NCBI RefSeq assembly: GCF_000315625.1
Contig: NW_005434589.1
Location: 261,330 to 325,329 of the forward strand
From: Guillardia theta CCMP2712
Lineage: Eukaryota; Protista; Cryptophyta
Length of the DNA: 64,000 nucleotides
Reading direction: 5' to 3'
Below are positions 1-64,000 of this stretch, one piece after another (position 1 is the first letter of the stretch; each line of letters opens with the position of its first letter). The notes beneath the pieces are model-generated. The model was not told the DNA's origin. It did not search any database and was given only the letters and a program-made list of their open reading frames with translations. Position numbers and translations under genes: made by a program.

Positions 1-57
1 TTCTTTGTGAACAGATGAGATTATTTCATCTTTGGTGAAATTTTGCTCCATGCGCAG

Positions 58-1912
58 GTCTTGTCGTGGCTGCGTAGCACTTTGAATAAAGCTGGAGTTC
101 AAGAGAAGGCAATTGATCTCTATACCAAGAAGTTTCAGCTGCATGGCAAGTTGTTGAATCGATTTACACCCATGCTCATTTGATGGATACAGAGATCCAA
201 GGAAGCCATTTAAAGCTTCTTGATAACCAGCGCCTGAGGTTTATGTCGAGAATGTAAAGGTCTATTCTAAACAAGCAACACAGAGAAGATCTTGGTATCG
301 CCATCCTTGGTCATCGATTAGCAATTTTGGAGGTAGGACCGACTTTTGAGATTCAAATGTCCCTTGGTTAAGACAACTTATACATGTTCTGTGACAGGCG
401 TGCCATCATCTCTTTCCACAAGTATGTCAAAGCGCCTCTGCAACTCAATTTTTCAATGCGACCACCCTCGTGTAACATGGAACCTTCCGTAGGCGAAAAT
501 CATGCAGGCATCGTCAGTTGGCGTCACGAAGAATGATCCTAGTAATTTGAAATCAGCGAGTCGCCTCATGAAACTGATGAGTTCTCGCGTTCTTCTCCTC
601 AGTCATAATGGAGCTCTTTAAACTTCATCAGACAAACCTAAATGCTATCTCAAAGTTGCAAACTGACCTCCAAGCAGCTGAGAGACGATTAGCAGAGATG
701 GTGAGGCGACGAGGATAGCCATTTTTCTCGTGTTCATCTTTGATTTACTTCGTTGTCTTCCAGGCACGGGACTCGAATACCGCTTCAAAATCCTCATCGC
801 AAAGTGTTCTTCCAGCTGGCACAACCAATACTGTGAAGAGTGCCGGAGAGAGAAAGATTATTTCCAGCAAGGCAATCGCGAAGACAGCAGGGCAAACGGA
901 AGCAGCACCCGCTACTCAACAACATGCATCTGCGCCACAAGTTCAGTTGTCAACATTTCCACAAGATGCCAACAGAATGACGCACTTCGTCTCATTGCCG
1001 ATTGTAAATCCAAGCATCTTGCAGAATGTTGCCAGAATCCAACAGTCGCTGATGAAGTCACACCCAATCTTACGAAGTGGAATGATCGACATCACCAAAT
1101 TGCACATCTCTCTTGCTGTGTTCCGATGTGACAACGATGATGCTCTTTCTAGAGTCCGCAAGGCTCTGCAAGCAAGAGCCCAAGATATCATCGAGTGTGT
1201 GAAGAATCGAGAGGGTTCAAACGTCTCTTCTCTTAAGGTTGCAGGTCTTTCAATGTTCGGGAACCAAGTCCTCTGGTTGAAGATTTCAGATCACGAATTC
1301 TTGCAGAGGATTTCATCTATTGTTTTGGAGGCGGTGAAGAGCGCTGGTAATGGAGTGAAGCTTGCCTCTACCAGCGGGGACAATCAATTCCATCTGACCA
1401 TCTGGAAGCTCAGCAAGATGAAAGACCTGAAAGTGGTGCGCAGGACGTTGATGCAAATTTCCAACACCCTGGTCTACAATCAGTGGGCTAATCGGGGCTT
1501 TGGTGAAGAGAAACTCGCAGCGATTCACTTGTGCGCCATGTCAGGAGGAGGGAGGACTGGGCAGGGACGTCTATACAAAGTAGAGAGCTTCATTAAGCTC
1601 GCTGCTTCCTCCTCGTGCCTACCTTCAGTCGTCTCCTGGAATTGCAATTACTCAAGAGACTACCAGAAGGCCTCGGAAGACGAAGCAAGATACCAGCTTT
1701 CGGTAAGCTCTCAGCGTGGTAAACCTAGCTGGACCTCCATGCCTTCAGTCGTCTCCTGGTTTCCTCAGACTAGAAAGGGCAAACGGCCTCCTCCTCCTTC
1801 CAACTCTAGCAATCAGAAGATCGAGCGGAGGTATGGCGCCTGGAGCAGCATGCCGTCTGTGGTCTCGTGGTTCTCTACGGGAGGGAGCAAGAGTCCAGCT
1901 AAGAAACGATGA
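58..1912 (+). CDS. SAM-domain + AKAP7-like 2H phosphoesterase protein (5' end outside window; multi-exon)
   Basis: Spliced small exons give VLSWLRSTL..AIDLYTKKFQLH/EIQGSHLKLLDNQRL/EDLGIAILGHRLAILE (SAM signature). The large exon has THFVSLP..LHISL..FHLTIWK (two HxS/T motifs of the AKAP7/LigT 2H family). Linkage of the two parts is inferred from intervening exons. Confidence 0.75.
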
Positions 1913-2284
1913 GTTTACCCAAGTCTGCTGGAGATTGCAGCAACCGGAGAAGCGGAGGGAATGAGAAGAAGAGGAGACAGCCAAAGGGTCAAGCAAACGG
2001 CTGAGAGGTCAACGAGGACACGTGCTGGAGGTTCAGTTCCTGCACGCTACTGAACGAGTCTCTGTAATATCTGAACCCAAGCCTCTACAGCTGGCGCTTG
2101 CTGTACTGGCTTAACTTTATGTATTCACCACCTATCGCGGAGCTTCGCGTGTTTATCCTTGAAAAATCTACTTACAAGTTGCTTGCGCGGCTGTTCAATG
2201 CGATCATCACAGCATGTGCAATCACATTCGCACCCATCAGCATCGAACAACTGTCCTTCTCCATCCCTTTGCTCGCCTTCCTCC

Positions 2285-2590
2285 TCACGATACAAAGTTG
2301 AACCATCCCGTCACTATCCGCTTCTCCTGGGACGGGGACGGGACCCCACGGTGTGTGAAGGTCCAGTCCGCTGGCCACACGAGCGTGAGCCCCTTCTTGG
2401 GCTGCACGGTGACCTTCTGGTGGTAGAACTCCGTCCCTCCTGCATCGTCCACCTCATTCAGGTACGTCATGAACACCAAATGGCGCGAGCCTTCTGGCTG
2501 CCCCCCGCCGGTCCGCTCTGTATGAAAGGTCTTGTACCCTCCTCCAGGAGGATAATACTGAAAGTTGGAGCGGGAGACTTGGGTGTTTCT
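2285..2590 (-). CDS. 2OG-Fe(II) oxygenase (prolyl-hydroxylase-like), 5' part broken next to assembly gap
   Basis: NFQYYPPGGGYKTFHTER..RHLVFMTYLNEVDDAGGTEF..QPKKG..WPADWTFTHRG..EKRIVTGWF: HxE...H iron triad and basic 2OG-binding residue. Confidence 0.8.
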   Translation of the reverse strand, partial: RNTQVSRSNFQYYPPGGGYKTFHTERTGGGQPEGSRHLVFMTYLNEVDDAGGTEFYHQKVTVQPKKGLTLVWPADWTFTHRGVPSPSQEKRIVTGWFNFVS

Positions 2591-2728
2591 ACCGCTCAGT
2601 TATAGTGGAATGCGGGTTGGTCTGTAGGGACCGCCAGGGAGAGGTAGGTGACGACCACCCCTCCCTCCTCTACCCACTGCTGGAAGACGCGGGCACTCGT
2701 AAGCACGGGCACGCGAAATGCTCTGCTC

Positions 2729-2828
2729 NNNNNNNNNNNNNNNNNNNNNNNNNNNNNNNNNNNNNNNNNNNNNNNNNNNNNNNNNNNNNNNNNNNNNNNN
2801 NNNNNNNNNNNNNNNNNNNNNNNNNNNN
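2729..2828. other. assembly gap (100 N)
   Basis: run of N. Confidence 1.
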
Positions 2829-3135
2829 CCGGGCCCCCAGGCTCCGAACCGTGACGGTGACCGGCACTGCGGCACACCGGCCGACGGTGCCGCTGTGCGG
2901 CTGCCTGGACTCAGCCAGGGACTCAGCCGAGCGTGACTGACTGAGGGGACGGTGCCGCAGTGCGGCCCGCACCGTCACGTGCGACGATCATCCGGATCCG
3001 ATACCCACGGTCCGACCGACGTGCACTGGGCATCACGGCGGCGGGCCTGCTCCTGCCAGGATCATCGGATTCTACCGTTATGGAACAGTACGGTCGGAGG
3101 CCGGCTTCCAGCCTGGCACTGCGGCAGCTTCCAGC
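2829..3135. other. GC-rich CCGG/ACGGT/TGACT-rich non-coding block
   Basis: very high GC, repeated ccgg, cggtgac and gactc words; same texture as 6010-6630 and 57240-57350. Confidence 0.6.
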
Positions 3136-3545
3136 GCCGCTGCCCGATTGCAACCTACAAGGATACGTACGCAAACCGTCACTCCCTGCCTTGCCTGGCC
3201 CCGCTTGGCACTGACATATTCCAACACAAGGCTCGGAACAGAGCACCTTCTGACGGTAGGAACTGCGCAGTGGGTCACCGTCAGGATTTCAACAGCATCT
3301 TCGCTTTGTGTTGCGGCTCACGGTGACCTCATAGGTGATCTGCAGGTACCCGTGACCCTCCAAACGGCAGTGAGGCCGCGAGCTCAGGGAATGAACGGTA
3401 CTAAGTGTCACGGCCCCTCAAGTGTCTTTTTCCAGTTTATTACAACCTTTGAAATCAAACATGTGAAACATTGTTTGCAAACAAATCATAGATAAATATT
3501 CATGCAATTCACACAAAGCCGATGCCACGGTCAATAAAAATAGTC

Positions 3546-5336
3546 TTAACCGTGATAACCACTGAAGAATCCGTTGCCTGCCACGGGCGATGGAGCAGCG
3601 GCGATGGCCCAGTAGAGCAGACCAGTCACAATGCCGGCACATGGGCAAGTGAGAAGCCATCCACCGAAGATGACACCGACGAGCTTCCAGTTGACAGCTC
3701 CGACGTCTCCGTTGCAAAGTCCGACAGCAGTGGTGGCACCGGAGATGCAGTGAGTGGTGGAGACAGGAACTCCGAGACGAGAGAAGGTCATCACAGTGAA
3801 CATAGCTCCCAGCTCGATACAGAAGCCGCGGGAAGGAGACTGAAGGGTCAGGCGGTTGCCAAGAGCGTCCATGATGTAGTAGCCCATAGTCAACAAACCG
3901 ACGTCGAGCGCGAGACCTCCGTAGACCAGAAGCCACATGGGGACATCCGCCTTGCTTGATACCGTGCCGGTGCTGTAGACCATCCAGACAGTAGCGAAGG
4001 GAGCGACAGCGTTAGCCATGTCGTTGGCGCCGTGGGAGATGGAGAAGAAGCAGCAGGTGGTGAGCTGAAGCATCTTGAACATCTCCTCGGTCTTGGAGTA
4101 AGCCTGGAAGGCCTTGGCGTGCATGGCAGCATCCTCCTCCTTGAGGCCTCCGATGTCCATGAAGAATCCAGGGAAGATGCACTTCAAGATGTTGAAGGGT
4201 TCCTTCTCGCCTTCCTCTTCTAAGCTGTCCCCAGCCTTGCCGAATGCGCTGCCGGAGATGGCGCCTTCAGGATATGCGGAGTTGTAACCCTCCTGGTACA
4301 CGACCGAAGTCTGAGGGACATTGACAGGATCGTTCATTTCGATGTCCTTGTTGGCTTGTGTGGGGGCCTCTTCGACGTATCCCATTGAACCAACAGGGAT
4401 TGTGTGAATGTAGAACATGGTGTACCATGGCAGGTTCTCGTTGTCCACAATAGCACGACGAGTCCATGGCACGCAAAAAATGTAACCGACGATGCCAAAG
4501 AAGATAGCAATTCCAAACGTGACGGGCACAGTAACTTTGTAAGGTGTCTTCTTCAATGCAGGGATTCCCTTCATGACCATGAAGCCGGCCACGACGCCAA
4601 AGGCGAAGAAGAAGTAGACGGGAAGGAGCGCAATGCCGCGCCTGACGGCGACATCGTCGGGATGCTTGAGCACGAGGAACTTGGTGCTGAGGTAGAAGAT
4701 CGCAGCCAACACTCCAGAGAGGATGGGTGAAATGAACCAGGATGCAACAACTCCACCAAACCCTCCGTCATAGCCCCAGTTCACTCCAGAAGCACCCCAG
4801 GTTGCAATACCGATACCAAGGATGGCGCCAACAACCGAGTGAGTAGTCGAGACAGGCATAGACAGCGTGGTGGCGATGAACACCCATCCACCAGAGCCAA
4901 GGTTGACGCAGCTCATGCCCAGAGCAAGGACGTAAGGATCATGCTTGAACCAGTCCACCTTGACCATCTTCTTGCGCACAGCATCGGTCACAGTGCTGCC
5001 CAGAGCAATCACACCAACAAGCTCGCAAACGCACGCGATCGAGACAGCTGTCCTGAAGGAGATGGTCCTAGCTCCAACAGCGTTAGCGAAGGCGTTGGCA
5101 ACGTCGTTGGCTCCGATGGTGAAGGCGTCAAGGAAAGCCCAGAAGAAGGCCCAGGTGATGAGACCCTTGTACAGGTAGGGGATGCCGATCTCGGGACTGT
5201 CGACCATGGTGGCAGCACATGCTGATACGGAGAGAAACAGCACCACGTAAGGCAGGAAACCACGTGCGGTGGTGAGGGACCTAGAAAGCAGGATCAGGAT
5301 CGAAGGTCTTGGGGGAGAACAATACCTCTTGGACAT
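3546..5336 (-). CDS. PiT/PHO4-family (SLC20/PHO89-like) phosphate transporter
   Basis: Both family signatures, GANDVANA and HGANDMANA, plus PVSTTH twice and many TM helices. Probable in-frame 45-nt intron at 5281-5325 after MSKR; hydrophobic N-terminal leader. Confidence 0.95.
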   Translation of the reverse strand: MSKRYCSPPRPSILILLSRSLTTARGFLPYVVLFLSVSACAATMVDSPEIGIPYLYKGLITWAFFWAFLDAFTIGANDVANAFANAVGARTISFRTAVSIACVCELVGVIALGSTVTDAVRKKMVKVDWFKHDPYVLALGMSCVNLGSGGWVFIATTLSMPVSTTHSVVGAILGIGIATWGASGVNWGYDGGFGGVVASWFISPILSGVLAAIFYLSTKFLVLKHPDDVAVRRGIALLPVYFFFAFGVVAGFMVMKGIPALKKTPYKVTVPVTFGIAIFFGIVGYIFCVPWTRRAIVDNENLPWYTMFYIHTIPVGSMGYVEEAPTQANKDIEMNDPVNVPQTSVVYQEGYNSAYPEGAISGSAFGKAGDSLEEEGEKEPFNILKCIFPGFFMDIGGLKEEDAAMHAKAFQAYSKTEEMFKMLQLTTCCFFSISHGANDMANAVAPFATVWMVYSTGTVSSKADVPMWLLVYGGLALDVGLLTMGYYIMDALGNRLTLQSPSRGFCIELGAMFTVMTFSRLGVPVSTTHCISGATTAVGLCNGDVGAVNWKLVGVIFGGWLLTCPCAGIVTGLLYWAIAAAPSPVAGNGFFSGYHG

Positions 5337-5509
5337 GGTCATTGCGACGAATGGAAGGCTCGAGTCTGTCAGCTGCAAGAGCAGGAAGGGGATCAACGAA
5401 CGCGGAAGCTCACTGAGATGAGTAGAGCACGGAGGAAGAGTCACGCGTGGGCAGGGGAGGCGAAGTGGACCAGAGGAGGTTTCACGTAACCTTCACATCA
5501 GAGAAGCAA

Positions 5510-5995
5510 GGAGGCACCCCCTACCCCCTCCATACCATCACCCCCACCCTATATTTCCTGCCACCTGCATCTCGAGTACCCACTTTGTATACTGCAATGT
5601 TATGGAAAAGGACAGGGTACAATGGACACACTGCGGTCGGGAGTAGCGAAACGTCAGGTCAGGGGGTAGTTCTACGTCTGCATTAGGGATCGACGAGAAG
5701 GCATCTTTTCGAAATCTACGCCTCTTGGTAGGGGTGTAGACTACCCCTGACTGAGGAGTCCTACATTGGGATATGGGGGTCTTCCGAGGGCTTTTGAGGG
5801 TAGGGTGGTCCTCTGTGGAGCCGTAGATGAATGACTAGAAAAAAAGATTGCAACCAGAGTTCACTGATGCTGCCCGACAGGATGGGGTGGGGTAGTACCG
5901 TACCAGCAGATGAGGGGTCATTGTAAGGGCGGCAGTACCGGCGGTCTACTAGGCTAGTATGCCATGATGCCCGGTACGGTACCGTACTGACTGTT
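5510..5995. promoter_or_regulatory. GGGTA(G/C)/CTACCC motif field upstream of PiT gene
   Basis: dense ctaccc, ggggtag and gtacc words in non-coding DNA; recurs in other intergenic heads. Regulatory role is inferred. Confidence 0.4.
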
Positions 5996-6009
5996 TTTTG
6001 TTTTTAGCG

Positions 6010-6630
6010 GGACCTCCGGGCCCTCACCGGGCGAAGAGTGACTGTTTTTTTTTAGCGCTGCGGCTCCCTGGGTAGTACTACCGTACTGTATACTGATCGA
6101 CGAGGTGTAGGCTCCCGGGCCCGCCGGTCCGAGTCACATGGCACCGGCACCGACGCCGGGTGCGTGGCCGCGGGCGGCCGCGCCGGCAGTCGCCGCCGAC
6201 GCCGGGTCCCGGAGAGGCCGGCCGGGCGCGAAACCGTTTGGAGCCTGGCCGGCCGCTGCCGCGGCGGATCGGACTCACTGTGGCAGGGCCGGGCGGCGGC
6301 CCGATGTCGGACGGTCGGACGGTCCGCTAACCAGTACGGTGTGTCCCGAGTCCACAAATTCGAACCGTCCGGGGAGCGGCAGTGATTTCCAACTGTGGCC
6401 GCCGGCCCCGCTGGACGCCGGTGCGGCGAGTAGCCTAGTATCGGACGGCGCCGCCGGGCCCGGCCCCCGGCCCGGGCCGGCGCAATGGTCACTCACAGGC
6501 CGGGCTGACGGGGCCGCTCAGCGGCCAGGCCCAACCGTTGCGGCGGCGGCGGAATGTAACCGTCCGTCTGAACACGTTTCACGTGCAGGACGGGACTGGT
6601 TGAAGGGCGACGTACCCCGCGGGGGGTAAA
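6010..6630. other. GC-rich CpG-island-like block
   Basis: very high GC with many ccgg/gccggc/cccggg palindromes; its ORFs are low-complexity Pro/Arg/Ala. Confidence 0.6.
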
Positions 6631-7289
6631 GCGAGCAGATGGTGAGGAGAAGGCCTCGCTCGAGTTGCTTCAAGACTTCCTTGTACACACATGGTCTGCC
6701 TTGTCGTTCGCTCTGTCAGCTGTTGACGTGCTAGTTATATGTGGATCTGCCAATGTTGCATGCAACCAGCCCTCCTCTGCTCTACTCCACGACCTATCGC
6801 CTTGCGTTGTTGTTTGATCCCCCGCAACCATCCTCGACCAGTGCGAATTACCCATTCTTTGCCGCATCAACAAGAAGCTGAAGAATCATGCAAGTGAGGA
6901 CTCAAGGACTTGTGATGCAACGAATCAAAGAAAGGGTCCAGACAACGCTGGGATATCTTCCTCCCGATCCTTAAGGCTGCTCTCATGGTCGTCCCTCCGG
7001 GGAAGGACCAGCTGCGCCTTTGGCATGCACATTGAGAGCATACGAGTCATAGTCGGGAAACATTCTGTGTTTGCTCTCCTTAAGTTGTACTATCCTTGTC
7101 TCCGAACCTCGCTTCCTCCTAGTGTTCTCATTTCATGACTTGATTTTTCAGGGCGCTGGGGGTCGGGGCTGGATCTTCGGCCCGTCTTCTCTATCTCTTG
7201 AGATGGTTGTAGAGTAGTATTTTCTGTCTTTTCTGTTCTTTAGCATCTTCATTACTTGTAAAAATACAAAACTTCATGTTCAAAACTTG

Positions 7290-8789
7290 TTACAATGAGG
7301 CAAGGCCAACCCTTCAAGAAAACCAGCTCGCAAGAAAAGACATCACGCTGTGAGGTTTCGCCTTCTGTACAATCATACATGAGATGATGATGAAAACCAT
7401 GGTGGTCGAACTTACCTTGTGCTCTGCTGCGAGGTGTGTCTGTAGGCAGGATCGTATTAGAAACTCACGGACGTTGTTACAAGTTGATCACCTTGGTTGA
7501 GTTGGAGGTTGCCAAGGCATTCTTGTGAGGAAGAGGGCCATCTTTACCTGAGAAGAAGTCATGCATGCTTGCTCAACAAACGCTCTCACTGTAGATAGCG
7601 TCCAAGTCGTTCAGAAGTTTCTTGTTATCCTGCGACGCGGACATGTTCTTACTAGCTATCAGAATCTGTTTTGTTTGTCGTTCAGCACGATTTTCTCCCA
7701 TCTGCCGAGGCTATACACACCTTCCTTGCCCTCTCCTGCTTGGCCTTGACCCTTGCAAACATCTCCTTCCTTAGTTGGTTGTAGTAACTGTCACCAAATG
7801 AGCTCAAAAAAACATCTCAAGCATCAATCCCTTCCCTTTCACTGACCTCTTCGCTTCTGCTTTGGCCTTCTCTCGCGCAGCTTCATCCGCCGCCCAACCA
7901 GCTCTCCTGGCCTCCTACCATCGTACATGAGGAACAAGACCCACCTGGAGCCCAAGAAATTCTCACCTCCATAACCTTCAGAGTATTCTTCGAGAGTTTC
8001 CTGGGAGAAAGATCAACTTTGAATCAACAAGGTCCATGTCAATGAACCGAGGGACCCGCGAAGACTTGACTTTGCTTCCCTTTGCTGCTTTCTGACTTTT
8101 TTTATCAACATTGATCATCTATCACGAAGACAATGAATTACTGCACACAAGACAATAGCCCGGAAGGTGTCACCTGTTCCTTTTCAGTCGCTTCTGCTGC
8201 TTTGATGACCTCTCTTACTTGATCGCGAACGGTTGCATCCTGCATTGAAGAAAGGTCAAATGCTTACACTACAACTCCTCTGAATTCAACATCAACCTGC
8301 CGTGCCACATGAGTGATATACTTCTTCACTGTGTTCAGTCGGTTCGCTTGCTTTGGAACCACTTTCTTGTGGTGTGCAGCATGAAGCAAAGCTTTCTTCG
8401 CCTCCTGGTGCGGCAGAAAACGATCAGAGAGAATCTAGCAAGAACCGAAAAGCATCAGCTGCATACCTCTTGCCACATCTTCCAGTTCCAGGTCGCAGGA
8501 TTCTGAACACCAGATTCAGGAGAGATACAAAGCTGCATCAAAGGACCATCTTCTTGCTCGCAGCTTTGTGTACCATGACCTTCTTCGGGCTTACTGCTCA
8601 TGGAGAGTGAGATGTCTTGCAAAAGTCAAAAGAATATCACCTTGCATGGCAGCCTTCTGCACCATCATGTCGATCTCAGAACTTGGATGTTGCTGTTGCA
8701 AAGCAACAAAGATAGCCCCGATTGCCAAGAAGGCAGCCATCGACACAACCGCCCGCAATTTCTCCATCCTCTCGTCTTTCTTATTCATT
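7290..8789 (-). CDS. hypothetical multi-exon protein with N-terminal TM anchor and Ala/Glu/Lys helical region
   Basis: MNKKDERMEKLRAVVSMAAFLAIGAIFVAL; downstream short exons with GT-AG ends encode DATVRDQVREVIKAAEATEKEQ and EARRAGWAADEAAREKAKAEAK; 3' end uncertain. Confidence 0.5.
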
Positions 8790-9376
8790 TCCTCTACCAC
8801 ATAATCTGACACAATAATCGTAAGATGCAAGTTGGATTCACCCACTTAAAAATTTCAGTCGCATTGAATCGGGTCAGTTCAAATGTTTCGGAATGATATT
8901 CTTTGCCAAATCGTGCTTCAAAAAGTTCCATTATTGTCCTAGTCTAGTCATGCTACTTCTACTATTCTGCAGTGCATATTTGAAAGACAGAGTGGCAACC
9001 AACACCTTCATGCCTCCTCACAACGAGTTTTGAGAACATTTCTCCATGGAACATCCTCCCTTTTTGTTCTGTCTGTCCGGCATTCCTTCTATCACTTCAT
9101 CTAAAATTTCCTTCCACTGGGTAGTCCTTTGGAACATTCATCTAAAACAATCTCCCAATCATCCCGAAGAAACGCAATCGTGACTACTCCTGTTTTCACG
9201 ATCACTTCTAGCCTAAAGTAACAACAATCTCTACTCAACATGTCATACTTGGTCATCTTCTTCGTCTCCACCTCAGTCTTTTATCTCATGCATGAGCATT
9301 GCACAAGCATAAGGCAAGTCAAACATTTAGCAGTCTCCTCTCTAAAGTTTTCCTCTGTCTTTCCCAATTATTTCTT

Positions 9377-9493
9377 CTTTTCTGGCTCTACACTGAAGCC
9401 TTCGCCCGCCCCCAGATTCCTTCTTCTCCCCATTCTTTTCTGGCTCTACACTGAAGCCTTCGCCCGCCCTCAGATTCCTTCTTCTCTCCATTC
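9377..9493. repeat. 58-nt direct tandem duplication
   Basis: tctggctctacactgaagccttcgcccgccc(c/t)cagattccttcttctc at 9381 and 9439. Confidence 0.9.
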
Positions 9494-10185
9494 TCTCTCT
9501 CCATGTCTTGCTGTCTGTTGTCTTGCTGTCTCTTGCTTGCTTGCTTGCTTGCTGTTGTCTGGTAGTTCGCGCCCGCATGGTATGTCATTCGCTTCTTGCA
9601 AATTAGAGGTGGGAGGGTGGGGTGATTCGAATGAGGGGTGTAGTTGATCTCTATTTGAAATATACCCATGAAGAATCAGTTGATAGTAGGGGTACTACTG
9701 CAGTCTTTGGAGATGGAATGTGGGTGGGTTGTACGATCGTAGGGTCCGAAGAGTAGAGGTACTATTTCCGTCAAGCGAAAGTTTGTGTTGTGAAACTAAA
9801 TACTTCTGATTTAAGTTTGACATTGCAAAGTACCAAAGTTCGGTTTGCCCTTCTTTTTCAGTCAATAAAACAAAAGTTCCCTGGCAATGGTGTCGGGGAG
9901 GAGATTGGGCAAAGGGAGAGAGGGGAGGGGAGGGGAGGGGAGGGGAAGAGAGGAGAGGAGAGGGGAAGGGAGGGGAGGGGAGGGGAGGGGAGGGGTTGGG
10001 ATGGGATCAGAGGGGAAGGCGCAGGATGATTTGCAATGGGAGGAGAGGGAAGGGAGAGTTTTTCAAGCAGGTAGTACCCAGACTGATCCCAACGCAGCAC
10101 GAAGATACTGCGTCTTATCAGTTTGCGAGCTTTCGCTTGTTTGCTTTGTCTCTTCGGTCCACAGACCTCTCAGTCAACAGCGACC

Positions 10186-11869
10186 ATGCAAGGAGGATCA
10201 GCTCCTGCTGTACGCGTGCTTGTGACCGGTGCGAGCGGGTGAGAAATGTTGCCATGGGCGAGGAGCAGGAGGGAGTCTCTTGCTGACGAGGTGTGAAGTT
10301 ATCTAGGACAGTTCTTGTTGGACGCCATTCAAGCTCACAATGGTGTGGCTTCGTAACTTGCCCTGCTCGACCTCTGACCCCTGTGAAGCTGGCAACCAGG
10401 ATCCGAGCATCGTCTGTGCGGGGACCTTCGGCTCTCGAGCAGGAGGCATCCCCGCCAACATGACGGGAATCCAAATGGACATGACGGTGAGGAGGGGAGG
10501 GGAGGGGCGGGGAGGAGGAAGAAATCGCCGGATTGAGGGGAGATGGGACAAGGGGGAGAGAGGCGGAGAGCAAGGAGCATGAGGGAGGAATGACTGACTG
10601 ACTGACTGTCTTGGCTTCAGAGCGCTTCATCTATCCACAAAGGGGTGGAAGATTTTCGCCCGGATGTTGTCGTCAACCTTGCCGCCATGTCCGCTCCTGC
10701 TGCTTGCGAGAAGCAGCAGGAGGAGGCAGAGGCTATCAACGTCCCCACCGCCCTCCTGGATGCGCTGCTGCAGGTGTTGGAGGACGGCGGCGCTTCCAGG
10801 AGGTGATGTTGAGCAGGTGAAGAGCGACGCGCTGTTCGTTCAAGTGTCAACCGACCAGATCTTCGATGGGCAACATCCGGTCTACGACGAGGAGAGCGTG
10901 AGATTCGTTCCTCTCAGCTTCTCCCTTCCTCCTCTCCTCGCATCCTACTCCCCTCCTTCCTCCACCTCTCACCCTGTCCTCTCTTCGCAAGCTCAACTCA
11001 TGGCAGGACGCGCTCCCTGTTAACCAGTACGGGAAGACGAAGCTGCGCTTCGAGGTCTCCTACTTTCTTGCTCAAGTTTGCTCCTCATGTCTTATCTTGG
11101 CCAGCAAGTCTTGCGCGATCGATGGCCCAACCACGTCATCCTCCGATCGTCTCTCATCTATGGGCCCAACCCCCCCCGGGAGTGCGTGAGGACCGGGTCC
11201 TTCCTGCAGGTTCAACCTCCCCCCTTCCCCCAAATCTTCTTGTTACCTTGACCATTCCTTCAGTTCCTCGACGAGTCACTTGCCAAGGCCACAGCAGAGC
11301 AGCCGGTTTCGCTCTTCGGAGACGAGGTCCATAGCCTCCTCCTCCTCCTCCTCCTCCTCCTCCTCATGCGTCATCAGGTTCGATGTCCTATCTACGTCAA
11401 TGACGTCGTCGCCATCCTCCTAGTATTCATTCTTCACGCAAAGGAGGTCTTTTTCTTCTCCTCTCCTGCTCTGCTCTCCCCCGGCTCATTCGAGCATCAG
11501 TGTATGTCAGCACCCCTCACAAGGACGTTGAGCATGGGAGGACCGGAGAGGCTCTCACGCGTCGCCATGGGAGAGATTGTCAGCAGGTCTCTGTCTCTCC
11601 CTCCTTCTCCTCCTACTGACGTCCTTGCAGCATTCGCGGCTACTCTTCGGACAGGATCAAGTCTGTCCGACGCGCAGAGTTGCAGCTGGGCTTCACGAGC
11701 CCCCTGGACATCTCGATGAGGAGGTAACAAGAGGAGGAGGCGAAGGCGCCAGGCTGACGAGAGCAGTGACAAGTTGACGTCACTGCCATGGGTGAAAGAG
11801 ATTCTTCCCCAAGGCACCACCTTCTTCCGCGAGGCAGCCAAGAAGGAACTTTTAGAGAGCCGCACGTGA
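10186..11869 (+). CDS. RmlD (dTDP-4-dehydrorhamnose reductase)/MAT2B-like extended SDR, multi-exon
   Basis: Spliced: VRVLVTGASG/YLGQ, DVVVNLAAMS..CE, QVSTDQIFDG, PVNQYGKTK (YxxxK), ILRSSLIYG, DE/VRCPIYVNDV, GGPERLSR. Confidence 0.9.
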
Positions 11870-12037
11870 AGCTGTCGGGAGATTTTTTCCTTTGAATGCA
11901 CTCTGACCTCTCTGGCTATCTTTGCTTCTTTGAGCTCCCGTCGTCAAAGTCCCACGGGAAAAACTCCGAGGGCGAGTGCTGCCGTTTACGCCCTGACGTG
12001 TCATACGTGATCTGTGAAAGATATTAGGGGAATATGA

Positions 12038-13430
12038 TCAAGCAAAAACCAGCGCATTAGAAAGATCGAAACGTTCTCCTTCTCCTCTGAACCTTTCCCC
12101 CCTCCTGCTCACCTCAGCAAATTGATCATCAAAATTTGTTTGGTTATCGAGCGTTGGCCACTCGGTCTGAGTGTTATAGGTATCGCCCTTGTAAGCTGCT
12201 TCCTCCTCGGCAAAGGCATCGCTTCCCTTAATCTGCTCGCATGGAATTACCAAACAGCAATGAAGAGAGGTCCCCATACCTCGCGCATCAGATTCTGAAG
12301 ACTGGTGGACGATGAGTTCCACATCTCCTCGTAGAACCCGACCTGTGCCGTTAGTCAGGATTTCAACTGTCACCAACACTACTGAGGATTTCTGACGGAA
12401 GTGGCAGAGGTGAAAATGAATCAAAGAAACTCATACCATCAATCGCCGAAGAGTTCGCATCGCAGGGACTCTGATCAACTCCACTGAGTGTCTGTTGACA
12501 AAGTTGTATCAGCTCATGGCACAAGGTAAAGGCGATCGGAGATCGTCGACATGCGCACCTTGACAGCCGCTCAACGGTCGGGAGAGCTTCTCGGATGATA
12601 ATCGGACCAACCTCCTCCAGCCGATCGAGAGTTAATTGCTGCAGAATGAAAGCTGCCTGTTTCCCCAAGCTCGCATCAGGTACATGGGAAATCATCTTAC
12701 AGATCTCACTTGGAAGAAACTGCTCAGTGTAGTGGGCGAAGTGCTTTCTCTGCTCACGAGCCGGTGGATCTGAGAGATTGCCTGCACCTTCGACATGCCT
12801 GTGAGACATCGAATGCAAGATGAATGCTCTTTACCTCAGTGTCCAGCAGGTACGACTGAAGGTGTTTCTGACAGTGAGGGCGATCAGTTGAAAAAGGAGC
12901 AGCAACATTACAAACATGTTCTGTTAGCGAACCCCATGATGCGAGAGCTTCAGCCTGCATGCTGCATGAGCGGGTCCAACAGAACAAATTCATCGCTCAC
13001 TTGATGCACAATCATATCAGATTGCAGCAAGCGACATGTTGTCTTCAAAACACCCTGCAAGTTCCTCTCACTTCATGAAGATGGCATTTTCCTGCTCTTG
13101 CTACCTTCTTGAGCAACTCCTCCCTGATACTCTCCTGCACATTTGAGCTCTGTCAGCTCCCCAACAGATCAAATCTGGAAAGGAAATATTTACCTCTTTT
13201 AACATTTCACAGAAAGCCCTTCCAGCCTGTTGATGGTTTTAGGGACTAATCAATGACCCAATTTAGCAACCTGGCGCGCAACCATGTTGCTTCGGCTTTG
13301 TCCCAGAGCAACCATTCGATCCAAAAACTGGACACAGAATCGTCAAAATGAACGGCAGACGAAGCTCAGCTTGATTCAAGTCCAAGAGATTTCCAACTCA
13401 CATGTTTGTTCTGGGATATTGCATGACGAT
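12038..13430 (-). CDS. hypothetical helical (possibly HEAT/ARM-like) protein, multi-exon
   Basis: several open exons with GT-AG boundaries and Leu-rich helical composition; no recognised motif. Confidence 0.45.
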
Positions 13431-13751
13431 GAGCTTTCACCAACGTAATCCGATACATCGCAAGTCCAACGAAATTCAGAACCTAAAACGTGACGTCAGG
13501 ATGATAAGTAGTGTATAAAGGCTTGGGCCTGACTTTGACGTTTTGTGACTCTGATAACTCGGCTAAAGCTCGAAAAACGCCTCCCTGTCCAAATCACATC
13601 ATTCTTCTGAGAAAAGCTGATTCAAGGGATTCTCACAACCAAATGAATCAATTTGAAAATGATCTCAGGGGATACAGAAAGATCAGACGATTTACCTCCA
13701 CTAGTCGATCCCGGTATTCTCGTCGGAGTAAGCAATTCGCTTTGTGAAAAA

Positions 13752-16120
13752 TCAATCCACGCAGAGCACAAGAGAAGGTTTCAAAAAGTGCAAACCGATT
13801 AATTCCGCAGCTTGTTCTTGATCTTCTTGTCTAGCACTGTCATAGTCCAGAGCACAACAACAGCAAGGCGCAAAACAAAATGAAGTGATCAACCAAAATG
13901 TCAGAAAAGATGTCGCCTGATTTAGGACTCGATACCTGTATGCCATCGTGATCAAAGGTGCTACACCTCTGCCCAATATATCCACGTCCTCTGCAGAACA
14001 TTAAATATCAGCAACCAGAACATTTCAGACAAAAGCAACAAGAACCGGATTCTCCTGGCGTGGTTGCTGCCAGCAGTAGCGGAGCCTGGCGATCAGTCCC
14101 GTCAGCTGCAGACTAGTACTCAAATGGTACATTACTTGCTCTCCAGATCCTGAGGAGTTGAGAAGGACAGAGTAGAACGCATGAGATACACCCTCCTACA
14201 ACAAGGAAGACTTCAGCTTCAAGCTTCTATCTTACAAGAATCTGAACCTGCTCCCTCACTCTTCTGAGAGCCTGCATACCCCACATTCAGAATCAATCAT
14301 GTAGAATCAGGATCCTTGCCTGAAGGTTGTGATTCAGTGGACGCGACGGCGCTGTGTTGTAAGCGATCCATGGGTGCTGCAATGCTCGCTCTGTTCTGTG
14401 GTCACTTTGGAATTCCAGCGATCCTCGATTGTATCACCTGCTGTCATCCTCTGCTTCGGATCTCTGCGCAGTAACTGTCGGATGAAATCCTGTGCAAAAG
14501 AACAGATGTCATATGTCACACACTTCGATTAAGCCATTTGCTCATACCTTGGCTTCTGGAGAAACGCGATCAAGGTACTGTTCACTGTAGTTGCACTCAG
14601 AAATCTTCTTGTACAAAATTTCTCTGTGTCGATGCCTGCAACCTGCATAAGCGGTGCAAAAGCGTTTTGTGTATCACATAATCAGCCAATCTCACCGTGA
14701 GATTGGCTGATTATCTTTGTCTCTGTCCGGGACAGAGAAAGGGAAAACCCCAGACATCCAAGTGTACACCAACACTCCAACACTCCACATGTCCGCTGAA
14801 GTGTCGTAGCCCGTACTCTCAATCACCTTGCACAACTTTCAGGCCTGATAAATCATGGATGCACCTTACTTCGGGAGCCACATACTCGGGAGTTCCTCGA
14901 CCGGCAACCAGCTTGTCGCCCCTCCTACATAGACGAATTTCTATCAGGTCACAGTCAGCAGAGATGACGAACTCGCCTCAGTAGCTGAGCAAGACCAAAA
15001 TCAGCTAACTTCAATTCGGAGTCCGGGTCCCGTGAAGCAAATAGAATATTCTCACACTTGATGTCACAATGAACCAACCCACGTTTGTGGCAATGTGCAA
15101 GTGCCGACAGGATCTGTCTGCAGTAACGAACGGCAGCTGCTTCGGTAAAAACCCCATCGCTGTGAACCTTTTCCACGATATCCCCCCCATGGGCCAGTTC
15201 AAGGACCAGGCACAATGCTCGATCTTCATCGAAATAATCTTTGAGCTGGATGATATTCTTGTGGTCTACCATCTTGAGGATCTCTGCGTGCATCGGATTC
15301 GCCTCTGCAGCAGTTACTTCGTTCTTCACGATGATCTTGAATGCAACCTCTTCACCCGTCAATTTAGAGAAGCCTCGCCAAACCGTGGCGTAATTACCCC
15401 CACCCATCTTGACCTTCCTCCCATCAGGAGTACGATAAAAATCATAATGGTCTAGAAGCCTACGTTTCATGGCGCCACCGTTGTTAGGTTGAGGCGCTGA
15501 CTGTGAAGGATTCGGCATGGCAGCGACAGGCTGAGAGTGAAACCCAGGAAGTCCATGCCAGCTGACAGCCACTTGATTTTGCATACCGCCATTCCCCTGT
15601 GGCATCATATGTTGCTGCATTGATTGATTATTGTCCACAATCTATTCATGGAACGAGTCAGGCATAGACAAAACGATTGATCCCGAATACACAGATCTTG
15701 AAAGATTCGCGACTCAAGCTCAACGACAGCGTTTACGAGACGAGGCTTTGATTACATCAAAATTCAAAACAATTCGATATCAAGATCATATGAGGAGGGA
15801 GCTGATGTTAAAGGGGCAGCAGCATTCACAACAAGCTTCACTACCACAAAGCAACGGCTCAGCATACGAGCAAGAAACATGCTACAACCAAGCAACGAGG
15901 GGCAGATAACAAGTTAATCAGATTAGAGGATAGATGGCCAGATTAGAATATGAGAGCCATGATTCACCTGAGAATTTCCCATGTGTGTTCCCCCTTGATT
16001 CTGGTACATGTAGCCCCCATCGGAATTTCCGACTGGGACCATATTGCTGTTTGGCATCTGATAGTTCTGCATCTCACCCATTCCTTGCTGGTAGTAGCCA
16101 TACTGATTAGACCCGTCCAT
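13752..16120 (-). CDS. CaMK-group Ser/Thr protein kinase with Gln/Asn/Met-rich N-terminus, multi-exon
   Basis: MGGGNYATV, VAFKII, HCDIKCEN, KLADFGLA, GTPEYVAPEV, ADMWSVGV, DFIRQLLRRDPKQRMTA, LQHPWI; 3' end uncertain. Confidence 0.92.
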
Positions 16121-16399
16121 GTTGCTGACAAGTCCTTTCCCTGCCCAGAGCGCACAAACTATTCGGAACCCTCCCGCTGGGGTTGGCCCGCAAACAGGTA
16201 CCTTCTTCTTCCCTCAAGTTGTGTCAGACAGCACATGAAGGTTGCATCTCTTTCACACTCATTCTTGCAAGCACTGCGGGTAAGAGAACAAAGGTGTGGA
16301 GGTGTAGGAGGACGAGGAGAATGTGGACTGCTGTTGCCGACCAGCCAAGATCGCCATGCGCGGTCTGCAGCCTCAGACTTGGTTTGGAGGCAAATACTG

Positions 16400-16835
16400 G
16401 TGGGGGTAGTCATTCCTAGAGGGTGGGGGTAATCAGTGCAGTTGTGGGGGTACTATCCAGTGACCGAACAGGGGTACCTTGACATAGTTAATTGAGGGTC
16501 ATGGTGGTCTGTGAAGGGTGGGACGAATCAACTTCGTTCCTTCAGGGGGTGGTCCATCGGGAATCCAGGGTGCAAGTAGGGTACATGTGTATTTCGTGGG
16601 GTGGGGTCGATAAGCAGAAGGTAGGGGTAGAAAAAAACATGAACGGGTAGGGTATGGAAAGTGTTCAAAGACACAGGGGTGGGTAGAACAATTCAGGGAG
16701 TGATGGGGTACACCACAAAGCCAATTTTTGATGGTTTAAAATAGGTAAGGCAGTGAAATCTGCATAAAACCTGGGTAGGGGTACTATTTAAGGGGTAGGG
16801 GTAGTCACCCACAGGGTGCATCCAGGGAGCGAGAG
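16400..16835. promoter_or_regulatory. G-rich GGGGTA(G/C) motif field upstream of kinase
   Basis: many GGG(G)T(A/G) words; non-coding. Regulatory role is inferred. Confidence 0.4.
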
Positions 16836-16915
16836 TGGCAATGAGAACGAGTTCTGTGAGAGCTTGCGGTGATGCATGTATGGTGTGAACCACTCAGTGC
16901 CAAAATTCTTTTCTA

Positions 16916-18070
16916 TTAAACAGCTACACAACTCATCGGTCTCGGATTATCAACATTGCAGCTTCTAATCCCCATATCCTCTAACATCATCATGTTACTA
17001 CCCATTTCATAAACATCCTTGTTGTTATCTTGATTAAATTCTTCTGTCTGGTCTGACATTTCATCCGGCAGTTGTGAAGGCCAAACACTCCACAATGCCA
17101 CATCCTTTGTGCCGCAATGTACATTGGCTCCTGTGTTGCTACAATCTCGGCTCTCCCATTCGTGCGGTAAACGCTCTGCCTCTTCATCGTCTTGTTCGCA
17201 GTCCATTTTCCCCGAGGGTACCACTGATGACAGAGAAGAGGAATTCGCAAAAGAAGCCTTTCTCAGTATGTCTTTAACGATCTTGTCCGGAGGTTGATAC
17301 AACACAACAGCATACACTTTCGAAACAAAAAATTATTCTTCAAGAACCATCAAAACAATCTCACTTACTGTTGTTCGCGCTGGTCGGTGGTAGAAATGCT
17401 TTTGCAGGTTCCAATAGATGATCCTGCATAGTGATCTGCAGTACAGTTGAAGGTCAGGTTATTCTAGTGGCATACAAAGACATGGGGCAACCTTGCTACA
17501 CTGTCCAAGCTTTCGAGCAAAATCTTCGGTATTCAAAAGCGTTGTCCCAGTACCCATACCCCTGCCAAGAAATCAGGATACTATGCACCGCCAGACTCCA
17601 CAAACACATTACCCGCTGCCTGTTACTGTGCTGCATAAATCCCTGACAAATGAATCCTGGTGCCTTGTTTTATGTCGTAGAGAAGGACTTGAATCGATTT
17701 GATCACATGAATTCGCACTATGAATTCCCATCCTGGATAATCCTCTTTCAACACACTGTTTCTTTGGTGGACTACATAACGACAAGCTATCCAATGCCTA
17801 TACAGCCATTGAAATATCATCAAGAAAGTGCACACAGCATGAAAATTTAACACTTACATTTCGCACGTCCTTGATGTCGACGACGTTCGGACCCCTTGTA
17901 GCTTTAGACAAGTTTTCTTGCACTATCCCAGGATAAGATTCCATCTCTACTTCACATCGCTTCCTCGACTTGAACCTTTGGAGCATATCTGAATTGCCGT
18001 TGCTCATGGACAGGAATTCTCTCATTCTGTCATTCGAGCTCTCATCTACTGCGACGGCTGTTGCCAACAT
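16916..18070 (-). CDS. hypothetical protein, multi-exon
   Basis: Exons MLATAVAVDE..DVRN|ALDSLSLCSPPKK..GSG|..|..AVVLYQPPDKIVKDIL..; canonical GTAAGT...ATAG intron near 17800-17858. Confidence 0.55.
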
Positions 18071-18084
18071 CTCCCACAAATCCA

Positions 18085-18445
18085 CACCGCACCCTGCCCT
18101 ATAAAAGCACCCCTACCTACCAAAGTTTTAACCCACCAGGTAATTTTATGACCCACCACAGAATGGAACATTCTAGATGACCCTATCACGGTGGGTACCC
18201 CACCTTTACCCAGCTTTCCCAGGGAAAGACTTGTATCATGATTCAGCAAGATTTCCCTACCCCTGAAAATATTACCCTACCCTTATTTCGACCCCCACAA
18301 ATTTTGAAGTACCCCTCGTTTTGGGGCCCATCCACAAATCAGCTGAACCGAAGGTACCCTACCCCTCTAACCCCCGCATAATCGAACAATGCACCCTACC
18401 CTAGACAACAAAGCTACTTTCTGAGGATATAACCCCACCCCCTTT
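18085..18445. promoter_or_regulatory. C-rich (C/G)TACCC motif field between divergent genes
   Basis: many ccctaccc, gtacccc and acccacc words; reverse-complement texture of 16400-16835. Regulatory role is inferred. Confidence 0.4.
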
Positions 18446-18820
18446 TGTTCATGGACCTTTTACGGATGATTCACAGGGCTTGCTGGACAAGCTCAGGTAG
18501 CTCCTAGATCTTCCTACACTATTGGTGCATATATCAAAATGCCATTTCCTTACCTTCTTCATCCAGTCAACCACCCAAAGTTTCTACCACCGGTACTTTT
18601 GTAGAACATCTCGAAGAAGGAACTTTCCATGAATTCACAACGTTGGAACTTCTGCTGGCCGGCCCGGCCCAAAAGTCCCGGCCTGCGCGAGTTAAAAGCC
18701 GCTAAAGTTTGAAACTTTGATGGTATAGTTCAATAAAGTTCAATAATGAGATGCAGAAGTTTCAAAGTTCAAAACACGCTGCGTTTCCCCACCGACATCG
18801 GGTGTAAAAGCGTAAGCGCC

Positions 18821-19863
18821 ATGGTCAGCGCTATAATGCTCGCCGCGTTTGCGATGCTCTTTTGCCCATCGCAGAGCTTCCGCCTGTCAAGTCTCCCGAC
18901 TGCTATGATCAGATACAAGTCTGTTGCAGACGTTACGCCAACGACAAGACCGGTCGTCTCAAGGCGTAGTTTGTGCAAGTTGAGTTGTCAGGCAGCGACA
19001 GGAATGTCAGACGAGGAGGAGGCGTCAAAGTCTTCTGTCCATGATGATTGTAATACTCTGAAGAGCAATCTTTTATTGGCTTGCTGCTTGTGTGATCGAG
19101 GATTCTCTGCGACAATGAAAGAGAGAGACGAGATATCGAAATTGATCTCAAAGTTGGAACGGATAAAATATTTCTCCGAACCAACCTTAGGCGTCAATGG
19201 AGACAACGAAGTTTGTCATCTCAAGGGTGTTTGGAGACTTGTGTACACGTCTGCCATCGATGTACTCAACCTTGCAGCGAGTCCTTTCACATCTGCTGGA
19301 GCAATCTATCAGGATATCAGGCGACCGCCCGAAATCGTCAACGTTATCGACCAGGTTCCGCGTGCATTATCCTTGCTACCTCCCTCAAGGTCCATTGAGA
19401 GTACATTGAGATTGAAAGTCACGACGCGAGCCAAGGCAAGAAGCCCCACGAGAGTGGCGTTAAGCTTCGAGAGGGTGAAAGTTGAACCCCGCACGCTGCT
19501 CGGGCAAGACGTCAGTTTTCTCCCCTCGCCGCAGATTGATCTTCCAAGAATAAGTCTCTTCGATGGAAGCGATGAGAGTCCAGCATACTTCGGTGCGAAC
19601 TGAGCGTCTTCTTACTTCCCCTTGCTTTGATTGGTTTGCTTGATAACTCCATTGACCTGCCGTGGGTCTGTTCACTCATTGCATCTTGCAGATATACTTT
19701 TTCTCGACAAGGATTTATTGATTATCAAGCAAAATACAGCTGGGCCTGGAGTTGAAGGTGCGACAATTTGGAAGTGCCATTATGGTTCATACTTTACACA
19801 TTTACAGGAGGAATCTTTGTTTCAAGAAAGGTTGACCCCGAGGAGGAGCCGATCCCTTTGTAG
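18821..19863 (+). CDS. plastid lipid-associated PAP/fibrillin family protein with bipartite presequence
   Basis: LKSNLL..DRGF..ISKLE..LKGVWRLVYTS..IYQ..AYF/DILFLDKDLLIIK; signal peptide MVSAIMLAAFAMLFCPSQS-F followed by Ser/Arg-rich transit peptide; two 3' introns. Confidence 0.88.
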
Positions 19864-19945
19864 ACCCAAATGTAGCATACTCTTCTTAGAGGAAATTTGT
19901 TCCTTGGTCATTCAAAGAATGATTCACTGGTGCATGTGAAGCCTG

Positions 19946-20712
19946 TCAGGACTCATCAACTCCTGGTTTCACTTTCTTGTGGGGCTGCTCCAGGTGTTCT
20001 TCAGAATTTATCGCATCTTCGACCGTCGAGCTCCTCTTGCGAGACTGCTGTTTGACACGATGGAGTGCCTGGCCGTATCTGGCCTGAATCTCCTCCATCA
20101 ACGCGGAGTCGTCGTCAGACGCAATCGCGTCGGGGATTCGGGAGTATCTCGACAGCAGCTCCTCCTGAGTCTCGTTCGCTGCGAGCATGTCGTCCTCTGA
20201 GACTGAGATCGGAAAGAAATTCGTTGCTTCTTTGTTCAGGCCAGTTTCTGTTGACATGGGCCCGTCCAAGTCGCCTGCATCGGACATCTCTTCCTCAAGG
20301 ATCTGCCATCCAAGGGTCACTCACACAACTTGGTGAAGCACATACGAGCGGTTCAATAGCGCACCTCTCTGCGAATGTCGAACCCGTGTACCGTATCATC
20401 TGATGAGTTGAAGCTACTGTGCGTGTCTGACGAATTGTCCATCATGGCTTCCTTGAGCTCCTTGTACTCATCGAAGACGAACTCCGAGCCTGCACCCTGT
20501 TGAGAGTAAGGGGGCAAGACGGTGCGTGCATTCGCAGTCGAAGCCGGCTGCCTCATGAGGTACTCGTAGTCGATGTCTTGCTTGCCATGCATGGCCTCTG
20601 AGACATCAAACCCCCCTCCTCGGAGGGAAAGCCTCCACAGCATCCTGCCGCTCCCGGCATGCAGAAGAAGTAGCAATGAGGCGAGTTTCAACGAGCGCAT
20701 GCAGGCGAGCAT
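19946..20712 (-). CDS. hypothetical acidic protein with signal peptide and LRGG motif (2 exons)
   Basis: MLACMRSLKLASLLLLLHAGSG..LSLRGGG; intron ~20305-20365. Confidence 0.6.
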
Positions 20713-21566
20713 AGCGAGGCCTCAGGGTCGAGTAGCGTCAGGACATCTCGTCTTCATACTGCAGGGGATCGTTGCCATGGCGCATTCAGCGGCCTGAGGC
20801 GCATGGCACCCACCACCCATCCCTTTCAGAGCATGAAGGGGTAATACAGGTAGAAGTGGGGGGAGGGGAGGATAACCCCCAGGTATTAGAGGCAGACCTA
20901 TCAAATTGAGTGAGTTAGGAGGGTAGGGGCACTGGTGGTTGGTGCGGGTGTGAGCTGGCGCCAACTGAATGCCGCTGAGCTGATGGCTGCAGCAAAGCGA
21001 CGGGAGGAAGCAGAAGGGAGGGGAAGGGAGGGGAGGAGACGTTTGAGAACGAAGATAGAGATGAGGAGAGGAGGAGATGAGAAAGAGATCAAGGGAGAGC
21101 TGGAGAGACAGCGATATAGCAAGGAGTTGTGATCATCATGGAGATTGAGTAGCAAGGGCAGACGCACAGAAGTATAGGAAGGATTTCATTCCACTGCAGT
21201 CGGAAGCTAGGAGCATGCATCTGCGTCTGCTGGTCTGTGCGAGTATGCCACCAGTTGACCCCATAGGTTGCTCTTGAATGTGTGGAAGAGGGACTGATGC
21301 ATGTCGAGAAGCATTTGCGAAGATTTCGCTTCCTTGCATGATAGTTGCTCAAAGATGATGGCAATAAGCAGCATAGTTCAAGCAGACAATATGGCTTGTC
21401 CTGCAGTCAAACTGAGAGAATAGAAATACCCACAGCAAACTTTCTCTGAGAGATGACAAACAGGCTAACGAAACCTTTTCATTGCCAGGAGATCTGTTGT
21501 GGAATAAAGGGAAAGTGTAACATAGAGGACATTTGAAACAAGGGAAGAAACCGCAAAACAATCAAA

Positions 21567-22489
21567 ATGTATGAGCAACAGCCTAAGTTGCACTCAGTTG
21601 TCATGGGTGCCCAGCAGCAGAACGCAGGCAACTTACAGTTCATGGACACATCAACCTTTGATGGACGGTACAGCTCGGGACAAGCAGGAGCAAGCGCTTA
21701 CTATCCCTCAGAGTATTCAGGCAACATCGGAGGGAATATGAGCACGAACTTTGAGGATGAGCCTCCTCTACTGGAAGAGCTGGGGATCGACTTCGACAAG
21801 ATCAAGCAGAAGACCATCTCAGTTCTGAACCCCTTGAAGAAAGTTACTAAGGACATGATCTACTCCCCGGGCAACGACGGGGAGCCCATTGCCGACTCGG
21901 ACATGGCAGGGCCGATTCTGATTGCTTTGATGCTGGGAGGGGCGATGCTGCTGCGGGGCAAGGTAACGCCCAGAGGTTTGACGCTGCGCTGGTAATGGTG
22001 TGGAACAGGTTCATTTCGGTTACATCTATGGAGTCGGGCTTGTGGGTTGCGGATCACTTTGGCTCGTGATGACGCTCATGTCACAAAAGGGGTTGGACAT
22101 CTATCAGGTGAAAGATCAACGATGAGAAATGGGACCGCTCAGTTTGACGCAGACGTCGTCTATTCTGGGGTATTGTTTGCTTCCAATGGTCTTGCTAGCC
22201 TTCTTCTCGGCCTTCTTCACAGCTACTGGCCATGTCATGACCGTTCTGACAGTTGTGACTGTTGCATGGTAGATGTCAATCTTTCACTCTGTCAAGGTTC
22301 CATTTGACATGTTCTAAAGGTGTACTATGCGATCAAGTGATATGATGGTTATTGCTATGGACGTTCAGAATGAAAAAGCCCTTGTCGCGTGAGAGATCTC
22401 TTATCTACATTGTTTGTCTGTCTAACATATTTGGTAGATATCCTATCGGGCTTTTCTATGCTTGCTTTGCTCTCATTTCAGTGTTCTAA
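21567..22489 (+). CDS. YIP1: Yip1 family Golgi/ER membrane protein (YIPF5/7-like)
   Basis: FEDEPPLLEELGIDF, SDMAGP, GK/VHFGYIYG, SILGYCLLPMV, AL VA/YPIGLFYACFALISVF; 5' end may extend upstream. Confidence 0.93.
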
Positions 22490-22519
22490 TCATTTTCACC
22501 TTTCACTTAAAGATAATAT

Positions 22520-24160
22520 CTACACAAGACACTTCTCCTGATGGCTTACATCTGTTCTTTTTAACAATACCCTTGTTTCCATGCGTCGAGAAGCTCCGAA
22601 GACGAGCTCAAACTCATTGAGATGTCGACAGGAACAATTTCTCTAGGCGAGTCATCCAAAGCATTTATGTCGAATGTCGAAGGCACCGCGCTCCATACCA
22701 CCTCGTCTCGGAGTTGATGAGATCGCTTTTCTCAAATTCAAACATTGGTTGGTGAGCCAAAGGAGTGATCACCTTGGTTGCCGTCACGTCAGGAAACGAG
22801 TCTTCGTGCTCCAGATCCCACTGCAAGATCTGCAAGTCCTCCTGCGTGTTTATCATCTCGCTTTGAATTGCCTTCGAAGCAGAAGGTGAGAGGTGTTTGC
22901 TTTAGATACAACATCTTACCTTAGCAACGCTCTGCCCCATGTGCAGTACTCTAATGTTGTTGACGAAATCCATATCACCAGCGTCGCTCTCTGTAGCGTA
23001 TCGGCCTGGCTTCCATCAGATTTGACTAAAAGGAAATGATGAGCAACCAGCTTGTCGTTGAGCTTTGTAATATTCGACTGATCCGACCCAAAGCAAGGTG
23101 TCAGAAGTTTGCTGATTGCTTGGGCCCTGAGTTGTAAACCAGTAAGCGACCGATTAGTGTAAATGAGGGTTCGTATTCTTACAGGGTCAACACTGTTATG
23201 CAGCTGTTCAGGAGAGACGAGCAGTCTAGGAGATTTGGTCAGTGACAACGAGCTCAGTCCTGACAAAGAAGCAGTCGAAAATGTGCTTGACGAAACTTCA
23301 CTTTCGGCTCCTGACGAAATCGAATGGATCGAGTGACTTGCTCTGGGAAGCCTTCTGTTCACTGTAGTATCCCGCAAACTTTCAGCCAACGACATCTCCT
23401 TCACAGAAATGTTCACCGACCTGCAATATCATTCACTCTTCCAAAAGGCATACAATACGAATCATCACATCGTTTGACCCGCTTGAAATCTCCTCGGATT
23501 CGCTGGGGCATTTCGTGGGACATGTCCTCTCAGCGCTTGTCCCAGTCTCACTCTGAGGATTAAAAGTTGTGAATCCCCAGGCAAGAGGGAATGAGAGTAA
23601 ACCTTTCAGTGCTGGGAACATCCTTGCCCGGCTGTTTTTGACCCCCCCTCTGAGTGGAGTCCTTTTGTGGCCTTCGGACCGAGGGCACTTGCGGCGGAGT
23701 GCTCACGGAAGGGTGTTGGTGAGCGCTACCTCGCTCAGTCACCCTACCCGGATCTCTCCGATGTACCTCCGGCAGTGCCGCGCCCATCACGAAAGTCCTT
23801 TGAGCCTCTCCTGCCCTGGGAAGAGGATTTCGCGGTCGTCCGCAGCTCTCGTTGATGGAGCGGTTTGACGGAGATGGAAAGGCCGGAGGCGCCTCCCTGC
23901 TTCCATCTCTTTGACTTGTCCTGGTTGAACGAGGCTCCTGTGCTATCCGCTCACCCGAACTTGTCTGCGCATGCGTTGAAAGGGGCTCAGGGGCTGGAGG
24001 AGGGAGGGACTGTGCCGATCCTTGAGCCTGCTCCGGCACATGCCCACGATCATGGACTTCGGCATTCAGGGTGCCATGGAGGGAGGGAGGGGCAGCTGTC
24101 TTGGAAAGCACTCTGATCACCATCTTCTCTCTCTCGAGCTCCACGTGCTGCCATGGCGGA
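22520..24160 (-). CDS. hypothetical Ser/Pro-rich protein, multi-exon (model uncertain)
   Basis: consecutive minus-strand ORFs 23560-24144, 22916-23416 and 22665-22856 with plausible splice sites. Confidence 0.35.
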
Positions 24161-24389
24161 AAGGTCTCTTGAAACCCGCCATGGGTCCCAAGAAGGAAAG
24201 TTTGGGGCAGCGATTTACTGATCTAACTGTATCTTGGCTGCTTCCAAAACATCACTATCAGAGTCTGAGGCACACTCGATATGAATAGTTCAAATGATCC
24301 TGCACAATTAGTCAATGTTTGACATCTTTATTTTCTTCCTCGTCGAGGTCCCTGGCATCGGAGGGTCGCCCAATGCCGACAAGCAGGGT

Positions 24390-27300
24390 ATGAGGGAAGC
24401 CATGCTCGTGCAGCCGGTGCTGCTGCTCGCCCTCCTCCTGCCCTCCCTCCCATCGTCCCATGCAGATCTTTACTTGGAAGCTTCTCCAGGACGAGCAGTG
24501 GGGGGCACCATGATAGTTCCGAGGACTTCCCTCCGGATCTTGTTGGGAGGGACATACAACACCAATCAAGTCCCTGCAAGTGGAGACAAGTTGTACATGA
24601 TCAGCTCTGCCGGCAGCTGCACCTCTGCCTTGGCCACAATCTCAGCGAGCGCGTTGACCAACGCAACAGTAGGCGACCTGCGAAGTGCTGTTATGGATTT
24701 CACCAAACTTTCACCAGCTATCAACAAGATGTGCATCTGCCCAGCCTCTTCGAAAACGGGAGCCTGCTTTCTTGGTGGGAACATGGAAGTTCAAGATAAT
24801 CTGATAGGAATTCAACTGGATGATGTGATTGGATACAATTTGACGATTCCGCAGCAGATCTGTAATTTTTCAGATTGTACCAAGCAGATAAAAGCAAAAC
24901 TCTCCACATACAACCGAAAATCACAGGCACTGGGAGATATAGCTGCAATTCTACCAGAGAAAACATGCTCAAGTATTACAAGCAAAGCTTCAACTTCGTC
25001 TCAAGCTGTACTAGTGTCTGGTCTGAATTACATCTATCCTTCACAAGCGCTCAACAGTATGACAAGTGGAATGTACAAGATCTGCTATAATCTGTTTGCT
25101 GGGTCAACCAACTGGTTGGAATCTGGGGTCTTCGTCAACTTGCAATCAAAGGTTGCTCACATCGAAGCGAACGGAATCCCCGCGATCAGTATTTATGTCC
25201 CACAAGCTTTGAATCAACTGATTAGGGTGTGTACCAATTGGAATTGTACCTCAACCCTTGGGGCTGGAGATCAAGTTTCCTTCATCCCTGTCGCTCAAAT
25301 GTGTGAATCCTCAACGAACCCAGCTTCTCCAACGCAAGGATACTCGGGTTTCCTCTCTCCAGCATCCTCTGGATTTCTTGGTCCGCAGTCTGCCGTAGAC
25401 AGTATCTTGAAGTCAGGTGGGTTTCTACCGCCAGCTACCTACCAGCTCTGCTTCAAAAAAGCGGGGAGCAGCTTTTGGTCATCGACAGGAACATACCTGA
25501 CGGTACAGAAACTGATCTTCGGTCTTGAAGTCAACGGGCTGAGCCCTCTGAATGGGCTGAAGGTCACGATTCCGAAGACAAGCAAGATTGTGCTGAAGTA
25601 TCTGAGTGTGAATGATGGGAGTCCTGGCGACTCCGTTGCCTTGATTGAGGTCTGGAAAAGCTGCAGCGACCTCTGCCAAACGCAGAAGATCAAGGAGTGC
25701 GACCCAAGCGTGCCGGATCAGTTCGCCGCCTCCAACTTCTTGAGCGCTCACGGGAATGACAAAGTGCTCGGGTCAACCACCTGCCTCGGTTCGTTTGAGA
25801 ATTCCTGCAGCCCGTCCACGGAACGGCGGCTGGTCAATCTCTCCTTCACCCCGAGAGGAAGCTATCAGGTGTGCTTCAGGCCTGCTGCTGCGTGCTCCTA
25901 CTTCGAGTGCTGGCCTGTCTGGAGCCCTACGGGAGTATCTGTGCAGATACAAGACTCCATTACCAGCATCGAGCTCAACGGAGCCATAGGAGGGAACAAC
26001 AACCTAGGAGATGGCCAGAGGATCAGGCTGCCACCTTTCGACTTCCACAGCCTCGTGTACTATGGGGCCACAGCGAAAATCTCTATCGGGCTGATGAGAG
26101 CAAATGAGGACTGCACCCAAGCAAGCATCAGCCTGCAGCTGACTTTCTCAGGTCCTGGACAGCCCGCAAATGTGACGGAGACCCGTCGAATCTTCGGGAC
26201 GAGCGGCAGCCTCGTCCCAGCCACTTACACTGTGTGCTATACCTCGGCATCTCAATCCGCTGCCGGTTTCATGAACTCAGGGATTTCTTTGACTCTGCAG
26301 ACTGAGATTGCTGGACTGCAGGTAAGCCAGCCGTTACCGGCTCTCCTCCTCCCCTGCTGATCCATTTGACAGGTCAACGGGATCAGACCCAACGCTGGGA
26401 TCATCACAGCCATCCCGACGGACCCCAAGGTCACCCTCGTTTCCTTTGGGCCTCGAGCTCCGGTGCTGGGAGATGAAATCTCCCTCCTCCCCCCCCGGCT
26501 GGACTGCGAGAACCCCTCGCACATCCCAGCGTCTTTTGACGGGATCACTTCAGGTCGGCTCAGTTTGGTTTCCCTGTCGTCAGCTTCTGGCCCTGACTCG
26601 CTGACTTTCTCGCCGCTTCTCTTTCTCACTCAGCTGCCGACCTCTACCTACAAGATCTGCTTCCGCCCCAACGGCACGTCGCCGACTAGTGTGGACACAG
26701 GCTTCCGTACGGCTGGACTCCTGACCTCTCCCCAATCAGCGTTGACGGGCCTGTTCGTGAACATGCCTCTCACATACACCCCCAACCAAGAGGGCAGAAA
26801 CCCTGGCCTGCGAACTGTCGTGGCAAAGAACGTTGGGAACCTTATAAGGCTAACTTCGGTCGGCTCAGTCTCCTTTATCCCCCATCAGCTCAACTGCCTT
26901 GACCTCGTCAACGACAACCCCCCGCTCGGCCCCGCCGGTCAGTACCTACACATGAACACGCTCAGCCCTTACCAGACGCTTGACATCAACCTGGTGGACA
27001 ATCTCTTCGGGCCCGTCGGAGTTCTCGGCGTCGGCCTCTATCAAGTTTGCTTCAAGCCGTCGGGCGCCTTGACGTTCATGACGACGGGGATAGCCGTCAA
27101 GGTGCAGGAGGACGTGATTCAGCTCACCGTCAACGACTGCACTCCCAACAACGGCCTGCGAGTCGCCATGCCCAAGTCATCTCAGAACATCTTGAGGATC
27201 CTGTCTGGAAATCAGCTGACGGGGAGCACCAGCGACAAGATCTCCCTCATCTTGCTGAGCGGTGACTGCACCTTGAGGGACGACAACCCGCCAGCCTTGG

Positions 27301-30300
27301 GCTCGAAGTTCTCAGGTCACATCAGCGCCGTCGACAACCTCTTCTCGTTTGTCGATCTCTCAGGTGTGCCGAGCATGAGCACGGGTTTCTATCAGATCTG
27401 CTTCAAGTCGAATACCTCCTCCTCCTTCGTCAGCACCGGGATCGTGATTGAAATCCAGCAGGAGATCTTCTCCCTGGTGGTCAACGAGGTCTCTGCTTTG
27501 TCTTCCTCTGCCCTCAAGGAGCGAGGGAATCTCCTTGGCTACTGCCTTGACTCCTCTTGCTCCACCCCCGGCAGGATCGGAGACGCCGTCACGTTCATTG
27601 GCAACTGGTTCTCTTGCGAGGACGAGGTGGCCGTGAACTCGCTCCTCGCTCTCAGCGCCAAGACAACCGACAGGACCTTCCCCACGGACTCTTCCTCCTC
27701 CTCCGTCGTCATCGACACCTTCTTGAGTGCTGAGGGGCTGCTGGACTACGAAGTCTATCAGATCTGCTTCCGCAAAGCCGGAAGCAGCACATGGAGGAGC
27801 ACGGGACTGTCGCTGCGAGTTCACGATGACGTGCTGGGGGTGGTTGTCAACGACGTGATGCCTCGTTATGGCCTCAGGGCGGCTGCTCCCAGGAGCGAGG
27901 GCGCAAAGTTCAGCTACTACAGGAGCAGGATCGGAGAGCCGGGAGAGACGCTCTCCATGATCCCCGCAACCCTCAGCTGCTCGAACCCCAACAACAACCC
28001 AGCAGGGGCAAGCGCGAACTCCACCGGCCACCTCATCTTCCAGGACACGAGCAGGACGGTGCTCCTCCCCTCCCAGCTCGCCATCATGCTGCCCGGGCTC
28101 TACCAGGTTTGCTACAGGGGAAGGACGGACAAGTTCTTCTCCTCCACGGGGATTTCTTGCCGTCTGCAGGACACCCTTACGTACATCAAGGTGAACAGCC
28201 AGCCTCGCGCTCAGTCTGCCGTCCTGCTCAAGTCCGACGGAGTCGCCATGGCGTTCGAGGGCAGCGCTCAGCTGCAGAAGGCAACCAAGGCCTCGCTGAT
28301 CATGAGCAGGGCTGACTGCACGGACACTGCCGTTGCAAACAACGCGCTCGCCGGCCCCTCCCGCTCAGGACACTCGTTGTTCCTGCTCGCTCCAGGTTTC
28401 AACTCCTTCATTGCCATGGACACATCGATCCTGAAGTCCAGCAACTTCCTCGTCCCCCTCACGTACCAGCTCTGCCTCTTCATCCCTCCTCCCACCAGCC
28501 CAACCGATCAGGGTTGGATCTCCACCGGCATCTCCCTGACCATCCAGAATGTCTGCCCAGCTACGAGCGCAGCTGGGAGCTTCGGATTCCTCGCGGCGTT
28601 CGAGAGCAGCAAGATGCCGTCGCAGAGCAACATCATCAACTTCCTTTTCCGCTTCCCCAGTCGTCCTCCCTCCGGCATCCTCACCATCTCAGGTCTTACC
28701 GGGACGCAGACGGAGGACACGGCGAGCCTGCTGATCTACGGCAACACAGTGGTGGACGAGGAGCACGTGCTCTCCTGCAGGAGCAACACCACCTGCTCTA
28801 CAAGGCTCAGCGGCTTCCTGGCTAATGGAGAGCAGATCCTTGACGTCCTTCTCCGAGTCGACGTAGCATGCAGCGACTTTGACAGCTGCGGGGAGGGACT
28901 CCAGTCGCTCAGCGTCAACGGCAACAGCCTCGCGCAGCTCCTCAGCCCCGGGCCCTTCGCCTCTTGCAGCAACGCCTGCGGTACCTTCGTTACGATGCTG
29001 CAAGAGACTTCTATCTCCTCTTTTACAGGAAGGCTCGGAAAAGAGATAGTCGTGCAGGTTCTCCTCCTCCTGCCTCCCCCTCCCCTCTGACATGTGGCAG
29101 GCGGGCGTGACCTCTCAAGTGAACGCAGGGACGTGCGGCGGCTTCTTGCTTGACGCCAAGATTCTCATCAAGGTCAGGAAAAGCCTCTTGTCGACCCACT
29201 CGGTCTTGGTAAGAGTACTGCCTTGCCAAGCTGCTTTCTTGCTGACCAGCCTGTGGGTGCAGGGAGCCTGGTCCCAGCTAGCAGGCGAGCTCACGATCCC
29301 ATCCATCCCCTACGACTCTGGAGACTGGCAGCACATCTCCTTTGCCCTCATCAACCCCTCCTCCTCCCAGCCTTCCAAGTACCCCTCTGTCTCCTTCTGC
29401 TCCTCCTCCTCCTCCTCCTCCTCCAGCTTGTATGTCCCTGCCACCGCTGCCAGCTCAGTGTTCGGAGGGGACGGGGTGCTGAGCGCGTCGCTCCCTCTTG
29501 ATTGGGTTCATGTCGAGCTAAAGGCCAGCAACGACAGGCTCAGTACGGGATATCGATACACGTTGCAGCTGCTGTCAAACATCCCCGTCACTTTCCCCGA
29601 GTATGCCGCTATCACTGTGACAGGAATCACCAATACATTGGTGAGTGAAGTTGGAACGCGTTGAGATGTTTTCGCTGGCGCATAGATGGCAGCCATCAGT
29701 AGAAGCGGAAGGGCAGGGGAGGAGGGAGAGGGGGAGGAGGTAGTGAGGATGAATGAGAGGGAACAGCAATCATCTTGAAGGATGAGGACGATAGAGGGAA
29801 AGGAATGGCAAGCGAAGTGAGTTTGACTTTTCCCGCAGACCAACGACAACTCAAGGTTCGGTCTGCTGCTGGGTAACTTTCGGCTCACAAACGAGGTCAC
29901 TTGCCAAGGAAGTGACCTTTGCTCGGCCATGGTCAACGTGTCTAAGATGTTAGACTCCGTGTCGTCATTGTCGCTACACCGAACGACCCTCGACGTAAGG
30001 GCGACGATGCTGCTGCCCTTGTACTGACCCTGCCCACCAGGTGTCCGTCTTCTGCATCGACTTCGGAGCAAGCAAGAAGTTCATCTCCTCTATCATCATC
30101 TGCCAGTGGAGAGAAGGAGGCTCCCGTTGCCAGGATGGGACGATGGTCCCTAGCACTCGCTACAGCGCTGGGCCATGGCAGGGTTGCGGTCCGTGCAGCC
30201 TCGACAAGAGAACAGTCCTACGAAACTTCGACTTGCAGGACCTCGTGGGGCTTTACGGCAATGTAATGCGATAAGGAAGAGTGCGGGGAAGGGGAATGAG

Positions 30301-33300
30301 GAAGAAGAGAGAGGAAAGGGGGGGGAAATGGAAAGGGGAAGAGTAGAAGGAGGAGAGGGGAGGAGTGAAGAGGGGAGGGAGGGGAAGGAGGAGGAGGAAG
30401 AGAGCGAATGGAGAAGAGGAGGAGAAGAGGAAAGGAGTGAAGAGGAGGTGGAGGTGGAGGAGGAGATTGTAATATTCTCGATGGTTCTCACGGTGCCTTC
30501 AGGTTTTGCAGGTCGAGCTGGTCCCGAGCCCGGACGTGAGCAAGCTGGGATGCTCCTTCGGGGAGATGGCGATTCGAGCAGTCATCTCCTTAAGCGTCGA
30601 GCTCTCGCAAGGGATCGGCAGCTGGAACTGGAGGAGGGGGCAGCTGAAGTTCCGCCCCCCCGACGGCATCGCCACATGCTCGACCCCCTCCAAGGACGAC
30701 GTCTGCCTCCCCCGCATCCAGGTACAGTTCGACCTCAAGAACCCCACGACCGGCAACCAAGTCCTCTACCCGAGTATCATCGCGCGGGGAGGTGGCTTCC
30801 GCTTCCAAACCTACACGCCAGCGATCGGCATCGACGTGCTGGCGCAGACGAACCTCTACTTCTACGCGACCGCTACGGAGAGCAACCCCGTGCTAGGGAG
30901 CTCTCAGGTGGGAAACGGAATCAACTCCATCTCTCTCTCGTTCCAGACGAACATCAGCATCCCCTCCGGCACCCTAATCACCCTCTCTGGCCTTCTTGAC
31001 ATGGCGACCCCTCCCGCCCTCTGCTCTCCCCAGCTTGCTCCTCCTACCTGCGACACCGGCACTTCCTGCATCTTCGAATCGTCCTCAGCCGTCTGCCGAC
31101 GAGGCGTCCCGATCTTGGGCACTGACCTCCCTCCCTCCTTCTCGGGCTCGTGGGATCAGAACGCTGGTACACTCATCTTCGCCGTCCTCCCATCGTTCCA
31201 GCAAGTCTACGGGCTGGACCTGAGCTTCTCCCTCCGCAACTCGCTCAGACCGAGGACGAGCGCACCCCAGCTGTTTCTCGAGGCGGCGCATCCAAGCGGG
31301 AGCTTCAAGGTGCTTCGGAGCAGAGTGAGGGGGAACGTGACCCTCGGCGAGCTGTTCTTCGCAAACTCCAGCTCGCAGCCCTCGTTCCTGTTCCTGCAGG
31401 GCAGCGAGACCCAGAAGGTCGAGCTGGAGATGAACGAGCTAACGGTCCAGCTGGAGACGAACGTCAGGCTAGCGGCCGGTTGCTGGGTACAGGTCTCCGG
31501 CCTCCGAGATGTCAGAAGGTGGGAGCCGTCGGGGACGAACATGGTGAAGACGGGAGAAATTATCGAGTCCAACATCAACGTCGTCGGCGAGGGCGTCTCG
31601 GCTCAAGGTTTCTTCTGGAAGGCTGCCGATGACTTGCAGTGGATGTGCGCGCGTTCCAACAGAACCAACCTGGTGCGGTTCGGCTCTGTGGTGGACCAGC
31701 AGTGGTGCAGGAGGCCGAGTGCAGACTCAGTCTACGTCTCCCTCAGCCGCTGCTTCGATGCCGGGCATCGAATCTCCTTCACCTTCCAGGTCCAGAACCT
31801 GAACGTGATCTCTCTCCCCCCACAGCCCCTCCTCATCTCTGTTCTTGGGGAAGGCGTCTCGGTAGCACAGCAGCGGCTCCCCCCGGCTCCTGTCACCAGC
31901 GTCATCATCACAGAGTGCACCGGCCAGTCTTCCTGCATTACATCCATCTTGCAAGACCCGACGTGTTATCGCACGGTGACCCCCCCCCCTCAACATATTG
32001 ATCGCTTGCGATTTAAGATGCACTGCACTGTTTCCACACATTGTATGGTCGGCCTCGGCTATGTATCTTCCCTGACTATAACCCTGGCCCGTTAACACGA
32101 TGGTACCCGAAAATTTCTCTTGATTAAATACATTCCATNNNNNNNNNNNNNNNNNNNNNNNNNNNNNNNNNNNNNNNNNNNNNNNNNNNNNNNNNNNNNN
32201 NNNNNNNNNNNNNNNNNNNNNNNNNNNNNNNNNNNNNNAAAAAAAAAAAAAAACATAGAAAAAATATAAAAAATATAACATATAAACATTTTTTATATAC
32301 ACCAACACAGGGTTTTCCCCCGGGGGCCCCCCCCCCCCCCCCCCCCCCCTCCTCTCTCTCTCTCCCCCTCTCTCTCTCCCTCTCTCTCCCTCCCTCCCTC
32401 CCTCCCTCCCTCCCTTCCTCCCTCCCTCCCTCCCTCTCTATCTCTCTCTCTCTCTCTGTCTCTCGCTGTCTCCTCCTTCCCGCCTCTCATGTCTCTGCAG
32501 GACTGTCGCTTCCTCCCTCCTACAGCTCGGCTCGACGCTGCTCTCCTCTCCCTCGAGGTTCTCTGCACAGACCTTGAGGACGCAGGTAAGTACGTCGAGC
32601 GGGTGGGAGTCTGCAAGGCGGACGATTGCAGCCAGTACGGGGCGGACTATCACTGGGATCAGACCCTTAACCGATGCTGTGACTCTAAGAGGATCTGTAA
32701 GGACTACCAGTGCTCGGGCACCCTCAGTAGCTGGACTTCAGGTCCGTGGTCGGGCTGCTCCAACAACTGCACGCGCCGGAGGACTGTGCTGCAGTCAGTC
32801 AACATCCTGCCCATCCTCTGCGACGGCAGCGGTCCATGCATGAGCCCTTCCTCCTTCGTCGTCGTCCTCTCGTTGTCAGCTCTAGTTCAGCAGGCTCGTT
32901 GCTCCCGCAACGTGCTGGATGCGTTGGTGAACCTGGAGCTCAAGTACTCCTACGACTCTCTAGCGTTCGCCACCGAGATTGCGAGGATCCAGCTGTTTGA
33001 CTTGCAGGAGAGCACCAACGTGTCGCAGTCGGAGAATCTTCTCCAAGGGCTCCTCCAGCTGAGCGGGAGGGTGTCTAAGGGAAATGAGCTGAGAATCACT
33101 GGACTACTGGGCAGCCAGACGGAGGACGCGAAGAACATCTCGATCCACAGCCTCAAGTGCAGCATAGACGCTAGGAAGCAGCGAACCTGCCAGGAGGCGG
33201 CCGTCGGAGTCTTCCAACCGAGAGGGGAGTGGGAGAGGGCAACTGGGACCATGAGGCTGGTGTTCGATGCCGACGTGCCAGCCATGAGCATCTTCGGGTT

Positions 33301-36300
33301 TCGATTCAGAATCCTCAATGCTGCCGTGTCTCAGCCTGCCGTCTTCCCAACGGCTACCGTCAGGTCCTCGACCTCCCAGGACGCCGTCTCCTCTCAGGTG
33401 GGAGTTCTCTCCTCTGCCGCCCCGCCCAAGATACAAGAGGCCCTCTTCTCGCAAGACAACCTGATCCTGGAGGGGCTCGTGCGAGTTCAGCTCATCCTCC
33501 GCTGCAACTTCGAGATGTCGCAAGGCACCGTCGTCTCCATGATCGGGCTCCTCAACAGCAGGACGTCAGACTCTGACTCCCTCCAGGTCAACTTGACCTC
33601 GGAGACCCGCAGTGCACGGTGGAAGCAGAGCACGGGGACGGTGACTTTGACTCTGTCTCGTCCTGTAGAGAGTGGCTCCCAGTCGCTCATCTCGTTCTAT
33701 CTCCTTCGCCCCACCCTCAAAGTTGATCCTGCTCCAGTCACAATCGTGATCTTGACACCAGGGTCACGGCTCTCAGTCACACAGCAACTTGGCTTGTTTG
33801 CGTTGGGGAACAACGAGGAGGCAAGCTTCCGGGACCTGCTCGTCTGGGACGAGACGACAGTGGCGGGAGAGAACAACCAGGTCTCCATCGCCTTCTCGCC
33901 CAACTTTAACCTACCCAGGGGATGCGAGCTGATGATCGCAGGACTAACAAGAGGTGCTGCGGACGCGGGGTCCACCTTCCCGGTCACCTTGCAAGCAGAC
34001 TCATCAGCTATGTCGACGACAGCGATATGGCACGCAAGCGATCTTTCCTTCTCCTTGGCTCTCCCGCAAAAGTTCTCCGCCTACCGGAGGCTTGTTCTGT
34101 CCTTCAACCTACAGAATCTCCCAGCACTATCCCCAGCAAGGAAGGTGTTTGTCTCCGGCTACTGCAAGAACGCCCTCAACGTCCCTTGGCTTGAAGCCTC
34201 CGGCCAAGTGCAGAAGGTCGATCAGGCTCCTCTCATCAGCCTCGCGAGTGTGGCCGAGAGCTCTCAGTCAGCCTCCAAGAACTCCACCATCTCTCTACTC
34301 CTCAGGACCAACCTAATACTCCGAGCTCGCTCCACCAACGTGGAGGTCACGGGGCTGGTCAGCTCACCGACTGATCAGACTTCGGTTGAGGTCTGCCTGG
34401 GCAACAGCGAGTCCTGGACGAGTGACGGGACTTGCTCGGTTGTTCCCAGCTCAGCACAGTGGCAGAGGGCTTCCGGAACTTTGCGCATCAGCTTCCAGCA
34501 GGACGTGGCGGCGGACCGTTACCTCCTCGTTACTTTTACCCTACTGAACCCCCCGCAAAATGTACAGAAGAACCTAAAGGTCTCCGTCTATCAGGCTCTT
34601 GCCAGCAGCTTCACCAAAGTCAAGGACGTCGCTGTCTTCGCTCCGACGGGATCAGCCCTGTCGTCGTCACCGTCAGGTGCTGCCTCCTCCTTCTTCATGC
34701 AGCAGTCCTCCTTCATACAGGGAGCGATCAGCAACATGCGCATGCAGTTTCAGTTTTCCTTTCCCATGGGTCCAAACTTGCGCGTGACTGTCTTGGGACT
34801 TATTGGATCGCCAGTGAGGCAGGATGGTCAAGTGCAGCTTGATGGACCTGACGCGGACTTGTTCGGGCGGCGAGCAGTCTGGGACTCGACAAGCTCCTCG
34901 CTGCTGTTTCAAGTTGCAACCTCGGCCTTCAAGCCCTTCAACCAGCTGGTTCAGTTGAGCTTTCTGTTCCGCAACCCTTACTTCTCCACTCCCGGCGGGG
35001 TTGACCCGCGCTTGACCTGCGATCACTTGGCCCAGCCGTATCTCTGCGCATCCTGCAAGCTCTTTAACGTCTCCAGCCAGCCTGTCTGGCGAGAGACCTC
35101 GATCTCCGAGTCCTCGTCGGTCAGGGGCGCCGTTAACACCGTCACCCTCAAACTTGTGGCCTCCGTTCAACTTCCGGCAAACACCGACATAACGGTGGTC
35201 GGCATTTCCTCCGGTCAGCTAGGAAGTCTGTCCAGCGGCGGTTTGAACGCTTCTTCCATCCGCGCGATCTCAGTTGACTCGCAAGGGACCGTTCACGTTC
35301 TCACAAACGCGAGTGTGATGGACTCCGAACCCTTCCAGTTTGACCTGCAAGTTACGAATCCTTCCAAGACAAGCGCCCCCGCGAATCTCACGGTGGGAGC
35401 AGTATACGTCTCTGCCTCCAAGACCTTCAGCATGCCCTTGGCCAGTCTAGTGGGATCGGTCTTGACAGGAAGTGAAGAACCAGCGTTCCTCATCGCTGCT
35501 GTTACTGAGAGCTCGTCCATAGATGGAGCGCAGAACAAGATAGACGTCAGATTGGTCGCCAACATCGGAATCCGGGTTGCGGACAAGATTACCATATCCA
35601 ATCTTGATGTGACCTTCCCGTCCATCTCCGGTACTTCAGTTGGAATCACAAGCTCAGTGCTGGAGGCGGTTGGCCTGTACACCAAGGCGACCAAGTCTCT
35701 TGTCTTGACTCCGAGGTTCACTTTGCCTGCGAAGCAAGAAATCAGGTTCAGCTTCGTGGTCTACAACCCCAAGAGTCCGTTGAGTCCTGTCGAGCTGCTG
35801 GCGTCCACTCCCTCCATCGCAAACTCGGTGTTGAAGGACCCGCTTGCTGTATGGAACGAGGGCTTCCTCAAGTGGAAGGGAGCGCAAGACCCTACCCTAG
35901 CTCGAAGTTCAATTCTCAATGGAGGAGACGTGAGAAGAGCCTGTGCCCTTCTCCTCCCTGACGTTCCAGCAGGTTTACAGCTGGAGTCTGGTCGAGCTGT
36001 CGGAGTCCAGCACGGTGGCTGGGCAGCCAAACACTCTCACGTTCCAGATTCGACCCAACGTGGACGTGGAGGCCGGGTCAGGCATGACGGTACGTCGTTG
36101 AGGTGCAGTGACGGAGAGGTTTGACCTGCCTCGCGACAGATCTCAGGCATCTCAGGTACCGCGACCCCTGACTCGACGTCCCTCAACATCCATGGCCTCA
36201 ACACCGTCGGGACGTGGACCAGGGCGAGCGGGACAGTAACGTTCCGAATCCCCGTGGCTCTGACGCAAAACTCCACCCTGACGATTCAGATTCAGATCCT

Positions 36301-39300
36301 CAACGGGATGACGTTGCAGCTGCCTGCAAGGCCGCAGGTAACGGCAGTGTCTTCCTCCTCCCTGACTCCCCTGACCCCCGAGACGCAGGTCTCCTTGTCT
36401 GGATCCAGCCCCCTCCAGGAGACCATCGCCATCCCATCCACAGCTGTCCGCACTGCCGACTCCTGCTGCCTGACCTTCTCCGGCGTCGCAGTCTTCCTCA
36501 ACGCGTCAGTCACCGAGAAGACAGCTGTTGTTGGAGAGGAGAACATCCTTGAGTTTTTCTTCAGAACCAACATCGAGATTCCTCTTACAAGCACTCTCCT
36601 CATCTCCGGACTTGATCAGGCCCGCTCCCTGGAGAACCCCAACATCCTGCCCCCATCGCTGTCATCGGGGTTGGCACAGTGGGATGCTCAAAACAATTTG
36701 CGGGTTCAGATGTCAGAGTCGCTCTTTGACCCTTGCTGCTCCTCCTCGCTCTCAAGCTGCCAACACAACTCGCTCATGCTTCGAGTGCAAGTGAAGAATC
36801 CTTCCGTCCCGTCTCCGCCAAGGGCCCTCAGGGCCTCGCTGCTGAACGCGCAAGGGGCTGCCCTCATAACAGCATGTGACGTTGCAGGAGCAGGCGACGT
36901 GCTGCGAGGATCTCAACCAGCCAGTTTGATCGGAACCTTCACTCAGCTTTCTCCAACAGCCGACAGCTCGTCGAACAACGTCACCGACCAGATCTCCATC
37001 CTGACCAGTGTGGGACTGACCAGATGTACTTCAACGGTGAGGAGCGGGCAGACTTCGTGGATCGTGGGCGCGACGCCTCCGGAAGGGAATCAGTACCTGT
37101 TCGATGGGCTCAAGGGCACAGTGGACGGCACGAAAGTCGCTCGAGGCAAAGCCATCGACCTTGACTTCGGGGAGAACTACCTCCTAGAGCAGTTTACCGT
37201 CTACATCCGCACGGTCGACGTCTGCGCGCTCAAGGATGCGGAGCTGTACTATCTCGACCAGTCCACAGGAACATGGAGGCTGGGTCTAACGTTTCACATC
37301 GCACCGACTTTGTCGTCCAACGTCAGCTCCTTTGCTTCACCTCCGATCGTGGCAAGGCAGTTCCGGATCCTACCGATCTCACCTCAAGACAACTTCGCCT
37401 CATGCACATACTCGCTGCTGCAAGAAGTTGAGTTCCTGTCTTGTCGGCAGAGTCAGTGCAGTCAACTTACCATCTCAAACATCACAAGCCCTCCCTCGGG
37501 CGGCTCCATCGTGACCTTCCTTGACTTCCCACCGTTCCTCATGTCCTACGGCTATTGGGACGCGGCGAATAAGAACATCAGCGTCTTTGCCATCTCCAAC
37601 TCTCCAGCATATCGGGAGATCAAAATTTCAGCTAGCTTTCTGAAAACAGGCATCCAGTCGAGAAACTACTTCACTGCTAGCTTACGTGATCCCAAGGGAT
37701 TTCAAAACATTCCTGAAACACCGTTGAGGTTCGTGAACTTGACTTCTCAGCCTTCAGGCAGTTCGTCATCTCAGACAAGTCCCTCCATTGTGCTCGCATT
37801 CTCAGAGACTCTCGTCGGTCAGACCTCGAGCATGGCTGGGGCGAGGAACTTGATTTCCGTCACCCTCACTGCAGCTGTGGATCTTGCAAAGGGTCAGCAG
37901 GTCACTATCAAGGGCTTCAACGGACCAACGTCGAGCTCTCAAACTCTCGTTCCTGTCTCGCCCTCTGGGATCCTCTCCACCACCTTCACGTGGCAGAACC
38001 TCTGCGCGGATCAGCCGAACCCATGCGGAGAGGTCACCTTCACTTTGACCGCCGCATGGTCAAGAGGTCTGAGAGTGACGGCAACCATGGAGTTTGTCAA
38101 CATGAATGACTTGCGTCCTTTGACTTCACCTCTGACCCTTTCGGTGTCTCCAGCCTTCGCATCGCAAACTCTCTGCAAGGTGATGAATGCTCAAGACCCC
38201 GGGGTATGTCAGCAGGCAGCCGACGTCCTCAATGTCGACCGCTACCCTGGACTTGTCAACGCATCCGTATCGCAGGGATCTGGTGTGGTCGGTCAGAAGA
38301 ACTTGATCACTGTGAATGTGATGCCCAACTTCGAGGTCAGGGCCGGCAGCTTGTTGAACTTGCTCGGCCTTGTGAACGTGGATGTCTTGTACAGTGACAT
38401 CATATACGACAACTCGAACGCGAACTTGCAAGCGCTCTCGTGGAGCAAGGATACGGGGACGCTGACATTCAAGGCTATCAACCCGCTGAACGGAGAGGCT
38501 AGCCCTTCGTTCTCTTTCTCCTTCGCCGTGACAAACTTCCAATCACCGGCAAGCTCTCCCTTCAACCTCAACATCAGCGGAGTTTACTCCGACAGCGTCG
38601 GGAGCTGCGGCAGGAAGATCTGCGACCTTCTGGGGGCCTCAGGGCCTGCTATATCTCAGCCCTTCACGTCAGCAGTCCCGTTCACCGTCTCTCCTCCTCA
38701 CCTCCTTCAAGCCCTGGAGTCTCCTGGTTTTGCTGTGCTGACAGTGTCTGAGAGTTCCAACGTGTCATCCCAAGACAATCTCATCACCATCGAGCTCGTT
38801 CCTAACGTGATGGTTTTCCCTGACACCAAGATCACCTTGTTGGACCTCGGGTCGCCCTCACCGGCCAATGCAAACTTCCCCATGCTAGCAAGCAATCAAT
38901 CAATCTCCGGGCAATGGGACGGGAGCGGGTCACTGACCTTCTCCCTTTCGTATCCTCTCTACGCCTACAAGACTGATCTCCTGCTCAAGTTCCTCTTGAA
39001 GAATCCTGCTTCCATCCAGCAACCAAAGGATGTGCGAGTGTTGTTTGCGGGATCGAGCACACAAAAATTGGTTGGAAGCATTCTTCGGGCAGCAGACACA
39101 GCGAAGATCGTTACACTCACAGTAGCAGAGTCATCCTCCATTGTGTTGGAAGATAACACCCTAAGTTTCCAGCTTGCTTCCAACGTCCCACTGATCCAGG
39201 TGAGAACTTTCCTTCCAAGACTTGTTCAATTCTTGATCGTTGTGTTACCAGGGAACTATGATCAATGTGTCGAACCTGACGGGAAGGTATGAAAGCCTCG

Positions 39301-42300
39301 AGCTGGTCAAGCAGTGCCAAGACAGCCTCGCAAGCGGTGCTGGCACAGGGCTTGTGACGTACGTGTCAACGAGGCAGTTGACCATCAATGTCAATGACTT
39401 GGTTGTTTCTGCTGCCAATGACCAGGTGACCCTGATGCGAAACTACACCACATGTTTTGTCGTGGATTCGCAGATCAGTTTTCTGCTTCCGAGAAGTTAT
39501 CGCGCGTTTGAGACCGTTCGCTTCAGCTTCACAGTGATCAACTGGAACTCTCTCCGACCGCAGGCTGTCGTCCCTCAAGTCTCTGCTGTCGGCTGCTCCG
39601 CCTTGTTGAGCCTCAGGGGCGACATGTCGTGCGATGCCAACGGTCGGGTGGAGCTCCCGAGGACTTCAGCTCGAGGAGAAGTGCTGAGATCAGGCGCAGC
39701 CCCCTTCATCCTTGAGAGGAGGATCGAGGAGACCAGCAGCCTGCTGGGAGAGATGAACCTAATCGTCGCAAGCCTCAGGTTCAACTTCGACCTCATCGTC
39801 GGCACCTCCCTCGTCCTCGGGAACTTCTCCAGCGGACTCGGCGCTCCGTTCGGGTCGTCGACGCCGAGCGGATCGATCAGCCTCGAGGGCGAGGACGCCG
39901 TGTGGTTCAACTCAATGGCGACGTGGAGACAGGAGGCCAGCACTTTGACCCTGGTGGTGACGAGAGTCGTACCGGCGAATCGCAGCCTCTCGATCCGGTT
40001 CTCGTTGCGGAACATGCAGTCGCTACCCCTCTCCAGATGCGCCCTGGGCTCCCCGTACTGCTCGGCAGGGGTCAACCAGGGCCAGTACTGCACGTCAGTC
40101 GGTGGCTTGTGCGCAGGACAGTGCAAGAACGGCAACAACATATGCGTCGCTCAGATCTGCGCTCCTCCCAACACAGGGAGTCAGTGCCCTGTGACCAGCC
40201 TGCTCTCCTCGAAGGGAACGGGAGGGCCTCCTCCTCTCGCCGCCTACCCGTACGGGTACGCAACCAACGTCTTTGACTCGGGGAACGGACCTGTGGAATT
40301 GAAGGGGGCAACGTGCACGGGAGGAGGTCAGTGCCTTGACTCTGGAAACTGTGTCGCCCCCAATACTGGCAGCATCTGTACGAGCCACTCGATGTGCACT
40401 GGGTAAGTCATGTCTTTCTGGCTAATTCTTGAAATCCTCTCTTTGTCATTCAATTCATTCCTTCTCATTTCCCTTGAAATTTTCATTTGCAACCCCTCCT
40501 TGTCATGTGCTGTACTATGATCGCTATTCTAACTCCTTTTCTTTCTTTGCCAGCATTTTCAATCCTGCGATCGATCCCTCACGCTTGTTCGAGCGCATTG
40601 GAAGTCAGAGATGTGTGAGAATGCAGATTGAAAATACCCTGACGCTCAGCCTGAGTCTGAACAATCGATTCAACCTGAGTGAAACGATGATAGGGAGCTT
40701 GAAGGGATTCTCAAACCCATCCTCTCCCGAATTCGTTACAAGGGTTATCACAGAGTCGTCGACGATTCCAAACTCTTACAACATCCTCACTCTCAGTCTA
40801 GTTGCAAACTTCAAGATCCTGGTGATTTGAACGTGTTTTATGTTCGTTGAAATGATTCCTTGCTGCAGGATATCAACACAGTGTCGTTGACATTGAAAGG
40901 TCTGCGCATTGCCGACTCTTCTGGAAAGTTGCCTGTGATGGGAGGTGAACAAGGGCTGCTGAAGGAGGTGAATTGTACTCAGAACAGCTCAAGCTTCACC
41001 TGTCGCTCTGTTGGGGCAGGGCTTGTGTCCAGTGACAGCATTCTTTTGGAGGCAAAAGCAGACTTGGAGATTTATTGCAAGTCATCGTCGGATGTTGTTT
41101 TGAAATCAGTCAGGGCGGCCTGCAATGATATCACAGATTCAATTTTCAACTTCCCTTGCAGCCAGTATCCTAATTGTCTCAACGGTTGGTGCAAGGCTTT
41201 CACAAACCTTGACATTGTTCCTTTCCTCTCTGCCAGCTCTTCCTGCAGCTCGCAGTCACCTCAGGGATTCGACCTTCAGATCTCCTCCAACGACGAAAAC
41301 GTTCACGCTCGCGTTCTTGTGCGGTCAAATGTCACTAAGGAATATGCAACATGGGACACTGCGTCGCAGATCGTCACGATAGCAGGAAACAAGGCGGTGA
41401 GCGGCTTCATCAACCAGAACACCCTCAAGTTTTCCTTCCGAGTCAAGAACCCTCAGCCATCGACAGTGTCCCCCACCCTTACCATCACCGGAAACACTGG
41501 AGACCTCAAGGCTATCGGGATATGCGAGGATCAGCTACAGCCCGGCTGTACCGCCGCCAACGAGCCCAGCCCTCTACGGAGCATCGTGACAGGACAAGTG
41601 CTGAAGGCGAATGGAATGGCGACCATCGAATCTCTCACCATCGCTGAGTCCACTGACTTCAAAGGACTTTCCAACACCATCTCAGTGTCACTGGAGTCGT
41701 TGAGGTACAAGTTTCCATCAGACATGACCATCACAGTTATGGGTCTCACTGGGTCGTCAACGACGAGCGGCAAGATAGCTGTCTCAGGCAACCGACTGTC
41801 AAGGTACGCGGAATGGGACGCCGCCACCGGAAACCTGAAGCTGACTGTGACGTACCTTCCTGCCCTCGAGACCGACCCCTTGCTGTTTTCTTTTGTCTTG
41901 ACGAATCCCGCATCAGCCCAAAACAAGCTCGTTCCGCAATGGACTGCAGCTCATGCCGGGACCAGCCTTGCCTTTGCTGTGCAGACTTTTGTATGCGCAA
42001 GCTCGTTGAACTGTCAGGGGATCCTGGGCGCATCGAGAGATCTCACGATCTCATCATGGAATGTCGCATCTCAGGTAAGACAGTCACGATCTGGTCTCGA
42101 AAAGCTGTAATCCTTAGCTTGATTGACACTTGCATTCGTTGGTTCAGACTGACTTCTTTTGTCTTATTTGCAGGATTATGTGAGTGGAAGCAAGAATAGC
42201 TTGCAGTTCTTCTTCGAGTCGAACATCAAGTTGACATCTCCGACAGTCACGTTGACAGTCTCCGGGATTCCACAGTCTTCCCTCGACTTTCACCCAGCCT

Positions 42301-44315
42301 CTACTGCAGTTCGCTTGTACTCATGTGACCGAGTTATTCAGAGGTCTTTCATTTGCTCGGGCCGAGATCTTTGTGCTTCCTACCTTGACCTGAAGCCTCC
42401 CAACGGGACTTTCCTGACAGATGCACATATGACTCTGAACTTGTCTTGCACTTTAGCGGCAGCGATCAAGGCGATTCACTTTTGTGACCAACCTGTTTCG
42501 TACCAGTATCAGGCTGAGACATGTATTGGAAGTTACATTGTCAATGTGACCGATATCGTCAGTCCTTGTGTTTCGTCTTCGAAAGCGAAGCTGCTGGTCG
42601 AGGCACCCGGATTGGACACTAATGTTGCGATAGATCTCTTTCTCAGTTACGCCTTCGACACTCGTTCTCCCAGACTCGTCTTTGTTCCATCTACAAACAG
42701 CCTCGTGCTCACAATGTCACCAAGACCAGAAGAGTTTTGGAAACATTCCGCTCTTTCATACCTCAACGGAAGATATCAGAACATGATAGCTCTTTGCCTT
42801 CACGCAACGAATCCAGCAGGAAATTCTCCTCCTGTGTTCCCAGGGCTCACAGCATCTCTCGGCAGCATCAACGTGGCTACGTCAAGTGCACTTGTCAACG
42901 GCGTTCTCGGAGCCCAGGTGCTGCCCTGCTCGGGTGTCCAGACCATCGTTACAACAGGAAGTTATCCAGCTGACGGGTACTGGATCTTCAACTATGACAA
43001 CATCTACTTGAACAAGACGTCGTGCAACTTCATCATTCAACCTTCAAAGTCGCCTGATATGCTCATCAAGGTACAGTTCACAGGGTTTGATATCTCGATG
43101 AAGACAGATGTCGTTCGAGTTTATGACGGGGACTCCACAGACGCCTTGTTGATCGGCGCTGTTGTTGACAACAACTTCGAGTACCTTTACACTGGCGACG
43201 GGCAGCCCTTCTCCTCAAAAATGATTTTCTACACACAAAACTGCAATTTTCTGATACGCTTGGAACGATACACCAACAATGGGCTACAATTCCAGCAAAG
43301 CTTGAACAAGGGATTTCAATTGCAAATCGAACTGAAGAACCCGAATTTGATGGATCATATCATCACAACGATTCAATATCAAGGAGGTCTCTTGACAGAC
43401 CTGCAGGTGCAAAAGATCAGATCGTCTCTCGCTCTCAGCTTGGGTCTGATGTTGTCATATGTGATCGTAGAATCGACAACCCAGTCCTCACGTTCTCTTA
43501 TCGACAGGGAAACTTCTGCTGCCATGCTCCAGGGAGCGCTGGACCGCTTTGTAAGGAATGGAAAGGCTCGAGCGTATCAAACCATCTCCTTGCGCATCCT
43601 AGCGAACTCGAACAGTGAAGCAGTCCAGGTCCTGAGCGAGCTCAAGAAGACCATCTCCTCTGGCACTCTCACTCAGCAGATTCGCTCTGCGGGTCTGACT
43701 GGGTCTGTATCACTGGTCAGCTCTGCCTTGTATCGATGCGGCATCGAGATCATCTGCGTCGTCGTTAACCAAGTCGTTACCACCGCCCCTATCATCATAG
43801 AGAATGTTACCATGACCACTCCCAAGCCTTTCCCTGTCCAGAAAGTCGTCAAGATCGTCGCTTTCGTCGTGGTTCCACTTTGTTCCGCGTGTGCTCTGAT
43901 ATGCTGCGGAGTGATCTTTGCGGCGTATCGCACATACTCGCGCAAGTTGAAACTCAGAAACGCGACGAAGAGTAAGTACCTGGAGTGGCTGGAGGAGCAC
44001 AAGGAGGGTCTCCATGGAGTTGACGGAAATCTCAAGCAAGTGTGCACAGAATGTGACTTCAACTACAGATTTCTAGAAGCAGACTGGGATCTCTACGTTG
44101 ATGAATTTTGTGCAAAATACTTCATGCATTTCGAGGCTGACAAGAAAACTTGGGCGAGTTTGCCGAAAGATTTCCCCATGCGGTGTGCTCAACTTGCGAA
44201 AGATAAAGTGGAAGGAACAGACAAGAAGAAGAAGGTTAGAGTTGCATACGTGTTGATTTGTGAAGAGAGGTGCTGACATTGCTTGCAGTCGTCTATGTTG
44301 CAGATCGCAATCTGA
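24390..44315 (+). CDS. giant (~6,000 aa) multi-repeat type I membrane / cell-surface protein
   Basis: Signal peptide MREAMLVQPVLLLALLLPSLPSSHA-D. Long collinear ORFs are joined by in-phase GT-AG introns (e.g. 26322-26372, 29058-29100, 31976-32500, 35930-35972). Two repeat classes, then CUB, TM helix and short tail ending SSMLQIAI. Confidence 0.8.
24470..28555 (+). repeat. 11 protein repeats of ~120-150 aa (type A, Y-x-x-C-F/Y...TG-x-x-x-x-Q)
   Basis: NKMCI, YKICY, YQLCF, YQVCF, YTVCY, YKICF, YQVCF, YQICF, YQICF, YQVCY, YQLCL, each preceded by a beta-strand-plus-Cys motif (e.g. ISLI..xxC). Confidence 0.85.
28590..42920 (+). repeat. ~22-23 protein repeats of ~130-150 aa (type B)
   Basis: consensus ESS-x4-5-N-x-I-x-L-x-L-x-x-N...ITISGLxGSxT...W-x3-4-GTL-x-L...FSFxLxNP. 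Confidence 0.85.
32139..32238. other. assembly gap (100 N) inside an intron of the giant gene
   Basis: run of N flanked by low-complexity polyA/polyC/CT sequence. Confidence 1.
42925..43340 (+). other. CUB domain within giant protein
   Basis: CSG..Y.NKTSCNFIIQ..IKVQFTGFDI..DVVRVYDGDSTDALLIG..F. Confidence 0.8.
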
Positions 44316-44329
44316 ACATTCAGATGGCT

Positions 44330-45655
44330 ATGTGAATTTTTTTCAGCTAACTTACAAGCTCGTGGCTCAAATCGACACGATTTACTTGGCTATTTCGAAG
44401 GGTTAAGATGCAACCTTGCAAACTTAGTGACTTCCTCAGTCAGAGCTACAGCTTCCTGGATCTTACTCTGATGCAAGAGATCAGAGGGCCTTGGAGTTAC
44501 CAGACTATACTCACTCTAACAGCGTCACTTCTTGAGTTTTCCAACATTTCTTTGCTGCTGTTGAATGAGCAGGTCAGTCAAGGAAAACATCTTGTAGGGA
44601 TCAACCTTTTGTAGAACTCTTCGGCAGGTTCGACAATCAGGTCTTGTGCAGTCTTGCCTGAACTACAACAAGACTGAGAAGCACTTTTCAAGAATCCTTC
44701 AGTTCTCACTAGTTCTCACACTTGGCCAATTTCTTCTTGGCACTCACCAGTGCACGAATTGCATCCTTCCCTTTCTGCCTGTTGGAGTAAGAGGCCATGG
44801 CGGCAAAATGCAGCGGTGTGTTGCCATGGATATCAACAATCATGGGATTCTGATGTCGAAGATTCAACAACCCTTCTTCGCAATCAATCCACTCACCGCT
44901 TTCGCCTCAAGCAAGAGTTTGATCGACTTCTTGTTCAAGTTACGGGCGGCATAGTGGAGTGGTGTGATTCCAGTCTGAACAGTCCAGTCAAACTCCCGTC
45001 AAAGGAGGAGGTGTCCGTTACTCGATCGAAGACGTTGACGTTGGCGTTATTGTCCAGCAGATGTTGGATCACCTCAGTCAAGCATGTCAGTCCCTTGTCT
45101 CGCTTCTGTGCTTTCCGCAGATTTTCACCTTCTTATGGGACCCTTGAAGTTCCTTGATCAGCGTGTTTCTGAAGGACGCCTCCAGCAGGCAGGCGTTGGC
45201 GCCACTCTGACAGTCAAAGTGAGGAAAGGAGAGGAGAGAGCGATGGCCTCACGAGGTCGAACTTCTTGTCGTTGGGTAACAGCCCCTGGAGAAGCTGGTT
45301 CAGCTTGCTTCACTTGCTGCTCAGTGGTGGTCGCTTACCCCCGCGCACCAACAATCCTTTCCCGAGGAGCATCTAGGCAACATGATTAGCAGAGTATGAA
45401 GCACGACTCTAAATCCTTACTCGAATGGTCTCCCTATAGACGCTAAGTGTGGTTCGTAATCTGGGAGCTTTCAGCATTTGAATGAACCTTAAAAGAAATA
45501 CATTTCGACTGAGAGTTTTCCATGCCCCCATTTTCATTGTCATCCTTCGATGCCTGTGTGAAAGAAGAATAGTGAGACAACAAGGTCAGCTCACAGAAGT
45601 TTTGACTTACTTTGTCTTTATCTTTTTTCTTGCGCTTCTTCGCTAAAAATCGCAT
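44330..45655 (-). CDS. ankyrin repeat protein, multi-exon
   Basis: VIQHLLDNNANVNVFDR/TGITPLHYAA..IKLLLEAKA/NPMIVDIHGNTPLHFAA..; ends approximate. Confidence 0.85.
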
Positions 45656-45785
45656 TGCAGCTTTGACTGAAGAGAGAATGGATACAAGACTCTGCCAAGT
45701 GAAACGACTCGGGTGATGACGATAGGGAACAAGCAGTAGAGCTAGGGTGAGCTAGAGGCGAAACGACCTAAGACCAAGAAGCTAT

Positions 45786-45907
<122 letters not shown>

Positions 45908-46102
45908 ACCGGACGTTCGGTAGCAACCGGACTCCCGATATAGAGAGAAAGAGTCCGCCTCAGACAAATGGACAGGCGGGCTCGGTGGTATCGAATCTGA
46001 TCAACCAATCTCCCTATGTGCTGGTCAGGTCACCGTCATAAGACTTTCGACATGACAGGTCAAGTTCGAATTGCCTTTCAACACCACAACGTCGAAAATT
46101 TA

Positions 46103-48213
46103 TCACATCTGATAGTTCAAGGTTTCAAAGATAAAGGCAAATCGTTTCTTCACTGCTTCTTTCTGCTCCTCATTCAATCGCTTGCGAACGTCACTCACAG
46201 TCAGGCCGCCAATCAAGTCTGCCATAGATGTCATTACCGACAGGCTGTTCTTCTTGAAGTCCGTCATCCCTTCTCGATATTTCTTGAACATGGCACTCTG
46301 GTCAAAAGATGTCAGCGAGCGGCAGGTGCAGGAGTGTGTATTCGCCTCAGTAAGATTCTTGATATCTCCCAGCGAGAATTGATCATAGATTGACTCCATT
46401 CTGAGTGAAGATACGTCAGAAAGACCGTAGGCAGCGGAAGTTGGATGAGCAGTGACGTTTTTATGATGTCGTTTTCCATCTCTTCGAACTTTATCTCCAC
46501 CTTCCCTCACATCAAGGAGAGGATCGAGAAGACACAATTGAGGTACCAAATTTCCTTTGGGTATCAGATTCCGATGTTTGAAGTATTCTCTGTATCTTTG
46601 ACCTTGTGTCAGAGTGCAAGGGGCCATCTATACTCCTCACATGATCTCCATCTGGTCAAGAACGAAGTCGCTGATATCTGCATCACTGGGTTCGTTCAGG
46701 TAAGTGTACCTGTCGAGTCAATAATTCAGGCCGTCTGGCCAGGGGGTCTGCGATCAGATCATCACCAGTAGTAGGATTGAGCCATGTGCACTGCAGATTG
46801 AACGACCGTGTATGGGTCCCGGTAGCAGAAGATAAACTTTGCCTGGGGAGGAGCAAACAACAACGAGCATGAGTGCATCAGAGTCTTGATACCCTCCAAC
46901 ATCACAACTTGCCTTCGGGAAGAGACGCAACAGGGTTGGTATCTGGCAAGAAGAAGAGAGGAAATCAGAGAGGCTGGTAGACATATTTGGTAGGATATCA
47001 ACCCGCGATGTGTGAACGGGTGATTTGATTATCAGCCGACGATGGGCTGATTGCTTAGCAAGGCTGCGATCATTCCTAATGAAAGTTCAAATTGGAACAG
47101 ATTGTGATGATGAAACCAGTATGTTATCTTCTTAAGAAAGAAAAGAAACGACGCTGTCCAGGTCTGCTGTTAGATCAGGTGCTGCCGCGAAATCTTTGGT
47201 TCAAACAACTAAGTACATCCAATCTTTCCTTCGTGGTGTTTAGATTCAAAAGATCCAGGTAAGTCTGCCAATTGAATGATGACCTCCAACTCCAGTACTC
47301 TGTCCTATCACCTTGTATTGCGACATGAAGAACAGTGGCATGTACGCGCTACACCCTGCCCACCAGTGTTACTTCGCTGTCCATAAGACTTCAGTTCAAA
47401 CCTCCGGATAACAAGGTCGTTGCAATCTCGTCCTCGCCTTCTCAGTCTTGTCAACAAACACTTGCGTTTGCGTTTGAAATCAAGCTACCAGGCAGATCAA
47501 GACTCAGTTCCATGTTGTCCATCGGCCTGAAGCGATTTAGAGGAACGGAGGCTGAGATGCAGGAAGACCTCTTCTTGTCGACAAAGAAACTGAGCAGCCA
47601 CTAGTGAAAGAGGCATGTGAGAATGTCTCCACCGCTGAGAGACAACAAACCTGAAAGTTCGACATCAAGATGAAAGTTGACGGGAACCCAACTTGCAAGT
47701 TGGTGGCAAACGAGAAACGCGCATCTGACGACAACACATTGTGCACAAGAGTTGTGCCTGTACAACCAAAACTGTTAGCTGGAAAAACTATTCCTTCACA
47801 AGAAGACCGGTACGTGGGTGGCCGATGACGAATATCGGCTCATCGTTCAATTGGACCTGAGAAATTGCAAACTTGTGCCTGATGCTTTCGAGAACTGACA
47901 AGATGGTGTTGAAAATCGCAAACATCAGCAAACAACATATTCTGACGCCATACTTGAACCATTCGACATACTTCCTGTTCCTGGAAAGAACAAGTTTTGC
48001 TAAGACGCTACATAGTTTCCTTCCCCAACCATCCATCACCTGATCAGGATCCCTAGGAGTTGAGGTAAAGTTGCGCCGAAGAGAATGTTGTTCTTGCAGC
48101 TCAGAACTCCAACCCGATGAAACTTGAACAAAGAATCTCGTCTGTCACTTCCCTCCTGCCTGTCCCCCGTCTCCTCCCTTCTATCCCCGCCCCTCTTCCT
48201 GAGTTTCGCCATT
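46103..48213 (-). CDS. PAPS-dependent sulfotransferase (Sulfotransfer_3 / Stf3-like), multi-exon
   Basis: PIFVIGHPRTG/TTLVHNVL (5'-PSB loop), RPMDNMEL..P..EDE, LIIKSPVHTSR, KFIFCYRDPYTVVQS (3'-PB), EIKFEEM. Confidence 0.9.
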
Positions 48214-48417
48214 TTATATCTAAGAATCAAGTCCCCTCCAGAGGCTGGAAATAAACACTTCTGAGAGACACCAAATTACTCATAGGTATTTTAATAAGAT
48301 AGTAGTGAAGTTACTGTAATATATCAACCATGACGTTGGATAGCTAAATGAGAAAAAATAATCTTTAGCTTAAGGATTTATCACCTCATCAGGAGTGACC
48401 AGAGCCAGGGGCGGGGA

Positions 48418-51400
48418 ATGCACGACAAAGGATTTCATTCCAAGGGTAGCCAAGGAGGAGGGAGCGAGAGAGCAAGGAGAGGAGTTCCTTCTTTTTGAAA
48501 GAGCTTGCAACCAAAAATCCTGAGGACAGCATGATGCAAAGACATCAAGAAAATCAAGAGTTCCAGCCTGGGGAACCTGGCTACATTTCGCCCGACTCTA
48601 CCCCGAAGAGGTCTGTTCTGGACAAGATCAAGTTGTTTCACCAGGTTGTTGTGGAACCAAAGCTAATCGTGCCTTCTGTCTGATTGAGTTGCACCCAACA
48701 GAAAGTTTCTGACTCCGAAGAAACCAATCAACCTTCGAAGAAATGGGAAGTGAGCAAAAAGGCGGAGAATTCTTCTGGAAACAAAGCATCGCGCTCGAAA
48801 GAGACGAGTGCTTCTTGTCAAGTTGCGGTAACTTGTGTTGAGGCTCGTGAAGTACCTCTCCTTCCGGGGGATCCGCTGCCCAACAGGTTCGGTTCTGCGA
48901 TCTCCGGTTCGCATCATCCTTCCTAATTGAGATGGTGTGACGACAGTTGTTGCCGAGTTTCTCTCATAGCTCCGGGAATAGAGCCCGTATCGTCTGATAC
49001 CAAGGTAGGACATCATCGTTCCTCTACCTTCTGCTCATGAAACTTGCAGATCGTTCGAGGATCGGTCTCCCCCAAGTGGAAGGAACGGTTGATCTTTGGG
49101 ATAGAGGAGGTTGGTTGTGCAGGTAGCGGATAGAGGTTGAGAGCATCTGCTGCTGGCAGGACCTTGTAAAGTGGACCTGCATTCGTATCGAACTCGTCGG
49201 AGTGTCGGAGAATGGGGAAACTGTATCTCCAGTGATCCTCATGATCGATTTGCGGTGACGGTGAATGTCAGGTAAACCATGGGAAGATCCGCTTGATTCA
49301 CGTCTCTGAGTTGCAAGATCAAGCCTGGGTTGCTGGATGGTTTGAGGTTGTTCTTGCTGTCTGCATGCTCCATGTATCCATTCTCACCTCACGCAGCTGT
49401 ACGACGAGGATGAGAACCCTGTGGGCAAGTCTGCAATACGAGTTACCATACGCTTCAACAGGCAGCAAGCCAAAGGTTCGAGAGAGTTGTTGCAGCATCT
49501 GACAGACTAGGTTGACTGACTGTGCCGTGTGATCTGTTGCAAATCATCAGAATCTGTAAATATGCCAGTGGTTTCAAGTAAAGAAGTCACGGATCCGTCG
49601 TCTGAAAATTCAGGCGGAGGGAGTCCATACTCGTGCAGCAGCGATGTCAGGTGATCATCGTCTCTCCTTACCCTCTGGTGGGTCACTCAACTGTTTACAG
49701 CAAATCTCCTTCGGGCCCGAAGACTCAATTCTCATCCAGAGGAAGCCAGCCAGCATATCCTTCTCTCACCAGCAGTGCTGCGGATCGAGATGGTCAGGAA
49801 CCTGCCGGAGAAATGAATGACTTTGGGACACCCAAGAATCACAAGCTGCCTTGCAAGAGTGACGCTGATGAATGTCAAGCAAATCTGACTGACGAGAGGT
49901 GATCGAGCGATTTGTTCTCGCGAATGCTCAGCGATGTGAGTAGGACGCCTTCACCCCGTCCACATCGGGCGAACTTAAATTCCAAGGAAGCTAAGCATAC
50001 TCCCAGCAAGCAAATTTCACCAAAACAAAGAAACGTGGAGATAGACAGCGACAGCAACAAAAAGGATCTTTCTCGAAGTCCGTTTCAGGCATTTCATCTC
50101 TTCATTTTCGCTTCATGGCCTGATGCTTCTCTATCAGTTGCTTAAAAACGTGTGGGAAGTGGATAGCGAGGACGAAGTAATGGATGATCAATTTCATCTC
50201 ACCACTACGTGCTTCTAACAAGTCTTCTGTCTAGGATGAGAGCCATCAACTCGAGGGAAAGGACAAGTTTGCGACTTGTGAGTCGAACTTACAAGCAACA
50301 CATGGCCAGCTAGAAGGGTACAAGAGTCATTCGCAAGCTCCTGAACGCTCCGAGGCTGACAGCATATTGTCATCACAAAAATCATCACAGAACATTGGTT
50401 CCGTTGGAGACTTTGGTATGGACGGATTTAATGACTTCAAAAATCTGAAAATCTTTCCAACAACAGCCTCCAGTAGTAAGTTGTACGCGCACAGTGCATC
50501 GAGTGGTAAACAGGCCCCTCCATCGACGCCGACGAACTTTCAAACCTCCTCGACTAAAGAGGTGGTGGGAGGACAAGATGGGGCAGCGGATGCAGGGCAA
50601 GTGAGGGGCCAGACTGAGTCGTCGGGCCCCTCCAGTGCAGAGACTCGAAGAATGCCTTGGGCTCAGCGAGAACAAGTTTGACGTGGGGAAATTGATTGAT
50701 TGCGATGACAAGAGTACAGATTCGAAGACTCAAAAGTCAAGTTGCCCAGCTGCAAGCTAGACTTTTGGAGAAGGTGATTTTCATGTTGAATTGTCAGAGT
50801 GGATGACTGAGTCGGGTCAGGAGCAAGAGCTGACGGTGGAGCGTGAGAAATCAGGACAGGCGGAAGAGAGGTACAAGTGCTATTGACTGCCTTTTAATGT
50901 CCTGAACGACTATCGGATACAGAGCAAAGGCGATTGAAAGCCATCGCGATAAAGAAAACGACAAGTTGAACCTTCTTCTGGAAGGCTTCAAAGAGTCTGA
51001 GATCAAACCTTGCAGAGATGTAAATTACATCCGACGCCTCCAACAAGAAGTTCAGGCAGAAAGAGCGTTGAGATTATCTGCTGAAAACATGCTGAAGTAC
51101 GCGGGCAGCAAATTGTTTTCCTCAAGTAAACTCATTCTCGCAGGCAAGCAAATCGAAAAATCGAATCTTTGGATAAAATTATCAACGAGAATGTGCAAGC
51201 ATGGATGGTGTCAATCTCATGATCAAAGGCGTTGAGGGATGAAAAGCTAATACTGATGATCCGTGTTCAGATGTTGGAAGCTGCTGTGTGCGAGAAGATT
51301 TCAAACACACGAGAGGGCACAGGTTTCATTGTCACGTCTTTTCAGGAATTCGTCTGACACTCTCCAACAGCCAGTGAGGCCTTTTCAACACCCTCCGTGG

Positions 51401-51563
51401 TCAAGCTTTCTTCTGTTTGCTTCTCCGACCTTGTGTTTGACATGTAGATTTCAGACTAAGATGGACAGGTGGATCAACCACAAAGGTTCTTCGCGAACTT
51501 CCCCGAAATGGTACGTCCCGCCATTCCCGTTGCTTCCTGGGAAGATGACGCAGCGCAGGAATG
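48418..51563 (+). CDS. C2-domain protein with long Ser/Pro-rich linker and C-terminal coiled coil, multi-exon
   Basis: AVTCVEAREVP..P/..CRVSL..TK/IVRGSVSPKWKERLIF..IRIEL..GWFE/LYDEDENPVGKSAIRVTIRF; C-terminal RRLQQEVQAERALRLSAENMLK. Confidence 0.65.
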
Positions 51564-51723
51564 AGACGACGAGCAGCTCAGTGAGCGAAGAGAAGCGGCG
51601 CGAACATGCTTCCGCATTGCCGGTGGACGATATTTGAGATGTTCGACTAGCAGACAGCTGAAGCAACCTCAACCTGATGGGTCTTGTGATCTCGCACGTG
51701 TCGGTAGGGAAAGTCCGACACTG

Positions 51724-52870
51724 CTACCATGGAATCGGCTCTCGCTCACGATAGAATCCTCCGCTGGGACATTCCGACGGCCTTTCGATCGCCCAGATCA
51801 CGTCGCCTGCATGAGACTGAGACCCTGAGGGGAACCCGGCTATCTCACCTGCGGCCTGCGCGGGCGTCAAGACTCTGTCTCCCTCTCCTGCCGAGCACAT
51901 CCGTGTGTCCACGTCCCCCGGGCAGACAGCGACAGCCCGGAGCTTCAGCTGGCTCATCTCAATCTGGTATCAAGGGTTACTCCCTGCCTGCTCCCTTTCT
52001 CTCCCCACCTCCCTTGCTTGTATCCTTGTCAAGACATTCAGTGCCGCCTTCGACACGCTGTAGGCTGGAGTTGGACCGAACGCCTGTAGGGCCAAGTGAA
52101 AACCCAGCAGCTGCCTGTGGCTATCCAACCAGCTCTTGTCCCCTCAGACAAGTTCCTTCCCATAGCTCCCTCAAAAGGCTTTCCAGGTCGCTCTCGGACT
52201 GGACCTCCTTTAGGAGTCGTTGAAGTTCGCTGAGAGCAGGAATTAGCGCTCATCAACACGATGCAACAACGAAATGCTGGAGCATTACCTGTTCAGACAA
52301 GCAAGCTCCCCATCACCACTCGAAATGTTGATTATGATTCCTCCTCGAGCATTCTCGTTACTTGTTTCTGACATGCCATGCATGAGGAGTTTGGAGAGGC
52401 GCGCTGGGCCGAAAACGTTCACCTAGAAAGATATACTGACTGAAAGCTCTGTCATGAATCATTCAGAACCTGCATTGTCCGCTTGAGAACTTCTCTTTCA
52501 CTTCCAGGAATGCAGATCGCGGCGTTGTTTATAAGAATGTCTGGTAGTTTGAGGCCGGCCCGGCCGTTCGAGCAACACTCAACAAACTCATCTATTGCTT
52601 TCTCATTTGACATGTCTAGTCCATACCAAACCTTTCCACTGGTTTCAATGCTTCTTTCTGTCTCGATTGTTCTCCTTGTGTCTATCACAAAATATCCTCT
52701 CCTTCCTAGCTCGCTTACGATTGCTTTTCCCAATCCCCTTGCACCTCCAGTAACCACAGCGACATACGGTGCATGAGCTATCGATGAGACTCCTGCCCCT
52801 CCTGCCCCTCCTGCCCCTCCCCCTCCCCCTCCCAGGCTCTGCAGCATCATGAAACCAAGGAATCCGAGCA
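51724..52870 (-). CDS. short-chain dehydrogenase/reductase (carbonyl reductase-like)
   Basis: VAVVTGGARGLG, LDMS, DILINNAAI, VNVFG, IINISSG, AVCPGDVDTRM, PSGGFYREREPIPW. Confidence 0.88.
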
Positions 52871-53090
52871 TTGGGCGCTTTGTGGGACTGGAAACCGCAC
52901 GCAACGGCCGCATCGGCCAAATGGACTTGTAAAAGAAACGGAAACAACGGAGATTCTTTTTACTATGGTCAAAGACGGTTACAAAGACGTTATGTGTATG
53001 GGGAAATTGGCGAAGTAGGGGAACACGAGAACCATGCCGATGTGGCGATATTTACCCGATAGAATAAAGGAAGAGAGGAAGATGGCAAGT

Positions 53091-53328
53091 AGTCAGTCAG
53101 TCAGTCAGTCAGTCAGTCAGTCAGTCAGTCAGTCAGTCAGTCAGTCAGTCAGTCAGTCAGTCAGTCAGTCAGTCAGTCAGTCAGTCAGTCAGTCAGTCAG
53201 TCAGTCAGTCAGTCAGTCAGTCAGTCAGTCAGTCAGTCAGTCAGTCAGTCAGTCAGTCAGTCAGTCAGTCAGTCAGTCAGTCAGTCAGTCAGTCAGTCAG
53301 TCAGTCAGTCAGTCAGTCAGTCAGTCAG
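53091..53328. repeat. (AGTC)n perfect tetranucleotide microsatellite followed by (GGAA)n
   Basis: about 59 uninterrupted units between divergent SDR and PIS genes. Confidence 0.98.
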
Positions 53329-53540
53329 TAGTGAGGAAGGAAGGAAGGAAGGAAGGAAGGAAGGAAGAACAACAAGCTGACGGAAGACCGATATGAACAG
53401 GGACTCACTACAAGCATGCAAGCATAAGAGAATAGTTTTAGATACGCAAACAAAAATGGAATGCCAGAAAGTCGTAGTTGAGCATCTGGGCATAAATGAA
53501 TGAAGTGGCATGTAATTCATTTCTAGGATCCGCGCACACG

Positions 53541-54625
53541 ATGGAGAACATTCATCTGTTTGTTCCCAACGTTATCGGGTAAGTTGTGCAGATCTGTATT
53601 AGATTTATTCTGATCTTCTCTCCACCCGAATGTCGATACAGATATATACGTATTGCAACAGGATTGCTCGCTTTTTATTTCTGCGAAGATTGGAAGTTAT
53701 TTTTTGGGTACACAGACTGTCTTCGCAGTCGTTTGCTGACTGTTCGCTCAAGCTTTTATTTTGTATCATATTTTCTTGACTGTCTGGATGGACTTGCTGC
53801 TCGTCATTTTAATCAAGCGACAAGGTTCGGTCAGATGCTTGACATGGTATGAAAGCTCGCTAGAGATTGAGAAACGGGGTAAACAGTCGTTGGTAGGTCA
53901 CGGACAGATGTTGCACGGCGTGTTTGTTAGGGTTGTTGGCGTAAGACATTTGCACGTCTGGAATCTCCTCTCATTTTCATGCAGTCACTTGTATATGAAC
54001 AACTATGCATTTCTGTTCTTCGTCCTACTCTCTTTGGATCTTGCCTCCCATTACTGCCACGTCTACAGTCAGGTGGAGTTCGAAACTTGGCTTCCAACAT
54101 TCTAACTTGTTGGAGTAGCTGTTGGCAGGAACGTCAAGTCACAAAGAGGTGAGTTGTCAGCAAGTGTTTGTGATGAGACTAAAACTTTGTTCGTTCAGCT
54201 TTCAGAAAACGAACATTGGTTACTCAAGCTGTATTACCACAAGAGAATGGTTGTCTAACCCTGGGCAGGCTCCAACAGTCTGGTTGATGTAGCTGGCAGG
54301 TTCTCTTCTTCCTGTGCCTCCTCAACGAGACTTTCTTTGTCATGTGCTACCTCATTCATTATGAGCAGCAGATCAAGGCAACCTTGGGATGGGTAGGTTG
54401 GAGGGTGCAGACGATACCCGAAGATGAGCTTGTGCTGTAGGCCATGCCGTTGATCATGGGCGTATTCTATCTTTGCTTGCCAGGAGCTGTAATCAAGCAA
54501 TACATCAATCTACTGCAGGCAAGGGCGAGTGTGTATGTTTTACGTCTTGACATTCGTTGCAGCTTTTTTCAGGATGCAATAGGATAATTGAATATGACAT
54601 GAAGGAGCGAAGAAAGCAGAAGTGA
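53541..54625 (+). CDS. PIS1: phosphatidylinositol synthase (CDP-DAG-inositol 3-phosphatidyltransferase)
   Basis: LFVPNVIG/YIR, LDCLDGLAARHFNQATRFGQMLDM/VTDR (CDP-alcohol phosphotransferase motif), LDLASH, SSHK, LLKLYY, KQYINLLQ. Confidence 0.95.
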
Positions 54626-54699
54626 TGAAGGAGCGAAGAAAGGATAAGTAACGAAGGAGCGAAGACAGGAGAAGTAAATCTTCGCTTTCCGCTAACGAG

Positions 54700-56583
54700 A
54701 AGGTCTCGGCGCTTTCATGAGCTTGCAGAGCGATGATGAGTCTCAGAATCAAACAAAATTCAAATACCTTCGAGGAGATATTTCATTAAACATTTTCAAC
54801 CCAGTCTTCAATTTTCTTTCTCCATATGTTGTGTTTGGAATTCAAATCGTTTTCCTGATCCTCCCAGGAACTGAGGAAAGTCTTCGTACTTCACTAAGTT
54901 GTCCTGGCATGATTCGACAAACTGCAAAGGGTTTGGAACATGTCAAAACCATGCAAGGGCGAAGATCACTGATATTTGCAAATGGACAACCTGCGAATAG
55001 TTGCAGTGACAGGATGGATCAAAGTCTGAGTCGAGGACGCTTGAGTCTTTGCTCCTCAAATTTTCACAAGGAATCCTTGCTCGGCCAAACTATTCGAAAC
55101 CTTTAAACAAGTTTCCCTAGAAGTGAGGTGTTCTCGCTTACCTTGTCCAAACTCCAACACAGAAAGCCACAAGCGGAGCAGAAAAACTTTCTGTAGGAGA
55201 GTTGATTGGTGTCCTTGTCTCTCCTTGGGAATGTTTGGTCATGATTAGATTAGACAGCGAGGTGATACCGGTACTCCGTCAAACTTTCGTTTCCTTCTTT
55301 GCACACCACGTTTGCTGGATCCAAATACAAGACAAGCCCCACGCTGGCCTCCTGCAGTCTGTTAGTGTCGCAGGGCCAACGGCAGGCGCGGGACCTGATG
55401 CATCTCGCGACAGGTCTCGCAGTGGCAGCGGATCGCGTAGTCGGGAGGAGCCAAGAGAGTGACCTTGACAGACCCGCACGCGCACGAGAAGGGGCGTGGG
55501 AGGTTCTGACAGCGTCGGTTGGGTATCCGAGTCTCAGGCAGCTCGAGCGCAGCGAATCTGCAACGGGGAGTCAAGGATGAAAGGATCAGGACTGACGAGA
55601 CCTGCTCGCCTGACCCCTCAAAACCTCCACGTTGTTGCTGCAGACGCCTGTTAATCATTCGACTTGTCGAATGGCTGGCCATCACCTTCTCTCACTTTTC
55701 GCTGCATTCACAAGGACAGGAACATTGATCTGTAAACAGCCAAGTCAGCTAGAGAAAGGATACTTGACGTCTTTTTACCCGTGTCGGTTCAGCGTTTTCG
55801 TCTGTCTTCACATAGAGACTCACAGCAGTGTACTCCTGGTTTCAAGAGAAGTCAACATGACGAACAGTACGATGTCAACAACCTCCTCAGTCAGCGAAAG
55901 CTCTCCTAGGACATTTTGTTCAAAGTTTACGTCTTCCCGCTCAGAAGCCTCATTCGCCAAATCTGGAACAGCCAACTCCTCCACTGCAACTTTATTCAGT
56001 GCCACACGAATGAGAGTTGAGGAGAATTTACATGAGCTTGACTTCAAGGGAGGGGTCATAAGAAAGCTATCAATGGTTGTTGTCTCTGTTGCATTTCGTG
56101 AGGACGCATCAGCATAGTAGACTCCGTAAGTCACCTTGGACGTCCTGAAAGAAATGTATTTCGCTCGAGCTTTTCTCCTTCCTGCGATTCATTTCTCCTC
56201 GCTCAATTATCTGAGTAAAGTATTCAAACGAAAGATCACATTTGCCTGAAAATCACCTCATCTGCAGAATTCGAAAGATCCAATCCATATTTTTCCTTGA
56301 GGGCATGATTGAGCAAGTTCTCGTTGCCGTAATATTTCAGGATCAATTTCGATGCGACTGAAACTTTCTCTGGGTTCACATGCGAGAAGAATAATTTCAA
56401 CTGATTAGTGAGTTTCGATTCGTCGGCTGTCTTCTTTGCGCCACTTGGCGCTCCACCATGCCTGGAATATTGCGATGAACTTTTTTCTGATGATATTGAA
56501 CTCGGCCTGGATGAATTTGATATCCTAGCCATGACATCGGGGGACGGGGGTTGTGAGGAGAACATAGCAGTATCTGACAACAT
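54700..56583 (-). CDS. GFA/CENP-V (Mss4-like Zn) domain protein with N-terminal helical 'FFxxxNPEK...KYG' domain
   Basis: SCACGSV..CHCETCR..RKFFCSACG..LVKYEDFPQFLGGSG; upstream exon LKLFFSHVNPEKVSVASKLILKYYGNENLLNHALKEKYG. Single-gene model is inferred. Confidence 0.7.
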
Positions 56584-57460
56584 GGGTTAGATATTTTTCG
56601 TTTGTTCTGTGGATATCAATTGAACAATTTGAATGGTTAATCCTTGAACTGTGAATGGGATGAAGTTGCTCACGACCCTTCCGCTGCAAATGCCTTTGGT
56701 ATCACTCTCTGCTATCCCTGTCACTTTTCTCTGTCTTGTGTCAGTCGCCATGCTTGCCTTCCTCCCTCCTCCCCTATCAGACTTTCTCTGTCAACATCTG
56801 TCCCGTCCCTCTTCCTCTTCCTCCCCTCCCCTATCCTCAGTGCCCACTTCCCGAGTCGCTCCCTCCCTCTATGTGCAAGCATTGAAGCATCTGCTGCATA
56901 GATGCTCAGATGTCGTGAGAGAGAATCGACTGCATGTCGCTTGTGATGGCGTTGCTAGTGACTGATCGCAGTAGCGGGAGTAGCGTAACGGCATGCAAGC
57001 TCTACCGGCGAGAACTTATTATTGTCGTGAAACTATCAGCGGCTGTTGGTCATCAGATTGGGTAGGGGGGGGTCATAGTTAGGTACTAAAGTTGTTAACG
57101 AGCGCCCTAGCAGGTGGGGTAGAGGATTTTAGAATTGTTACATTAGTTGTAAGGGTGGGGTACCAATGAGGTCGGAGGAGGTCAAAGGTACGGGTCCCTA
57201 ACGGTGGTAGGGCCGGTAGCGCTTTGGGGCGTAAAGCGCATTGGAGCGGGCCCGGGCCCAGCGACGTATGACGCTTGGCCGGACTCTCCGACTCGAGTCG
57301 CCGGACTCGGGAGGCCCGGGATGCCGGGCCCGGGGCCCGGCGTTCACTGAGTCCGATCCTCTCTCTGACTTGGGGTAGTCAAACCCTAGGGAAAAAAAAG
57401 GGGCAGTTGAGAGCTCTAAGAGGAGGAAAAGGGAAAGCGTTGGGAGGGATAGAGGAGGAG

Positions 57461-62630
<5,170 letters not shown>

Positions 62631-63130
62631 GTCAACTCGGTCGAGCAGCAACTTCACCACCACTTACGGTGAGCGGAAGTAGGAGGAGACGTGCGATGAT
62701 CGCGTCACAGGCACTGCCTTCGACCTCCTGTCCAACTCGAGCGGTCGAGTCTTCTAGTGTGCTGAGGCGGGCTGTGCAGTTAAGCAGCAGCATCAGCTGC
62801 TGTAGTTGTTATCAAACGTGTCTGGCAAAAGATGTTTGGAAGTTCGTTTGCCGTCCATCCAGGTGTGCGAGCCAGGGAGCGGAGCGAGTCGTTGTGACTC
62901 GGAAAGTCCAACCGCAGCCTACGCAAGGGAACCAGTGAGATGAAGCAGGGGGGAGGGAGAGGTGTATGAGATCAAGGAAGAGACAAGTGACAAGAGGTGA
63001 AGAGTTTGGCAGCATGAGGCAAGGACCTGTATCAGACGAAGAGCGTCTTGTCCAGGCATCACCTCTACCCTCACCCAGGTGCTCTCGCGGGGACCCAGAG
63101 TGATGCACCTGCACGCGGGTCAGGAAGCGA

Positions 63131-64000
63131 TCAGATCGCATGATAGCGGCACCCCATCATCGCGTCCTCGTCGGCCAACTTGTGCCTGAGGCTGAAGGAT
63201 CGAACCATCTTTCCTTTGGCGCCTGAGTTGCTCATGACGTACTCCTGGAAGGTTGGGACGACCTTGAACTTGGAGACTGGCGTCACATCCATCCCGTGCA
63301 GATTCTTCGGCACGGTCTTGGTGGACGCGACCCCTTTCCCTCGCACCTGCAGCTTCGTCTTCACCGTCGCCCAGTGGATGTCGAAATGGTTGCTGAGGCG
63401 GCTGCGAGCGTGGGAGCCGAGCGTCACTTCGGTCGCGACTTGCCCCTTGTAGCTTCCATCCAACCCCCCGATGTCTATCAGCGTGATCAGCTTGCACCTT
63501 GCAGAGGAGTCGACATCGACGTCCATGACGTTCCTCCACCTCACAAGCATGATCTTCCTTCCTGTGTGATCTGTGATGGGCATAATTTCTTTGTCACGAA
63601 ATATTGGCACGAAGATGACGTAAGGTTCTTGTTTTGGTCTTGAAATGTGCATTGAAGCCTGTACTTTGCCAAAGATCGAAGTGCTCTTCCTCTCTCTCGA
63701 GTTGTCATCTTCGTAGAGATCAAATGTCTGCTCAGATCTTCGGTCAGATGCTGACAAGACACTTGCCAGGTTGATGTTCGCTGTTCCTACACAGACAGTC
63801 TTTGAAGTATTGAAGACTTTACGATTATTCTGAATCAGACGAAAAATCAAAAACTTGTCGTTTTCGTAGTCAAATCTTTGCTGCAAATCGACTCTTGCAG
63901 GCCATGCAGGCTGAAGAGCACGTATGACAGGAGAGCTGTAAATCACTTCGTCTTCTCTGCTGATGGTAAAAGAATAGGAGTCCTCCTTAGAAACAGGGAT
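63131..64000 (-). CDS. 3' part of gene with C2-like domain (5' end outside window)
   Basis: RFDYENDKFLIFRLIQ..CVGTANINLASVL..FDLYE..FGKVQASMHI resembles C-terminal strands of a C2 domain; long open exon. Confidence 0.55.
   Translation of the reverse strand: MPVSKEDSYSFTISREDEVIYSSPVIRALQPAWPARVDLQQRFDYENDKFLIFRLIQNNRKVFNTSKTVCVGTANINLASVLSASDRRSEQTFDLYEDDNSRERKSTSIFGKVQASMHISRPKQEPYVIFVPIFRDKEIMPITDHTGRKIMLVRWRNVMDVDVDSSARCKLITLIDIGGLDGSYKGQVATEVTLGSHARSRLSNHFDIHWATVKTKLQVRGKGVASTKTVPKNLHGMDVTPVSKFKVVPTFQEYVMSNSGAKGKMVRSFSLRHKLADEDAMMGCRYHAI

What the first reader, a model, noticed from the sequence alone, without database searches (positions are those of the whole stretch)
24390..44315. ~6,000-aa modular type I cell-surface protein built from two uncharacterised repeat families
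Seen: signal peptide, 11 type-A repeats, ~22-23 type-B repeats, a Cys/Gly-rich segment, CUB, a SEA-like juxtamembrane region, one TM helix (VVKIVAFVVVPLCSACALICCGVIFAAY) and a ~120-aa tail. Long ORFs join through in-phase introns, including across the N gap (ACG|gt...cag|GAC). I do not recognise either repeat as a named domain. Inference: a long rod-like adhesin/receptor or periplast/cell-coat scaffold, a candidate for prey capture, mating or virus interaction in an alga.
Basis: partly seen in the sequence, partly recalled or inferred. Interest (0 to 1): 0.85.

Follow-up and report, generated by a model that had tools for sequence, protein, structure and literature searches.

The report
Giant modular algal surface-protein gene
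The region is one intact 20-kb gene of an alga that encodes a roughly 6,100-residue membrane-anchored surface protein built from two uncatalogued beta-sandwich repeats, and the assembly gap lies in an intron; its function is untested, and this scan has already noted similar giant surface-protein genes elsewhere in the same genome.

Summary
A 13-exon GT-AG model (probably 14 exons) from 24390 to 44315 gives an uninterrupted reading frame of about 6,105-6,110 codons. In order it has a signal peptide, 11 type-A repeats, 22 type-B repeats, four Cys-rich modules (three nested in B units), a sub-threshold discoidin-like domain, a Cys/Gly-rich stretch, a CUB domain, a juxtamembrane domain, one TM helix and a roughly 110-residue tail.

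Reads could not test the join across the N gap. The DNA contigs stop at its low-complexity flanks, and RNA reads are almost absent. A homologue could test it. P0005 is an environmental protein with one continuous 5,746-residue ORF and the same architecture. It aligns colinearly with the model and runs without a gap through that join and ten others. The gap therefore sits in an intron.

Neither repeat matches a Pfam family. Type A folds like IPT/TIG domains of plexin and Met. Type B is a nine-strand Ig-like sandwich found in at least 1,511 cluster representatives; the nearest are unnamed, and the few taxa and partner domains point to protists. In those proteins it sits beside extracellular modules. 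"SEA-like" is unproven.

The best reading is a conditionally expressed surface adhesion or recognition fibre. The novelty is moderate. Earlier notes of this scan describe other giant surface-protein genes in the same genome.

The parts
24390..44315 (+). Whole gene. Exons: 24390-26321, 26373-29057, 29101-29640, 29839-29994, 30041-30262, 30512-31975, 32501-35929, 35973-36089, 36140-39199, 39252-40402, 40554-40821, 40869-42074, and 42174-44234 (or to 44273 if unspliced). A probable last mini-exon runs 44289 (or 44304) to 44312, with the stop at 44313-44315.
   Evidence: GT-AG model with no internal stop. Junctions were read. Eleven joins are gapless against P0005.
24390..24464 (+). Signal peptide, about 25 residues (MREAM, then a Leu-rich core, then SSHA|D).
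   Evidence: Read directly from the translation. No predictor was run.
24552..28547 (+). Eleven type-A repeats of about 115-145 residues. Each has an invariant Cys pair and a Y-Q-x-C-F motif, and the fold is IPT/TIG-like.
   Evidence: jackhmmer, alignments A2 and A4, AF2 pLDDT 92 and VIA Z 8.4-7.1 to plexin IPT.
28602..42893 (+). Twenty-two type-B repeats of about 105-135 residues. The consensus is N-T-I-T-V, then G-L-x-G-S, then W, then F-x-L-x-N-P, in a nine-strand sandwich. Units 1, 2, 4, 18, 20 and 22 are split by insertions in the variable region between the G-L-x-G and W strands.
   Evidence: and AF2 pLDDT 84.
28752..29259 (+). Cys-rich module copy 1, nested in B unit 1.
   Evidence: jackhmmer cross-matches between the copies and to P0005.
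29863..30712 (+). Cys-rich module copy 2, nested in B unit 2. It spans three exons and carries a W-x-G-C-G-P-C motif that resembles TSP1.
   Evidence: Pfam TSP1 was not matched.
31862..33001 (+). Cys-rich module copy 3, which spans the gap-containing intron.
   Evidence: It aligns across the join with copies 1 and 2 and with P0005 1626-1824.
31976..32500 (+). Intron 6, which holds the N gap (32139-32238). Poly-A, poly-C and CT/CCCT tracts follow the gap on its 3' side.
   Evidence: Sequence. DNA contigs of X1 and X2 give no cover over 31855-32445. The join is gapless against the homologue.
37094..37405 (+). Discoidin-like (F5/8 type C) domain, below threshold.
   Evidence: Pfam 17.1 bits against a cut-off of 28.2, covering profile positions 15-124 of 127. 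There was no PDB sequence hit and no hit in the P0005 counterpart.
40026..40746 (+). Cys/Gly-rich segment, which includes intron 10.
   Evidence: Translation. It is 30-36% identical to P0137, P0034 and P0005.
42282..42773 (+). Distantly related Cys-rich module nested in B unit 22.
42990..43178 (+). CUB domain.
   Evidence: Pfam PF00431 at 31.6 bits against a cut-off of 21.4, covering profile positions 16-76 of 110.
43191..43841 (+). Conserved juxtamembrane domain that ends in R-C-G-x-E-x-x-C. The fold is unassigned.
   Evidence: Alignment A5. No SEA match came from Pfam or from a PDB profile search.
43845..43928 (+). Single transmembrane helix.
   Evidence: Hydropathy scan and sequence.
43929..44315 (+). 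Cytoplasmic tail. If the mini-exon is used it ends in I-A-I.
   Evidence: Homologues with a TM helix end in EEVAV, EEVAI or EEIAV.

Best explanation
This is one protein-coding gene of a photosynthetic protist. Earlier notes of this scan name it Guillardia theta, which I did not verify. The gene has 13-14 exons and encodes a type I membrane protein of about 6,100 residues.

Shown by the sequence: after signal-peptide entry into the ER, the ectodomain is a chain of 33 beta-sandwich domains. Eleven are disulfide-bonded and IPT/TIG-like (type A, at the distal end). Twenty-two belong to an uncatalogued Ig-like family (type B, the stalk). The variable region of type B, between its G-L-x-G and W strands, serves as an insertion site for Cys-rich modules. 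A discoidin-like domain sits mid-stalk. A CUB domain and a conserved juxtamembrane domain sit next to the single TM helix. The short tail probably ends in a hydrophobic-Ala-hydrophobic carboxy terminus shared with its orthologues.

Inferred: the chain would reach roughly 120-150 nm from the plasma membrane. It would work as an adhesion or recognition fibre that holds binding modules away from the cell. The tail would serve export or cytoplasmic coupling. The gene is nearly silent in the one culture RNA run sampled, so it is probably expressed only under particular conditions or at a particular life stage.
For: Gene integrity: 6,110 codons without a stop through 12 GT-AG introns.

Single gene and gap join:
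- P0005 has one continuous 5,746-residue ORF on a 20-kb environmental contig, with A repeats, 22 B repeats and a homologous C-terminal module.
- It is colinear with 26691-44030 of the window.
- It aligns gaplessly through 11 exon joins, including the one across the gap.
- Metagenome loci L001, L004 and L005 repeat parts of the architecture.

Folds: type A pLDDT 92 and type B pLDDT 84. Type A is nearest to plexin and Met IPT and to the CNNM4 ectodomain.

Extracellular context: there is a CUB domain. There are 162 Cys in the protein, with an invariant pair in each A unit. In other proteins type B sits beside REJ, Ephrin_rec_like, Kelch/attractin, Calx-beta, PA14, EGF and LamG.

Topology: one TM helix close to the C-terminus.

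Tail motif.

Low expression: 3 reads from about 6% of run X5.
Against: - No transcript evidence exists for any splice junction, and no proteomic or localisation data were found.
- The function is inferred from architecture alone.
- The discoidin-like hit is below Pfam's cut-off and is absent in P0005. CUB is not detected by Pfam in the homologues.
- The fold matches are middling (Z 7-9) and typical of generic sandwiches.
- One type-B protein (P0002) ends in an RCC1-like propeller, which is usually intracellular.
- Near-silence in RNA is also what a dormant gene would show.
Confidence: 0.72

Rival explanations
1. The region holds two or more separate genes, split for instance at the gap or between the A and B arrays, and the single 6,100-residue product is an artefact of joining open frames.
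For: No RNA read spans any junction. The gap's true length is unknown, and DNA contigs do not cross 31855-32445.
Against: A homologue with one continuous ORF covers the A-to-B transition, the gap join and the C-terminal module colinearly and without a gap at the joins. L001 also runs from A repeats into B repeats. Only one signal peptide and one TM helix were found, one at each end.
Confidence: 0.04
2. The gene is a silent relic or young pseudogene that is no longer used.
For: Only 3 RNA reads came from about 6% of a 12.8-Gb run, plus one 151-nt low-depth contig in a run that is only guessed to be RNA.
Against: An 18.3-kb coding sequence free of stops, with 12 intact GT-AG introns, is not expected of a decaying gene. 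The repeats are old and diverged, at 13-36% identity with no DNA self-similarity. Conserved positions are kept against orthologues that are only 25-32% identical.
Confidence: 0.07
3. The protein is mainly a shed structural component of the cell coat or periplast surface. It would be released by cleavage in the juxtamembrane domain, as happens with SEA-type mucins, and would not act as a membrane-tethered adhesin or receptor.
For: A conserved 215-residue juxtamembrane domain lies just outside the membrane. A G-S-V-S-L string is present in the window's copy. An Atlas SEA cluster appears as a weak lead at 0.77.
Against: Pfam and a PDB profile search find no SEA. The G-S-V string is not conserved in any homologue. 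The conserved tail and carboxy-terminal motif argue that the anchored form matters.
Confidence: 0.15

Closest known systems
IPT/TIG-array surface receptors: plexins, Met/Ron, fibrocystin (PKHD1). The architectures are from my own knowledge; the fold match is.
   Same: Type I topology, an ectodomain with tandem E-set Ig-like domains, one TM helix and a short or signalling tail. Type A superposes best on plexin IPT domains (Z 8.4, 7.8, 7.4, 7.1) and on Met IPT (Z 6.8).
   Different: The Pfam TIG model does not match any of the 19 A units. There is no Sema, PSI, G8 or kinase/GAP module. The bulk of the protein is the unrelated type-B array.
Bacterial Ig-like repeat adhesins and pilins: Big_5 and Big_9 families, CnaA-type and MSCRAMM domains, and giant adhesins such as SiiE.
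   Same: A long chain of beta-sandwich domains serves as a stalk with binding modules. Type B gives Z 8-9 to SpaD, PitA and ACE19-type domains. A few units give faint Big_5 or Big_9 hits, the best at 2e-5.
   Different: The host is a eukaryote. The protein is anchored by a TM helix and not by sortase or T1SS. Most units (78 of 83) have no Big_5 match. The Cys-rich nested modules are not a feature of those families.
Chlamydomonas FMG-1B and the sexual agglutinins, which are giant algal surface glycoproteins (from my own knowledge).
   Same: Very large, repeat-built algal surface proteins that mediate adhesion. FMG-1B is single-pass with a short tail.
   Different: No sequence relationship was tested or seen, and the repeat chemistry differs: the agglutinins are hydroxyproline-rich.
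Other giant surface-protein genes noted by this scan in the same genome (s1-436972, s1-432773, s1-430482).
   Same: Same genome, same general kind: giant secreted or membrane-anchored chains of Ig-like repeats, uncharacterised.
   Different: As described, those have other repeat families and other end modules. Here there are two repeat families plus nested Cys-rich modules, CUB and a conserved tail. I did not compare the sequences.

Membership tests
IPT/TIG (Pfam PF01833), for type A | Match to the family HMM at or above its cut-off | tested here: not met
   No TIG match at E<=0.1 on the exon translations, and none at E<=1 on the 19 single units.
IPT/TIG (Pfam PF01833), for type A | E-set Ig-like fold that superposes on solved IPT/TIG domains | tested here: met
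   VIA-align gives plexin C1, A4, A2 and A1 IPT at Z 8.4-7.1, Met IPT at 6.8, and CAMTA1 and EBF TIG at 6.7-6.5. These Z values are middling, so this shows the fold class and not proven homology.
CUB (PF00431) | HMM score above the gathering cut-off | tested here: met
   31.6 bits against 21.4, covering profile positions 16-76 of 110, and 26.9 bits on the whole exon. It was not reproduced in the homologues.
F5/8 type C discoidin (PF00754) | HMM score above the gathering cut-off | tested here: not met
   17.1 bits against 28.2, although nearly the full profile length is aligned. There was no PDB sequence hit and no hit in the P0005 counterpart.
SEA (PF01390) | HMM or profile match to SEA domains | tested here: not met
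   No Pfam hit at E<=5. The profile of five homologues against the PDB gave only E 0.7-1.6 hits to unrelated chains. An Atlas SEA cluster scored 0.77, which is a lead only.
SEA (PF01390) | Conserved G|S-V-V-V autoproteolysis site inside a ferredoxin-like fold | tested here: inconclusive
   G-S-V-S-L occurs in the window's copy only and is not conserved in four homologues.
Thrombospondin type 1 repeat (PF00090, PF19030) | HMM match | tested here: not met
   Only TSP1_ADAMTS at E 0.28 over 13 residues. Modules 2 and 3 have just a short motif of the W-x-G-C-x-x-C type.
Bacterial Ig-like Big_5 and Big_9, for type B | HMM match across the units | tested here: not met
   Big_5 matched 5 of 83 units (best 2e-5) and Big_9 matched 2 of 83. 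Array proteins P0003, P0004 and P0006 show no family that passes.
Type I single-pass membrane protein | An N-terminal signal peptide and exactly one TM helix near the C-terminus | tested here: met
   A hydropathy scan finds one TM-grade segment, at residues 5968-5995; one shorter, weaker hydrophobic stretch at 5934-5952 lies just before it. The N-terminus reads as a signal peptide. No dedicated predictor was available.

The most novel reading that the evidence does not exclude
Type B would define a large, still unnamed extracellular domain family of protists. It has at least 1,511 cluster representatives and arrays of up to 30 units. Its variable region between the G-L-x-G and W strands would be a built-in docking site for whole Cys-rich modules, a domain-in-domain arrangement. 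The A-B-CUB-TM orthogroup, with its conserved carboxy-terminal EEVAV-type tail, would be a conserved surface receptor or adhesion fibre shared by cryptophyte-like lineages, for instance for gamete, prey or symbiont recognition.
Probability: 0.2. Interest if true: 0.65.

Novelty: new variant of a known kind. Interest (0 to 1): 0.45.

Why it matters
The work gives a clean, homology-checked gene model for a protein of about 6,100 residues. It shows that the assembly gap does not break that gene.

It also delimits two repeat families and one Cys-rich module that Pfam does not cover. One of them, type B, is widespread in environmental sequences that look eukaryotic, and it sits beside known extracellular modules. 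A curated model of it would annotate many giant proteins that are at present blank.

No paper on the molecular make-up of the cryptophyte cell surface turned up in the three literature searches run here. This gene is therefore a concrete candidate for surface proteomics. In itself, though, it is one more giant repeat surface protein in a genome where this scan has already noted several.

Tried and rejected
- Reads: X1 and X2 are genomic contigs and none crosses 31855-32445. RNA run X5 gave 3 reads and no joints, so the gap join and the splice sites could not be tested with reads.
- The search for homologous proteins: the A-region query found only P0001. The B-region and C-terminal queries found nothing. 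That is a limit of the word prefilter, because the exhaustive profile search found 1,511 proteins.
- P0104, a Mycolicibacterium protein annotated as FN3, matched the B profile. Its Pfam picture is compositional noise, so I dropped it.
- The SWM_repeat hits (16-17.5 bits against a cut-off of 27, over 20 residues) were rejected as chance.
- The open frame at 30154-30996 (poly-Glu/Gly) is a GA-microsatellite inside intron 5 and is not coding.
- Types A and B are not related to each other (hhalign probability 0.1%).
- There are no recent internal duplications: blastn of the gene against itself found nothing.
- N-glycosylation sequons number 50, which is not above my rough expectation from composition, so I make no claim of heavy N-glycosylation.
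- Three literature searches found nothing on this protein or these repeats.
- An Atlas search of the Cys-rich module failed because the machine was busy.
- The organism name was not verified here.
Full report
**The sequence**

The + strand carries a run of long open frames from 24312 to 44273, separated by short stop-containing stretches. G+C rises to 0.55-0.60 over the region, against about 0.47-0.49 in the flanks.

I read each boundary and found GT-AG introns that keep the frame. This gave a 13-exon model:
- 24390-26321
- 26373-29057
- 29101-29640
- 29839-29994
- 30041-30262
- 30512-31975
- 32501-35929
- 35973-36089
- 36140-39199
- 39252-40402
- 40554-40821
- 40869-42074
- 42174-44273

The model is 18,333 nt, or 6,110 codons, with no internal stop. 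The introns are 43-249 nt, plus the nominal 525-nt one that holds the gap. Eleven are phase 0 and one (40403-40553) is phase 2. The open frame at 30154-30996 is a GA-microsatellite inside intron 5.

**The gap**

The N run (32139-32238) lies between a GT donor at 31976 and a CAG acceptor that ends at 32500. Poly-A, poly-C and CT/CCCT tracts follow it on the 3' side.

Reads could not settle the join. Runs X1 and X2 are genomic contigs with no cover over 31855-32445. The raw RNA run X5 gave 3 reads and no joints from about 6% of the run.

I therefore used homology.
- A profile of type-B units searched against 1.84 billion cluster representatives returned P0005. P0005 is a 5,746-residue product of one continuous ORF on a 20,042-nt environmental contig.
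- P0005 has A repeats, 22 B repeats and a C-terminal region homologous to the window's.
- By tblastn it is colinear with 26691-44030 of the window.
- A blastp alignment runs without a gap through the exon 6 | exon 7 join...CYRT|DCRFLPP... against ...YLDS|ERRFLPP....
- Ten further joins are also gapless at the join itself. One of them (residues 1845|1846) has a 7-residue gap just upstream.
- The Cys-rich module that spans the gap also aligns across the join with its two intact sister copies.

The gap therefore sits in an intron and hides no detectable coding sequence.

**Repeats**

Iterated HMM searches over all six-frame pieces of the window gave 11 type-A hits and 23 type-B hits, all inside the gene and on the + strand. 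On the spliced model they resolve into 11 A units (residues about 55-1369) and 22 B units (1388 to about 5650).

Six B units are split by inserted sequence in the variable region between the G-L-x-G strand and the W strand. A Cys-rich module of 150-200 residues recurs at 1438-1592, 1728-1912 and 2296-2500, with a distant copy at 5447-5610. Each copy has a counterpart in P0005.

Units are 13-36% identical at protein level. There is no DNA self-similarity inside the gene. The arrays are therefore old and are not an assembly artefact. Types A and B are unrelated by profile comparison.

**What the repeats are**

Pfam finds nothing credible for either repeat.
- No family matched on the exon translations.
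- None of the 19 A units matched TIG or anything else credible.
- Among 83 B units there were only scattered sub-threshold Big_5 (5 units), DUF2808, DUF7604 and Big_9 matches.
- Array proteins P0003, P0004 and P0006 show no passing family.

AlphaFold2 with repeat-plus-homologue alignments gave confident models: type A at pLDDT 92 and type B at pLDDT 84, the latter with nine strands.

Foldseek against the PDB was weak for both. The exhaustive aligner placed type A nearest plexin IPT domains (Z 8.4, 7.8, 7.4, 7.1), the CNNM4 ectodomain (7.7), and Met, CAMTA1 and EBF IPT/TIG domains. It placed type B among pilin, CnaA-type, mu-homology and alpha-2-macroglobulin sandwiches at Z 8-9, with no family standing out.

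In the ESM Atlas the best structural neighbours of type B are unnamed eukaryotic clusters (TM 0.80-0.84). The best neighbours of type A are unnamed Euglenozoa clusters, CNNM and TIG.

Type A is therefore IPT/TIG-like by fold only. Type B is an uncatalogued Ig-like family.

**Range and context of type B**

The profile search found 1,511 representatives at E<=1e-3 and 224 at E<=1e-30. Many of them are 2,000-7,600 residues long with up to 30 units. The ten I looked up come almost all from metagenome collections and carry no informative name.

The non-B parts of the top hits carry Kelch/attractin propellers, REJ, Ephrin_rec_like, ELAPOR-type TNFR, Calx-beta, NCD3G, EPTP, PA14, PA, fn3, LamG and EGF. 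One carries an RCC1-like propeller. This set is predominantly extracellular.

Among the hits, only the P0005 cluster combines type A with type B. Metagenome loci L001 (A repeats followed by B repeats) and L004, L005 and L006 (B arrays plus the C-terminal module) show that the orthogroup exists in several environmental lineages. L002 and L003 carry 7.8-8.3-kb uninterrupted ORFs followed by microsatellite DNA, so those homologues look intron-poor.

**Other modules**

- CUB passes Pfam's cut-off in the window's protein, at 31.6 bits against 21.4. Pfam does not detect it in the homologues.
- The discoidin-like stretch is sub-threshold, at 17.1 bits against 28.2. It has no PDB sequence hit and no match in P0005.
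- The juxtamembrane domain (43191-43841) is conserved and ends in R-C-G-x-E-x-x-C. It gave no SEA match by Pfam or by a PDB profile search. An Atlas SEA cluster scored only 0.77. 'SEA-like' therefore stays unproven.
- One TM-grade hydrophobic segment lies at residues 5968-5995.

**The 3' end**

After ...DKKKK there is a plausible donor (AAG|GTTAGA at 44235). Two in-phase acceptors end at 44288 or 44303.

Every close homologue with a TM helix ends in EEVAV, EEVAI or EEIAV: P0005, P0157, P0034, P0039 and L005. I take the spliced end as likely, at about 0.6.

From general knowledge, a hydrophobic-x-hydrophobic carboxy terminus can act as a class II PDZ ligand. A terminal valine can act as an ER-export signal. 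Which of these applies here is untested.

**Genomic context**

The neighbouring genes are ordinary eukaryotic ones:
- an AKAP7-type 2H phosphoesterase
- a PHO4 phosphate transporter
- a protein kinase
- a PAP/fibrillin gene

The PAP/fibrillin gene fits a plastid-bearing host. Earlier notes of this scan call the genome Guillardia theta and describe several other giant surface-protein genes in it. I did not verify the name.

**Interpretation**

Shown:
- one intact gene
- type I topology
- a chain of 33 beta-sandwich domains with nested Cys-rich modules and lectin-type modules
- a conserved tail

Inferred:
- a fibre of roughly 120-150 nm on the cell surface that acts in adhesion or recognition
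- expression that is conditional, because RNA is nearly absent in the sampled culture run

The rivals are several separate genes, a silent relic, and a shed coat component. They are weighed in their own sections.

**Verdict**

The structural inference is supported, and the proposed biological roles remain open. The novelty is moderate: a new variant of a familiar kind of protein, built from two uncatalogued repeat families, one of which is widespread.

Noticed in passing
window 32239-32480: Poly-A, a poly-C run of about 25 bases, and long CT/CCCT microsatellites lie just after the N gap. Two independent DNA runs have no contig over 31855-32445, which probably explains why the gap exists.
   Followed up: partly
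window 30290-30470: A GA-rich microsatellite inside intron 5 creates a spurious 281-codon poly-Glu/Gly open frame (30154-30996).
   Followed up: yes
window 740-1912 (+), 3546-5444 (-), 14955-15638 (-), 18746-19603 (+): The neighbouring genes are an AKAP7-type 2H phosphoesterase, a PHO4 phosphate transporter, a protein kinase fragment and a PAP/fibrillin (plastid lipid-associated) protein.
   Followed up: partly
window 2729-2828: A second 100-N assembly gap lies outside the finding.
   Followed up: no
P0002 (4,508 aa, JGI metagenome): A protein with 26-27 type-B units ends in a full RCC1-like beta-propeller. That partner is unusual for a repeat that otherwise keeps extracellular company.
   Followed up: partly
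P0005, P0157, P0034, P0039; L005 1-7272: Orthologues share a conserved tail element, K-V-L-W-I-K-R-A, and a carboxy terminus of EEVAV, EEVAI or EEIAV. The window's tail has the terminal I-A-I only if a small last exon is spliced in.
   Followed up: partly
L002 and L003 (JGI metagenome contigs): Homologues have 7.8-8.3-kb uninterrupted ORFs followed by TGTA-type microsatellites. That lineage therefore seems to lack the introns seen in the window's gene.
   Followed up: partly
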